64,000 nt of DNA from Trypanosoma brucei (GCA_000002445.1 CH464491.1:2080001-2144000); one strand, 5' to 3'; shown: positions 1 to 64,000, numbered from the stretch's first letter. The notes: generated from the letters alone by a model not told the origin. Program-made: numbers and translations.

Positions 1-2
1 TA

Positions 3-1832
3 GTGCGGCTTTTCTCAGTGATACAGGGTTCCCGCGATGTGCCGTTCCTTTGTAAAGTGGCGAAGGCAGTGCGCGCGTTCGACGCAAATGACGAGTTGAT
101 ACAATTTGTTTGTTCTTCCATCTGCGCTCAGGGGGCTCTCTCCGAATGCGAAGCACTCATTGCGTTTGATATGATACGATGCTGCGACTTTGTTTATGAG
201 CCGCTATTAGACGCCATGGAACCCGTGTTCCGCCGACTTGTCGAGTCTGTGTCCGCGATGTTGGAAGGTAAGTCCACCATCAATGATGTAGAAGTACGAC
301 GCTGTGCCTGTTTTGCCACGCTTCAGTCAGAGTTTGACTGCCCCGATTTTGAAACGCTGGCATCACTTCTGGTGCACACAGTGGAGAAAAATGTGACCGG
401 CTGTCCTGTCGAGCTCATCCCGTCGGTTGGATTGCTCTGCGTCAGGACGAGGCGCACAAGTGCTCTTTATATCGTTGGCAACAAATTAGAAGGGAACATG
501 CAACAGCTGTCTGACGATGCCATTGGCGAGTTAGCGCGGCTGCTCGTGGGCACAGAGAATTTGGCAACAAAGGAGCTGGCAGTCGAATTTCAATCCGTTG
601 TTGTGAGTCGTCTGTTACGCCAACAATCTTTACCACCGGACGTTGTCGCCTTGTCGGCTGTTGTATGGCTTCGACAGGGTGACAAAGTGGGGACTATCGA
701 CGAACGGTCAGTTGATTACATTATCAAGTGGATGTACGCAATCGGTTCGAGTGTGTACACAGATTTGTGCCTTGCAGTTCACTTGTCGGCGTCAGTGGAG
801 TCGCTCTCGAACGCGCTCATTGATGATCTCCCGAGGAGACTGGAGCTGCTGACGACCAACGAGATGGCGAATGCTATATTTGGTCTCGGTGAGGTTTCTG
901 ATATGGGAGCACGCCTTTCTCACCAACTGGTCGCGGAGAGATGTTCGGACTACGTTGTTGATCATTCGCAGGAGTTCTGGAGTGGGAAAGTTATTGCGCG
1001 GCTTCTGTATGGTTTCTCGCGCATGCATTGCACAAAGCGAAGCCTATATAACGTGTTCGCAACGCGCCTTGCTCATCGGCCAGTGTTTTCCCTTTTGGAT
1101 CAAGAGGCAATCAGTTTTGCTATAGCCGCCTTTGGAAGGGTGAAGTACCTCGACAAGAAACTCTTTGACCGCTTCACGCGTTGGATATTGGATCACTCAA
1201 AGGATCTGAACGCTGCGGAGTTACTCTTGACTATAAGGGGTGTCAGCCGCGTGATGTTGTTGAACGACCAACTGTACGACGACCTTGGGTCAAAGGCCGC
1301 AGAGAAGGTAAAAGAATTCCCAATCGAGTCTCAGTGCGTGCTTTTGTCGTCTTTTGGGTCACTCGGCGTTGAACACGAGAGGCTCGCGTCTCGGATGGTT
1401 TCAAGCATCGCAGAGAATAGGGAAGAGTTGACAGACGCTACCAAGGCTGTCGATGTCATTACCTCCCTGTGGTCAATGAACTATGACGTTGAGGACGATA
1501 AGCATGTGGCACAACTGGCGGATTGGGTGGTGCAGCGGGCGGAGGAACTGACTGATGAGTCTATTGGTAAGTTGTGTCTTGTGTTAAGCGACACTAACTG
1601 GCGACACGTTCCACTTGTACGAGCAATAGCCGAGCAGTCGGTACGATTGCAAGGTCAACAAAGCATTTCTCCCAAGTGCTGCAGGGAGGTGCTAGATGTG
1701 CTCGGAACCTTTATGATACACCATCAGGGTGCCCGCGAGAATCTTTCGGCACTCGGTAGGAGTATAAGCAAAGAGAGGATTCAGCTTTCTGAAGAGGAGG
1801 AACAGCATCTTCAGCTTCTATTGAGACGCTGA
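3..1832 (+). CDS. hypothetical leucine-rich helical-repeat protein, 5'-partial (ORF open to window edge)
   Basis: 609-codon ORF beginning at the window edge (track 'M' is a GTG), stop TGA at 1830-1832. Repeated L/A-rich amphipathic helix pattern, possibly FASTK/heptatricopeptide-like; no catalytic motif recognised. Confidence 0.5.
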   Translation: MRLFSVIQGSRDVPFLCKVAKAVRAFDANDELIQFVCSSICAQGALSECEALIAFDMIRCCDFVYEPLLDAMEPVFRRLVESVSAMLEGKSTINDVEVRRCACFATLQSEFDCPDFETLASLLVHTVEKNVTGCPVELIPSVGLLCVRTRRTSALYIVGNKLEGNMQQLSDDAIGELARLLVGTENLATKELAVEFQSVVVSRLLRQQSLPPDVVALSAVVWLRQGDKVGTIDERSVDYIIKWMYAIGSSVYTDLCLAVHLSASVESLSNALIDDLPRRLELLTTNEMANAIFGLGEVSDMGARLSHQLVAERCSDYVVDHSQEFWSGKVIARLLYGFSRMHCTKRSLYNVFATRLAHRPVFSLLDQEAISFAIAAFGRVKYLDKKLFDRFTRWILDHSKDLNAAELLLTIRGVSRVMLLNDQLYDDLGSKAAEKVKEFPIESQCVLLSSFGSLGVEHERLASRMVSSIAENREELTDATKAVDVITSLWSMNYDVEDDKHVAQLADWVVQRAEELTDESIGKLCLVLSDTNWRHVPLVRAIAEQSVRLQGQQSISPKCCREVLDVLGTFMIHHQGARENLSALGRSISKERIQLSEEEEQHLQLLLRR

Positions 1833-2454
1833 CGGTTTGCTTTTTCACAGAGAACTTTCATGGATGATGTTTGACCATTATTTCTTGCCACGTTGTCCCT
1901 AGCACTCTCCTTTTACCACTTCTCAGTTGTCAACACGTGCCATGGGCCACTACCAGTGTAATTTATTTATTCTTTTTTTTTTGCAAGACTGGCAGGCAGG
2001 AAGGCGCCGGTGCGTGTGAGAAGATACATGCCCCTAAATGCAAGGCATCTACCCTCCCCCTCCGTATGATTGCGCGCACGGCATTTCGCATAATAATTTA
2101 TCATATGTTTGTGAGCGCGGCACGCGACGGAAGGACCGAGTAGCGAGTGGTGTTGATGGAAAGTTAAGTGGAGAGAGACGGCCAGAAGGGGGTTACTTAA
2201 CGGTTTCTGCACGAATAATAATTTTAAAAAATAGGATCTGTGTAGTTGCGGCAACGTAAATATACGTTTGCGCGTGAAGAGTTGTGAGGTTGTTCCGTCG
2301 TGTCCGTGTGCTGCCCTAGGGTAAGAATACGTGCATGCGCACATGCTGTCTAACGCACTTCTTTTTCCCTTTGCTTTACTTTATGTCTGCCCCGTTGAGG
2401 ATACATAAGGTGTGGGTGGGAAGCTTCACAGGAGTCGAATACGGGCAGCCATTA

Positions 2455-2478
2455 ATTATTTTTTTTAGTTGGTGCTTC
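2455..2478 (+). promoter_or_regulatory. polypyrimidine tract plus AG: candidate spliced-leader trans-splice acceptor region for CBS
   Basis: attaattattttttttagttgg located 25-45 nt upstream of the CBS ATG. In kinetoplastids a pyrimidine tract followed by the first AG specifies the SL acceptor. Confidence 0.4.
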
Positions 2479-2499
2479 GATTTGCATTAATCACAAAAG

Positions 2500-3588
2500 A
2501 TGAAGGACCAACGAACCACTATTCTTGATTCCGTTCTCGACACGATCGGTTCAACACCATGCATACGCCTCAATCGCCTGCCGAATATGCACGGGATCCA
2601 GTGTGAAGTCGTGGCTAAATGCGAATTCTTTAACCCGGGGGGAAGCGTGAAGGACCGCATCGCGCTAAAAATGGTGCTTGACGCGGAGGCCAGTGGGAGA
2701 CTTCCTCCTAACAGCACGCTTGTTGAGGCAACGAGTGGAAACACCGGCATTGGCCTCAGTTTGGTGGGCTCCGTTCGGGGCCACCGCGTGGTGATCACAA
2801 TGCCAAAGAAGATGTCCCATGAAAAGGAGGTGGTGGTTCGCGCTCTAGGGGCTGAGGTTATCCGAACCGAAACTTCGCTGGCATGGGACCATCCAGAGAG
2901 CCTTATTGGTGTGGCACGCCGCCTGGAAAGGGAGGAGGGTTACGTGTTCTTGGATCAGTACAGGAATCCAAGTAACCCAGGGGCGCACTACGAATCTACG
3001 GGACAAGAGATATACGACCAGTGCGGTGGGAAGGTGGACATGGTTATTCTTGGGGCCGGTACTGGAGGCACAATCACTGGCGTGGCGAAGAAGCTGAAGA
3101 GTTTGCTCCCTGATGTTATTGTGGTCGGCGTCGACCCCGTCGGTAGTCTTCTGGCCGATCCCGCTAATCCACCAAAGGATGCCAAACCATACTTGGTTGA
3201 AGGTATTGGTTATGACTTTGTGCCAGATGTATGCGAGAGAGAATATGTGGATAAATGGGTAAAGTCCACTGACAAGGAAAGCTTCGAACTGGCATCACAA
3301 TTGCACCGTGAGGAGGGCCTATTGGTGGGGGGTAGCAGCGGTTCCGCCATGTGGGGAGTGCTGCAGGCGGCGAAGGATCTTGGCCCGAACCAACGTTGTG
3401 TTGTGGTCTTCCCGGACGGCATTAGGAATTACATGTCCAAGTTCCCTGATGTAAACTGGAGGATTGAGAAGAAACTTGAGTCCGGTGAGGTGACACGTCC
3501 CACATATGAAAACCTACAGGCAGAGCTTGAGGGTACGAGGAAGAAGCTGGCGGAATATGAAGCCAAACTCGGTTTAATTGGGAAGTGA
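2500..3588 (+). CDS. CBS: cystathionine beta-synthase (PLP-dependent, fold-type II; no heme or CBS-pair domains)
   Basis: ATG at 2500. PLP-lysine motif GSVKDR; TSGNTGIGLS glycine loop; blocks VEGIGYDF, DKWVKSTDKESF and RNYMSKF align closely with the human CBS catalytic core as I remember it. 362 aa with a short coiled-coil C-terminus. Confidence 0.85.
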   Translation: MKDQRTTILDSVLDTIGSTPCIRLNRLPNMHGIQCEVVAKCEFFNPGGSVKDRIALKMVLDAEASGRLPPNSTLVEATSGNTGIGLSLVGSVRGHRVVITMPKKMSHEKEVVVRALGAEVIRTETSLAWDHPESLIGVARRLEREEGYVFLDQYRNPSNPGAHYESTGQEIYDQCGGKVDMVILGAGTGGTITGVAKKLKSLLPDVIVVGVDPVGSLLADPANPPKDAKPYLVEGIGYDFVPDVCEREYVDKWVKSTDKESFELASQLHREEGLLVGGSSGSAMWGVLQAAKDLGPNQRCVVVFPDGIRNYMSKFPDVNWRIEKKLESGEVTRPTYENLQAELEGTRKKLAEYEAKLGLIGK

Positions 3589-3968
3589 TATTCTGGCAGT
3601 GAAGCGCAGGAAGGCACTGCGAAAAAAAAGGGGGGAAAAGCGGAAAAGACTCAACCAGCGAGTAGCCTGTACTTGAGGAGGTGATACGTGCTTTATTTTA
3701 TTTCTTAATTTCATTCTATATTTATATCGATTTCGTCGTTGTTATTTTATTCCAGGACATGTGCGGGGGACATCTGGCTTAAGGTGGTCGTTTAACTATA
3801 GGGGTTGTCTGCCGCAACTTTCCCCATATTTTGGATGTTTTCATTTTTCGCGTTCGTTATATTATCTAATTACCCGCCGGACCGCTTCTGTGTGTGTGAT
3901 AAAAGGCTTTACAACGGTATTCTGGTGAGCGGAGGCACCTCGCGCATCGTATCTATCTATAAATAATA

Positions 3969-3992
3969 ATATATATATATATATATATATAT
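3969..3992. repeat. (AT)n microsatellite
   Basis: atatatatatatatatatatatat in the CBS-SAE1 intergenic region. Confidence 0.9.
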
Positions 3993-4792
3993 TCTTCGCA
4001 TTTGGGAAGTGGGTAGCTCGGATGCGAGGCGCTGTTCTTTGTTGTAAATCCAGTGTGCTCAGCCCCCGCCGTTTTTATTAGTCATCGACTGTTACTATTA
4101 TTATCATTTATTTATTTTTTTCATCCTGGGCACTCTATCAAGCTCAGACGCACGCATATTCACGCTCATCTAAAATAATTTTGTCCAACAAAAAAAGTGA
4201 GGATGGTTGGGGAGGAGTAAAATCTCTCCTTCCTGTTAAAACATAATTTTCTGACAGCGACATTTGGTACTCTGTTAGTAAGCCCGACGGTGTTTTGTCC
4301 ATCTTCCCCATATATTCATGGACTTGGACGCGTCGCTGGACGTTTTTCCACTCATCTCCATCAAAAATTCCCGTGGTTTCCGCCACTTTATTTCCTTTCC
4401 CACTTCCCCTCGTTTCCCTCAATTAGAGAACAAAACTAACCCTTTATCAGGGCTAAATATTCACTTAGTTACTTGCCGCAAAAAAAAAAAAGGGAATTTG
4501 TAGCGGGGGTTGCGGAGAGCGATATTCCGTGGGGTCCCCACCGGCGCCAGGTGTTGACTTCCTTTTTTTTTTTGCGTCTGCGGCTTCATGTGATGCGGGT
4601 GTGCATCCGGACACCGCTGCGCTTGGTTGTTATTTGAATCTGGCCTTGGTCATTTTTTGGGGGATCACCGCCGCGGATGGAGACGTACCCCCCGTCCCGA
4701 ATTTTTATTTCTGCCGGGGGTTTGCCTTAATTTTTTTGCTTAAACAATGTCCTTTGCCTTCTCACCCTTCTCTCCTTCACTTAAGCGCGGCG

Positions 4793-5680
4793 ATGAATGC
4801 GGACGAAAAAACGCGGTATGACCGGCAAATGCGGCTCTGGGGGAAGAGCACGCAGGAAAGACTACGGAGGACGGAAGTCAACATCAAGGGCATAACTTCC
4901 GCCAATGCAGAGGTGGCCAAAAATTTGGTGCTCGCCGGCGTCGGTTCCGTCGTCTTGGACGATACGGCCCCTGTTGAGGCTGCCGATCTTAAGCACAGTT
5001 TTATTCTTCAGGGTTGTAAGTTGGGGGAACGGCGGGGTGAGGCTTCGGCGGGGAAGCTCCAGTCGCTTAACCCGTACGTGGCGGTGTCGTCGAGTCGGGA
5101 AATTAGAAATAGGGATGGGGCGCCGCAGAGCAACTCGTCGCTTCGGGTTGTTTTGGCACGCGCAAAGTGTGAGGCTGACATGCTCGAGTGTGCGGGGGAT
5201 CCACTGAGCGGGTCAGCGGATGTCATGCTGCTCACGGTCGACCTCGGGCACCTGACAGCGGGCTTCTTCCTTTACAGGAAACAAAAGATCCCTTTCGTGG
5301 CGCAATTAAGAGCATTACTCGATGAGGAAGTCGGCACGAGGCCCGTTGTGTTCCAGCGGGTGCTGTTGTTGTTAAAAATGGCTGAATGCCCACAGGAGCT
5401 TAATTACTTTGAGCGTCTTCTCTTTGCTAAGGATTTTGTGCGTCAACGTAGTCTGCTGCAACTGACGCGTGAAGATATCGAGTTTGCCGCGGCCGCCACT
5501 GGAGAGTTGATGCACAGCACCGCGATCGAAACCACAGTGGCGGGAGGCGTGTTTGCTCAGCTCATTATTCACACAATAGGAATGGGAAGCGAAGAAATGG
5601 GAGAAGGAGAATATGCCTGGGCAATTAGTGACACCAGCGACGGTGTCGAGGTTCAAGTGGGGCACCTGCGCAACCCGTAG
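4793..5680 (+). CDS. SUMO-activating enzyme subunit 1 (Aos1/SAE1)-like E1 ThiF-fold protein
   Basis: The track ORF starts at 4529; the first ATG giving the conserved N-terminus is at 4793 (MNADEKTRYDRQMRLWG). YDRQxRLWG, AEVAKNLVLAGVG, RGEASAGKLQSLNPYV and the C-terminal TTVAGGVFAQLII block match Aos1/SAE1. 295 aa. Confidence 0.65.
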   Translation: MNADEKTRYDRQMRLWGKSTQERLRRTEVNIKGITSANAEVAKNLVLAGVGSVVLDDTAPVEAADLKHSFILQGCKLGERRGEASAGKLQSLNPYVAVSSSREIRNRDGAPQSNSSLRVVLARAKCEADMLECAGDPLSGSADVMLLTVDLGHLTAGFFLYRKQKIPFVAQLRALLDEEVGTRPVVFQRVLLLLKMAECPQELNYFERLLFAKDFVRQRSLLQLTREDIEFAAAATGELMHSTAIETTVAGGVFAQLIIHTIGMGSEEMGEGEYAWAISDTSDGVEVQVGHLRNP

Positions 5681-6562
5681 AGGGATCGATGCGCTCATAA
5701 GGCACGCAGCGCATGTGTTTTGGTCCGTATATTTCGTACCTTTCGCAGGCTGGATGGGATTGTGTGCAGCTGCCAACCAAAGTATCTCGTTTTCTACTCT
5801 TATGAGGGGGGGGGGGGGTTGGTTGGTGCCAATAAACTTATTCGGCGGTGTGCCTCTATTCAGGGGATAAAATGCGAAACTGCCGCAAACAAAACTCATC
5901 GCAACCTTTTCTCTTGCTTTTGTCTGTAACACTAGGTGCAGCCCCAAGGGTCAATCTATTGTTTAGCGAAGGCTCGTTGCCAAGTCTTCATGTGACGGTG
6001 CCCCCAACAGCACCTGGAAGTTGTACGGGGAGTGCTTGCCGCTGGAAGTAGCTCTCTCCTATCATTTTTTCTTTGTCCGCCAGGTGGGGTTGTTGAGATG
6101 TTGACGTCCCACAAACACATGTAACGATTTGCGTGGGTTAGTTGGTGCACGCGCACTCCAAATAATTCATGCCCTCGAACAGCCAACGCGATTGGGGCTT
6201 TGGAAATGTGATCTACGCTTGCGCCAACTTTTAGAAGATGTAGAAGAGAAGCCGCATTGCCCAACACCGCCCCAACACTTTAAACACACCAAGCGGCAGC
6301 AGAGTTAGAACTGAGAAACCATCCGGTTGCCCCGAGAAAGGGTACAAACGTGCACGCCGTCAGCACATACTACCATTGGCATCGAAACCATTGCGACAAA
6401 CAAATATAAACCGGCAGGAACCGATAGGAAATTTACGGAAGTAAAACTGTAAGCGCGCGTTCTTCCAAAGCACTGGCAACGCATGAGAAAGTGGGTGTGG
6501 ATATGCACAATTACCGATGGGTCGACGTCCTCCACCATCATCGGGCCCAAACCACATAACAC
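5681..6562. promoter_or_regulatory. convergent strand-switch region (putative RNA pol II termination zone) between the + cluster and the - cluster
   Basis: Last + gene ends at 5680 and first - gene ends at 6563, so the two transcription directions converge here. No convincing ORF, tRNA or snRNA in the 0.9-kb gap. Contains G13. Confidence 0.55.
5806..5818. repeat. G13 homopolymer inside the convergent strand-switch region
   Basis: tatgagggggggggggggttgg: 13 consecutive G on the plus strand. Confidence 0.9.
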
Positions 6563-8458
6563 TCACGCCGTCCAGACATCCTTCAAATACCGTTCATCAG
6601 TTGCGAGTTTCTCAAGCAATGCCGTCGCCTCATCCTCCTTCATTGCACCATATTTCTGCGCGATGTCCAGTAGCTGCCTCTCGACATCCCTCGCCATATT
6701 CTTTGCATCCCCGCATACGTAAACATTTCCTCCTCTGCTGATTATTTCCCATACTTCCTTCCCGCGTGCCGCTAAGCGGTGCTGCACATAAACTTTATCC
6801 GCTTGTTCTCTGCTGTAAGCAACATCCCGCACGGAGAGTGCCCCATTCGATAGACACTTCTCCATAAAGTCGGCATATATATGATCCTCCTCACGCCTCC
6901 TGCAACCAAAAAACAAAAGTGCATCACCAACTTTGTTACCCTTTTCCAGCCACGCGCTACGGCGGTGGAGAAATCCAATAAAAGGCGCTACACCCGTGCC
7001 CGGGCCAATCATGATGATTGGTCGATCCTTAGCTCGAAGCGGAAGGTGGAAGTTAGATTTTCGCACAAACACGGGAATGTTTTGACCCACGGCTGCCTGC
7101 TGAAGCAAATTCGTGCAGAGGCCACCCTCGACCACAGCAACAGTAATGGCCACACTCGTCGGGTGGGTCAGAGAATCAGACGAAATGGAAAAATACCGTG
7201 GGGCAATCCGCGGCATCATCTCCAAGAAGAAACTCAGCGGGGGAGACATCGACTTGAATCGCTGCAAAAAGCCAAGGACAGTCCTTAACTCCAAAACAAG
7301 CTTGCCATACGCCTCCACCGACTCGGGTTCAGTACTCAGCAGTTTTAACAAGGTGTCCTTTTCAACGGGATCAGTGCAATGGTGGGCGAAAGCACGCAAA
7401 GTAGACTTCTTGGGGGGCCCGGCAAGATCGATGTACCATGTGAGTGCAGTGCGAATTGACACGCGACAAGGAAAAACGTTCTTGCCAGTTGCTCTGTTCT
7501 GCAGCGAGATGACCTGACTTGATTCTTGCTCGCTCACGCCCAACACCCGCAGATAAGTGTTCACCATTTCGCTGGGGTTACTAGGAAGAACACCGAGGTG
7601 GTCACCAGCCTGGTAGGAGATAACAGTTTCTGATGTATCAAACTCAATTAACCTTGTACTTCTTCCGGTAGCATTGCTCAGCAGCTCCTTGTTCACCTTC
7701 ACTGGTGCCCAAGAAGGCAATCGTTGTGTTGGTTCCAACACTGACGCGAGCTTGGGGAACGGCAACGGGGCCTCTTCCGGAGGTCCCCATAATTTCATTC
7801 GGCATTCGGGTGCCACGGGTTCGGTTGAGTTCGATTTCAGTACTAGAGAAAGTGCGCGTCCCAAGACTGGCCAGAGGTTGTGACACCAGTTATCAAATTC
7901 TTCTTCGATGCTATTTCCACAGTCGCCATAACCGAGGGGATAGAAACGTTGAGCACCTAACTCAGACATGCGGCGGTCCACCGTGATGCCTTCACGGCAA
8001 AAGAACTTGTATTGCCGGTCCCCGAGGGCAAACACTGTGTATTTCACCCCACTTAATTCCTCTCCCACTGCACGGGAGTCGTCTACCAACCACTCATGGA
8101 ACCCGACCATGGTGTCCGTGGGTTCACCCTCACCATACGTGGCGCAGATAATAATGACATATTTTTCCCCTGCCAAGTCGGACGGACGATAATTTTCCAC
8201 GTCAGCAAGTTTCATAGGGACACCCAGTCTCAAGCCCTCTCGCGTAACAGTCTTAGCAAACATTTCAGCAGTACCTGTTTGCGAGCCGAAGAGAACGCGA
8301 ACGTCGACTCGAGAAGACGGTTGTGAAGGATATTGAGCAACCCCTACAACCTGTGGTGCGGCGGTTTTCCCCCTACCCCCACCACCGCGTATGAAAACCC
8401 CGGCAACGAACCATGCAAGGACCGCGATAATGGCGGTGGATATCACGAGGAAAATCAT
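6563..8458 (-). CDS. CPR: NADPH-cytochrome P450 reductase (N-terminal TM anchor, flavodoxin domain, FAD/NADPH domain)
   Basis: The track start at 8473 is a TTG; the first ATG is at 8458 (MIFLVISTAIIAVLAW, a TM anchor). Flavodoxin motif LFGSQTGTAEMFAK; FMN-binding LGDRQYKFFCREG; FAD/NADPH C-terminal motifs GPGTGVAPFIGFL and YVCGDAKNMARDV; ends ...DVWTA like CPRs. Confidence 0.85.
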   Translation of the reverse strand: MIFLVISTAIIAVLAWFVAGVFIRGGGGRGKTAAPQVVGVAQYPSQPSSRVDVRVLFGSQTGTAEMFAKTVTREGLRLGVPMKLADVENYRPSDLAGEKYVIIICATYGEGEPTDTMVGFHEWLVDDSRAVGEELSGVKYTVFALGDRQYKFFCREGITVDRRMSELGAQRFYPLGYGDCGNSIEEEFDNWCHNLWPVLGRALSLVLKSNSTEPVAPECRMKLWGPPEEAPLPFPKLASVLEPTQRLPSWAPVKVNKELLSNATGRSTRLIEFDTSETVISYQAGDHLGVLPSNPSEMVNTYLRVLGVSEQESSQVISLQNRATGKNVFPCRVSIRTALTWYIDLAGPPKKSTLRAFAHHCTDPVEKDTLLKLLSTEPESVEAYGKLVLELRTVLGFLQRFKSMSPPLSFFLEMMPRIAPRYFSISSDSLTHPTSVAITVAVVEGGLCTNLLQQAAVGQNIPVFVRKSNFHLPLRAKDRPIIMIGPGTGVAPFIGFLHRRSAWLEKGNKVGDALLFFGCRRREEDHIYADFMEKCLSNGALSVRDVAYSREQADKVYVQHRLAARGKEVWEIISRGGNVYVCGDAKNMARDVERQLLDIAQKYGAMKEDEATALLEKLATDERYLKDVWTA

Positions 8459-8492
8459 GAGATACAACGCCAACTATATATAAAAATAACCT

Positions 8493-8528
8493 TAAAACGA
8501 AACGCGCGCGCACACACACACACACACT
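8493..8528. repeat. (CG)4(CA)13 dinucleotide microsatellite just upstream of the CPR start codon (5' UTR region on the minus strand)
   Basis: cgcgcgcgcacacacacacacacacactcaca at 8493-8528, about 35 bp from the ATG at 8458. Confidence 0.9.
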
Positions 8529-8889
8529 CACAATGTTTGTGATCGCTAACCCGACTCCGAATACGAAAGAGGGAAAGAGAGAATGGGGAAATTGAGCGAC
8601 AACTTCACACCACTTTCGTGCCGCCACAAAAAACACCAGTCGGCGCGTTACCCCACATTAGTGTCCATATTTCGTGTGTTTCTTGCTCGCTTTCACGCAC
8701 CGACGAATCTCAATGCCGTGAATACTCCTGTTGGGAACAGTGCGTGCTGAACCTGCATTAACATAATTCCAAGGAACCCCCAAGAACAGGAGAAACCCCC
8801 TCTTCAAACCAACTCCCGTCCTCATCATCTACTCGTGTTGGCACCCATGACCGTAAGGCGGGAACCTAACGAATTCAAAACAGCCTCCT

Positions 8890-8902
8890 CCCCCCCCCCC
8901 CC
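8890..8902. repeat. C13 homopolymer (G13 on the minus/coding strand of the cluster)
   Basis: cagcctcctccccccccccccagtg, in the CPR to downstream-gene intergenic region. Confidence 0.9.
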
Positions 8903-9864
8903 AGTGTACACGGATGGGGGCACGTTTATGTAGTGATAGGGTTTGAAATGGATAACGTCGTGTGCCGATCCAGCCCACCTCGTTTCTTTCCTGGTTGGAG
9001 CGGAAAAAGCGATGGACCCATGACGGTGGACAAACACACCCACAGGCCCCGTGCAGCACCGCGCGGCCGCTCAGAGCCGTGGAGAAACAGTTTGGTTGAT
9101 ACAATTTCCAAACAACGGTCGCTATAAAGCAGAAATGTGTCACATGTGCAAACCCAACGGTGTTGTTGATCAGTGAGAGCTTCGTCAGGGGTAGAGAGGG
9201 GTTGTCCGGTAATGCAGGGCATCGGCACTCCCTGTGGCGGGGCCTCAGGTTCAGTTCGACAACCGACATGCAGTAGTTACAAATGATATGACGCGATACG
9301 TACGTTTGGCATACAGGCGCACAACGAGAGGGGGCCACGAACGGTGCGAGCGTTTCCTTTACCGTTTTACTTCGAACCCCTTTCGTTTTTGCTCCGTTTC
9401 CCATATCAGCTCTCGTTACTAGCGCCAGTCTACCGAACAGTTCGTGCGAAGTCGCCATGAACCAGTCTAGAAATGGGAACACTCAAAAGTGTCGTTCTCC
9501 CCTCTCCAAGATGTGTATTTCGCAACGAACGTTGCCCCCAGAAGCCATCTGCTGTTTTCATTAGGTTCCATTACCTTTGGCGTGCTCGGTCCAGTGAATT
9601 CGCTTTTCTCGTCTCTGCACACCCACCCACTGGGCAGCTTCACCTGCTTCTCCTTCGACGTCGTGCGGCTACGCAACGCCTGTGGAGTAACGGCCCTTTT
9701 TCTTCGGTTATGGCGAACTGAGCTCCCGCTGTGAGGTCATGGGGGGAGCATTAGCCCATTCCCTCTCCCTCATCGGCTCCTTGTGCTGCTTGCGCCTTCA
9801 CTGAGCCGGCACATCCAATTCGCTCCTATCTTCACGTTGTCCACCCTAGTCCTCATGCTATTTA

Positions 9865-11097
9865 TTACTCAGCACCCGCAGCGGTTAAAGTTTCGCCCTC
9901 CTTTTCCTTGCTTCTTCTATTCCGCCTTTTCCTATCCGCTCGCCGCTTCTTTCGACGGTTCGCGCGTTTTTCGGCGTCCCTGCATCCTTTATCGTTCACT
10001 GCACTTTCGTCCGAATGATTGTCTAATTCTGCTGTGCGTTTGGGGAGTTTCAGCCCCTTCCCTTTCCGCCCTTCTAGCGTGCCCGAAACACCGTCAGTAT
10101 TACGATGTCCATCAAGATCGTCCAGCTTTGCCGCCTTCTTCTTCGACTGCCGCGAGCGCTTGCGCCGCTTTCCTCCACCGCTTTCGCCTTGTCCACCACC
10201 TTCTCGGGGCGGCGTTTTCGTCGTCCCCGAGCTGACTTCCCGCCTCTGTAAACCTGCCCCCGTCTGCCCCACCGATGTCAACTTCCCTGCATCGTCTTCA
10301 GTCCATTCTCGCACAAGTATCTTCATCGGTTTGGCGTTGGCAGGGGCACCTGCTTTCTTTTCATTCTTGCGCCGGCAGCTGGACCCTTTCTTCTTGCGTT
10401 GGTCCACGCCGGAAACCAAATACTTTACGAGATTTGAAATTTGTTTGCCCTCGCCCTCCTGTGACCCTTGTTGGTGTTGTTCCCGCAGCGATGTAGCGGC
10501 GGCGCCAGCCTGATGGGTTGTAGCCCCGTCCCCAGTATTCCCCCCTTCATGCATCCATCCTTTCGACATGTTATTACCAGCCGTCAACACCTCCCTGTTG
10601 CTTCCCAGCGCAGATACGCAAAAGGCTCTGTAGTTGTCGTCATCTTCGATGGATCCGGCACTAATACTGCGCAACCTATTGACCCAATCCTCTGACACAC
10701 CCCTTTTACTACGCATGCCCGAGGGGATTCTAAGACAAACAGGCGAGAGTTCCACGGTGGATTCCATTACGTTGCAGGTGCCAGCATCACCGGAGTGAAC
10801 CACTTTTCCGTCGAAGGTATCAGCCACAATCTCGAGAGCGCGATCGCACATCGCGAGGTTGCTGTCGGCCTGCTGGCGTGCCGTCGGTTGTATCGTAACG
10901 ACTGCTGTGGAGGGAATGGGGGGCAGGACGCCTTGTTGAGGACGCCCGGGGATTACGTACACCGTCGTTACCTCCTCCACACTATCAGTGGGGCAACCCT
11001 CAACGATGATCCGAGTGATGCTTTCGGCGGTTGTATCATGAGGAAGATGCCGTACTAACAGACGGATGGGGTAGCGTCGAGTCGTTGGTGGTGTCAT
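9865..11097 (-). CDS. hypothetical protein with a globular N-terminal ~200 aa and a highly basic K/R/G-rich C-terminal tail
   Basis: 410-aa ORF, ATG verified at 11095-11097. Same strand as the surrounding cluster. C-terminal KKRRADRKRRNRRSKEKE low-complexity tail. No recognisable catalytic motif. Confidence 0.5.
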   Translation of the reverse strand: MTPPTTRRYPIRLLVRHLPHDTTAESITRIIVEGCPTDSVEEVTTVYVIPGRPQQGVLPPIPSTAVVTIQPTARQQADSNLAMCDRALEIVADTFDGKVVHSGDAGTCNVMESTVELSPVCLRIPSGMRSKRGVSEDWVNRLRSISAGSIEDDDNYRAFCVSALGSNREVLTAGNNMSKGWMHEGGNTGDGATTHQAGAAATSLREQHQQGSQEGEGKQISNLVKYLVSGVDQRKKKGSSCRRKNEKKAGAPANAKPMKILVREWTEDDAGKLTSVGQTGAGLQRREVSSGTTKTPPREGGGQGESGGGKRRKRSRQSKKKAAKLDDLDGHRNTDGVSGTLEGRKGKGLKLPKRTAELDNHSDESAVNDKGCRDAEKRANRRKKRRADRKRRNRRSKEKEGETLTAAGAE

Positions 11098-11573
11098 ATT
11101 TGCGTGACTCCTCCACCTGCAATGGCCAAATTCTATGGTTGCTACTGTTAGTGTTATGCGCTGTTAGTAATACAACGTGAAGAAGGTAAACATGGTTTTC
11201 TTTCCCTTTTTTCTTTTCTTTCGTGCTCTTAGCGTACTTACCACGACATTCGTAACAGATATGAAAATTCGTGCAGGCTACGGCCACCATCCCGTATCAA
11301 AAAGAAAAACAAAAACAGTCATGTCCTGGGGTGAGCACGAGAAAACAAGCAAAAAAAATGGTGATACACAACTCCCCACCAATCCACACATAGGTCCCTC
11401 CCGCCCCTTCAGTTACGACGTGAAACCTTCTCTTTCCATCTCACACACGCGTGCGCTCCATGAGTGTAACAACTCGCGTGAAGTGAGAAGCCCAAACAGA
11501 CACTTTAAAAAAAAAAAATGAAAATCAGTGTACAAAAACACGATTTTCTCGTGTAATCCATCAGAACCACGGA

Positions 11574-13289
11574 CTACGCTGCAAAGCGCATCCCACCTAT
11601 TTCTTCCCCAACCACAAAGAGGTCTTCCTCACCTGCATCTGGTACACACGGGAAGACATCCATTTCTTCGTACCTTTCTCTGTACTCCCCAACATGAGAA
11701 GCAGAAGGCATAGCTGAAGCACTTGCGCCTGTGGCCGGGGCTACAGTATGTCCATTTAAGGTGCCAATGAAAGTGAACCCCCGGACCCCGTTCGGTCGCT
11801 CTGCGACGCGAGACATCACTTCCACACCATCATTCGCCAGGGATACGGCGGGAGCAACCGCTTTTGATGTCTCGTGATGTGACTTAAGAGACCTTATGCC
11901 ATTTTGGCCCTTTCTTCTGACCTCAGCAAGCACCTCAGCAGGATACAAAAAACCATCATGCTCCGCTAGATTTGGTGAAGTCACCTGCGATGCGGCAGGG
12001 TTACAACACTGATGCGTGTTGCCTCGACCCGGCCGACCGAAGCGCTCTTCAGCAACTACGCAGCTATCACTGGACGTAGTTGAATTACTAGAAACATACT
12101 CATACCCCGAGGACCCCTCGTCATCAATAAGTAAGGATGGCCACGTTGTGAGTGTTGACGACTCCGAGTCACAACCTATACCATCACCACTATCAGAGAG
12201 AAGCACTACATCTCCGGTGCTGGGTTTCGGTGCCGTCCAGTCCTCGTCGTCATCTAAGAGCAACCGACGTCCCTGTACGACCGTTGTCGTAAGCGGCCGT
12301 GGCGATTTCGGTACTGATCTGCGGTGTCGCTTAGGTGGTGTTTCACACGGTGGTTTTGGCGCCTCGAACGATAACAACGCCTGTTCATTTGCGTCCTTGG
12401 TAACACTCGATCGGCTGCCTCCACGCACTGCTGTTTCCCTCCGAACTCCGGTTGAAGGGCGCGCGACAGGCGCAGGTACATCCACAGACGACATTGCCTT
12501 TATTTCATCCCAAAGGCGGTGCGCCTGCACACCCCTGTAAGTTCGGCCGTTGTAGTGTAACTGCCGTCGGCCCCTCACGGTGCTCCAGCTATGGGGAAAT
12601 GGCATGCCGTTTCGTTGCAGAGGAAGTTTAACACCTTTGCTGCTACCTTTGTTACCCCGATGACGAGTTGTGCGACTCACTGGCTTTTTGCCTGCTTTTT
12701 TGCTGCCTCGGCCTCGGTTATTTGAGGGTTGAGTCGACCTCCTACTCCTCCATTCGCCTTCAGCTACATGGCTTTCAGCGACAGTTGGTGAGAAACTCGT
12801 GACATTGTTACTTTTTCCGGAAGCTTCGGTGTCGATGGGGACCGCGTCCCACAAGACGGTATCTGACGGCTTTTCACTCACGCTGCGGACCGGCGGTCGT
12901 TGTGCCTTAGGAGGCACAGCAAACGGAGCCATAACATTGACCCCAAGTTCGCTCAGCCTAACAATTGCACCGCCGTACCGTCGTTGCTCCGGTGCTGTGG
13001 CTGTGGCGCCACCGTTGGCTTCAGCGCTAATGCCACTTACTGCCGGCGCGGTAGGTGCACCGATGGAAATTGGCGTAGGGTGTTGAGGAGGTGGAGAGTT
13101 CACACCCGTTGGGGGCGCCTGTCCAGCAGCAACCGAAAGCGGTCTAAACACCACGCGAAACCTCCCTGATGGTTTATCACACTCCATGACTAAACCTTCG
13201 GGAAGGCTCAAACCTAGACCTATCATATTGAAAGGAAGATGGGTAATGCAAATGTGAACAACATAATAGCAAGGTCCACACAACAACAT
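11574..13289 (-). CDS. hypothetical Ser/Pro/Arg-rich protein
   Basis: 571-aa ORF, ATG at 13287-13289. The true start may be one of the downstream Met at aa 22 or 35. Compositionally biased. Same strand as the cluster. Confidence 0.45.
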   Translation of the reverse strand: MLLCGPCYYVVHICITHLPFNMIGLGLSLPEGLVMECDKPSGRFRVVFRPLSVAAGQAPPTGVNSPPPQHPTPISIGAPTAPAVSGISAEANGGATATAPEQRRYGGAIVRLSELGVNVMAPFAVPPKAQRPPVRSVSEKPSDTVLWDAVPIDTEASGKSNNVTSFSPTVAESHVAEGEWRSRRSTQPSNNRGRGSKKAGKKPVSRTTRHRGNKGSSKGVKLPLQRNGMPFPHSWSTVRGRRQLHYNGRTYRGVQAHRLWDEIKAMSSVDVPAPVARPSTGVRRETAVRGGSRSSVTKDANEQALLSFEAPKPPCETPPKRHRRSVPKSPRPLTTTVVQGRRLLLDDDEDWTAPKPSTGDVVLLSDSGDGIGCDSESSTLTTWPSLLIDDEGSSGYEYVSSNSTTSSDSCVVAEERFGRPGRGNTHQCCNPAASQVTSPNLAEHDGFLYPAEVLAEVRRKGQNGIRSLKSHHETSKAVAPAVSLANDGVEVMSRVAERPNGVRGFTFIGTLNGHTVAPATGASASAMPSASHVGEYRERYEEMDVFPCVPDAGEEDLFVVGEEIGGMRFAA

Positions 13290-13599
13290 GCACCTTTCAC
13301 TACAACATCTTCACAATCCCTTAGCCATCAACAACAGGAGTCATTCGGTTTACGAGGGAATACAACCAACGTGCCAACGCATCAACATCCCCCAAACAAT
13401 GAAAAAAAAAAATTCAGCACTAACGAAAAATATTCCACCCCCAGGGAAAAAGATTGAGCCACAAAGCTACATCATTGAACAAGCACACAAACACTGCCAG
13501 TAAGCTCGCTGCTCACACAATTTAAACGAACCAAATTTGCTGCAGTAATTATAAAAAACGGCATTATAAAACAAACGATTCAAACACCTGCCAGTACAC

Positions 13600-15561
13600 T
13601 TACAGATCGTCCATGGGTTGTGGCTTGTCGCCTCCGCCGGCGGATTGGTAAGTCTTCTGGATGATGGGGTTGGTCACGCTCTGCAGAGTTTCCAGGGCAG
13701 TTTTGTACTCCTCCTTTTCGGCGTTCGGATTTTCGTCAAGGAAGCGGATCGCCTCCGCAACAGCGGTCTCCACTGCAGCCTTGTCATTGGGGTCAAGTTT
13801 CCCACCAAGCTTATCCTTATCGTTCACTTGGTTGCGTAGGGAATACGCAACGCTCTCCAGCGAGTTACGCGCATCCACACGCTCGCGCACCTTGCGGTCC
13901 TCGTCCTCGAACTCTGCCGCTTCGCGCACCATACGCTCAATCTCCTCCTCGCTCAGGCGACCCTTGTCGTTGGTGATGGTGATCTCTTCCTTCTTTCCAG
14001 ACGACTTGTCCATAGCGCTCACCTGCAGGATGCTGTTCTCGTCGACGTCAAATGTCACTTCGATTTGTGGCACACCACGCGCGGCAGGAGGAATTCCCGA
14101 CAACTCGAATTTGCCCAGGAGGCGGTTATCCTTTGTCAGCTGGCGCTCACCCTCATACACTTGGATAAGCACACCCGGCTGGTTGTCCGCATGGGTAGAA
14201 AAGACCTGACTCTTCTTGGTGGGGATCTGTGTGTTACGCTCGATGAGTTTTGTCATGACACCACCTACAGTTTCAATACCAAGCGACAGTGGGATCACAT
14301 CTACAAGCACAACGCGCCCGCCAACCTCGCTTTCACCGGTTAGCACCGCAGCTTGCACAGCGGCACCATATGCTACGGCTTCATCGGGGTTAATACCACG
14401 GTTCAGTTCCTTCCCACCGAAGAAGTCACTGATCAGTTGTTGTACCTTCGGCACACGTGTGGATCCACCAACGAGCACAATCTCGTGGATGTCACTCTTC
14501 TTCAGCTTCGCATCCTCCAGCACACGTTGCACGGGCACGAGTGTCCCCTTGAAGAGGTCCATGTTCAGCTCCTCAAACTTCGCACGTGTGATTTTCTCGC
14601 TGAAATCGAAGCCCTCCGTAAGGCTGTCCACCTCCACACGCGCCTCGGGATGAGACGACAGCTGTCGCTTCGCAGCCTCACATGCCTTGCGAAGACGTGC
14701 CAGTGCCTTTTGGTCCTTACTGATGTCAACATTCTTTTTCTTCTTCAGCATGTCCACAAAGTGTCGCATCATGTTGTTATCAAAGTCCTCACCACCAAGG
14801 TGCGTATCACCGTTTGTCGCCACAACTTCGAAGAAGCCCTCATCGATTGTCAGCAGTGACACATCAAAGGTACCACCACCAAGATCGAACACCAGGATAT
14901 TCTTCTCACCGGCTTTGTTTAGCCCATATGCGATGGCGGCTGCGGTGGGCTCATTGATGATGCGCACTACGTTCAAACCGGCGATGGTCCCAGCATCCTT
15001 TGTCGACTGCCGTTGTGCGTCATTGAAGTACGCAGGTACCGTTACAACAGCGTTTTTCACTTTCTCGCCAAGGTACGTTTCTGCAATTTCCTTCATCTTC
15101 TGCAGCACCATGGCACTGATCTCTTCTGGTGTGAACTGTTTCTTTTTCCCACCCACCATCACTTGTACCTTCGGCTTCCCGTCGCGGTCCGCAATGACCT
15201 CATACGACAGCAGTTTCTTGTCAGCCTGCACTGCCGCATCCGTGTACTTGCGGCCAATCAGCCTCTTGATGGTGTAGATTGTATTATGCGGATTCTGTGG
15301 AAGCTGATTCTTCGCACCGTCACCGATCAGCCGCTCTGTGTCGGTAAAGGCGACGACGGAAGGTGTGATGCGGTTACCCATCTCGTTCGGGATGATATGC
15401 ACATCACCCTTCTGCCACACACCCACAACGGAGTATGTTGTGCCGAGGTCGATGCCCACGCATGGTGCTTCCACCTTGCCGCCACTTTCGGGTGCTGCTG
15501 AGACGGCTGCAACCGTCACAGTCAGGAACACCGCTGCAGTGGTCAGCCACATCCTCGACAT
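13600..15561 (-). CDS. BiP: BiP/GRP78, ER-lumenal Hsp70 chaperone, copy 1
   Basis: ATG at 15559-15561, stop TAA at 13600-13602. Signal peptide [22 protein letters not shown]; Hsp70 signatures [30 protein letters not shown]; C-terminal ER-retention tetrapeptide MDDL, characteristic of trypanosome BiP. Confidence 0.95.
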
Positions 15562-15639
15562 CGGGAGGGGGATTATCTTGAACTTAATATTAGTGTTAGG
15601 TAAGTAGGTTTGTGTGTTTTAGTATGCTTAGCTTATCTT

Positions 15640-15800
15640 TCCAAAACAACGCGAAACGTGAAAATATGTGGAGAGGAGGTGTGGTGGGGCGATGAAAAGG
15701 GACAAATAGGGAAAAGGAAATGGTAAAACGCAGATGGCACACGGAAAGGGCAAGGCGGAAGAAGGGGTCGCCTCCAGTGCTGCCATGGGGCTCCTGCAAG
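15640..15800 (-). promoter_or_regulatory. polypyrimidine-rich (on the minus strand) 5' flank of BiP copy 1: candidate trans-splice signal region (duplicated at 23930-24090)
   Basis: The plus strand is purine-rich (ggaaaagggacaaatagggaaaaggaaatggtaaaacg ... ggcaaggcggaagaagggg), i.e. C/T-rich on the coding strand, within 80-240 nt of the ATG. The same block is part of the duplicated 5' flank. Confidence 0.4.
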
Positions 15801-15960
15801 TAGAGGTTATGTGCTCTCTAGATAAAAATGCGCGTGAAGTCTGCCGCTACGGGGCAATACGCACCACAGAATTTACATAATTAAAACGAGGGATGTAAGT
15901 CCTTCCTGTACACCCAAAACTGTAGAAGTTCCAAAAAAAAATGTGCAGAGTGGGGCTTCC

Positions 15961-16704
15961 CTACCACTCACGCGTTGGTAAGGAGCACTTTGGGGGAAGC
16001 GACATGCCGTGCGGTGGTGCTTGGTCCTCAGTATAGTAACGTCCCGTTCGCTGTTGGTAATGTGTTGTGCTTTCGTAGATGAGTGGAAGCCGAAGGTAGG
16101 TATTGTCTACCGCTGCGGGTGCGCACCACGGCTCCGTCACCGTTCCGTTGTATTCAGATCCACCTGTTGGTGGTATGCGATCTGTGTGGTTCCCAGGGTG
16201 AGCAATTCTCCGCTCGGGGTTAGCGGTGTCGAGTGGAAGCTGCTTGTCCATTATGTCACCTGTGGAAAACGGTTGTTTCCCCTCTGCAGAATTGATGCAG
16301 GTTCCGATCGTTTCTCCTTGTTGTCCATGGTCGCCGACAGTGCCTGCCAGTCCGCTGCCGAGCTGCAAACCTCCGTCATTGCCGTGGGTACCAGCTTTAA
16401 CGCCTTCAACAGCGTCAACACCGCCGTTCCCATCACCTTCCGCTCCAGAAGTCTCTCTTATAGCACCGTCTCCAGAACTTCCAATAGGAACTCTGCTGTA
16501 ACGCGACCTCCCAAACAAATCCGGCACGTCTCTTACCTTCGGATTGCCAAACGGATCAATTAAATCACCTTTCTTTGACGATGTGTACGTGCTGCGCGGG
16601 GCAAAGGTCCCCCCAGGAACGGGGTTAATCCAATAAGCTCCGCCGTGGTTGATAAATACATCACGATCTACTGAGGCCGTTTGTGAAGCGGGTACAAATG
16701 ACAT
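15961..16704 (-). CDS. hypothetical Gly/Thr-rich protein
   Basis: The track start at 16725 is a TTG; the first ATG is at 16704 (MSFVPASQ...). 247 aa, low complexity (GxG runs). Same strand as the cluster. No motif. Confidence 0.35.
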   Translation of the reverse strand: MSFVPASQTASVDRDVFINHGGAYWINPVPGGTFAPRSTYTSSKKGDLIDPFGNPKVRDVPDLFGRSRYSRVPIGSSGDGAIRETSGAEGDGNGGVDAVEGVKAGTHGNDGGLQLGSGLAGTVGDHGQQGETIGTCINSAEGKQPFSTGDIMDKQLPLDTANPERRIAHPGNHTDRIPPTGGSEYNGTVTEPWCAPAAVDNTYLRLPLIYESTTHYQQRTGRYYTEDQAPPHGMSLPPKCSLPTREW

Positions 16705-16956
16705 TTCTAAAAGCCTTCTGCTCAATGAATCTAGAAGAGGGATAAGGACGAAAGCAGTGCATTTTAGAGACCCTCACAGTATCGAAAGCATTATAGAAAA
16801 GTGTGCATGCGAAACTGCAGTGACGATGATACAACAGTTGTGCACATTCCTTAGTACTTTGTACACCAGCAGATACTTATCCCTTTTTCTACTGGTGCAA
16901 GGGGAACATTCCACCGTAAACTGCATCATCTTCAAAACATTTGCATCGGCATCGCC

Positions 16957-17241
16957 CTACTTTTTCTTGATTGGCTTCTTTTGCCGTTGTGCGGCCAGTT
17001 CTTCTCTGCGCCGTGTCAACCGTGCCTTGGCGTCGTCTAAGCCGATATGCTTTCGCTGCTGCCGTTGCTCCGCTGCGTCGGCAGTTGCCTTCCGTTGTGC
17101 CACATTCTTAGCCCTGTCACCGCAGCCATGCACTTCTGGGAGCAGGTGAGACGTACACATGCGCTGGCTGCAATGCTCACAGGCCGGCAGCGCGGTATAT
17201 GTCAGGTTTGAGCACCCTTTGAATGCACAAACAACGGACAT
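16957..17241 (-). CDS. AN1-type zinc-finger protein (small, basic C-terminus)
   Basis: ATG verified at 17239-17241. Cys/His spacing CAFKGC...C-EHC-SQRMC-TSH-LLPEVH-GC fits the AN1 pattern C-x2-C-x4-C-x2-H-x5/6-H-x-C. 94 aa with a K/R-rich tail. Confidence 0.5.
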   Translation of the reverse strand: MSVVCAFKGCSNLTYTALPACEHCSQRMCTSHLLPEVHGCGDRAKNVAQRKATADAAEQRQQRKHIGLDDAKARLTRRREELAAQRQKKPIKKK

Positions 17242-17652
17242 ATTCCTTTAGCGTGCACAAACTTAATTAGATGTGTTGTATAACCGCAGGTGCCACGCTA
17301 GCAAGTTTTGGAAGAAAGCGAAAGAAGATGTTTGGTTGATTAACAGAGCGAAAAGAAGATGCAGCATAGAATCCAACAACACACGGTTCCTTATCCACCA
17401 GCAGCGAGTGACGCCGCTCCCTTTGTGGAGCCACATCCGAACCGTATGGCTTTATCTAACCACAACTAAAGTAAACCGACTCTGAGCAAAATCCTCCCTT
17501 GGGGGAAAACGCTACCTTCCTTAGCACCAATGCCATGCGGGTTGCTCTCCAAGTCGACCGAGGCACAACCAGCAGTCACTTTTTCCCTCCCTTCTCTCCC
17601 CCCCTACATTTGCCCCCAAAGGCCCCCTGTCCTTTTTCCTTTCCATGTGGTA

Positions 17653-18252
17653 TCATGAAGAGTCACAGAGTCCCGTGTACCTGTTCGCTTGGTTATTCAT
17701 CAACAATGCAATGATAAGCCCATAGAGGCCCAGGGCCTCGGAAAAGATCAACATGAGCACCATGGCCACGAAAACCTGATCCTGCTTGCCATAAGCCCGG
17801 GTGGTTGTGTCACCCACCACACCGATGGAAAGCCCTGCGGCAAGCGAGGCGAGTCCCGCCGCCATTCCCGCGCCCAAATGCAGGTTGGCAGAGAAGGTAG
17901 AATAGGAGTAGAGCTCCGTTTTGATGTTGTTGTTTATTATAACTGCCACGATCAAACCATAGATGCCGAGGATGCCAGCCATAACAACTGGAACGATGCC
18001 GCGCATGATCTTCTCGGGAGCCAGAAGTCCTAGTTGGGCTAATCCGACGCCTGACTTTGCAGCACCGTAGGCAGAGCCCAGATTAGCAAAGATAAGAGCA
18101 ACAGCCACACCCAGAGAGCCGAAAAAGCCAGCGCTTTGTGGGTACATTCGGGCCAAACAGGCCTCTTTCCGAGTAGTATTGCCGTCACCGACCGTAGCAA
18201 AGACAGTGGTGACACATATCACGGAGAGTAAACCTATAAAAGAGTATTTCAT
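17653..18252 (-). CDS. V-type ATPase proteolipid subunit c'' (21-kDa proteolipid, five TM helices)
   Basis: The track ORF is 260 aa; the proteolipid homology starts at an internal ATG (MKYSFIGLL..., 18252), giving 199 aa. Motifs GAAKSGVGLAQLG, GIVPVVMAGILGIYGLIVAVII and LSIGVVGD... are typical of the V-ATPase c-ring family. Confidence 0.75.
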   Translation of the reverse strand: MKYSFIGLLSVICVTTVFATVGDGNTTRKEACLARMYPQSAGFFGSLGVAVALIFANLGSAYGAAKSGVGLAQLGLLAPEKIMRGIVPVVMAGILGIYGLIVAVIINNNIKTELYSYSTFSANLHLGAGMAAGLASLAAGLSIGVVGDTTTRAYGKQDQVFVAMVLMLIFSEALGLYGLIIALLMNNQANRYTGLCDSS

Positions 18253-18901
18253 AGGTGCAGCAAACGACGCACAACCTAAAGTGAGCAATGTTCGCGCATA
18301 CAAAGATAACAGTGGAGACAATAAAGGGGAAGAGATATGATAAAGATGAAGGTTGCGCGAACTGCCGCTCGCAGAAAAAAGGGGGTGGAGACGCAAAACC
18401 TCTTGCAGCATGCACACGGAAGGTAGACAATCCACGAATAGTCAGATGGCCTTGGCACAACAAAAGCAAAGTACTGTCCAACTCTCCTTGTGCGAAATGC
18501 CCAACTAAAAGGGATGAGAAGCAGTCGCGATAAATGTGGTGTCGCGACGCGTTTCCTTAACGTTAGTTAGCATAACTCACCCATCCTCCGCGACGCAATC
18601 TCCAAAAAAAAAACGGCTACCCGCATAAATACACATCAACCAAACAACACTCCAGCCAGATGGATGTGATACGCATGAAAAAAGTACGCGATTTAGTGCG
18701 ACTTATAATTGATATTGAAAACAAGTCACGCAAACACAAACTGTTAAGAACACGGCACAGATTGCATCTGGCTGAGTAAAGGGCTCATCGCACTCTCAAC
18801 TCTTGCCGATACTTCCCTGTCGACTCGAAGATAATCCCTAGCCGCTGGCCGCGTTAAGGTGGAATACTGTGAGTTAAGGAGCCGGTCTCCACGTCCAAAT
18901 C

Positions 18902-19857
18902 CCTAACGATAAATTGCTCCCTAAACTATGATTCGCTAAAGCACAAAGCAGAGTGATAGGGAGGAGAGTTAAGGTGGAATGACACACGCTGCTCACGACA
19001 AGATGTAAGAGAAAAACACGCTACACCGCGGTGCGGCACAGCTCACAGGGTGATAGGGTGAGAAGGATTTCCTACAAATATAAAACCTGCGACACCAGTG
19101 AGAAAATGGGCTCTCTCACTTAGTTCAGTCGAGCGCTCACAAATAAAAAGAAATAAATAATCAAAACAAATAAAATAGAAAAATTGATGAATCATATATA
19201 TATTTATATGTTTTCGTTAATTAAAAAAAATCCCTCCTGTACATGGTATGTCGTGCCGCCATCCTCTCCCGGGGTCATTTTCGTATCACCAGTGGATGAC
19301 AGAACATTATAATGTCATTGCCGAGTGCCTCCAGGTAAAACTTACTGATAGTTTATTCATTCTTAGAAACCTGCAATTGCAACAGACACCCACCCCAACA
19401 TCATTGTGATAGCACCAACCGGAGCCATAGGACCCACTTGTTTGCCAGGGACTCCCAAGCAGATGGCATAGACGGTACCACAAAAGATCGTTGTTCCGGC
19501 GAACAATAACACGAAACTGCGGTTGAGCCACCTGGCGGCGCTGCTTTCCGGCTCGGCAATCTTGAGGGCAGCAAAGATAGCCATCATCGCGGCAGTGTGA
19601 ATAAGGTTAAATTGGACAGCGTGGTCCCATGCGAGCTTCAACTTATCAGAAAGGTTAGGGTCCAGCCAGTGCGAGCCGGCGGCTGCGGCCACGACACCGA
19701 TGAGACCGAGGACGCCAATGAGGATCATCGGAGTATCTCTTACTTTGCCCATGGTTGTAGTGTTACTTGTTTTTAGGTTTGGTGTGTTCAATAACGATAA
19801 TTAACCTTGCTGTTACTTCCATTAGTTCAAACAAAATGGAAGGAGAGAAAGAATAAT
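18902..19857. repeat. DUF423 tandem repeat unit 1 (~0.96 kb homology; includes ~460 bp 3' flank, the CDS and ~100 bp 5' flank)
   Basis: Shared sequence (aacgataaattgctccctaaactatgattcgc ... gaaagaataatac) recurs at 20078-21042. Units are separated by a ~225-bp unique spacer. Near-identical with scattered substitutions and a ~10-bp indel. Confidence 0.85.
19363..19752 (-). CDS. DUF423/TMEM256-family small membrane protein, tandem copy 1
   Basis: The track start at 19791 is a TTG; the first ATG is at 19750-19752 (MGKVRDTPMILIG). Four predicted TM helices. Blocks TTIFCGTVYAICLG and APVGAITMMLGW match the TMEM256/YgdD family as I remember it. 129 aa. Confidence 0.75.
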   Translation of the reverse strand: MGKVRDTPMILIGVLGLIGVVAAAAGSHWLDPNLSDKLKLAWDHAVQFNLIHTAAMMAIFAALKIAEPESSAARWLNRSFVLLFAGTTIFCGTVYAICLGVPGKQVGPMAPVGAITMMLGWVSVAIAGF

Positions 19858-20077
19858 ACCCGTCAGGCCCTCGAGGAATGCATATACGTTGGGGTACTGG
19901 CTGATAAAAGTAAGGAAAATGCATAGTAAATGATGCAGACACTGATCACTAGATGTTAATCACGTAGCCCTAATATCCGAATACCTCCTCGTTAACATCA
20001 ATTGCACTGCTGTGAAAAAGATAAATCTACCGCCAAATCCAAAGAACTGACCGACACAACAAGAAATTTGGTTTTCG

Positions 20078-21042
20078 CATAAAACCCTCTAACGATAAAT
20101 TGCTCCCTAAACTATGATTCGCTAAAGCACAAAGCAGAGTGATAGGGAGGAGAGTTAAGGTGGAATGACACACGCTGCTCACGACAAGATGTAAGAGAAA
20201 AACACGCTACACCGCGGTGCGGCACGGCTCACAGGGTGATAGGGTGAGAAGGATTTCCTACAAATATAAAACCTGCGACACCAGTGAGAAAATGGGCCCT
20301 CTCACTTAGTTCAGTCGAGCGCTCACAAATAAAAAGAAATAAATAATCAAAACAAATAAAATAGAAAAATTGATGAATCATATATATATTTATATGTTTT
20401 CGTTAATTAAAAAAAATCCCTCCTGTACATGGTATGTCGTGCCGCCATCCTCTCCCGGGGTCATTTTCGTATCACCAGTGGATGACAGAACATTATAATG
20501 TCATTGCCGAGTGCCTCCAGGTAAAACTTACTGATAGTTTATTCATTCTTAGAAACCTGCAATTGCAACAGACACCCACCCCAACATCATTGTGATACCA
20601 CCAACCGGAGCGAAGTGCCCCACTTGTTTGCCAGGGACTCCCAAGCAGATGGCATAGACGGTACCGCAAAAGATCGTTGTTCCGGCGAACAATAACACGA
20701 AACTGCGGTTGAGCCACCTGGCGGCGCTGCTTTCCGGCTCGGCAATCTTGAGGGCAGCAAAGATAGCCATCATCGCGGCAGTGTGAATAAGGTTAAATTG
20801 GACAGCGTGGTCCCATGCGAGCTTCAACTTATCAGAAAGGTTAGGGTCCAGCCAGTGCGAGCCGGCGGCTGCGGCCACGACACCGATGAGACCGAGGACG
20901 CCAATGAGGATCATCGGAGTATCTCTTACTTTGCCCATGGTTGTAGTGTTACTTGTTTTTAGGTTTGGTGTGCTCAATAACGATAATTAACCTTGCTGTT
21001 ACTTCCATTAGTTCAAACAAAATGGAAGGAGAGAAAGAATAA
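20078..21042. repeat. DUF423 tandem repeat unit 2
   Basis: See unit 1. Confidence 0.85.
20549..20938 (-). CDS. DUF423/TMEM256-family small membrane protein, tandem copy 2 (a few substitutions relative to copy 1)
   Basis: Paralog of copy 1, 1186 bp downstream in coordinates. Differs in about 6 residues (MSTPNL vs MNTPNL; GHFAPVGGITMM vs GPMAPVGAITMM). Confidence 0.75.
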   Translation of the reverse strand: MGKVRDTPMILIGVLGLIGVVAAAAGSHWLDPNLSDKLKLAWDHAVQFNLIHTAAMMAIFAALKIAEPESSAARWLNRSFVLLFAGTTIFCGTVYAICLGVPGKQVGHFAPVGGITMMLGWVSVAIAGF

Positions 21043-21870
21043 TACTTCCTGTATAACTATTTCTTTCCATTTAAAACAAATACAAATAGGCGCACACACC
21101 CAGCACAAACTTTTCTTCTTGGCTAACCAGAGGCAAAAAATTATCAAATTTTGTTGTTTTTTTTCCCGAACCTCCTCAAATATAAATTTCAGAGAAATGG
21201 TTGCCGTATGCAGAGCAGGCACCTTAATTTTCCTTTTTTTTTTAATTTCCCACCTCCTTTCCGCAAGACGAAGAACTGGTATACGTACCTTAGACATCTC
21301 TTAGGATCACTTCGTCTGAAGGGCACGAACAAAACTAGGAAAAGTAGAGTTAGAAAAAAAAGATGGCCAGTTAAATTTTCTTTGAACCACCGGTGTGCCC
21401 TTCGTTATTCTTCCTCCGTGTTCCAGCACTCTGTGGTTTGATTACAGAGGTCAGAGAACAGGTATGCCGCACATTTTATTAACCAATCTTTCAGTTCAGT
21501 CGTCTCCCATTCAATTTTTCTCTACCAATCTCACCCTATTACCCACTTCAATTGCTTACCTTTTACCTTCATATCCCCATGACACCGGTGATGCCTTTGT
21601 ATTGTTTGCTGCTTTCGCAGAAAGTAGATTAAACATCTATTTGACACACGAAGAAAATAGCACGTGCTTCAACTAAAGTCAGTAAGTTGAGAATAAACAG
21701 CAGCCACAATTACAAGCAACTCCATTTCTTCCCACCATTCATCGACCAGTATCGCACACCAAGCGCTTCCAACCACTCTTCTTGAACAACTGCAGGCCAA
21801 CCATTCTACCATATCCACTCTGCACTTCAATAAGTATACAAAGCAAAAAAAAATAATAATAATAACCACT

Positions 21871-24207
21871 CACACACCTGCCAGTACACTTACAGATCGT
21901 CCATGGGTTGTGGCTTGTCGCCTCCGCCGGCGGATTGGTAAGTCTTCTGGATGATGGGGTTGGTCACGCTCTGCAGAGTTTCCAGGGCAGTTTTGTACTC
22001 CTCCTTTTCGGCGTTCGGATTTTCGTCAAGGAAGCGGATCGCCTCCGCAACAGCGGTCTCCACTGCAGCCTTGTCATTGGGGTCAAGTTTCCCACCAAGC
22101 TTATCCTTATCGTTCACTTGGTTGCGTAGGGAATACGCAACGCTCTCCAGCGAGTTACGCGCATCCACACGCTCGCGCACCTTGCGGTCCTCGTCCTCGA
22201 ACTCTGCCGCTTCGCGCACCATACGCTCAATCTCCTCCTCGCTCAGGCGACCCTTGTCGTTGGTGATGGTGATCTCTTCCTTCTTTCCAGACGACTTGTC
22301 CATAGCGCTCACCTGCAGGATGCTGTTCTCGTCGACGTCAAATGTCACTTCGATTTGTGGCACACCACGCGCGGCAGGAGGAATTCCCGACAACTCGAAT
22401 TTGCCCAGGAGGCGGTTATCCTTTGTCAGCTGGCGCTCACCCTCATACACTTGGATAAGCACACCCGGCTGGTTGTCCGCATGGGTAGAAAAGACCTGAC
22501 TCTTCTTGGTGGGGATCTGTGTGTTACGCTCGATGAGTTTTGTCATGACACCACCTACAGTTTCAATACCAAGCGACAGTGGGATCACATCTACAAGCAC
22601 AACGCGCCCGCCAACCTCGCTTTCACCGGTTAGCACCGCAGCTTGCACAGCGGCACCATATGCTACGGCTTCATCGGGGTTAATACCACGGTTCAGTTCC
22701 TTCCCACCGAAGAAGTCACTGATCAGTTGTTGTACCTTCGGCACACGTGTGGATCCACCAACGAGCACAATCTCGTGGATGTCACTCTTCTTCAGCTTCG
22801 CATCCTCCAGCACACGTTGCACGGGCACGAGTGTCCCCTTGAAGAGGTCCATGTTCAGCTCCTCAAACTTCGCACGTGTGATTTTCTCGCTGAAATCGAA
22901 GCCCTCCGTAAGGCTGTCCACCTCCACACGCGCCTCGGGATGAGACGACAGCTGTCGCTTCGCAGCCTCACATGCCTTGCGAAGACGTGCCAGTGCCTTT
23001 TGGTCCTTACTGATGTCAACATTCTTTTTCTTCTTCAGCATGTCCACAAAGTGTCGCATCATGTTGTTATCAAAGTCCTCACCACCAAGGTGCGTATCAC
23101 CGTTTGTCGCCACAACTTCGAAGAAGCCCTCATCGATTGTCAGCAGTGACACATCAAAGGTACCACCACCAAGATCGAACACCAGGATATTCTTCTCACC
23201 GGCTTTGTTTAGCCCATATGCGATGGCGGCTGCGGTGGGCTCATTGATGATGCGCACTACGTTCAAACCGGCGATGGTCCCAGCATCCTTTGTCGACTGC
23301 CGTTGTGCGTCATTGAAGTACGCAGGTACCGTTACAACAGCGTTTTTCACTTTCTCGCCAAGGTACGTTTCTGCAATTTCCTTCATCTTCTGCAGCACCA
23401 TGGCACTGATCTCTTCTGGTGTGAACTGTTTCTTTTTCCCACCCACCATCACTTGTACCTTCGGCTTCCCGTCGCGGTCCGCAATGACCTCATACGACAG
23501 CAGTTTCTTGTCAGCCTGCACTGCCGCATCCGTGTACTTGCGGCCAATCAGCCTCTTGATGGTGTAGATTGTATTATGCGGATTCTGTGGAAGCTGATTC
23601 TTCGCACCGTCACCGATCAGCCGCTCTGTGTCGGTAAAGGCGACGACGGAAGGTGTGATGCGGTTACCCATCTCGTTCGGGATGATATGCACATCACCCT
23701 TCTGCCACACACCCACAACGGAGTATGTTGTGCCGAGGTCGATGCCCACGCATGGTGCTTCCACCTTGCCGCCACTTTCGGGTGCTGCTGAGACGGCTGC
23801 AACCGTCACAGTCAGGAACACCGCTGCAGTGGTCAGCCACATCCTCGACATCGGGAGGGGGATTATCTTGAACTTAATATTAGTGTTAGGTAAGTAGGTT
23901 TGTGTGTTTTAGTATGCTTAGCTTATCTTTCCAAAACAACGCGAAACGTGAAAATATGTGGAGAGGAGGTGTGGTGGGGCGATGAAAAGGGACAAATAGG
24001 GAAAAGGAAATGGTAAAACGCAGATGGCACACGGAAAGGGCAAGGCGGAAGAAGGGGTCGCCTCCAGTGCTGCCATGGGGCTCCTGCAAGTAGAGGTTAT
24101 GTGCTCTCTAGATAAAAATGCGCGTGAAGTCTGCCGCTACGGGGCAATACGCACCACAGAATTTACATAATTAAAACGAGGGATGTAAGTCCTTCCTGTA
24201 TACCCAA
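21871..24207. repeat. BiP segmental duplication block 2
   Basis: See block 1. All overlapping six-frame ORFs are identical between the blocks. Confidence 0.9.
21890..23851 (-). CDS. BiP: BiP/GRP78 copy 2 (identical protein to copy 1)
   Basis: All six-frame ORFs across 21890-23851 are identical to those across 13600-15561, so the sequences are nucleotide-identical over the whole CDS. C-terminal MDDL. Confidence 0.95.
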
Positions 24208-24838
24208 CAACACCGTTTACCTGCATTGATATTTTTTGTTTGGCCTCCCTTTCGGTAAGTCACTAGTAAATTGCTGTTGCGCAATAAATAACTATGCGTG
24301 AAACTCGTGCCGTGTACACGGTTACTGTGTTTCTTCTGAAACGGTCTTAGTAAGCCTGCTGCCATCGTAAACACAGTAACATCTTCCTGCTGTCATGTAT
24401 AAAAAGTGGAGGAACTGTTAGGTTTGAAAGCGCACTTCATTTATCTTTGCGAATCGCATGCTCATCTGTGGTATTGTTACGTCGATTCTATATTATCAGG
24501 CGTCAGCGCATATTTCCACGACAGGGCGTATTGCTACTGCTGCAATAGCCTCTCCAGTTTGGCGAAGCCATATATTTGTGAAAGGAAAGAATAACTACCT
24601 GATGTTTTGAAGATGAATGAGTTTTGGGATTTCCCCCCCCTTTGCAATGTGCATATACAAAAAAAAAGGCACGTACAAGTTTTATTTATGTTCAGTAGGT
24701 GGTGGGCGCTGTCCGAATAAGCTCATGGGTGTGTTCGGTTCTTGTTATGAAACATATACTACACAACTAGAGGGAAACATAATCCCCTCTCGTCCTTTAA
24801 CCTCTTTGCTCTCGCCTCTGCTAATGTTTGCTATCGTT

Positions 24839-25933
24839 TCAGTTGGGGGGACGGAGGAAACGCATGATGGGGTCGAAAGGAATATTCTCAACCCGACATT
24901 TTGCCGCGTTTCGGGCGCTGCTAAGTATCTCCTCCTGTGTAAAACACTCAAATTCACTTCCGTCTACGCTGTCAAGGTTAAGTAAGAAGAAAGACACATT
25001 GTTCGGAAATAAATGCTCCTCCCTCGCCGTTAAATCGCGGTGTTGGATGGTATGCTCTGTTCCAATGATCAGCGCTCGGAATGAGCGGCCTGTCAATGTG
25101 GAAACAAGATGATCCTTAACGAAGGTATTCAATGCGAAAGAGAGGGCGCTAATGAGCGACTTTGCGTTCCGTTCGCTTGTATCACTCTCATGTAGACGTA
25201 ATGTTGCGGCTACCTGCACGTCACAGGCAACCTCTGCCGCCACACAGAAACCACCAACGATGGCACAGTGAATGCACAACTTGGCCCGCGGAACATAATC
25301 GTTAAAAAATAAGCATGGTGTTCGGTCAACCGCGGCAGCCAACATGGGATGGTCATTCATAAGATGCAGGACGTCCCACCCATAAGTGCAAGGAACACCA
25401 ATGTATGAAAGCGCCCCAAGGGATGACTTGGAGTTCCGCTCCCCCTCGGGAACGTGGAAAGCTGACGATACAAAAGTGGGTGACAGTTTCGAAAGTGGTA
25501 GATGCAGCGGTACCGTCTGAACGAGGAAACGCGGCAGCTCCAATGCATCCACCGCCTTCACCATCTCTGCACGTCCACCAGACGAAAGGCCTCGTGGACA
25601 CGGGGTAATGGCCATGAAGGGTGTCTTGCTAACCAAAGCTTCGGTATGGTACCAATCCTGTAATATGTCCTTCCCAACACCCTGCTCAGCGCGACGCGAC
25701 ATCCAATCGTTAAATGCTCCATCCTCCCGTGAAGCAGCTTCAGCTGATTGCACACGCTGCGTTAAACTGTCTGATTCATCTTGCTGTTGCTTCTCCGTCG
25801 CGAAAAAACGGTGCATCTCCTCGTTCCACATATTTTGACGACTCTGCAGGAGTGTTACGGTGTCAAGAATTTCTCGTGCAAGCTTCACCGGCGCGGGGTA
25901 ACGCCCGTTCCCCTTCCCTTCCTCTCCGTTCAT
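24839..25933 (-). CDS. hypothetical protein
   Basis: The track start at 25963 is a GTG; the first ATG is at 25931-25933 (MNGEEGKG...). 364 aa. Same strand as the cluster. No motif recognised. Confidence 0.45.
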   Translation of the reverse strand: MNGEEGKGNGRYPAPVKLAREILDTVTLLQSRQNMWNEEMHRFFATEKQQQDESDSLTQRVQSAEAASREDGAFNDWMSRRAEQGVGKDILQDWYHTEALVSKTPFMAITPCPRGLSSGGRAEMVKAVDALELPRFLVQTVPLHLPLSKLSPTFVSSAFHVPEGERNSKSSLGALSYIGVPCTYGWDVLHLMNDHPMLAAAVDRTPCLFFNDYVPRAKLCIHCAIVGGFCVAAEVACDVQVAATLRLHESDTSERNAKSLISALSFALNTFVKDHLVSTLTGRSFRALIIGTEHTIQHRDLTAREEHLFPNNVSFFLLNLDSVDGSEFECFTQEEILSSARNAAKCRVENIPFDPIMRFLRPPN

Positions 25934-26953
25934 GAGAATAATCAGCACAATCGCACCGCCCACCCCCTTAGCTTTATTGACCTCTTACCGTTTGCGGTGG
26001 AGGCAAATAGATACAGAGAGAAAGGGGAAAATATTGATAATTGTAATGCGGCTGTTCCTCACCCCTTCCTCTGTGCTAATAAAATAAAATAAATGCGCAC
26101 CACAACTCGTTACACCTACGGATGACTGCCGTTTAGCGCCTAAACTCTTTTGATCCCTCTTCGTTTTTCAGTTTTCACTCTCATCAGCCGCTTTCACAAG
26201 GCGATCATTATAGGGGGGAAAATACGGTGTCAGGGCTCCGCACGTCAAATCAATAGAACCCATCTGCAATCTTTCACTTGCACAGAAATAACCAGCTAAC
26301 GCAGTTTAAATTTGTTACACACATGTAATCAGCAGCTCAACGTTTTACTATTTTTTTTTTTAGTAAGGGAAAAATTGAGGAAAGGAATGCAGAACTGAAT
26401 TCGAAGAAAAAATTAATTTGCGGACGTCCGTGTGTGAGCGCTGAGCCACAGCGACCAACAAAGAAAAAAAATTGTGAAAAAAAAAGGTACACGAGAGCGC
26501 ATGAACTATGAGCTCTTAGTGTATGCAAAAAAAAAACAACTGTCAGCGTGCGATAATCTTGATGGCAAAACCAAGAAAAAAATCAAGAATATAGTGGTGA
26601 TAGAGTGAAGTAAAGACACAACAAGCTTGACGCGTGAGTGGGGTACCAGACATTAAAGAAGCTTCGAATGCTGCACCCCACGCCGAGTTAATCCGACCAA
26701 CGCAACTGATTTGAAAGAGGGCACAGACACCCACGTTATCAGTATCAGTGAGACGTGAGAAGAGGGGCGTTGCAACGCAAACACTGTCACCTGACGTGCC
26801 ATCTAATACCATATGTTGTTATTCTCAGCATCGTACTTGTAAAAACCACAGGGATACAACCACGCCTGCATGGATGATACCCATCCAGTTCGTCCCTGTT
26901 AGACGCTGCGGGTTTGCACCGCGTCTGCGCAGCGAACGCGACGGCACTATGAT

Positions 26954-29137
26954 TTAAACAAGGTTAAACATGGATCTGAGCGCTCCCTTGTTCACCTTAC
27001 CTGTTGTGTTCCGCGGCACCTCCGGCACAATGATGTACCGCGCAGGGCATTTGTAATATGCGAGGACCTCGTGAACCACGGCAGACAGTTCCTGTGTCAA
27101 CTCCGGTGATTCATAATGGTTAAAATTGTCGGGTACATTCCACTTCCTCAGCGCCGCAGCCTGTAATGAGGCGATAGCCACCACACTTTGACCTTTAACC
27201 TCGTCCTTGCATCCCACAACTGCAACCTCGTAAAAAATATCCCGGAAGGTAAGCAGCGCAGCTTCAATCTCCAACGCAGACAGCTTGAATCCAGACGACT
27301 TGATTATATCAACACTCGTCCGACCAAGAATGGTGTAAACTACACTGTCACAGTCACTGTTAAACATCTTCACTCCCACAGTATCACCCGTATCAAAGAA
27401 GCGTTGACCACTGCTGTTGACAACCAACTCCTTCTTGGTCGCTGCTGGATTATCCCAATAGCGGTCAAACACGGACTTGGAGGAAACACCAAGGCGACCA
27501 ACGGTGTCATACTCCGCCGGTTTTCCCTTCCCATCCGCCTTTTCACCACCTTCATCTGTCACGGTTTCCTCTGGGTTGTTGAATACATACGTTTGCACAG
27601 TTGGAAGGGCCTGCCCCACTGTTCCAGGAACCCTTCTCGTTACGGGTCGGAGGGGCTGACCAAGCGCCATCCCGATTTCAGTCATTCCATAACGCTCCAG
27701 TAGAATGTGGCCGGTTAGCTCATGGAAGGCGTGAAGGGTCGGTGTGGGGAGAGCGGCGCTACCGCTCACAATCAATCGGACACTTTGAGAGACCGCTGTT
27801 TTAAACCCCCGTTTTTCAATAGGTGACATTTTTTCGTTAATAGCAGCAATTAATTTCGTGTAGAGCGTGGGCACGCCCATCAATAGAGTGATATCACCCC
27901 GCTCAAGGCGGCGTGCGATGCGAATTGGGTCGTCAAACTTCGTAATCACACATCGGGCACCCGACGCCAGGGAGCAAAGAAGGATATTAACAAGCCCATG
28001 TATATGATGCATGGGCAACATATGGAGGACAGTGTCGTCGGAGGACCATTGCCACACATCCTGGAGGACATTTACCATATTTCGCACGGTCCCGTGGGTG
28101 TGGACGACACCCTTCGGTTTGGCTGTTGTGCCTGATGTATACAACATTAGGCAATCATCATTCCACCCTGGACGTGACCGTGGGTCCTCCACCCAGCGGC
28201 GGTGCACCGGATTGAGAGAGTGAAGATTTTCTGTATCGTAATACATTTCACCAGCGTCACCATCAGCTGCATGTGTGACGGCGTTATTTTCTTTGAACTG
28301 TTCACTCATCATGCTTTGACGGCGTGCTTCACAACGCTTGGCGTCGGCAGCCTTTTCAAGTTCCAGTCGATCGATAACATCGTGTGCATCATTAATTTTC
28401 CTCGATTCAGCCTTCGCGGGGATGTGTTCTGGTTGAAGCAGGGTTCCCGTCTCCTCTTCCTTTTCACGTTGGGCTTCGACAGAATCAAGAAGTGAGTCGA
28501 GGTCAAACATCGTTTCTACGTGGTGTGTTGACGAGGTTGCACTTCTGCATGTGGGCCACCTTCCGCATTCCAGTTCCCGCACCAAAAGATTTTTATAATC
28601 CGCCGGAAACTTATCTTCAAACGCCCAGGTGTCCCCCAACACTGCCCTGCTCTTACTATGCCCAAGAATGTACGACAACTCGCCCGCATACTTCTGCGAA
28701 GCGGACATGGGAACAGCCATCTGGTTGAGTGACCACGCGGCCAACAGGGACACAACGAAAGCGTAACCAGCATTTCCTGTTATCGCCAAATTATATGTTC
28801 CATCATCCTTAAGAAAATCACAACTCAGAACCCCTCCCTCTTCATTACTGTAAACACTCCTCACATTGTCTGGCCTTGGTGGCTGCAGCCAACAGAGCGA
28901 CGGCATTCGCTGGATTTTCGCTAAAAGCTCCCGTCGTTGCACGATGACATTCGCCACTGCAAGAACATCTTTTCGTAAGCGTCCAAACGAGTAACACATC
29001 GGCTCAGCACCGGCTACCTCGACTACTAGAGCATCTTTTCGCGCCGGCGCGGAAAAAACGCTTTCTAAAACGGTGTTGTAGCTGAAGAGTGTGGAAAAGG
29101 GAATTTTGTCTAACCGGCGCCCGACAAGAGTAAACAT
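26954..29137 (-). CDS. acyl-CoA synthetase / AMP-binding (adenylate-forming) enzyme
   Basis: ATG verified at 29135-29137. AMP-binding signature LMLYTSGTTAKPKGVVHTHG (P-loop-like box I); box II ERYGMTE; GDTV...G...I.GR-like hinge. 727 aa, consistent with trypanosomatid long-chain fatty acyl-CoA synthetases. Confidence 0.8.
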   Translation of the reverse strand: MFTLVGRRLDKIPFSTLFSYNTVLESVFSAPARKDALVVEVAGAEPMCYSFGRLRKDVLAVANVIVQRRELLAKIQRMPSLCWLQPPRPDNVRSVYSNEEGGVLSCDFLKDDGTYNLAITGNAGYAFVVSLLAAWSLNQMAVPMSASQKYAGELSYILGHSKSRAVLGDTWAFEDKFPADYKNLLVRELECGRWPTCRSATSSTHHVETMFDLDSLLDSVEAQREKEEETGTLLQPEHIPAKAESRKINDAHDVIDRLELEKAADAKRCEARRQSMMSEQFKENNAVTHAADGDAGEMYYDTENLHSLNPVHRRWVEDPRSRPGWNDDCLMLYTSGTTAKPKGVVHTHGTVRNMVNVLQDVWQWSSDDTVLHMLPMHHIHGLVNILLCSLASGARCVITKFDDPIRIARRLERGDITLLMGVPTLYTKLIAAINEKMSPIEKRGFKTAVSQSVRLIVSGSAALPTPTLHAFHELTGHILLERYGMTEIGMALGQPLRPVTRRVPGTVGQALPTVQTYVFNNPEETVTDEGGEKADGKGKPAEYDTVGRLGVSSKSVFDRYWDNPAATKKELVVNSSGQRFFDTGDTVGVKMFNSDCDSVVYTILGRTSVDIIKSSGFKLSALEIEAALLTFRDIFYEVAVVGCKDEVKGQSVVAIASLQAAALRKWNVPDNFNHYESPELTQELSAVVHEVLAYYKCPARYIIVPEVPRNTTGKVNKGALRSMFNLV

Positions 29138-30266
29138 CTTCGGCAGTTTGGTTGTTTTCCTCCCCTTTCTTTGGAGCTCTGCAGAAGTGTGTTCCTGCCT
29201 TCCGCTTTATTTAAGAGGACAGCCGTTTCCGCCCTGATGCACAAATATATATATTTATATAAGTATGAGGGACAAGCTTCTCTCGCTTTCCTTCGACTTG
29301 AATGCTCTTCGGGACGATATTTTTTCCCCCTCCTCACTCACACCTCCTTTTCACTTTCTACACGACGCCTAATAATTTATCCCGCTTTGACGTTTGCAGT
29401 AGAAGTTGAAACAGTGGGAGAAACCCTTGCGGAAGTGGATGGAAGTAAGCAACCAAGGGGGCAAACTAAAAACAGAACCTAATGTTGTTAGTTTGAAAAG
29501 CGGATGAACCCCACTTCCCTCTACTTTAATAAGCCGTCGACGCCTCGTTAAATCAATAAAGGTAAAACATACGCACCCAACATCAAAAGAAGATGAATAC
29601 GCCTTCAAGGACAGATAAGGAAACTGTGGTGGAAGCTGCACGATGAACAGAACAAGAAGAATGACATATAAGTTATCCTCATTTTTTTTGTTTTTTAGAT
29701 GGGAGCAATCAAATCAAGTGATTGTTCAACCGCATCTGTGAGAGTGGCACCTTAACGAAGAGAAAGGGAAACATAAGGTATGACGATAAAAGCAGCACAA
29801 CCATTGGTTGGGCTGCATAATCACATTTCACAGCAGTTCATCCATTTGTTCATTCATTGCTTCTAAATGCTTTGTAACAGTTTCATTCTTTTTAAGGCAA
29901 ATCGGCCATGCAAAAAATGAACCAGAAAAAAAAAAATACGCGTGATAATAAAAAAAGAAAGGAATTCTGGAAATACGGAAAGAACCCGATTGCAATCGTT
30001 CTTCACCAATCAAATGCCACTGTATAGATTCATTCAGCCCCCACAGGCACAACTCGCTGGTTAACTGAGGTTAATGTTCGGTCCAGAACTGAAAGCGCAT
30101 GCACCGCCACTTTTTTTTTTGCTTTCGAGATGCGCTGCACGTTTGTACCTGTACATCAAATAACCGACTTCCGCAAGTTCACAGTGCGTTTTTAGCCTTT
30201 ATAGCGTTATTATGACTTTTTGTGACTCACTTCCTGCAAGAACTCTGCATTGAGCTTTCATGCGCA

Positions 30267-30268
<2 letters not shown>

Positions 30269-30309
<41 letters not shown>
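30269..30309. repeat. (TA)20 microsatellite
   Basis: Perfect (ta)n run in the intergenic region upstream of ETF-alpha. Confidence 0.9.
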
Positions 30310-30313
<4 letters not shown>

Positions 30314-30422
30314 ATGCATCTTCTCAGCTTTCTTGTGAATATACCTCTCCTACCCACCAACCTTCATAAAGGAATTTCACCATCGCCAACAGATACATTT
30401 TTCAACATTCTTACCCGCATTT

Positions 30423-31397
30423 TCACTTCCTTGACTTCGTAACCAGTTCAGTAAGCTTTGGCACAGCGACAAAAAGATCCTCCACAAGCCCGTAGTCTGC
30501 CACTTGAAAGAAGGGTGCTTCAGCATCGTTGTTAATTACTGCAATAACTTTCGCATCCTTTAAACCAGCAACGTGTTGTATGGCACCCGACACACCGCAG
30601 CCAACGTAAAGGTTCGGCGCCACAGTTTTTCCCGTTTGCCCAATCTGGAGGTCATTGGAGCAATAACCGGCATCCACCGCCGCGCGAGTTGCACCAACGG
30701 CCGCATGGAGTGGCTTTGCTAAATCATGAAGAAGTTTAAAATTCTCGCCACTCTTCAAACCACGCCCCCCCGCGATAACCGTCGCCGCTGTTTGGATATC
30801 TGGCGCGTCATTATTTACTGAGGCATCCTCAAGCCACTTCGAAGTGCCAACCACCGGTGTCACTTCTACCTCCTGCTGCAATGCGTTACCTCCTTCAAGA
30901 GGTGCTCGCTCAAATGAGGTGCTGCGAATCGTAGCGAACTTCACCGGGTCAGTGGACCTTACCGTACTAACAACACCTCCAGCGTACATGTAACGGACGA
31001 AGGTGGACTCATCTTTCACTTCCGACACTTCACTAATGGGCATGACATCACACAGCGCCGCGGCACGAGGGATAATTCCCTTGCCGAAAGCTGAGGTAGC
31101 CGCGAGAACATGCGTGTAACCGCCAAGCTGTACGAGTGATGCCACAAGCGGTGCATATTCCTCAGGCAAACCATGCTCATAGTGGATACCTGAAGCAATG
31201 AACACTTGGGAAACGCCCTTCACCTTTGACAGTTGCGCTGCAGCGGTTGCGGGGGTTTCACCAGCGATAAGTGTGGTTACTTCACCAAGTTGCAAGCCCG
31301 CCGTTACCGCTGCGAGAGTACCTGGAAATATAGAGTTTTGATGGGTCTCCGCCAGCACCAGCACTTTGCCGAAGAATGCAGCGGTGTAACGAAACAT
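30423..31397 (-). CDS. ETFA: electron transfer flavoprotein alpha subunit
   Basis: The track start at 31424 is a GTG; the first ATG is at 31395-31397 (MFRYTAAFFGKVLVLAETH). C-terminal FAD-binding block PNLYVGCGVSGAIQHVAGLKDAKVIAVINNDAEAPFFQVADYGLVEDLF is diagnostic for ETF-alpha. 324 aa. Confidence 0.85.
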   Translation of the reverse strand: MFRYTAAFFGKVLVLAETHQNSIFPGTLAAVTAGLQLGEVTTLIAGETPATAAAQLSKVKGVSQVFIASGIHYEHGLPEEYAPLVASLVQLGGYTHVLAATSAFGKGIIPRAAALCDVMPISEVSEVKDESTFVRYMYAGGVVSTVRSTDPVKFATIRSTSFERAPLEGGNALQQEVEVTPVVGTSKWLEDASVNNDAPDIQTAATVIAGGRGLKSGENFKLLHDLAKPLHAAVGATRAAVDAGYCSNDLQIGQTGKTVAPNLYVGCGVSGAIQHVAGLKDAKVIAVINNDAEAPFFQVADYGLVEDLFVAVPKLTELVTKSRK

Positions 31398-32200
31398 CAG
31401 GGGAAAATGTTGATCTCCAAACACCTTTAAAACGACTCAGAGTGAAATTATACTAAGTTAGCTAACCCTTTGATAATGCCCGACAACCTGATTCCGTCGA
31501 GAAGTGGAGCGCAAATATCTCCAGGACAACCCGCCTTATGATCTTCCCTTTGTAGCACTCCTTAAACAGAACCAACCACAAATAAACTTGTAGCGATCAA
31601 GAGGAGGAGTTTGATTCAACATAGCATGTCCATAAACAATAGTGGCAGGGGGGAAATAATATCCCTAAGGACATGAAAGTGGAAGCAACCACCTGCAGAG
31701 CGTTAATAGGTCTTTGGCTTAATGGGGAACAAGTGCAAGCACAGCAAACAAAAGCATATGTAGTAACCAACAGGCTATACGAAGGGGTAATGAGAAGGGG
31801 ATCCAAGCAAACGCGGTGCCGACATGCACTATTATTTAATTAGTTCTTTTCATCGTGATCGCTGTTTTTTTTTTTAAATCTTCCCTCAGGATGTCCACAC
31901 CTGCTGGTGCACGTTAAAACAAGTCCCAATAACTAATTCCACAACTCTTTTCTTTTCAACCGCTCCCTTGTGTCACTTTTTTCTTTTAGTCTTTCCCCTC
32001 CTCTATCCTTCCCGTTACCGCCCGTAGTCACTGAATTTATGTCACTTCCACAGACACATTCATACGCGTGTTAGCGTATACTAACTCAAACATGCCCTTT
32101 TCATTCGATTTTCTTGCCGTTATTTCGGCTCCTCTTTCTTTCTTTTCCCTCTTTCCTTCCACTCACTTCGCTGTCGCTGTTGCTGTCGTTGTTGTTCATT

Positions 32201-32866
32201 TTATTCAGACAAACGATCTGAGTTTGTGTTGAGGAAAATAGTGCAAAATACTAGGGACAACACAGAAAACGCGAGACTGAATCCGAAAATCATTACAGCT
32301 GGCCCATACTCAAAGCCAAGTGACCTTAACGTCATTTTGTAGCAAAGTGGTGACGAAACAGTGTCTACGGAAGCCTTAACGGCGACTGCAGACGCAACAG
32401 TGCAAAGGGCAAGATTAAATAACATAAAGGTCTTGGGAACGAAAGCGTTGCCGAAGATCATTGTAGTGTTAAAAACAATCGCCAAGAAACATGGTATTGT
32501 AAACCCCAATGCCGAGATGTGAAATACCGTCACATTTGTGACAAACTTCTTGCACAACGTCGTTTCAATATCGTGCGTCAGGCATTCCTCATCTGTGCAC
32601 ACCCAAACATTCTGCCAGTCGATAAACACCTCATAATTGTCCTTCTCAAGTTTCCCTGTTGAGCTGTTGCTCCCTGCGAGCACGAGGCAAAGAGCCGCAA
32701 CCAACAAAATCTCCAGTACGATATTTTGAATGCGGTACCGTTTGACTTTCACTGGGCCATATGGCGCACTGGTGTGCCGTTCAAAGGCTAAATCATCGTT
32801 GGGGTCCGTTGTGGTTGTTTGTCCCCGTTCCACTCGCTTGCTAGCAACCTCACAGTTTTGAAGCAT
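32201..32866 (-). CDS. hypothetical four-TM membrane protein with a Cys-containing extracellular loop
   Basis: ATG verified at 32864-32866. Four hydrophobic helices (IVLEILLVAALCLVLAG, ISALGFTIPCFLAIVF, FMLFNLALCTVASAVAV, AVMIFGFSLAFSVLSLVFCTIF). Tetraspan topology; the amastin signature was looked for and is absent. Confidence 0.5.
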   Translation of the reverse strand: MLQNCEVASKRVERGQTTTTDPNDDLAFERHTSAPYGPVKVKRYRIQNIVLEILLVAALCLVLAGSNSSTGKLEKDNYEVFIDWQNVWVCTDEECLTHDIETTLCKKFVTNVTVFHISALGFTIPCFLAIVFNTTMIFGNAFVPKTFMLFNLALCTVASAVAVKASVDTVSSPLCYKMTLRSLGFEYGPAVMIFGFSLAFSVLSLVFCTIFLNTNSDRLSE

Positions 32867-33339
32867 ACCAACTGCTAACTTGTGCCTGCTAATGATTTCA
32901 GAGATGAGGCAAACGCTACCGAGTTGTTGTTTTTTTTTTTTGCCCTATTCCCTTTTTTCCTCTCTTCACCTTTTCTTTCCTATTTATTTTTTTCCACAAG
33001 GCGAAGTGGCGGGGGTACCACAGGTGCCATTGTATCAATGGTGAATAATGAAAGATGAAGGAACTAGCAGTTTTGTGATCCAGACACGAGGCATATACGG
33101 AACAGCGGCAGTACCGTGACGAAAGTGAAAGGTCGGAAACAAAGGAAAGGAGGTTGGGCACAGAAGTAAAAAAATCAACAAGAAATCAAACAGCAACAGG
33201 AAGAGGAATGGGACAAGAGATAGCCTTACAGAGCACTTGATGCCCACCATCTGCAACTGCCTTGCTTTCGCTTCTCTTTCTTTTCTTTCCTGCCTTGTGT
33301 TTCTTTTTTTGTTGCGTTGCATGACGTCAGCAGGCGGCG

Positions 33340-33342
<3 letters not shown>

Positions 33343-33371
<29 letters not shown>
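33343..33371. repeat. (TA)14 microsatellite
   Basis: tatatatatatatatatatatatatatat. A shorter (ta)8 lies at 33779-33797. Confidence 0.9.
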
Positions 33372-33373
<2 letters not shown>

Positions 33374-34431
33374 CCTTCTCGTTCCCTTCTGGTAACACGC
33401 TTACGAGGGGGGGAGAAGTAACGGTACATATATATATTTATTTATGGTCTCATTCCACCAAAAAAGGGCGAATTCAAGGCACTACATCACCTAATTTTGT
33501 GTTTTCCTTTTTTCATTTTTTTCATGCATTTTTTACCCCTTATCTGACGTGTACCTCTGCATTTCCCCCAGTGGCGCACAGTTTTCGGTTGCACCGTTAT
33601 TAGGTCAGATTGCGGCGAGTACGGTTGTGTGTATGCAATGAGTAAACAAATAAAGCGGACGAGGTAGGGTCCGCAACGGCCACTTCTAAACTCAGATCAT
33701 AATGGCGCAAGTCGCTTCCCAACAGCGGAACCAATTTGTAAAAGTTCCCTCCGCCTCTCCTGGCCCTTAGAAGGAAATATATATATATATATATTATGTA
33801 TGCTTAAAAAGAAACGAAAACCTCTGCTGCTGGTGGCCTCCTCTTCTCATTGGAATACTACGAGTTTTTCACTGGGGAAGAGTGGATATGAAGGGTTCTG
33901 TCTGTGTCTTCCAGAGAAACTAATGTATAGTTTTTTTTGCTTACGTTGTCTCCCCTTGTTCTCTTTCCGCCTCTATTACTACACAATGCTATCACTGTTT
34001 TCATTTCCCGTCCCCTCACATCCTCCCTCAGCTAAACAATAACCAAATATTATTCCCCCCTTTGACTCGCAAGCCTCTATCGTTTCCACTCAACATACTC
34101 CACCACTCCTCTCCTTTCCCAGCCCTAGTTCCATCCATAGACAGTCACATCTAGAAAAATTATTTTAAAAACGAACAAACAAAAGACACATACATACGTA
34201 CATCTTTGTGCGTACAATCCCTCCACTTCTTCGTATCATCAGGGCACCTCGTTACATACATGCAGCGCGCACTGTTTTAAGAGAATCAAAACATCCACTG
34301 CGTCGCTGTGGTCAGGAGGCTGTATCTGTACGAGTACGAAAAAGATAACAAACACACATACACACACACATACATATATTTATAATATAGAGCGTCAAAG
34401 GGGAGGAGTGCACGCACATAGATAAATAGGA

Positions 34432-36321
34432 TTACAGCGTCTTAAACTCCAAGTCACAGACAGACCAAATCATAATAGCGCCTTCGTCACCAACGGACAC
34501 AATTTTCTTGCCGTCGGGGGAAACACGTACTTTCGTGATATTGCAGCTGTGTGCCAAACCGACAGCGGCGCATGAGCCCTCGTCGTACCCCCAAACCTTT
34601 ACAATACGGTCAGCGCCACCCGAAACGAAAAAGCGGCCATCGGTGGACAAAGAAAGACTATTCACTTCAGCTGTCTTACTTCCGGGAACCTCGCGAATGG
34701 CTCCACAGTCCACGGAATCCCACCAGGTGATATTTTTGTTTGTCCCTGTAGTGAGCAACTGGCTTTCGTCTACGTAGTACGCTACCGCACGGAACCTTGT
34801 TTGCGAATAAATCACATCCCGACGGACGTGACGCACCAGATCCCACACGATGCAGCTACCGTCATCGCTGGCGCTGACACACTGCGTGTTATCGCGTGTA
34901 ATGGCAATGGCATTCACGATTCCCTTGTGCTCGCTCAAAGAGGCCTCAAGTGTGCAGTGAGTTTCCCGCACCTGCCATACACGAACAAGCCCGTCAGCAC
35001 CACCAGATATGATGCGTTCGGAGCTGTTGTCCGTGCACACAGCAGTAACGCCAGTAACCCCGTTGGCGGACTTCAGTCCCTCTTTTTTGTGGGCGTCATT
35101 AACAGCAAATATCAGTTTTCCACTTTGTGGGCCAAAAGCGCGAAGTTTCCCATCGTCCCAGCCAGAAACTATCATGGAACCATCCTTAGAGAACTGAATG
35201 CAGTTGCAAGTTAACCCTGCTATCTCAATGCGCAGAAGCTCTGCCGACGATGCCGCGTTCCACACTCTAATATCGGGTCCGCAGCACGTTGCGAAGAGCG
35301 CGCTAAGCCCCTCAGGGAAAACCACATCATTTATCGTGTCGCTGTGGCACGTAAGACGCAACTCTGCACGGAAGTTCCCCCCCTCAACAAGGTACACATT
35401 ACTGCTCATCGTTCCAACAAGAAACCCATGAGGAACCGTGCAAATTCCCGTAACAGAGCCTTGCACTGTTACCGTCTTAAGAATTGTCAGGTTAATCTTC
35501 GAAAGTAATGCCACTTCACCGGAACCACTTCCCACAAGCACATCACCTGAGGGATCAAGCACCATTGAAGTTATGCCACCAGACAACATCTGCTGCGGGC
35601 CGCTCATTTTGTATGCAAGAGCATCACGTTCCAGCAGCACACACATCACGTACCCAGTTGTTGTGCCGCAGTACGCGTAGCGGTCGGTCGCCTCCACAAC
35701 AACGGAGGTGATGCAGCGACGGGTGTTCCCCACATTCACGTCTTCTGCGGTCATTTTGCGATCCTTACCGTCAATAGTCCACACACGGAGTGACCCTATC
35801 CCTGCTGTGATAAGCTTATCACTGCTATTGTTGTAGAAAACAACGGTCTTGGATTCGGTATGGTGCGCAGGTGCACCGCAGAGTGGACGACCCGTGGCCA
35901 CGTCCCAAACGACGACAGCCTTGTCGTCTATTCCACCGATAGAAGCCAGGTACCGCTCGTCTGAAGAGAATGCGAGCGCCTGTACCTTCACTTTGTGGAG
36001 AAGCATGCGATGAATCATGCGGCGCTGTTCGAAATCGAAAATGCAAACGTCCGCCTGAAATCCTGGGTGAGCCATCTGCCCTGACGCAATGTAACGGCCG
36101 CTTGCGCTCACGGCCAGGTAGCTGATTTTGTCATTGTGGCCGTAAAGGAAGTCAGAGGAAGACCGGTCACTTATTTTCTGAATGACAATGCACGCTCCCA
36201 AAGCGTATATCAGATGTTCTCCATTGGGGTGCGCAAGGATACTGTTGGGAATGCGGCCGCTGTAGCCAATGACACCATCGAGGGTCAACCGCGGGGTTGT
36301 TTCGTACTCCTTCGCTGCCAT
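34432..36321 (-). CDS. CFAP52: cilia- and flagella-associated protein 52 (WDR16), WD40-repeat axonemal protein
   Basis: The track start at 36438 is a TTG; the first ATG is at 36319-36321 (MAAKEYETTPRLTLDGVIGYSG). Long colinear similarity to human CFAP52 as I remember it (LDAVIGFNG / HP..EH.IY.LGC.V.IQ / YIASGQ / LHK.K..ALAFS / VVVW...). Multiple WD repeats. 629 aa. Confidence 0.85.
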   Translation of the reverse strand: MAAKEYETTPRLTLDGVIGYSGRIPNSILAHPNGEHLIYALGACIVIQKISDRSSSDFLYGHNDKISYLAVSASGRYIASGQMAHPGFQADVCIFDFEQRRMIHRMLLHKVKVQALAFSSDERYLASIGGIDDKAVVVWDVATGRPLCGAPAHHTESKTVVFYNNSSDKLITAGIGSLRVWTIDGKDRKMTAEDVNVGNTRRCITSVVVEATDRYAYCGTTTGYVMCVLLERDALAYKMSGPQQMLSGGITSMVLDPSGDVLVGSGSGEVALLSKINLTILKTVTVQGSVTGICTVPHGFLVGTMSSNVYLVEGGNFRAELRLTCHSDTINDVVFPEGLSALFATCCGPDIRVWNAASSAELLRIEIAGLTCNCIQFSKDGSMIVSGWDDGKLRAFGPQSGKLIFAVNDAHKKEGLKSANGVTGVTAVCTDNSSERIISGGADGLVRVWQVRETHCTLEASLSEHKGIVNAIAITRDNTQCVSASDDGSCIVWDLVRHVRRDVIYSQTRFRAVAYYVDESQLLTTGTNKNITWWDSVDCGAIREVPGSKTAEVNSLSLSTDGRFFVSGGADRIVKVWGYDEGSCAAVGLAHSCNITKVRVSPDGKKIVSVGDEGAIMIWSVCDLEFKTL

Positions 36322-38516
36322 ATCAACACAACGGAAGGGTGGCAGTTGGACTCTGTAAAGCAATAAATATGCGTCAATGCACTGCCCGCTTTTCTTTTTA
36401 GTCCCCGCCCCTTTTTTTTGACGAGATGCTACTTTCAATTTACAGCACTCTCTATTTTATACTTTTTCTTAACCTTTGAATCGATTTTTTCCTTTGTTTG
36501 CAACTTGGACACTCTTTTCAACCGCGTGGGAAAACAGAAAGGACGAGGGGAGAAGGAACCGAATGGGTTTGCGAAAGACATCACTAAACCTTAATGGAAA
36601 ATAAAACAACAGTAGAGCGCAAAACCTGCATCCTTATTTCCAGCACTGCTGCTTCAAATCATTTAGCAATATAATCACCTCATACGACAACAACGCCATA
36701 GAATCTTTCCAACAACAACGGTGCCTCCATCGCCACCGCCTCTCATCTACGAAGACTAGCGACGTACAAGTACTGTTCACACACATGAAAGCATTTCGAA
36801 TACAGTAACCGCAAGCACAAGAGCACGGACACAAATCGACTTCTCCATCGCCTTCATTAATGTTCCAACAACCACAACAAAGAGGCACAAGAGCCCATGC
36901 GTGACCGCACTAACATACAAATGCAGACGCATATATATGCATTTATCCATCCGTGTTGATTTCTACTATCCGATCATTTGGGGTTGCGACGCTCCTATAA
37001 CTAAAACCGGACAGTAATAAGAGAAGTGAGAGTGTAGATAATGAAACAGTTGGTGCATAGAGAGAGAAAGAGAGGAAAGCTGTGCAGGGCAAATAACAGA
37101 AGAAATATAAATGACAAGCAATACAACGCACCGCTCCATCCTCTCCTCTTGTTACTACACACAGCAATGATAGGCCAGCAGTAGGAACTGTGAACAGCAA
37201 AAAAAAAACGTAGCTGTTTAAATCATAGCGATCCCATCACTTTCTTCAACATTCTCCTCCTTCTTCTTCTTTCCTTCCCTCTCTTTCTTTGTTTTTTTTT
37301 CGATTCCATGAGGAAAAAGAAGGAAAGTGAAGAAAATAGACACGACAACGACGAAAGAAAACATGAGAACAAAAGAGTGGGTGAGAAGAAAAATTTGTGA
37401 CTTTCTTCCCTTTTGTAGAGCGTAGCGGGTGCTGAAAATAACTGGTGATCAGAGAGTCAAATATGATTACAAGCGTGACGGGACAGATACAAGTGCCCAA
37501 GGGGTCTGGGTAAGAAAATATATTAACCACTTTCCCTTCGGTACACCTATCCCAATGACTTTTCCTCTCCTTTTTGTTTAATTTCCCCGTTTTTTTCCCT
37601 CCTTCACCGCGTGGCACGTGGCGTCACTTCAACTCATTATTTTCAACTACAGGGGTGGACGCCCTCCTCAGCAACAAACAATGATTGAATACAAAAAAAG
37701 CAGTAAAACGGGATATGCAGCGATAAGACAACGGGGTATGGTGTTGTTGGCGTAGGTATTCAGAGGAATAAAAACAATAACAAAAATGGGGAATTGCTGA
37801 AAGAAAGAAAGAAGGAACGCGAAAAAAAAAACTAAAACAAAAAACAAGACAACACCGTGCCACGCTTTGGCCCGGAGTGAAGCAAGCACAAAAGGTCAGG
37901 AGGTAAGTGATCGGAAGCAAAAAACAAATAAACACAAACACACGCACAAAAAAAAAGGAACAAAAAAAAGTTGCGCCCAAGCGCTGCAGACACCAATAAA
38001 AAACTCACGCAGTAGCAGGAGTGAAAAAAGAAGCGGAAAGTTAAGAAGTGAATTGAATAAAAGAAAATAGGAAATGTTCACTGCCAATTCAGCTCTCAAC
38101 CTCTTTCTCTCTTTCTCCACCCCCAAATTCCTTTTTCGCTCTACATTCCTTAAGCGGCACACGACAAAACCGGCATTAATGCTTTGCAGTGATATGCATT
38201 GGTAAAAAAAACGCATACACACATATATCATCTTAATAATCACACAGATACACACGCGAGAGTGACACACCCCAATTGTGTTCGATTGGTAAGCGTTTTT
38301 TAGCACTGTTCTTCCACTTTAATTCGTTTTCCTATTTCCTCTTTTTCCTTATTTGGCTCGTTCGTTCTTGATTCACGCTTTCGTGTTTGTCGTCTCCATA
38401 CGCAACAAACATAAACACATTCGACAAACGGACACGCCACTGGCACTGCCATCAGCAGCAACAACAGCAAAAATTTGTACAGAAGAAAACAAAAAGTATG
38501 AAACAACGTATGAAAA

Positions 38517-40694
38517 TTACACACCACAGATGAGTTGAGTAGCATCCAAGCGTCTCAGTTTCTCGCCGTACTCCATGGGAATAAAGAGAGGAGGCTCCAT
38601 CGTTTCGAAATAGTCGAAAACCCTCAACCGCGCCCTTTCATAGCTTTGAATAAGTGAAGAAGCCGCTACACATAACTCCATACGGGCATTCGAAGCTGCC
38701 GGAGCGCTGGCCAATAATGGCGTATGCACTTGGGTAGAAGACAGGGGGACATAAACACTGTTCAGTATTCCCACGGCAGCATCAATCATATCTTTCCATT
38801 CGCGCATGTCTTTGTTCTCTACACGTCGGATATAGGCGGTGTCACGCCGGATGTCATCATCGGTGCCCTCCATAACAATAGCTCCGGGTGAAGTGAGGAG
38901 GTCGAACGTTTTGCACACCGCTAATAACATACCAGGCTTAAGGTCTTCCAGTGTCGAGTTTCGCGTAAGATTTTTGTACGTCGGCAGGGCCTGAATGGCG
39001 CGGAAGCCCGGAATACATAAGTAGGAGGATTCAGCTGCGCGTACAAACACTACATGGAGAGTGACATCTACTTTTAGCGAATTGTATAACTGAGGGGCGG
39101 GAGGCCACGGTAGAGCATCTCGACTGTCACCCCCACAGTGCTCACCACTGACATCAAGACGGGAAAACTCATCCTCAGGTATGGAGGAAGCGCATAAAAG
39201 TAAGTACATCATGAGTTTATACTGATCATACCCAACAAAACTGGTTGCCCGTGGGACATCACCCAACATGCGTGCATTAAGCTCAATCAACACAGGCATT
39301 CCTTTGGTGGAGCTACCGGGGCGATTATCCACGCGGACCTCACAATGCGAGCACCCCTGTTGCAACCCGAGAGCATCAAGACACTTTAACGTGTAAGCTA
39401 CCACACGTCTTTCCTCACTGCTCGCGGGTAACTTCGACAACTCATGCACAAATTCTATGCGATCATACATCAATACGGTGGTGGTGTGTGGCACCGGCTC
39501 CCTCCCGCGGCCGCTCGTTAGGTACGACTGCATTAGCTTCTTTTCCACAGATGGCCTCAGACGGGTACTTTTCACCGGGTATGGATACTTCCAGCTCTTC
39601 CATACATCCGACACGACATGTATTCCCATGTAGCTTACAACATTGACGACGTATTCAGGGCCCTCGATGTACTCCTGCAGCAACATATGGGAGGCGTCCG
39701 TTTGCTGAGTCGTTTGAACTTCGGAAGAAACTGCAAACGCGATGTCAACATCATTTTCGTCATAGCATAGGGTGACGAATTCGGATCCTGCACCACTGAC
39801 AGGTTTCACTATAACAGGAAACATTATCCGTTCCCTCCTCATCTGCCGTTTCATTTCCCCCACATCACGTCCAGAGAACCCTTTGATATACAGCAAACCG
39901 TGCTCCTTCAATGTGTTTTGCATACTGCTCTTGTCTTGCCTTTTTGACACCGACGTTGCAGGGTCATTTCCCAGTAAAATGCGCGTCCTACGTGCGGTAG
40001 ACAACGCAGCATCAGCGCAACACGGAACCTGAGCGTGCGCACGCGCATATGTCTCTGATATTGACCTAGGCACCCTACAGCACCGACCGGAACCTCCATA
40101 CGGATAGGCGAGGCGGCGGGTGTCGGGGTCACCAAAGTGCCTTCGATGAAGGTAGTCCACAAGTGGTACTACTCCATCAACCGCGGTAACAAACGCAACA
40201 ATGTCTGAGAATCCCTCTGTAACGACCTTCCTCTGATAGAAGTCTTCATAAGCAGCCGGCCCGTCTAACACATCAGCAGCATCTGTGTCAACGAAATGTA
40301 CCTCAATCCCAGGCCCGGAGTTGATTTTTTCTGCTACCTCAGCCCATGTCAGTAAGGGATATCCCTTTGAGCGTCCGTTTAGGTTTGCTTTGCTGAAACA
40401 AGGGAGCTGCGAGCTGTCAATGGGCAGTAACGACTTGGCAAGATCCTGCATATGCTCACGCTGAAGCAAATATACCTCAACAGCTACCAGACAAGGCCGT
40501 TCTTTACGCCTCAGATCAGCTACACATGCATCTACATTCGGCCAGTGCCGGCGAACTGTGCACTGAGCAGACTCCCACGAACAACCGAAGTTGTCCACGA
40601 GATAATTTATTAGCCGGGCATAGTCTTCGTTATCGACGGTTGGAGAGGTCTGAAGAAGTTTGTCGCAGTGGCTGCACTGCTCCTCCTTCGGCAT
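38517..40694 (-). CDS. ATP-grasp domain-containing protein (putative ATP-dependent carboxylate-amine ligase), unknown substrate
   Basis: 725-aa ORF starting MPKEEQ. ATP-grasp-like blocks: VIVKPVSGAGSEFV (ATP-binding Lys loop), LLQEYIEGPEYVVNVV, and the catalytic CEVRVDNRPG...MPVLIELNARMLGD (hhE.N.R). The N-terminal ~230 aa is a separate Cys-containing domain. Confidence 0.55.
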   Translation of the reverse strand: MPKEEQCSHCDKLLQTSPTVDNEDYARLINYLVDNFGCSWESAQCTVRRHWPNVDACVADLRRKERPCLVAVEVYLLQREHMQDLAKSLLPIDSSQLPCFSKANLNGRSKGYPLLTWAEVAEKINSGPGIEVHFVDTDAADVLDGPAAYEDFYQRKVVTEGFSDIVAFVTAVDGVVPLVDYLHRRHFGDPDTRRLAYPYGGSGRCCRVPRSISETYARAHAQVPCCADAALSTARRTRILLGNDPATSVSKRQDKSSMQNTLKEHGLLYIKGFSGRDVGEMKRQMRRERIMFPVIVKPVSGAGSEFVTLCYDENDVDIAFAVSSEVQTTQQTDASHMLLQEYIEGPEYVVNVVSYMGIHVVSDVWKSWKYPYPVKSTRLRPSVEKKLMQSYLTSGRGREPVPHTTTVLMYDRIEFVHELSKLPASSEERRVVAYTLKCLDALGLQQGCSHCEVRVDNRPGSSTKGMPVLIELNARMLGDVPRATSFVGYDQYKLMMYLLLCASSIPEDEFSRLDVSGEHCGGDSRDALPWPPAPQLYNSLKVDVTLHVVFVRAAESSYLCIPGFRAIQALPTYKNLTRNSTLEDLKPGMLLAVCKTFDLLTSPGAIVMEGTDDDIRRDTAYIRRVENKDMREWKDMIDAAVGILNSVYVPLSSTQVHTPLLASAPAASNARMELCVAASSLIQSYERARLRVFDYFETMEPPLFIPMEYGEKLRRLDATQLICGV

Positions 40695-41704
40695 ACACCC
40701 TTACCTGAAACGCGGTAAGAGCCGTATGGTGTCAGTTGATGATAAATAAATAAACAAATATATGTATACAATACCTATGCTTGTAGCCGGTCTTTCTTAA
40801 TTAACAGATGAATACTGATCTACCTTAATTTCTCCCCCTATTGGCCCAGAGGGTCAAACCAAATGTGAAGCACGGCGTGAAACACACCTCCCTAATTTAA
40901 AACTACCCACCATGCAGACAAATTAACCAACAGATAAAAAAGTAGAGAAAAGGTACTCTGAGAGCAGCGCCACATGATCGACACGTGTGCGTAAGCTTCC
41001 CTCCCCAGACACAAACACACACACCTCGCTTAAGGAAGCCACCCTCACAAAACCGAGTCTGTGCCCCCTCCGCAGCAGGCCCGTAAGATTCTTTACTAGC
41101 ATATAGTTTGTACTTCCACCTATACGACATACAAATTACAAATAGTGTTAGGACAAGATAATTACAAGCATATAGCGGGGAGACGGATGACGAAAGAAGG
41201 TAATAGTACAAGAGGAAAAGATAAAAGAAAAAGTTATGGGAGTGTGCTGCTTCGCCCTTCCTCTTCCTCTTCATCATCCGTCGTCCCATTACTATCGCAT
41301 ACCAATAATAATCCCACATTCACCTCCTCGGATCCGTCCCAACTGAACTCCGAAACAAAGCTCGCCTTCAAAAATGCCAGCTAACGTAACACTGGAAAAG
41401 AGGAACAAAAAAGTTACAAAGAGGGGAGTAAGGAACACAACAGAAGGTGTTTTTAATCAATGTCTGGCACCCACTCTGAGTCGTAACGTTCCACGGCCGT
41501 CCCTAACTCCCCTGAATTTTTTTAATGGATTAATACACCAAGGTGGAAGGTAAAGAAGAAAGTAAATGAAGGTAAAGCGCCACCTGCTACCTGGTGTGTA
41601 TACTTGTTCCGCTTCTCCCACCCCCCGCCCATCAGTCCAAAAAGCAAATACAAGTTTGCACGAGGAAATTGGCGCGGAACAATCCCTTTCCATGTTCCCT
41701 CCAC

Positions 41705-43537
41705 TTAAATTGAAAAGGCAACAGCTTCCTCAATGTAAGGCTCAACAGCTCTCACTTCTTCACAGCGGCGAGTGGCCGTCGGACCACCGTTAACTCTGTG
41801 TGAGTCACCACCGGACTTGTCATCCTCATCATCGCCTTCGATAACTTCATCTTCAAAGTAAAGCAGCTCCTTGTCGTCCTCCTCATCTGTGGGAGTCGAA
41901 CCGTTCCTTTCAAGAGTCGGTGTTGCCCTGTTCGTGCCGTTCACTGTGGAACAAGCTCTGGATGATGATTGCATTGAGAATATTGAATCAGAAACCTTAG
42001 ATTCGGAAGCCGAAACGGTGCCGTCGCGCTCTACACTCGATGCAGATTGACGGTGAAGGGGGAAAACAGAAGAAAATGAGTCCGTTTCCTCGTACTGTGC
42101 GCGCTCATCAGCACTCATCCCCATCCAAACCTTGCGCATGCGTTCAAAGAACGCACGGTTTCCACATGCCTTGCCCGTCATCATCAAGCCGTGGACATAA
42201 CACTGTTTCCAGTAAAAACGACGGAACGCAACACCGGAATGGTTGGATGCGGATATGGGTGCATAGAAGCAAAAACTAAGTGCGGCCTTCTGCAAGTCTG
42301 ACAAAAATGACCAGCGTAACATCGCCTCCTCTCGAGTAAGGCCATAGTCACGGCAGGCGTAACGAATAAACAGGTGAGCACCTCCAACCGGGTGCATCTC
42401 CATTGTTCGCTCAAAGCAGTAAAATTTGACTTGTTCTTCTTTCGGGATCATGTGCCAACTGGGAGACTCGTCTCTTGAACGCCGCAGCGTGGCATCCACG
42501 GATCCATTTTTTTTGATCACATATTTGTAGTGCTCGTGACGATAATATGTGAGGGCGGGACTTGTCATCGCCCGCACTTCCTTGAGCGCTGCCACGCCAC
42601 TCAAAACCTTTGCGGCAAAAACTCGCTCTTGCTCATACTCACGACGCAACTGGTCTTCATTATCCTCGGCCTCTTTTAAGCACTTTTGCTTCGCTTGGTT
42701 CGTTAGCTTCTTGAACGCCCGGTCAATGTGTGGCCGCTGGAATTTCGCAAGTTCTCCGATAACGTCCCGCTGCTCCTTAACCTCACTGCGCTCCACGAGC
42801 TCCTCGTTGCGAATCGGACCCTGACGCAGCGCCCACTCGTACATAGGGGGACAGACGCTAAAATCATTTCTCTTGAGCACCATGAAAGCCTGAAACAACC
42901 TAAACGACCCACCAACCTTAGCAGTAAAAAATTGACGCAAGTGTTTCTCCACATTGGCGTGGTAGTACAAGTTGATACTTATCCTTCCTGTCTTTTTGTT
43001 GGTGTACCGATCCCATTCCTCCTTTGTGGGTGGCTCCACACCGACGCTCTCAATCAATTCCACCAGATGGTCCCGGTTCTCGGGTTTCAGTATCTCGTTC
43101 TCCACCATCAGCACTATCCGGCGCGCTACAATTCCTGGTGCCTTCCTCGCTCCGTGAAAGCCGGTACTCACTAAAGAATTCACCTTATTTTTGAAAAAGA
43201 CGTACTGCTTCACATTGTCCGGTAAGTATCGGATGTGTTTTTCAACATTCGTTCCGATCGCCTGACGGTACTGGATGCGACGGTGGAAGAAAACGTCGTC
43301 GCGTATGCGGACTTCCCGACGGCTGCGTGGTTCCTTGTTGGTTTTCATGAGACGCTCACTGTTAAGGAAATTGTATTTCTTGCGATTTATTTTAACTTTG
43401 CCACGGTCTGTCCCAGGTGAAGGGTACGACGCCACCGAGCGTGTGGAAATGCAGAGCGCCGGAACGATGGCTTGAAGGTTGTTGGGACAGTGGAGGAGGC
43501 CTGAGGCCTTGCCAATAAACGACAGAGGCCTTCTCAT
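41705..43537 (-). CDS. hypothetical protein (basic N-terminal half, acidic D/E-rich C-terminus)
   Basis: ATG verified at 43535-43537. 610 aa. Same strand as the cluster. No motif recognised. Confidence 0.5.
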   Translation of the reverse strand: MRRPLSFIGKASGLLHCPNNLQAIVPALCISTRSVASYPSPGTDRGKVKINRKKYNFLNSERLMKTNKEPRSRREVRIRDDVFFHRRIQYRQAIGTNVEKHIRYLPDNVKQYVFFKNKVNSLVSTGFHGARKAPGIVARRIVLMVENEILKPENRDHLVELIESVGVEPPTKEEWDRYTNKKTGRISINLYYHANVEKHLRQFFTAKVGGSFRLFQAFMVLKRNDFSVCPPMYEWALRQGPIRNEELVERSEVKEQRDVIGELAKFQRPHIDRAFKKLTNQAKQKCLKEAEDNEDQLRREYEQERVFAAKVLSGVAALKEVRAMTSPALTYYRHEHYKYVIKKNGSVDATLRRSRDESPSWHMIPKEEQVKFYCFERTMEMHPVGGAHLFIRYACRDYGLTREEAMLRWSFLSDLQKAALSFCFYAPISASNHSGVAFRRFYWKQCYVHGLMMTGKACGNRAFFERMRKVWMGMSADERAQYEETDSFSSVFPLHRQSASSVERDGTVSASESKVSDSIFSMQSSSRACSTVNGTNRATPTLERNGSTPTDEEDDKELLYFEDEVIEGDDEDDKSGGDSHRVNGGPTATRRCEEVRAVEPYIEEAVAFSI

Positions 43538-44589
43538 TAATGATACTGCTCTAACTTTCTTTTCTTTTCCACCCCTTCTAGCTCGTACTTATGTATTCCC
43601 CCTTACCTCTCTGCTCTCTCCCTCTCGTCTGCTTACAAATACAAATAAATAAATATGTGATTAAACTTCGCGATCACACCCTTTTCTCCCCCCGGGGTTA
43701 AAAGTTAAAATACTCGAGGCGTTTGAAATTCCCCGCTTCCCTTCCAAACGCACTGATTTGTAAAAAAAAAAAAAGGAAGCACGAAACTTGGGTACAGGTG
43801 GCAACGTGCGTGCTTGCAAAACGCAACTGAGTATCCACTACTGGTTAGGGACACAGAGTACCACTGCACGTAAAAAAAAAAAAATAATAAGCGGAGGAGA
43901 AAAACAGAGTAACCCCTTATTGTTCCCCCAGTTTTCACCTTTCCAGTTGTGTTTTAAGTCAGTTTACCTCCGTTTCCCTCTGTTTTCCCCCTCACTGCTA
44001 CTTCTCTCTCCGCTCAAAAGCCGAGGGATGAGACTGATACCCAGGGGCAGCACCAGTATTATCTTCTGCTTCACAAAGAAACGCACCACAACACCGCCCA
44101 AAATGGAGGAGGTATTTGAAAAAAAGAGCAAATGGAGAAATTAATGTCGAACGTGTGGCAAGACACAGAGACCGTAAGAACAAGACCATTGGTGACACAT
44201 TTATCTGCCTCAATCACGCCAGAGCGCGAAAACACAATAAATACAGTTTGAATCTAAGACCAGAAGTGCGCGGTGGTTTTCATCACGATACCTGCAGCAA
44301 CTGTGAAAAATCATACCCGAAGTTAGATGCAGAAAAACGACCACGAAAACCGGCAGCTCCGCTCATTAGCGAATACGAAACGAAAATGCTCATACAAAGA
44401 TACAGGTCCCTCTTGTTAGCGAATGCAACGCTGCAGGATGCACCTACACGCCGCCCCTACAAGGACACTACAACGAAATGAACAACAGTGATAATAATAA
44501 ATGATAAGACTGTGCAATCCTCAGCCATACTGCAACACACAAGGCAGTAAGAAAAGTTAATGAAAACATTCACCATCAGATGCAACACA

Positions 44590-47514
44590 TTACACTTCCA
44601 CTTGGGCCCCAACGATGCCTCCTGACTTTTTTGGACGGCCACGCCGCTTTGGCTCCGTATCCACGGGCGCGACATCTCCGTTAGCCTCATCGTTCGTGTC
44701 ACTTCGAATTTTCTCACGTGACGACTCGCTCTCCGCGGTAGCGTACCGCCTTCCCTTCAACACATTATGACTGTCCTTCTTTTCTCTTTTGGGGTGGGTC
44801 CGCCGTATCGCCACCTTTTTGGTGGATTCGACTTCCTCATTAGTTTCGGCATCGGGGATGAGCTGAGTGCCTTCGCCTGAAGCTTTACTGTCGGGAGTCG
44901 GATACCACACCTCCTCGTAAGTTTTAGGTGTGCTCTTCGTCCCCTTTGGGCCCTTCTTCCGCTTAGACACTTCATTCGTCGTTACGGATTGTCTCTTGGA
45001 AATTCCATCCACACTTCCACGGTGATGTTTCCCCTTCGCGCTCTGTTTTTTCTTCGATCCCCTTGGACGCGCCCGCCGCATGGGTTCCCCACCCGTCAAC
45101 CTCGGTTCCTCGGGTTTGCCCTCATCTGCGCTTCTCTGCACATCTTCGGTGCGCAACTTATCGGAACTCCGTCGATGGTGGTGCTTCTCCTTAGTTTTTG
45201 ATGTTTTTTTTGCTCCCTTGAAGTGTTCCCGCTGCCGTGACACATTTTTCAACACCGCCGGTTCCTCACTGGGTGTATCACCCGCGGCAAACTCAGCGCT
45301 CTTGTGTGAAGATTCGCCATCAGATGTGATGCGCCGCACCTCTTTATGAGGTGTTGAAGAGCCCCTGTTTTTTCTATGGCGAGTTCGCCGCTTATGTGCT
45401 TCGCGAGAGGACTCAGTTCTTGCTCCAGATGCGTCGCCAGTAGCTTCATTCGAGGTGCTTGGACGCGTGCCGGTCATAGCGAGTGGTTCAGTTGTGTCTG
45501 GAGTGGAGTAACTTGTGGACTGGAAGTAAACGCTGTCACCAAACGGAAACCGAAGCGAACTCTGCTGCAATTCATTGAGCCACTCAAATCGCGGCCATGT
45601 GCAGCTTGTACCAACGGCTGAGGAATTACACGAATCTTTCTGGTTGCTGTCCAAAACCTCCGCAGCAACACGGGAGTCGCAACTAGAGCTAAATAAAGGA
45701 TACATCTCACAGTACCACCGGTACAACTCCTCCGGCGTTGCAGCTGACTTCGGCAAGCAGAACCTGCGTGGCATCCGCGGTGCGTGGAGTTGGCCAAAGC
45801 AACTGTACGAAAGTTGGTCCTGCAGCGGCAATTCCTCAAAGGGCCGCGGCGGTGCCACCAAGAAGGAATTTCGCTGTGGGGACGCCAAGCACCACGAAGA
45901 CAAGCACAGTAATTCATTGTGTAGACTGCTGAGCCGCTGATACGTTACAGGTGGTGGCGTTATTGCTCTCACCTCGTCACGGGCAAAAAACAGCATCAGC
46001 AGCGCCCTTCGTGTCATAATGTCAACGTACACCTCTGCCTGCAGAGCCCCAAACCCACCACACACCGTACGATAAACATCCACAATTTCATCAATTCTCA
46101 TGTTCTGGAACAAATGCCAAAGTTGTGTAAGGTGGATATCCTCCAACTCTCCATTCATTGGGTTTATTACGTTTCTTTCCTCCCCCCGCCACCAACCTCC
46201 AGTGGCGGCCCTCCCCTTCTCCTGTTCCAATTCTTCTGTGGAAATCTCGCTACCACATGAATTGTGACATCCAGTTAACACCTCGCTAGGTTCAATCATG
46301 TTTATATAGAATGTATCCGTAAGATACCTCTGGTGGCGGGCATTGCAGTTCGTTCTCCTTTTACAGTCTGCGGGAAATCCTTCTTCTGATAGGTGCGTCG
46401 GATCTTTAGCCTTCCAGCCCTCTGGCCAGTTGAGCGATACGCCATCAACAACATTTTCTGTGAGTTCATTTTCACCCATTACACCCGCCATCACACTTTC
46501 CCTCGTGTCCTCCTGAAACTCTGTCTCGGTGAGTGTGATAATCATATCATGGCTACTAAATAGTGGACGTTTTGTGGATGGGGCAACCCGCATATTCCTA
46601 TAAAAAGCGACGAACATGTGCCACAGTTCTCTTGGGTCACCAGATGAGTTACTTCCATAGTGAAGAAACTCCCAAAGAACGCCCTGCAGACCGTAGCTGT
46701 AAAAACAACTACTGTCGGAGATTCTGCGAAGAGAGTTCCAAATCATGGCAGCGTCAAAGGCAACAACACCGTTGTGACAACACTCAACGACAGCCCTACT
46801 GCAACGGGAATGTACCCGGTTGGGCGTAAAGTTGTGATGCGTAACGGGATGTTTCTCCCCGTTACGAAAACCCACGTCAAGGAGATCCTTACTCTCCTGC
46901 ACCTCTGCGCCCCTTTTGAGAACGAGTTGCAATAGTTCGATCAACTCATCATGCCACATGGCCCTGTTGGAGACAAAACGCTCCAGCATGTTACGAAGAA
47001 TCCTGTGCTCACCAATTATATTGCGGTACTGTGGTGCTGTTTCACCCTCCTCCTGCACCTTTGATACCCAACCACTATCACGGAACAATTTCCTCACACA
47101 CCATTCGTCCAGTAACTCCACATTCCGCAGCCGTTCCTCGACGTCCAAGCACGTCACTACACCCGTGTTGTGATCCTTCAACGAAAACAACATTCGCTTT
47201 AGGTCCATCGACTCCCCAGACATCTCCTCTACTTGTGTTTGTGTGGAGGACGTCCCGTGCAAATCACACGTCATTCGAACGCTCTTCGAAGAAACGGTAG
47301 CGCCAACAGCACTGGAATGGACATCGCCGCAGCTGTCAGTTGTTTCTCCCGAATGCTGCGATAGGGTGCACATGCACGCACGCAATGGGTTTTGCAGGGC
47401 ACTGGAAGCTATCCCGCATCCACTGAAACCAGCAAGGGCTGTGCGGTGGTGACGGTGATGGCACCGCATTAAAAGGGGCGACAGCGGGTTGAGCCGCAGA
47501 AAAGAGTGCCACAT
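44590..47514 (-). CDS. hypothetical nuclear-type protein with a ~300-aa K/R/S-rich C-terminal tail ending in an AT-hook-like PKRRGRPKK motif
   Basis: ATG at 47512-47514 (the true start may be a downstream Met). 974 aa. The C-terminus has clusters of KKxxK, RRxxR and a terminal GRP core (KRRGRPKKSGG) typical of AT-hook DNA-binding motifs. The N-terminal ~600 aa is globular with no recognised domain. Confidence 0.55.
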   Translation of the reverse strand: MWHSFLRLNPLSPLLMRCHHRHHRTALAGFSGCGIASSALQNPLRACMCTLSQHSGETTDSCGDVHSSAVGATVSSKSVRMTCDLHGTSSTQTQVEEMSGESMDLKRMLFSLKDHNTGVVTCLDVEERLRNVELLDEWCVRKLFRDSGWVSKVQEEGETAPQYRNIIGEHRILRNMLERFVSNRAMWHDELIELLQLVLKRGAEVQESKDLLDVGFRNGEKHPVTHHNFTPNRVHSRCSRAVVECCHNGVVAFDAAMIWNSLRRISDSSCFYSYGLQGVLWEFLHYGSNSSGDPRELWHMFVAFYRNMRVAPSTKRPLFSSHDMIITLTETEFQEDTRESVMAGVMGENELTENVVDGVSLNWPEGWKAKDPTHLSEEGFPADCKRRTNCNARHQRYLTDTFYINMIEPSEVLTGCHNSCGSEISTEELEQEKGRAATGGWWRGEERNVINPMNGELEDIHLTQLWHLFQNMRIDEIVDVYRTVCGGFGALQAEVYVDIMTRRALLMLFFARDEVRAITPPPVTYQRLSSLHNELLCLSSWCLASPQRNSFLVAPPRPFEELPLQDQLSYSCFGQLHAPRMPRRFCLPKSAATPEELYRWYCEMYPLFSSSCDSRVAAEVLDSNQKDSCNSSAVGTSCTWPRFEWLNELQQSSLRFPFGDSVYFQSTSYSTPDTTEPLAMTGTRPSTSNEATGDASGARTESSREAHKRRTRHRKNRGSSTPHKEVRRITSDGESSHKSAEFAAGDTPSEEPAVLKNVSRQREHFKGAKKTSKTKEKHHHRRSSDKLRTEDVQRSADEGKPEEPRLTGGEPMRRARPRGSKKKQSAKGKHHRGSVDGISKRQSVTTNEVSKRKKGPKGTKSTPKTYEEVWYPTPDSKASGEGTQLIPDAETNEEVESTKKVAIRRTHPKREKKDSHNVLKGRRYATAESESSREKIRSDTNDEANGDVAPVDTEPKRRGRPKKSGGIVGAQVEV

Positions 47515-48190
47515 GGAAGTGTCGTACCCGTTCTGTCAAACTCTGCCCTAGACTTGTTTTGTAATTTTTTTTATTTTGATTTAAATATGAGAGTTATTCA
47601 CGGCCATAAGGAGGGAGAAAAAATGCGAAGTGTATCACAAATATAGAACTAGAAAGACGAGGTAGAAAACACACAAGATAGAGTGCCGTCAGGTGTACCA
47701 TACTTCTTTTGTCCATTGTGGTCTTCATCCGTTTTCTCGCATCTCCCTCTTTTCTTCATAAGTTTCCTCGTTGTCTTACGATTCAATAGGAACGAAACCA
47801 CATCGCACGCGAGGGGAGCCGAAGGGTTGTGACAACGGTAACGGCAACAGCAGAGAAACCTTCAACGATAGCAAAAAAAAAAAAGTGTTACCACAACTGT
47901 ACCACCAACCCCTAACTCATCAGATAGTGACAAGGAAAAAAAAGGAAAACACAGTACATATGCACTACATATATATAACGGATGTCCGCATACATATGCG
48001 TATAATTACTATTGGTACTATAATTATAATGAGAAAAAAGGTGTAAAAAATCATTTATGAGCGACACAACTCAAAAAGGATACCCCGTTAGTGGTAGAGA
48101 GAGGGGAAGGAATGTGGCGAATGGGCGCGCCAGATGAAAGCGAGAACTTGTTCTCTCTACGGTAAAGGACCAGACACACACACATACACG

Positions 48191-48203
<13 letters not shown>

Positions 48204-48231
<28 letters not shown>
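48204..48231. repeat. (TA)14 microsatellite preceded by (TATG/TATA) variants
   Basis: gtatatgtatatgtatatatatatatatatatatatatatatta. Confidence 0.9.
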
Positions 48232-48235
<4 letters not shown>

Positions 48236-48839
48236 CAAAAGAAAAAGAAAAAGAAAACAGAAAGACAACGTACGCGAAGTCGGTGGCAAAACCTTCCCTC
48301 TATGCTGGGTAGGTTGACAGAAACAAAGAAAAGAAAAAGAAACATGTGGGCTTAGTCTGGCGATAAAATAGCGGTGAAGCATCTATGGCGCGGTCGAACA
48401 ACAGGTCTCTAGTGAAGATTGTATTTTTCTAGGCTTTTTTCGGTAGATCCAAACCCACATGAGCACGTGCCACACAAATATATTAGTGTTACTGCATGTG
48501 CACAAGAAAAGCACGGCATATTTCTATATTTTTATGCGCAGCATAGGTGGTCCCCGATGTTACCACCCACATGAAGTGCTCGTCAGCCTTTACATGTTGC
48601 TGCTTCTTAGCTTCACCATGTCCGCTTTTTGACCTTGGTTCTCTTTGCGAGTAGGCTCCGATAGCAGGAATGTTGTATCATCATATCTAAAACAATAGTC
48701 GTTCACATGAGCAAATTGCTACTGCTCCTCCTCTTACCGCACGTCTGTTCCCATGAGCCCCGTTTTGTGGCTATATACATGCGCTACTCTGCCATATCCT
48801 TACTCTGTTTTGCTTCATTTCCCTAACCTCTCCTACTCA

Positions 48840-49625
48840 TTAGCCTCTATAAGAGCCCCGCCCCCTCCTCGCATTATGTTGCCTTCCTTCCCCCATTCCA
48901 GCGAAACCAGGGATTCCACCACTTTCTTGACGGTTGGAGTGAGTTGCACGACCCGCGGGTGGAAGGTTTTGCTGCGGCAATGGTCTCGGTTGTTGCTGCC
49001 GAATCTTGAAGGGCTGGGGCTCTTCGTTGAAGCGGTTCTGGATTGGGTTTTCGTGTCCCGTGCCAGAGTTCAAATTCCCATTCTTGTTATTGGGGTTGAA
49101 CACGCGCACACCACGCCGTTTGCCCGGTGAATCGCTCTCGCTGAAGCAAAGGAAGCGACTTTGAGTGTTGCCTTCGAATTTCTCACGCACTTCTTTGTCG
49201 CGCTGCGCCGCAGAATCGACAGGTCGTAGGCGCTGCAATTCAGCACAATCTCGCTCCCTCACCTCACGAGGATGGTTCAAAGTTGGTGCATCGGTGTTCC
49301 ACGAAAAAATATTCAGCCCACCTCGCGCAAGGCGGTCCTTTGACAGGCGCCGGGTATCCACCGCTTGTGTTTGGGCTTGCGGCTGCAAAGGTAAATCATA
49401 ACCTCCACCGTTCATATCGACGTGTTCGTATGCATCATGACCCCCGTAACCTGGTGGAGGCCCGTCCATGTACGACTGGGGGGCATCTCGGAGTAAATCC
49501 TCCTGACCGGCGTATGGGGACTCAAGGAAGGTCGGGTGCTTATCGTATGCATCTACATGCTGAGCCCGGCCCAATTCATCAGTGCGACCCCTCAGGTCAC
49601 TTTCATAGTCGTAGTTGGCAAGCAT
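48840..49625 (-). CDS. hypothetical Gly/Pro/Gln-rich protein with RG/RGG-type C-terminus
   Basis: ATG verified at 49623-49625. 261 aa. Low-complexity segments (PPPGYGG, NARRGRGSYRG). Same strand as the cluster. Confidence 0.45.
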   Translation of the reverse strand: MLANYDYESDLRGRTDELGRAQHVDAYDKHPTFLESPYAGQEDLLRDAPQSYMDGPPPGYGGHDAYEHVDMNGGGYDLPLQPQAQTQAVDTRRLSKDRLARGGLNIFSWNTDAPTLNHPREVRERDCAELQRLRPVDSAAQRDKEVREKFEGNTQSRFLCFSESDSPGKRRGVRVFNPNNKNGNLNSGTGHENPIQNRFNEEPQPFKIRQQQPRPLPQQNLPPAGRATHSNRQESGGIPGFAGMGEGRQHNARRGRGSYRG

Positions 49626-50576
49626 CTTGGTAATATAATATTTATATTATATTCTCTGCTCCAAAATAATATCACCTTTTGTCTTTATTATTCCTCACTT
49701 CTACTTGCTTCTCTTGTTTGCTCCTACCTGAGCTTTATTATGTCAAGGCGAGATTCAACGTAACTCTCTTCTAATAACCGATCGATGCGCGGCGATTTCT
49801 ACCTTACGTGAACAGTAAAGCTGAGTTATTTTTATTTTAAGAGCTTTCCACTGTTTCTATCGCTTACCTCTTAGTCACAATTCTTCAGGATGTTCTACTA
49901 TATCAGTGGCATTATAATGCAAGTGAAAAGCACACGATCAGAGACGTGAACACGTACGCACGTACAAAGAGCATAAAGTAAATGACATTGTCAAGTGATT
50001 ATTCCACTCACTCATCCGCCTTCACCACAATAATAAATTAATAACGGCGCCCACCACCCACAACTGGGACAGCCACTAAGAAACACAAAGCAAGGGAAAC
50101 CACATAACCTCACTTCCACAAAACAAAGCACGCGCACGTGCAACCCCGCCAACACGCTCACAGACAATTAGACTATAAAACGAGAAGGGGGAAAATTGCA
50201 GAAAAACAAACCAGAAGAAACAACCACAAATAAAAAGAAAAACAGTAGATAGCACCAGATAAAAGTAATCCTAAAAAATATATACATACACATACATGCT
50301 TTAAGACATGAAAATACTAAAGTAATACAAAAGTAAAAGCAAAAGTGCAAAAGTGTTTCGAAACCGATAAAAGTAAGATTGAAAACAATAATACATATAA
50401 AATTATTGAAAACATAAAAATAAGAACAAAACCCGGTCAAATTCAAAAAAAGCAAGAGCAACAAATTAATAAAAGAAGAAAATTTCAAGAAATTAAAAAT
50501 ATATATCAGAAAATCAGATAAATATTAAAGGCCGACAGCACTTAACAAGACTCTCAATAACATCCCGTTGACAACA

Positions 50577-51408
50577 AGAAATTTCATTGCAACCATAAAA
50601 TAGTCGCGCCTTCTTCACCACAGTTGGTGACTTTACAACCCATAAAGGGCCCTTACCGCGGATGCCAGATTTCTGTTGCACAAGCTTCAGACCCGTCATG
50701 ATATCAAAACCAAATCCAAGAGCATGAGCAATTTCATGTGCCGTCACGCGCATACTACTATCATGAGAAGTCAGCACTTCAGGTCCAATATTGAAAACAC
50801 CAACAGTAGGGCGATGATCCCTATACCTCGAACACGGACCTGCCCATGCTGCAGGTGAACCCATTGGACCAGCGGCACCATATAACACCATATCAGCATC
50901 GGAGACACCTGTAGTGCGGTGCTCCTGAGGAATGTTGAAGTATTTGCAAAATGTGTATACTTCAGGAACCTTTATTGGGCCTTGAACTGGTTGTACCATA
51001 AGGCGGTCGCTGTGCATCTTCAATGCATCCGGTATAACAACAGACAGAAGAGATTTCTTTTCTCTGTCAGCACGGAATCAGTTGTGCATTGTAGTACATG
51101 CCCCTAAAAATAGAGCGAGTCTGACCTTCCCTTTCACAATATTTCTTCGGGTCGTCAATATCCGATTTAAAAACCTGAAATCGAATGGGTTGCCATCCTG
51201 CCGTTGAACTCGTAACAATCGCATGCACCAGATCTCCTTTAGGTACTCGAGGCTCACCCACCACTGGAAGGTCCCGCATACTCATGTTTTTCATCAACTT
51301 GCCGAAGTCACACCGATGTGGTGGGATATTGCCTTCAGTCACATCACCACATAATATCAAACCCAATAAAAAGGGAATGACATAACGAGGGAACATAATC
51401 ACTGTCAT
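50577..51408 (-). pseudogene. GP63: GP63/major surface protease relic: frameshifted, with an in-frame stop, and 3'-truncated after the HExxH region
   Basis: Two track ORFs (51067-51477 and 50514-51023) together encode the GP63 signal peptide through VTAHEIAHALGFGFDIM...YGCNEI. An in-frame TGA plus a frameshift lies between them near 51030-51065. Homology to intact copies stops at about 50577, where unrelated AT-rich sequence begins. Confidence 0.7.
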
Positions 51409-52441
51409 ATATACACACTCAAGCGTATCAATAGATATTTGCAAATCCTTTAAATACAGTTTGGATACCACATTCATATAATAAAAAGAAATAGAAACAG
51501 AAATGTAAAGACATAGGAAATAAATATATATATAATAACAACAATATATTATTTGATTACTATCATTGTGAATGATGATAAAGGTGTGAAAACTCCATGC
51601 TCAAGTAAAGAGGGTTAGGAAAATAATACAAAAAAAAGGATCATGAGTGTCCAATGAGAGCAGCGCATCACACACGTGGGAATGATTTCGCCTTATAACA
51701 AGAAACAAATGAAAGGTTCATGCACATTAAATGAAAGAAACCAGTGAGAACACAGCACATGAAGGAATTACGTACATCAAAAGAAAAGCAAAGTACAAAG
51801 GAAAAAGAAAAAGATATATTCTTCAGATATGACAGTTACCGCTGTCGCAAGAGGAAAAAAAAGAAGAAAAAATAAAACAGAAGAATTGAACAAAGACATA
51901 ATATTCATTGATGAAAATTTATGATATGAAACATTAAACTGCTCTATCTACATCAAGCAGGAAACCATTTGATATTCCACACACATAAATTATTGTGATG
52001 TGCGCAACCGAAATGGAAAGATACGGAAGACAGTGCTGATATACATCAATACCGTCACCTCCAGGCAAAACAGTACCCAAAACATTATGTAGGTTTTCCA
52101 TTATTCATTTCAATATATCCACACAATTTCCAATTTAAGAGCAATAAAACAAACATTCAATATTTATGTATATATATATATATATATATGCTATCACTTT
52201 ACACTGGAACAGCAACAAGTGTCGTGTGATGTTGTCGTCAAAGAGATATGACGTGATAAATGACAGCGGTTCCCCATTCATAAAACAGCATGTTTGTACA
52301 TCATGTGAAAGAAAGAAAGATTGGTTAGTAATTCAACTGTTAATAAAGCACACCAAAACTCTCAACAAATGCCTGTGAAATCCAGCTAAGAAAGGCATCA
52401 TAAAGTAATTGCAGTAACAGTGCCGCTTACGCATAATATTA

Positions 52442-54271
52442 TTATAGGGAAAAAGAAACGAAGAGTAGCATATTCCACATAAAATAACTTGAATGTACAG
52501 CCCATGATGCTGCACCTGTCCCGTGCTCTGTCTCTTCAGAATCCACTGGGGAAGGCGCTTCGGAAGATTCTTCTGAAGATTCTTCGGAAGATTCTGCAGA
52601 AGATCCTTCAGAAGATCCTTCGGAAGATCCTTCGGAGGATCCTTCGGAAGATCCTTCAGAAGATCCTTCGGATGCCACCGCCGAAGGGACGGTGACCCGC
52701 TTCAACACCTTCGAGGCACACAACTCAGACTTTTTAGGACACCGAACATAACCGCTGGAGAATGTCACATTAGATGTCACATTTCTTCCCTCGGGGCAAT
52801 CATACCATTGGTCGTCATCAACAAAACGCACCTGAAGAGTATCTGGTTCACAATTCACCTCAACACAAATATCAGCAATTGCAACTATAACGTTCTTCAG
52901 CTTGAGACCCGTAGCTTTCACACACCGTGAGTTAGGTCCAATGCGACTTCCCCACATTGCATGCGGATGACCATCAGTGCAGCCGGTATTGGAGAAGAGA
53001 CGTATGTAAGGGCAGAAATCAAGCAGTTCATTGGGGCCACCCTTATTGACACGAGAAAAGTACCGATATTGCTGGGGTATTGGAGTCCTGTATAAATAAA
53101 TGGCACATGATCCCAACCCACCCCTGTCGGCGGTACAAACATTTTCACCCTTCTTTGTCGCAGATGTACAAAACACATCAGGAAAGTTGCTCTTTCCACT
53201 CTCTATACGTGTGTGTTGCAGAAAATCACAGCCTCGTCCTTTACCAAAATGCATATCTTCTTCAGTTCCCCATCTGGCTTTGTAAAAACCCATATCCTCA
53301 AATAATGCCATAGTTAGCACACTATAACGGCCTCCATCGCTGCCTTTTATACCAGCCATCATCTCTTCCATTGCGATCCTACGCTCCCAATGCGATCTAA
53401 CCGTACCCCTGCCACCTTCATCCTCCAGTTCCACACCCGTGATATCATTGCAACCATAAAATTCCTGCGCTTTCTTTACCACAGTTTGTGACTTTACAAC
53501 CCATACAGGGCCCTTACCGCGGATGCCAGATTTGGATGCCACAAGCTTCCGCTCATTCATAATATCAAAACCAAATCCAAGAGCATGAGCAATTTCATGT
53601 GCCGTCACACGCATACTACTATCATGAGAAGTCAGCACTTCAGGTCCAATATTGAAAACACCAACAACAGGGCGTCCATCCCTCAACTTCGCACACGGAA
53701 CAGCCCATGCTGCAGGTGAACCCATTGGACCAGCGGCACCATATAACACCATATCAGCATCGGAGACACCTGTAGTGCGGTGTTCCCTGGGAATGTTAAA
53801 GTTTTTGCAAAACGATTGCTCCCTATGGACCGTGATTCGTCCCTTTACTGGTTGTACCATGAGGCGATCGCTGTGCATCTTCAGTGCATCTGGTATCACA
53901 GCATCCAAAAGAGATTTCTTCTGCGATGTCAGCAAGGATTCAGTTTTGCATTTGTAGTAGATGCCCCTAAAATTAGAGCGAGTTTCACCCACATTTCCAC
54001 AATATTTCTTCGGGTCCTCAATATCCGATTTAAAAACCTTAAATCGAATGGGTTGCCATCCTGCCATTGAACTCGTAACAATCGCATGCACCAGATCTCC
54101 TTTAGGTACTGGAGGCTCATCCACCACTGGAAGGTCCCGCATACTCATGTTTTTCATCAACTTGCCGAAGTCACACCGATGTGGTGGGATATTGCCTTCA
54201 GTCACATCACCACATAATATCAAACCCAATAAACAGGGAATGACATAACGAGGGAACATAATCACTGTCAT
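52442..54271 (-). CDS. GP63: GP63 / major surface protease (leishmanolysin-like M8 zinc metalloprotease), array copy A with a C-terminal (SSEG)n linker
   Basis: The track start at 54307 is a TTG; the first ATG is at 54269-54271 (MTVIMFPRYVIPCLLGLILCGDV, a signal peptide). Zinc motif HEIAHALGFGF, downstream third His (SHWERR), Cys-rich C-half, hydrophobic C-terminal GPI-signal-like tail (...MWNMLLFVSFSL). 609 aa. Confidence 0.9.
   Translation of the reverse strand: MTVIMFPRYVIPCLLGLILCGDVTEGNIPPHRCDFGKLMKNMSMRDLPVVDEPPVPKGDLVHAIVTSSMAGWQPIRFKVFKSDIEDPKKYCGNVGETRSNFRGIYYKCKTESLLTSQKKSLLDAVIPDALKMHSDRLMVQPVKGRITVHREQSFCKNFNIPREHRTTGVSDADMVLYGAAGPMGSPAAWAVPCAKLRDGRPVVGVFNIGPEVLTSHDSSMRVTAHEIAHALGFGFDIMNERKLVASKSGIRGKGPVWVVKSQTVVKKAQEFYGCNDITGVELEDEGGRGTVRSHWERRIAMEEMMAGIKGSDGGRYSVLTMALFEDMGFYKARWGTEEDMHFGKGRGCDFLQHTRIESGKSNFPDVFCTSATKKGENVCTADRGGLGSCAIYLYRTPIPQQYRYFSRVNKGGPNELLDFCPYIRLFSNTGCTDGHPHAMWGSRIGPNSRCVKATGLKLKNVIVAIADICVEVNCEPDTLQVRFVDDDQWYDCPEGRNVTSNVTFSSGYVRCPKKSELCASKVLKRVTVPSAVASEGSSEGSSEGSSEGSSEGSSEGSSAESSEESSEESSEAPSPVDSEETEHGTGAASWAVHSSYFMWNMLLFVSFSL
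52555..52675. repeat. 12-nt in-frame tandem repeat (~10 units) encoding (SSEG)n in the GP63 copy A C-terminal linker
   Basis: cttc[ga]gaagat[tc]c reiterated. The reverse-frame KILR/KILQ ORF (52489-52695, +) is its antisense shadow. Confidence 0.85.
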
Positions 54272-54988
54272 ATATACACACTCAAGCGTATCAATAGATA
54301 TTTGCAATTCCTTAACTTACAGGATAGAAACTACATACATAGAATAAGAAAAGGAAATAGAAATAGGAATGCAAAGCCATAGGAAGATATGTAAGGTCAG
54401 AGTTAGAAATGTAACAACACACAAAATATTAATTTGTGTGTTACTGATAATGCAACCGAAGTTGTACTCAAGCATGAAAAAATAGGCATAATACTGCACA
54501 GTAACCGCATCTCAAAATACAGCACATGCGTGTGTATAGGATATATAACCTGCTGTCGCATCAGTACGCAATGGTGTCAATCAAACAATACTATCAGAGG
54601 TATCGGAGTGATTGCGGTTGTTGAACATCACGCACAACAGACATAGTTACCACATATTGTAAAAGGGAAGGAATCAACAAGGGAAAAGGAGAGGAATATG
54701 GGAAAGGGAAAGGGAAGGAAATGAATGTTGTCAGACAGGGATAACTGTTAGCAGTCGTTACTCGTCAATGTTAAATCAGAAGAGGTGTCAGGTAAACGTG
54801 TCTTCTCATCATAAGGTACAAGATTTCATTATGCGAGCACTTCCATAGAGACCTCTCTGTAACTCATGGTTGGGACTCGATAATCCAAAAATAACAACAA
54901 ACACAGATGTATCGCTACAAGTTAACTCTCTCTTAAAGGATATATTTATATATTATTACTAATTTTAGTATACCATACAGTATGATAA

Positions 54989-55336
54989 CTAAATAAACAT
55001 AGTTTCTGTAGAGAAAGTATAGGACGCATAACCATCCGTTACAGGATCCCACAACCCCCTGGAGGCAATTCTTATTCCCTGATTTACGGCCTCAGTGACG
55101 GTGGCATGAGTAACAAATTTATAACGCTCATATCCCAGGCGCACAACACGCTGCTGAATCTCACTACATATTTCTTTTATTAGTGGTTGTACATCCTCAT
55201 GCACATACGCCCGATCCCCAACGAGTGTTTGGCACACCTTTTTCAAAATGGGCTCAACGGCACTCGCTCGGAATTTAGTTCCGGGACGCGGCAGCTTAAT
55301 GGCAGGGCGCGGGGCTTCATCGTACTCGTTCACCAT
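54989..55336 (-). CDS. Tctex1-family dynein light chain
   Basis: ATG verified at 55334-55336, stop TAG (cta on the plus strand) at 54989-54991. 115 aa. C-terminal block RGLWDPVTDGYASYTFSTETMFI fits the Tctex-1 family pattern (W-D-x2-T-D-G ... terminal hydrophobic). Confidence 0.75.
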   Translation of the reverse strand: MVNEYDEAPRPAIKLPRPGTKFRASAVEPILKKVCQTLVGDRAYVHEDVQPLIKEICSEIQQRVVRLGYERYKFVTHATVTEAVNQGIRIASRGLWDPVTDGYASYTFSTETMFI

Positions 55337-56485
55337 CAGCTACGTTTGACTTCCACTTCTTTCCTCTTCTTCTTTTCTCTTGTTTTGTCCCGGGTGCTCG
55401 TGTGGATACGCGTAGACGCCTTTCTTATTTCTTCCTAAAGGCAAACAAATTGGTTAATATTCTAAACGATCACGAGCACAGATCAGTAAACACCTACACG
55501 AGGAGTATACTTCGATTTTAGAAACGAACAGAAAAGCAAAAGCAATGGCAAAAAAGAATACCAAACGAAGAAATGGAACATCATATGAATATATATAATA
55601 ACAACAATATATTATTTGATTACTATCATTACGTTAGGTAAAAGATTTATGCACTCCATGCTCAAGTAAAAGAGGGTTAGGAAAATAATACAAAAAAAGG
55701 ATCATGAGAGTCCAATGAGAGCAGCGCATCACACACGTGGGAATGATTTCGCCTTATAACAAGAAACAAATGAAAGGTTCATGCACATTATATGAAAGAA
55801 ACCAGTGAGAACACAACACACCAAGAAATTACGTACATGAAAAGAAAAACAAAGTAGAAAGATAGAAGAAAGAGATATTATTCAGATATGGCTGTAACCA
55901 CTGTCGCAAGGGGAAAATAAGAGAAGAAAAAATATAAGAAAACTATTCAACAAAGACATAATATAGGCTGATAAAATTTATGATATGAAAGGTTAAGCTG
56001 CTCTATCTACATCAAGCAGACACCCATTTGATATTCCACACACATAAATTGTAGTAACGTGCGCAACCGAAATGGAAAGATACGGAAGACAGTGCTGCTG
56101 TATACAATACCGTCACCACAAGGCAAAGCAGTAACAGAAATACATTTTTCCAGCTATTCTTTCTCTCGTTTCAGCGTATCCACACAATTTCCAATTTAAG
56201 AACAAGAAAACAAACATCCAATATATATATATATATGTTATCACTTTACACTGCAACAGCAACAAGTGTCGTGTGATGTTGTCGTAAAAGAGATATGATT
56301 TGATAAACGACACCAGCTCCCCATTCATGAAACAGCGTGTTTGTACATCATATGAAAGAAGGAAAGATTGCTTAGTAATTCAAGTGTTAATAAAGCACAT
56401 CAAAACTCTCAACAAATGCCTGTGAAATTCAGTAAAGAAAGGTATCATAAAGTAATTGCAGTAAGAGTGCCGCTTATGCATCATA

Positions 56486-58171
56486 TTATAATAGGGAAAA
56501 GCAAGAAACGAAGAGTAGCATATTCCACATTAAATAACATGAATATGCTGACCATGATGACGCGCCCTTTCCTTGTCCCTTTTGTGCCGAAGTGGTTTGC
56601 TTTACCACCTTTGAAGCACACAACTCAGACTTTTTAGGACACTGAATAGAACCGCTGGAGAATGTCACATTAGATGTCACATTTCTTCCCTCAGGGCAAT
56701 TATGCCATTGGTCGTCACCAACAAAACGCACCTGAAGAATATCTGGCTTACAATTCACTTCAACACAAATATCAGCCATTGCAACTATAACGTTTTTCAG
56801 CTTTAGACCCGTAGCTTTGACACACCGCGAGTTAGGTCCAATACGACTTCCCCACATTGTCTTCGGATCTCCATTAGTGCAGCCGGTATTCGAGAAGACA
56901 CGTATGTAAGGGCAGTAATCAAGCAGTTCACCGGGACCACCCCTGTTGCTCTGAGAAAAGTACTGGTAATGCGTAGGTAGTGAGGACTTATAAGTAGAAA
57001 TTGCACACGACCCCAGCCCAGTACGGTCAGATGTACAAATATTCTCACCTTGCTTTGTTTCCGACGTACAAAACACATCAGGAAAGTTGCTCTTTCCATC
57101 CTCTACACACCTCTTTTCCAGAAAATCACAGCCTCGTCCTTTACCAAAATGCATATCCTCTTCAGTTCCCCATTTGGCTTTGTAAAAACCCATATCCTCA
57201 AATAATGCCATAGTTAGCACACTATAACGGCCTCCATCGCTGCTTTTCAAACCAGCCATCATCTCTTCCATTGCGATCCTACGCTCCCAATGTGATTTTA
57301 CAGTTCCCTCACCACCTTCATCCTCCAGCTCCATACCTGTCAACGTATCACAACCATAAAATAGTCGCGCTTTCTTCACCACAGTTTGTGACTTTACAAC
57401 CCATACACCATTCTTACCACGGATCTCATTCCTCTTTTCCACAAGCTTCAGCTCCTCCATGATATCAAAACCAAATCCAAGAGCATGAGCAATTTCATGT
57501 GCCGTCACACGCATACTACTATCATGAGAAGTCAGCACTTCAGGTCCAATATTGAAAACACCAACAACAGGGCGCTTTCCCTTGAGCCTCGAACACGGAC
57601 CTGCCCATGCTGCAGGTGAACCCATTGGACCAGCGGCACCATATAACACCATATCAGCACCGGAAACACCTGTAGTGTAGTGATCCTGAGGAATATTGAA
57701 ATTATTGCAAAACGACTGCAGTTTAGGAACCTTAATTGGGCCCTGAACTGGTTGTACCATGAGGCGATCAGTGTGCATCTTCAGTGCATCCGGTATAACA
57801 ACAGACAGAAGAGATTTCTTTTCCTTTGTCAGCAAGGAATCAGTATTACACTGATAATTGGTACCCCTAAAGTTAGAGCGAGTTTCACCCACACTTCCAC
57901 AATATTTACTCCGATCCTCAATATCCGATTTAAAAACCTTAAATCGAATGGGTTGCCATCCTGCCGTTGAACTCGTAACAATCGCATGCACCAGATCTCC
58001 TTTAGGTACTGGAGGCTCACCCACCACTGGAAGGTCCCGCATACTCATGTTTTTCATCAACTTGCCGAAGTCACACCGATGCGGTGGGATATTGCCTTCA
58101 GTCACATCACCACATAATATCAAACCCAATAAAAAGGGAATGATATAACGAGGGAACATAATCACTGTCAT
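56486..58171 (-). CDS. GP63: GP63 / major surface protease, array copy B (no acidic linker before the GPI-signal tail)
   Basis: First ATG at 58169-58171 (MTVIMFPRYIIPFLLGL). HEIAHALGFGF. 561 aa. Ends KGQGKGASSWSAYSCYLMWNMLLFVSCFSLL. Confidence 0.9.
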   Translation of the reverse strand: MTVIMFPRYIIPFLLGLILCGDVTEGNIPPHRCDFGKLMKNMSMRDLPVVGEPPVPKGDLVHAIVTSSTAGWQPIRFKVFKSDIEDRSKYCGSVGETRSNFRGTNYQCNTDSLLTKEKKSLLSVVIPDALKMHTDRLMVQPVQGPIKVPKLQSFCNNFNIPQDHYTTGVSGADMVLYGAAGPMGSPAAWAGPCSRLKGKRPVVGVFNIGPEVLTSHDSSMRVTAHEIAHALGFGFDIMEELKLVEKRNEIRGKNGVWVVKSQTVVKKARLFYGCDTLTGMELEDEGGEGTVKSHWERRIAMEEMMAGLKSSDGGRYSVLTMALFEDMGFYKAKWGTEEDMHFGKGRGCDFLEKRCVEDGKSNFPDVFCTSETKQGENICTSDRTGLGSCAISTYKSSLPTHYQYFSQSNRGGPGELLDYCPYIRVFSNTGCTNGDPKTMWGSRIGPNSRCVKATGLKLKNVIVAMADICVEVNCKPDILQVRFVGDDQWHNCPEGRNVTSNVTFSSGSIQCPKKSELCASKVVKQTTSAQKGQGKGASSWSAYSCYLMWNMLLFVSCFSLL

Positions 58172-59218
58172 ATATACACACTGAAGCGTATCAATAGGTA
58201 TTTGCAAATCCTTAACTTATAGGACAGAAACTACATACATAGAATAAGAAAAGGAAATAGAAATAGGAATGCAAAGCCATAGGAAACATATATATATATA
58301 TATATATAATAACAACAATATATTATTTGATTACTATCATTACGTTAGGTAAAAGATTTATGCACACCATGCTCAAGTAAAAGAGAGTTAGGACAATAAA
58401 ACAAAAAAAGTGGATCATGAGGGTCCAATGGGAGCAGCGCATCACACACGTGGGAATGATTTCGCCTTATAACAAGAAACAAATGAAAGGTACATGCACA
58501 TTATATGAAAGAAACCAGTGAGAATACAGCACATGAAGGAATTACATACATGAAAAGAAAAGCAAAAACAAAGTAGAAAGAGATAGCAAACAAGGAGATG
58601 TTCTTCAGATATAGATATTACACTGCACCAACGAAGAAAAAGAAAGAAGGCAAAAAAATAAAACAGAAGAATTGAACAAAGAAGAGAATATTGATTGGTA
58701 AAGATTATGATATGAAAGGTTAAGCTGCTCTATCTATATCAAGCAGACAACCATTTGATATTCCACACACATAAATTATAGTAACGTGCGCAACCGAAAC
58801 GGAAAGAGACAGAAAAACAATGTTGCTGTATAACAATACCGTCACCACAAGGCAAAGCAGTAACAGAAATACATTTTTCCAGCTATTCTTTCTCTTGTTT
58901 CAGTATCCCCGAACAATTTCCAATTTAAGAGCAAGAAAACAAACATCCAATATATTTATTTATATATATGTTATCACTTTACACTCCAACAGCAACAAGT
59001 GTCGTGTGATGTTGTCGTAAAAGAGATATGATGTGATAAACGACACTGGCTCCCCATTCATAAAACAGCATGTTTGTACACCATGTGAAAGAAGGAAAGA
59101 TTGCTTAGTAATTCAAGTGTTAATAAAGCACATCAAAACTCTCAACAAATGCCTGTGAAATTCAGTTAAGAAAGGTATCATAAAGTAATTGCACTAACAG
59201 CGCCGTATATGCATCATA

Positions 59219-61081
59219 TTATAATAGGGAAAAGCAAGAAACGAAGAGTAGCATATTCCACATTAAATAACTTGAATATGCTGACCATGATGATGTACCC
59301 GTCAACTGTCGCGTCATTGGGGAGGACCCCTCGGAATCCTCATGGGAAGACTCTTCAGAATATTCTTCGGAAAAATCTTCAGAAGCCCCCGTAGAAGACG
59401 TCGGAGATGCCCCTTCATAAGTTTCTGCGAAAGGCGCTGCGAAAGGTCCTGTTGAAGGCCCTGGAGAGGTAACTGGGAAGGCAACTGCGGAGGGGACTGT
59501 GATCCGCCTCAGAATCTTCGAGGCACACAACTCAGACTTTTCAGGACACTGAATAGAACCGCTGGAGAATGTCACATTAGATGTCACATTTCTTCCCTCA
59601 GGGCAATCATACCAACGGTTATCACCAACAAAACGCACCTGAAGAATATCTGACTCACAATTCACTTCAACACATATATCTGCAAGAGGAACACCTTTTT
59701 TTTTTTGAAGTCTAAGCCGAGTTCCTTTGACACACCGTGAGTTAGGTCCAACACGACTTCCCAGCATTACGTTCGGATTTCCATCAGTGCAACCGGTATT
59801 CGAAAAGAGGCGTATGTAAGGGCAGTAATCAAGCAGTTCAGCGGGACCACCTTTCTTTTCGTCAGCAAAATATCGATATTGCTCAGGTATTGGAGACTCA
59901 TGTGTCTGAATGGCACATGACCCCAACCCACCACGATCAGATGTACAAAAGATCTCAGTGTCCCTGGCCTTTGACGTACAAAACACATCAGGAAAGTTGC
60001 TCCTTCCATTCTCTACACACCTCTTTTCCAGAAAATCGCAGCCTCGTCCTTTACCAAAATGCATATCTTCTTCATTTCCCCATTTGGCTCTATAAAAACC
60101 CATATCCTCAAATAATGCCATAGTTAGCACACTATAACGGCCTCCATCGCTGCTTTTCAAACCAGTCATCATCTCTTCCATTGCAATCCTACGCTCCCAA
60201 TGTGAGTTTTTCGTACCGTCACCACCTTCGTCCTCCAGCTCCACACCCTTAATTTCATTACAACCATAAAATTCCTGCGCCTTCTTTACCACAGTTGGTG
60301 ATGTCACAACCCATACATCATTCTTACCACGGATGCCAGATTTCTTTTCCACAAGCTTCAGTTCCTCCATGATATCAAAACCAAATCCAAGAGCATGAGC
60401 AATTTCATGTGCCGTCACACGCATACTACTATCATGAGAGGTCAGCACTTCAGGTCCAATATTGAAAACACCAACAGTAGGGCGTTGACCACTTACCCTC
60501 GAACACGGACCTGCCCATGCTGCAGGTGAACCCATTGGACCAGCGGCACCATATAACACCATATCAGCACCGGAGACACCTGTAGTGTAGTGGTCTCTGG
60601 GAATGCTGAAGTTATTGCAAAATGTTTGTTTTTCATAAACCTTAATTGGGTCGTGAACTGGTTGTACCATGAGACGATCAGTGTGCATCTTCAATGCATC
60701 CGGTATAACAACAGCCAGAAGAGCTTTCTTTTCCTTTGTCAGCACAGAAGCAGTTGTACACTCGTAGTATGCGTCCCTGAAGTTAGAGCGAACTTGGCCT
60801 TCCTTTTCGCAATATTTGTTCCGGTTTTTAATGTCAAAGTCAAACACCTGAACTCGGATGGGATGCCATCCTGCCGTTGAACTCGTAGCAATCGCATGCA
60901 CCAGATCTCCTTTAGGTACTGGAGGTTCATCCACCACTGGAGGTTCCCGCACACTCATGTTTTTCATCAACTTACCGAAGTCACACCGATGCGGTGGGAT
61001 ATTGCCTTCACTCACATCACCACATAATATCAAACCCAATAAAAAGGGAATGATATAACGAGGGAACATAATCACTGCCAT
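59219..61081 (-). CDS. GP63: GP63 / major surface protease, array copy C (distinct S/E/D-rich C-terminal linker)
   Basis: First ATG at 61079-61081 (MAVIMFPRYIIPFLLGL). HEIAHALGFGF. 620 aa. Linker ...SEDFSEEYSEESSHEDSEGSS... before the hydrophobic tail. Confidence 0.9.
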   Translation of the reverse strand: MAVIMFPRYIIPFLLGLILCGDVSEGNIPPHRCDFGKLMKNMSVREPPVVDEPPVPKGDLVHAIATSSTAGWHPIRVQVFDFDIKNRNKYCEKEGQVRSNFRDAYYECTTASVLTKEKKALLAVVIPDALKMHTDRLMVQPVHDPIKVYEKQTFCNNFSIPRDHYTTGVSGADMVLYGAAGPMGSPAAWAGPCSRVSGQRPTVGVFNIGPEVLTSHDSSMRVTAHEIAHALGFGFDIMEELKLVEKKSGIRGKNDVWVVTSPTVVKKAQEFYGCNEIKGVELEDEGGDGTKNSHWERRIAMEEMMTGLKSSDGGRYSVLTMALFEDMGFYRAKWGNEEDMHFGKGRGCDFLEKRCVENGRSNFPDVFCTSKARDTEIFCTSDRGGLGSCAIQTHESPIPEQYRYFADEKKGGPAELLDYCPYIRLFSNTGCTDGNPNVMLGSRVGPNSRCVKGTRLRLQKKKGVPLADICVEVNCESDILQVRFVGDNRWYDCPEGRNVTSNVTFSSGSIQCPEKSELCASKILRRITVPSAVAFPVTSPGPSTGPFAAPFAETYEGASPTSSTGASEDFSEEYSEESSHEDSEGSSPMTRQLTGTSSWSAYSSYLMWNMLLFVSCFSLL

Positions 61082-62463
61082 ATATACACACTCAAGCGTA
61101 TCAATAGATATTTGCAATTCCTTAACTTACAGGATAGAAACTACATACATAGAATAAGAAAAGAAAATAGGAATAGGAATGCAAAGCCATAGGAAGATAT
61201 GTAAGGTCAGAGTTAGAAATGTAACAACACACAAAATATTAGTGTGTGTGTGTTACTGATAATGCAACCAAAGTTATACTCAAGCATGAAAAAATAGGCA
61301 TAATACTGCACAGTAACCGCATCTCAAAATACAGCACATGCGTGTATATAGGATATATAACCTGCTGTCGCATCAGTACGCAATGGTGTCAATCAAACAA
61401 TGCTATCAGAGGTATCGGAGTGATTGCGGTTGTTGAACATCACGCACAACAGACATAGTTACCACATATTGTAAAAGGGAAGGAATCAACAAGGGGAAGG
61501 GAGAGGAATATGGGAAAAGGAAAGGGAAAGGGAAGGAAATGAATGTTGTCAGGCAGGGATAACTGTTAGCAGTTTTTACTCGTCAATGTTAAATCAGAAG
61601 AGGTGTCAGGAAAACGTGTCTTCTCATTATAAGGTATAAGATTGCATTATGCGAACACTTCCATAGAGACCTCTCTGTAACTCATGGTTGGGACTCGATA
61701 ATCCAAAAATAACAACAAACACAAATGTATCGCTATAAGTTAACTCTCTCTTAAAGGATATATTTATATATTATTACTAATTTTAGTATACCATACAGTA
61801 TGATAACTAAATAAAACATAACGAGAAGTGAATCAACCCTCCTTTACATCGAAACACCTTACGAAACAAGTATCTCGTTAGAAAACCGTAACGTGTCCGC
61901 AGCATGCTAAACGTCGCAGCAACTGTATTTGATATCATGCGAGAAACTGGAAATATGTTGTAAAAGAGAAAGAAAGGGAGAGAAAGCATGAAGAGTGAGG
62001 ACGGGACAGAAGAACTGAGAATGGTTGTCGAGCAGTAGTGACAGAGTTAGAACGCAGGGTCCTTTTGTGGTGAACTGCTCCTGTGTTCAGGAACCCAACT
62101 GCAGAGCACGCAGGTAACCCCTATTTTAGACACCGTGCGTCACATACATTATTAATCGGTCTTGTGGTGGAAAAGTAATGCCTGACTGGCGTTAGCGAAT
62201 ACGAGGGTTTCGGCTGCGTATATCGGCACTGACACGTCACAACGTGCTGATAGTGCTTCACCTTTTATCATGGCGGGTTACTTAACTTTAAAGCAGGGAT
62301 GTAGTACGGTCACCTCCCCATTGTGTAAACCTAAACCTCCTTACTCCCATTGTGGCTATGTAGTTTGCAAACAGACTTGTTGATTTTCCATTTCTTCTTC
62401 TTAGCCTTTTGACGTGGTGCTGTCAACTGGTTGAGCAGATTCGATGTAATTCACGCCCTCGTC

Positions 62464-64000
62464 CTACCAAGGTATTTCCCTAAAATCCTTGAAGAACTTT
62501 CCATATACTTTGCGATCACTATAAATGAGATCTAAGCACCGAGCAGCGGCATCGACCTCGTCCAAAGGACACAGCTGATGCTGGTCTGCGCGTCGCTCCT
62601 TTTTGGCCTTTGGTGATTCATCTGTAATCCAACCCGTGTCTACGGAGTTCATATAAATTCCATCTTGAGCATAATCCTCACCACTAGTTCTCGTCATCAT
62701 ATTGAGAGCCGCCTTTGCCATGTTTGTGTGAGGATGTGTCACCTGCTTGAACCGGTAGAACTGTCCTTCCATAGCGGAAACGTTGATGATGAAGCGTGCC
62801 TCATCCGTCACCGGATCACCAGTACGGTTTAGGAGTGCGGGTTTAAGCTTACTGTTGATGATAAAGGGTGAGAGAGCATTTATGGCCATAACCTCTGCTG
62901 CTTCGCTGCCTTGCACCTCTGCCAGTTTCATAACCCACGAGTTCGTCACGCGGTGGTCGCTCTCCTCAGCAGCCGTGTCGTAACGATCAAAAACAGAAGA
63001 TTTTGAGGAACCCACAACAAGAGGTGATCTCGCGATAGCAACCAGAACACCGCTGTGACCAGTTGCGTTGGTGTTATAGTAGGCCGTAGCGTCACCTGTG
63101 GTAATCCTCTCGTCCAGAAAAGGTTGCCGCTGAGGGTGATGTTCAATATGCAGCGGCTCTCCAATCGTTACCGACGAGTGACTAAGAAAATACTGGTGCC
63201 ACTCCCTGGATGCCGCGTCGTCGTATAGTGTCTTGTGCAGGTCTAGAGGGGGATGCGATTCCACATGCCGTAAATGCTTCGTGTACTCCCTCGTTCGCGC
63301 GATTGTCTGCGCAGCGTTGTTGATTATCGCAAATAACTTCCCAAACTTCTGCATTACAAAGGCACAGAACTGAGTGACCAGCCACATGTCACGCAGGTCC
63401 AGCGAAAAGAGATGAAGCCGGTGCGCCCACACACAGTAGTCCGCCTCTCTTTGAAACCGTGCCACTGCCTCATGAGCAAAGCGAGTGGTGCCTATTAATT
63501 CCGCACCACACCTCAGAAGGGAAAGTGCCATGGCAAAGCCGATTTTAATGCGGCAACCCGTAAGCAGCACAACCTTTCCCCGCAAATCCCGAGTCATCAA
63601 ACGCTTGTTGAAGTTATACTCACCACACAAGTGGCACATACTGTAATAATACGGGTGCAACTTATCATACCGCACACGACAGGTGTGGCATGCAATGGTT
63701 CGACTAAGCTGCAGTGCTTCATCACAAGGTATAGGACGACCGGCCGCATACTGTTGTATATCTTGGAAGACAGAAAAACTGTCGGGTTCCTCATCATCCG
63801 ACACCGGTGGCCGTGTTGGAAAATCGGAAGGTGACTCCCCCAATTCACGGTAACGTCGCTTACTGTACAACCTACGAGCTATAAATAAGTTGAGGGACGC
63901 ATCAACTGACCACTGAACACCGCTTCCATTTCCACCTGCCTTTGCGTCAGGGCTGGTGAGCGTGCCAACACTGTCGTTGGTCACGAACAGATCAATTGGT
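62464..64000 (-). CDS. zinc-finger plus short-chain dehydrogenase/reductase (SDR)-like protein, 5'-partial (ORF runs off the window end)
   Basis: Stop at 62464. The track 'M' at 63984 is a GTG and the frame stays open to 64000. Rossmann-like VVLLTGCRIKIGFAMAL (TGxxxGxG). SDR C-terminal blocks NMAKAALNMMTR and IYMNSVDTGWI. The canonical catalytic Tyr of YxxxK appears substituted (HTNMAK). N-terminal Cys/His cluster CDEALQLSRTIACHTCRV...CHLCGEYNF. Confidence 0.6.
   Translation of the reverse strand, partial: PIDLFVTNDSVGTLTSPDAKAGGNGSGVQWSVDASLNLFIARRLYSKRRYRELGESPSDFPTRPPVSDDEEPDSFSVFQDIQQYAAGRPIPCDEALQLSRTIACHTCRVRYDKLHPYYYSMCHLCGEYNFNKRLMTRDLRGKVVLLTGCRIKIGFAMALSLLRCGAELIGTTRFAHEAVARFQREADYCVWAHRLHLFSLDLRDMWLVTQFCAFVMQKFGKLFAIINNAAQTIARTREYTKHLRHVESHPPLDLHKTLYDDAASREWHQYFLSHSSVTIGEPLHIEHHPQRQPFLDERITTGDATAYYNTNATGHSGVLVAIARSPLVVGSSKSSVFDRYDTAAEESDHRVTNSWVMKLAEVQGSEAAEVMAINALSPFIINSKLKPALLNRTGDPVTDEARFIINVSAMEGQFYRFKQVTHPHTNMAKAALNMMTRTSGEDYAQDGIYMNSVDTGWITDESPKAKKERRADQHQLCPLDEVDAAARCLDLIYSDRKVYGKFFKDFREIPW

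What the first reader, a model, noticed from the sequence alone, without database searches (positions are those of the whole stretch)
50577..61810. GP63 array with a decaying edge copy, copy-specific C-terminal linkers and an embedded Tctex1 dynein light chain gene
Three intact GP63 genes plus one relic share a ~950-bp 3' flank and a short 5' leader. They differ sharply in the linker between the protease and Cys-rich body and the hydrophobic GPI-signal tail. Copy A has a 12-nt (SSEG)n repeat, copy C has an S/E/D-rich acidic stretch, and copy B has none. The edge copy (50577-51408) has a stop, a frameshift and a 3' truncation. This is typical of unequal-crossover array boundaries. Unexpectedly, a 115-aa Tctex1-family dynein light chain gene sits inside the array between copies B and A. 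A ~700-bp block upstream of copy A recurs upstream of copy C. Its homology ends within 6-7 nt of the Tctex1 stop codon (54989-54991 vs about 61809). This pinpoints a duplication breakpoint at the Tctex1 3' end. It suggests the ancestral unit was Tctex1 followed by GP63. The conserved 3' flanks are candidates for the stage-specific mRNA stability elements known to control trypanosome surface-protein expression.
Basis: seen in the sequence. Interest (0 to 1): 0.5.

Follow-up and report, generated by a model that had tools for sequence, protein, structure and literature searches.

The report
Known trypanosome GP63 array, truncated Tctex1 copy
This is the already annotated MSP-A (GP63) surface-protease gene array of Trypanosoma brucei chromosome 11, and the dynein light chain gene "embedded" in it is a 3'-truncated duplicate created by a rearrangement, so the locus is ordinary apart from one cleanly resolved duplication junction.

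Summary
The window is Trypanosoma brucei TREU927 chromosome 11. All the genes in question lie on the minus strand. Three intact GP63 genes (the annotated TbMSP-A / "Gp63-1" family), a decayed 5' fragment, the copy-specific Ser/Glu linkers and the duplicated upstream block are all real.

Corrections to the observation:
- Only three copies of the 3' flank exist. The relic has none.
- The relic has two 1-nt deletions.
- The upstream-block homology runs 10-12 nt into the Tctex1 ORF.

- Orthologues in T. vivax, T. cruzi, T. grayi, T. rangeli and Leishmania are 125-126 aa and end in ...M-HVNVVLYALYWE.
- The window copy is 115 aa and ends in ...M-FI*. It diverges exactly where the upstream block begins, at a 4-nt microhomology (TATG). 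Both parental sequences are identifiable.
- The conserved gene order is SDR-(GP63)-Tctex1-S14-LSm-P27, so GP63 lies upstream of Tctex1.
- An intact Tctex1-S14-LSm-P27 locus persists in a T. equiperdum contig.

The embedded gene is therefore a truncated segmental duplicate lacking the last beta-strand. Copy A and the relic are secondary additions. This is a modest refinement of a known locus.

The parts
62464..63984 (-). 3' part of a short-chain dehydrogenase (SDR) gene. It is the conserved upstream neighbour of the locus.
   Evidence: Pfam adh_short. 75% aa identity to the T. vivax SDR that precedes GP63-Tctex1. The same neighbour precedes Tctex1 in Leishmania.
61821..62463 (-). X: unique SDR-to-array spacer. 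Only its last 216 nt (61821-62036) are shared with the T. b. equiperdum array head.
   Evidence: Alignment of window against L010.
61200..61820 (-). U_C: ~620-nt block upstream of copy C, contiguous with X. It is the parental context of the duplicated block. TATG lies at 61817-61820.
   Evidence: Self-BLAST. Junction alignments.
59219..61081 (-). GP63/TbMSP-A copy C, 620 aa, with an S/E/D-rich linker before the hydrophobic tail. The conserved ~118-nt pyrimidine-rich leader lies at 61082-61199.
   Evidence: Pfam Peptidase_M8 E = 4e-131. Exact match to EAN79739 'Gp63-1 surface protease homolog' of TREU927. Protein alignment.
58286..59218 (-). F_C: 3' flank (3' UTR plus intergenic) of copy C.
   Evidence: 86-90% identity between F copies.
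56486..58171 (-). GP63/TbMSP-A copy B, 561 aa. The linker is deleted (about 58 aa missing). Leader at 58172-58285.
   Evidence: Pfam E = 2e-136. Exact match to EAN79738. Protein alignment.
55583..56485 (-). F_B: 3' flank of copy B.
55337..55582 (-). p246: the native upstream region of Tctex1. It is duplicated together with codons 1-113.
   Evidence: 96-100% identical to the region upstream of the intact Tctex1 in T. equiperdum L009.
54989..55336 (-). Tctex1': a 115-aa truncated dynein light chain ORF. Codons 1-113 are native. The last two codons (FI) and the stop come from block U.
   Evidence: Pfam Tctex-1 E = 1e-24, profile positions 2-90 of 95. Exact match to EAN79737. Orthologue alignment. 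Junction.
54998..55001 (-). J2: chimeric junction with TATG microhomology, shared by the intact-Tctex1 parent and the X|U parent.
   Evidence: The junction is identical in T. b. equiperdum L010.
54390..55001 (-). U_A: second copy of block U. It now supplies the end of the Tctex1' ORF and its 3' UTR, and it precedes copy A.
52442..54271 (-). GP63/TbMSP-A copy A, 609 aa, with an (SSEG)n linker from a 12-nt repeat at 52558-52672. Leader at 54272-54389.
   Evidence: Pfam E = 2e-126. TRF. Alignment. This copy is absent from the T. b. equiperdum contig.
51523..52441 (-). F_A: 3' flank of copy A.
50580..51522 (-). GP63 relic: leader plus codons 1-277 (ATG at 51406-51408, HEIAH retained). It has 1-nt deletions at 51091/51090 and 51063/51062 and a premature TGA at 51067-51069. 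GP63 homology ends at 50580 (junction J3). It has no 3' flank.
   Evidence: The truncation point is shared with T. b. equiperdum, but the frameshifts are not.

Best explanation
The region is the TbMSP-A (GP63, leishmanolysin-family) gene array of Trypanosoma brucei chromosome 11, transcribed on the minus strand.

GP63 sits where it sits in other trypanosomes: between a short-chain dehydrogenase gene and the Tctex1 dynein light chain gene. Tctex1 is followed ancestrally by ribosomal protein S14, an LSm-like gene and P27.

The array grows and shrinks by homologous exchange between ~2.9-kb units. Each unit is a leader, a CDS and a ~0.95-kb 3' flank.

On top of that, an illegitimate, microhomology-mediated rearrangement acted on one copy of the locus. 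It joined codon 113 of Tctex1 to the start of the SDR-GP63 spacer block U, through a shared TATG. This created a 115-aa Tctex1' ORF. It lacks the last beta-strand, ends in two foreign codons and carries a foreign 3' UTR. The same event placed a second stretch of array (U, copy A, relic) downstream of it.

A second illegitimate junction cuts the last GP63 copy after codon 277 and joins it to the downstream chromosome. That fragment has since picked up frameshifts in TREU927.

The intact Tctex1-S14-LSm-P27 locus survives elsewhere in brucei-group genomes. The embedded Tctex1' is therefore a redundant partial duplicate, most likely a decaying or functionally impaired copy.

What is shown and what is inferred:
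- Shown: organism and gene identities, repeat anatomy, the truncation, the junction and its two parents, outgroup synteny, and the existence of an intact paralogous locus in T. equiperdum.
- Inferred: the order and number of events, and that Tctex1' is non-functional.
For: - Identity. Exact protein matches to TREU927 EAN79734/35/37/38/39 on a 5.26-Mb contig.
- Families. Pfam Peptidase_M8 and Tctex-1.
- Repeat anatomy..
- Truncation. All 10 orthologues are 122-126 aa and end in M-HV.V....YWE. Both brucei-group copies are 115 aa and end in M-FI*. An AF2 model of the T. vivax orthologue puts the last strand at residues 113-123. Homologues in solved axonemal structures extend through this strand.
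- Junction. The window reads ...GAAACTATG|TTTATTTAGTTATC. The intact copy (L009) reads ...GAAACTATG|CATGTAAATGTC...TGGGAGTAG. The sequence upstream of copy C reads ...CTCGTTATG|TTTTATTTAGTTATC. The junction is identical in the independent T. b. equiperdum assembly.
- Intact locus. T. equiperdum OVI contig L009 carries GP63 3' flank, p246, a 125-aa Tctex1, S14, LSm and P27. It is 97.4% identical to window 55618-54998.
- Synteny. T. vivax has SDR-GP63-Tctex1-S14-LSm-P27. T. cruzi has GP63x2-DUF423x2-Tctex1-S14-LSm-P27. Leishmania has SDR-Tctex1-S14-..-P27 without GP63. S14, LSm and P27 are absent from the 64-kb window.
- Unit turnover. T. b. equiperdum has one unit fewer downstream of Tctex1'.
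- More MSP-A genes in TREU927. Tb11.0360/0370/0380 are GP63 genes (PMC2771046). They lie between the 510-aa gene Tb11.0340 and P27 Tb11.0400.
Against: - The intact Tctex1 was seen only in a T. equiperdum scaffold that has a 10-N gap just upstream. It was not seen directly in TREU927. No 125-aa brucei protein is in the protein collection.
- The missing codons 114-125 are not found after the relic. A simple insertion into Tctex1 is therefore excluded and more than one event, or a complex event, is needed.
- TREU927 and T. b. equiperdum differ upstream of the array: SDR in one, a 332-aa ORF in the other, with homology starting at 62036. The full higher-order structure is unresolved, and the reference may be collapsed there.
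- Tctex1' keeps an open frame in two strains. It has few non-synonymous changes: 2 of 6 codon differences in TREU927 against the intact L009 copy, and 1 of 2 in T. b. equiperdum. Loss of function is therefore not shown.
Confidence: 0.8

Rival explanations
1. First reader's model. The ancestral unit was Tctex1 followed by U and GP63. The block upstream of copy C is a later copy whose breakpoint happened to fall at the Tctex1 stop codon. The embedded Tctex1 is the intact resident gene.
For: U is duplicated and its homology ends at the 3' end of the Tctex1 ORF. The ORF passes Pfam Tctex-1.
Against: - Every orthologue has 12 more conserved C-terminal residues. The window copy diverges from them exactly at the U boundary.
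- X and U are contiguous downstream of SDR in two strains.
- Outgroups place GP63 upstream of Tctex1 and S14 directly downstream.
- An intact Tctex1-S14 locus exists in T. equiperdum.
- This model needs two independent breakpoints to coincide within 4 nt.
Confidence: 0.04
2. One complex replication-based event (template switching, MMBIR/FoSTeS-like) produced the whole block at once. Synthesis copied from X' through the array to Tctex1 codon 113. It then jumped back via TATG to the start of U, copied again to GP63 codon 277, and rejoined the chromosome upstream of the 261-aa gene. The alternative is successive tandem duplications followed by deletions.
For: - Microhomology at J2.
- Both copied segments start within ~220 nt of each other in the same template.
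- In T. b. equiperdum the block sits as an insertion between a 332-aa ORF and the 261-aa gene, about 20 kb downstream of P27.
Against: - The empty site and the parents of junctions J1 and J3 are not available, so microhomology cannot be checked there.
- TREU927 holds two P27 copies ten gene IDs apart. This points to large tandem units, which fits successive duplication and deletion equally well.
Confidence: 0.3
3. The arrangement in the window is partly an assembly collapse or a single-haplotype deletion. The head of a first array (SDR-X-U-C) would be joined through GP63 repeats to the tail of a last array (Tctex1'-U-A-relic). The intervening ~20-kb units (Tctex1-S14-P27...510-332-GP63x3) would be left on an unplaced chr-11 contig.
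For: - P27, the 346-aa gene, the 510-aa gene and three more GP63 genes of TREU927 carry Sanger-type IDs Tb11.0300-0410.
- P27 was still cited by those old IDs in 2013, next to new-style chr-11 IDs for other genes.
- T. b. equiperdum has a different array head.
Against: - Junctions J2 and J3 are present in an independent long-contig assembly, so the key features are real.
- I could not read TREU927 beyond the window, so collapse is neither shown nor excluded.
Confidence: 0.35
4. Tctex1' is a functional, selectively retained gene: a shortened light chain with a new C-terminus and a new 3' UTR, rather than a decaying duplicate.
For: - The frame is open in TREU927 and T. b. equiperdum. Only 2 of 6 and 1 of 2 codon differences from the intact L009 copy are non-synonymous.
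- Its native upstream region p246 is retained.
Against: - It lacks the entire terminal beta-strand, including the invariant YWE.
- Its high identity to the intact copy is equally explained by youth or gene conversion.
- No expression data were available.
Confidence: 0.12

Closest known systems
TbMSP-A (Gp63-1) gene family of Trypanosoma brucei (El-Sayed & Donelson 1997 and LaCount et al. 2003, as cited in PMC2034397 and PMC4413820)
   Same: It is this family.
- Copies B and C are exact matches to the TREU927 'Gp63-1 surface protease homolog' proteins.
- The T. b. equiperdum homologue is annotated 'major surface protease-A'.
- The copies share a family-specific 3' flank.
- The chr-11 GP63 genes are reported as bloodstream-form up-regulated.
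   Different: Nothing categorical. The papers I could read do not describe the copy-specific linkers, the relic or the higher-order duplication. The primary papers were not available to me.
Leishmania GP63/MSP tandem arrays (leishmanolysin, peptidase family M8)
   Same: A tandem array of zinc metalloprotease genes with HEXXH, a signal peptide, a hydrophobic GPI-type tail, and conserved class-specific 3' UTRs.
   Different: The origin is independent. MSP repertoires cluster by genus (PMC4413820). Leishmania has no GP63 between SDR and Tctex1.
Tctex1-type axonemal/cytoplasmic dynein light chains (Pfam PF03645; Chlamydomonas inner-arm light chain 8glv_AS, LC2 7kzm_F, human DYNLT1)
   Same: Codons 1-113 encode the two helices and the first strands of the fold.
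   Different: The window copy lacks the last beta-strand (12 residues) present in all homologues. A full-length paralogue exists in the brucei group.
Truncated genes at segmental-duplication breakpoints formed by microhomology-mediated joining
   Same: A chimeric junction with 4-nt microhomology, both parental sequences identifiable, same orientation, and a partial gene copy with a new ORF end.
   Different: It lies inside a trypanosome polycistronic unit, so the partial copy is automatically transcribed. Only one of the three junctions could be analysed.

Membership tests
Leishmanolysin / GP63 (Peptidase M8, PF01457) | Full-length match to the family profile | tested here: met
   A, B and C match at E = 2e-126, 2e-136 and 4e-131, covering profile positions ~26/57 to 526 of 529.
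Leishmanolysin / GP63 (Peptidase M8, PF01457) | HEXXH zinc-binding motif | tested here: met
   HEIAH is invariant (H225-H229 in copy A numbering) in A, B, C, the T. b. equiperdum copy and the T. vivax copy. It is also present in the relic.
Leishmanolysin / GP63 (Peptidase M8, PF01457) | N-terminal signal peptide and C-terminal GPI-addition signal | tested here: inconclusive
   A hydrophobic N-terminus (FPRYIIPFLLGLILCG) and tail (YLMWNMLLFVSCFSLL) are visible in the translations. No signal-peptide or GPI predictor was run.
TbMSP-A class | Class-specific shared 3' UTR | tested here: met
   The three 3' flanks are 86-90% identical overall and 89-94% over the first 300 nt. Over the CDS, nucleotide identity is 84-87% and synonymous divergence (dS) is 0.26-0.34. 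Classes are defined by 3' UTR (PMC2034397). The published UTR sequence was not compared.
TbMSP-A class | mRNA enriched in bloodstream forms | not testable with these tools
   Literature only. Tb11.02.5610/5630/5640 are up 3.3-4.2-fold in cultured bloodstream forms (PMC2771046). MSP-A is reported as up-regulated in bloodstream forms (PMC4413820). The mapping of these IDs to copies A, B and C is my inference.
Tctex-1 dynein light chain (PF03645) | Significant match to the family profile | tested here: met
   E = 1e-24, 87 bits against a cut-off of 22.8.
Tctex-1 dynein light chain (PF03645) | Complete fold including the C-terminal beta-strand | tested here: not met
   The match stops at profile position 90 of 95. 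The 12 C-terminal residues, including the invariant Y-W-E, are missing. The model of the orthologue places strand E113-123 there.
Segmental duplication with a microhomology-mediated junction | Chimeric junction, both parental sequences identifiable, short shared bases at the joint | tested here: met
   Three-way comparison of the window junction, intact Tctex1 (L009) and X|U upstream of copy C. TATG is shared. The junction is identical in L010.
Retroposed (processed) gene copy | Copy limited to the mRNA, with a poly(A) tail and no upstream intergenic DNA | tested here: not met
   The duplicated tract includes ~500 nt upstream of the ATG (p246 and the end of the GP63 3' flank). It ends inside the CDS with no A-run.

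The most novel reading that the evidence does not exclude
The truncated Tctex1' is expressed from within the bloodstream-enriched MSP-A array, using the borrowed U 3' UTR. Lacking its terminal strand, it would act as a stage-biased modifier or poison subunit of a dynein complex. Separately, the locus would really be a stack of ~20-kb higher-order repeats, collapsed in the reference, that hides extra MSP-A and housekeeping gene copies.
Probability: 0.1. Interest if true: 0.45.

Novelty: already known. Interest (0 to 1): 0.25.

Why it matters
For the scan, this shows the finding is an annotated reference-genome locus (TbMSP-A) and not a new system.

The one piece that adds knowledge is evolutionary. 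It is a fully resolved duplication junction, with both parents and a 4-nt microhomology. The junction shows how a trypanosome surface-protease array spread past its conserved neighbour and left a truncated dynein light chain gene behind.

There are three practical consequences:
- The 115-aa 'dynein light chain, putative' should not be treated as the orthologue of Tctex1 in functional or phylogenetic work.
- MSP-A copy number varies between strains.
- The reference may under-represent this region.

Tried and rejected
- I searched for the missing Tctex1 C-terminus (HVNVVLYALYWE) after the relic and across the whole window in six frames. It was not found. This rejects a simple insertion of U-A-relic into an otherwise intact Tctex1.
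- tblastn of the T. vivax and T. cruzi downstream neighbours (S14, LSm-like, P27) against the window gave no hits. They are not within 50 kb downstream.
- I first took the 510-aa gene upstream of the T. b. equiperdum array to be the SDR. tblastn showed it is unrelated, and I corrected this.
- The second S14 locus (L006-L008: Pkinase-S14-ATP synthase subunit) is an unrelated paralogue.
- Exact-protein look-ups of the window's 261-aa protein and of copy C for genomic context were 'not on record'. TREU927 could therefore not be read beyond the window.
- Copy A from either candidate start is not in the protein collection.
- Marcoux 2010 and Yao 2010 are not held.
- Literature searches by gene ID gave only fragments. 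I could not establish what Tb927.11.7740 is. PMC9536576 calls it Tctex-type.
- dN/dS is about 0.4 everywhere. The variable islands also have raised dS. This argues for mosaic ancestry, not demonstrable positive selection.
- ARAGORN found no tRNA.
- The bacterial promoter and terminator tools, the phage and plasmid tools and Rfam were judged irrelevant for a trypanosome locus and were not used.

Full report
**Identity of the window**

Exact protein look-ups place the window on the 5.26-Mb chromosome 11 record of Trypanosoma brucei brucei TREU927.
- The 115-aa ORF is EAN79737, 'dynein light chain, putative'.
- GP63 copies B and C are EAN79738 and EAN79739, 'Gp63-1 surface protease homolog'.
- The 261-aa and 974-aa ORFs downstream are EAN79735 and EAN79734.

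All genes of interest lie on the minus strand, so transcription runs from high to low coordinates.

**Checking the observation**

*Domain searches*
- Pfam gives Peptidase_M8 for the three long ORFs at E = 1e-126 to 1e-136.
- Both ORF pieces of the relic also match Peptidase_M8.
- The 115-aa ORF matches Tctex-1 at E = 1e-24.
- The gene at 62464-63984 matches adh_short (SDR).

*Repeat unit*
- The unit is ~2.9 kb: a ~118-nt pyrimidine-rich leader, the CDS and a ~0.95-kb 3' flank (F).
- F exists three times, after C, B and A. It does not exist four times. Nothing beyond 50580 matches it.

*Relic*
- It keeps the leader and codons 1-277, including HEIAH.
- It has two separate 1-nt deletions, at 51091/51090 and 51063/51062, which create a TGA at 51067-51069.
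- It loses GP63 homology at 50580.

*Linkers*
- They are as described. Copy A has a 12-nt repeat x9.6 at 52558-52672 encoding (SSEG)n.
- Copy C has an S/E/D-rich stretch, and copy B has a ~58-aa gap.
- The T. vivax orthologue lacks the linker altogether.

*Block U*
- U_A (54390-55001) equals U_C (61200-61820) at 93-95% identity.

**The junction at Tctex1**

Base-level comparison shows that U homology does not stop short of the Tctex1 stop codon. It contains the stop, the last two codons and a TATG that overlaps codon M113.

Ten orthologues were aligned, from T. vivax, T. grayi, T. rangeli, T. cruzi, T. melophagium, Leishmania and free-living relatives.
- They are 122-126 aa and end in ...M-HV-V----YWE, with Y, W and E invariant.
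- The two brucei-group proteins are 115 aa and end in ...M-FI*.
- An AlphaFold model of the T. vivax protein places the last beta-strand at residues 113-123.
- Homologues in solved axonemal dynein structures all extend through it.

The embedded ORF is therefore a Tctex1 copy that has lost its terminal strand.

**Both parents of the junction**

A T. equiperdum OVI contig (L009) carries, in order:
- the end of a GP63 3' flank;
- the same 246-nt upstream region;
- Tctex1 codons 1-113, 97.4% identical to window 55618-54998;
- the native codons CAT GTA AAT ... TGG GAG TAG;
- S14, an LSm-like gene and P27.

The sequences at the joint are:

| Source | Sequence |
|---|---|
| Window Tctex1' | ...GAAACTATG\|TTTATTTAGTTATC |
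| Intact Tctex1 (L009) | ...GAAACTATG\|CATGTAAATGTC |
| Upstream of copy C | ...CTCGTTATG\|TTTTATTTAGTTATC |

The window junction is thus a chimera of these two sequences, with 4 nt (TATG) of microhomology. The identical junction is present in the independent T. b. equiperdum contig (L010), so it is real and predates the split of these strains.

X and U are contiguous downstream of the array's upstream neighbour in both strains. U upstream of copy C is therefore the parental context, and U after Tctex1' is the derived one.

**Synteny**

| Species | Gene order |
|---|---|
| Leishmania (Mundinia) | 188aa-411aa-SDR-Tctex1-S14-163aa-P27, no GP63 |
| T. vivax | 188aa-456aa-SDR-GP63 (one unannotated ORF)-Tctex1-S14-LSm-P27 |
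| T. cruzi | GP63-GP63-DUF423-DUF423-Tctex1-S14-LSm-P27 |

- Tctex1 is thus the old resident. GP63 is the newcomer, and it lies upstream of Tctex1.
- The window follows this order (SDR-C-B-Tctex1) up to codon 113 and then departs from it.
- S14, LSm and P27 are nowhere in the 64 kb.
It also explains why a dynein light chain gene is 'inside' the array.

**Higher-order structure (partly resolved)**

*T. b. equiperdum.* One contig reads, on one strand:
LSm-P27-300aa-REH2-like-S10-PPR-S10-coiled-coil-510aa-332aa-X'(216 nt)-U-GP63-F-p246-Tctex1'-U-truncated GP63-261aa-974aa.
- There, the block from X' to the truncated GP63 lies about 20 kb downstream of P27.
- That block has one unit fewer than TREU927, with no intact copy A.
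- Its truncated GP63 has the same 3' junction but lacks the TREU927 frameshifts.

*TREU927.*
- P27 exists twice (Tb11.0300 and CAJ17015).
- The 346/301-aa gene also exists twice (Tb11.0310 and Tb11.0410).
- The 510-aa gene is Tb11.0340.
- Tb11.0360, 0370 and 0380 are further GP63 genes (PMC2771046).
- Together these indicate large, ~10-gene tandem units containing a second MSP-A array.
- P27 was still cited by its old-style IDs in 2013 (PMC3814921). This suggests an unplaced contig, so the reference may be collapsed between arrays.
- I could not read TREU927 beyond the window. The number and order of events therefore remain inferred. They could be successive tandem duplications plus deletions, or one template-switching event.

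**Evolution of the copies**
- The leader and the first ~180 nt of CDS are 94-99% identical between copies.
- Two islands (aa ~61-110 and ~361-410) and the linker are 68-89% identical.
- dN/dS is about 0.4 throughout. The islands also have high dS (0.6-0.9 against ~0.2 elsewhere). This fits a mosaic of old and recently converted segments better than demonstrable positive selection.
- F is 86-90% identical overall and 89-94% over its first 300 nt. That is less diverged than synonymous sites in the CDS (dS 0.2-0.34).
- This fits constraint or homogenisation of the class-specific 3' UTR.
- The TbMSP classes were defined by their 3' UTRs and stage-specific expression (PMC2034397). MSP-A is up in bloodstream forms (PMC4413820; PMC2771046).

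**Tctex1' itself**
- Compared with the intact L009 copy, TREU927 Tctex1' has six codon differences, two of them non-synonymous. The T. b. equiperdum copy has two, one non-synonymous.
- The high-identity tract between the two loci covers only ~830 nt (55830-54998). The GP63 flank further upstream is 80-88% identical.
- The similarity may therefore reflect recent conversion rather than selection.
- Whether the protein is made or works is not known.

**Verdict**

The locus is the known, annotated TbMSP-A array. The added value is a clean demonstration that the embedded dynein light chain gene is a truncated segmental duplicate, formed at a TATG microhomology.

Noticed in passing
window 13574-15920 and 21864-24211; 18897-19859 and 20082-21045: A 2.35-kb duplication at 99.8% identity carries a 653-aa HSP70/BiP-like ORF. 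Between its two copies lies a tandem pair of DUF423 genes at 98.9% identity. In T. cruzi the DUF423 pair lies directly upstream of Tctex1, not 30 kb downstream of it.
   Followed up: partly
window ~5680-6563: A convergent strand-switch region lies between plus-strand genes (171-5680) and the long minus-strand gene run. ARAGORN finds no tRNA gene anywhere in the window.
   Followed up: partly
L010:10336-11885 (T. b. equiperdum contig QSBY01000015.1): This strain lacks an intact copy A. U is joined directly to a truncated GP63 that has an 18-nt in-frame deletion and none of the TREU927 frameshifts, but the same 3' truncation junction. MSP-A unit number is therefore polymorphic.
   Followed up: yes
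window 62036 / L010:6072: Homology between TREU927 and T. b. equiperdum upstream of the array starts abruptly here. TREU927 has the SDR gene upstream. T. b. equiperdum has coiled-coil, 510-aa and 332-aa ORFs. This is a third rearrangement junction (J1) whose origin I could not resolve.
   Followed up: partly
L001:6872-8620 (T. vivax GCA_021307395.1): A full-length GP63 ORF (582 aa, 48-50% identical to copies A-C) between SDR and Tctex1 is not among the genes called for that assembly.
   Followed up: partly
L009:706-715 (T. equiperdum OVI contig CZPT02001540.1): A 10-N scaffold gap has overlapping sequence on both sides, just upstream of the intact Tctex1. The link between the GP63 3' flank and Tctex1 in this contig crosses that gap.
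   Followed up: no
TREU927 genes outside the window (Tb11.0300-Tb11.0410): P27 and its 346/301-aa neighbour exist twice, ten IDs apart, with three GP63 genes (Tb11.0360-0380) between. This suggests a ~10-gene tandem duplication on a contig that may be unplaced in the reference.
   Followed up: partly
window 52160-52189 and 58288-58308: (AT)n microsatellites sit inside or at the end of the 3' flank. The first is within F_A. The second is at the junction of F_C with the leader of copy B.
   Followed up: no
literature (PMC9536576): Tb927.11.7740 is reported as a Tctex-type light chain that is not strongly cilium-localised in TrypTag. By my gene count the window copy should be about Tb927.11.7620-7630. 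I could not establish what 7740 is.
   Followed up: partly
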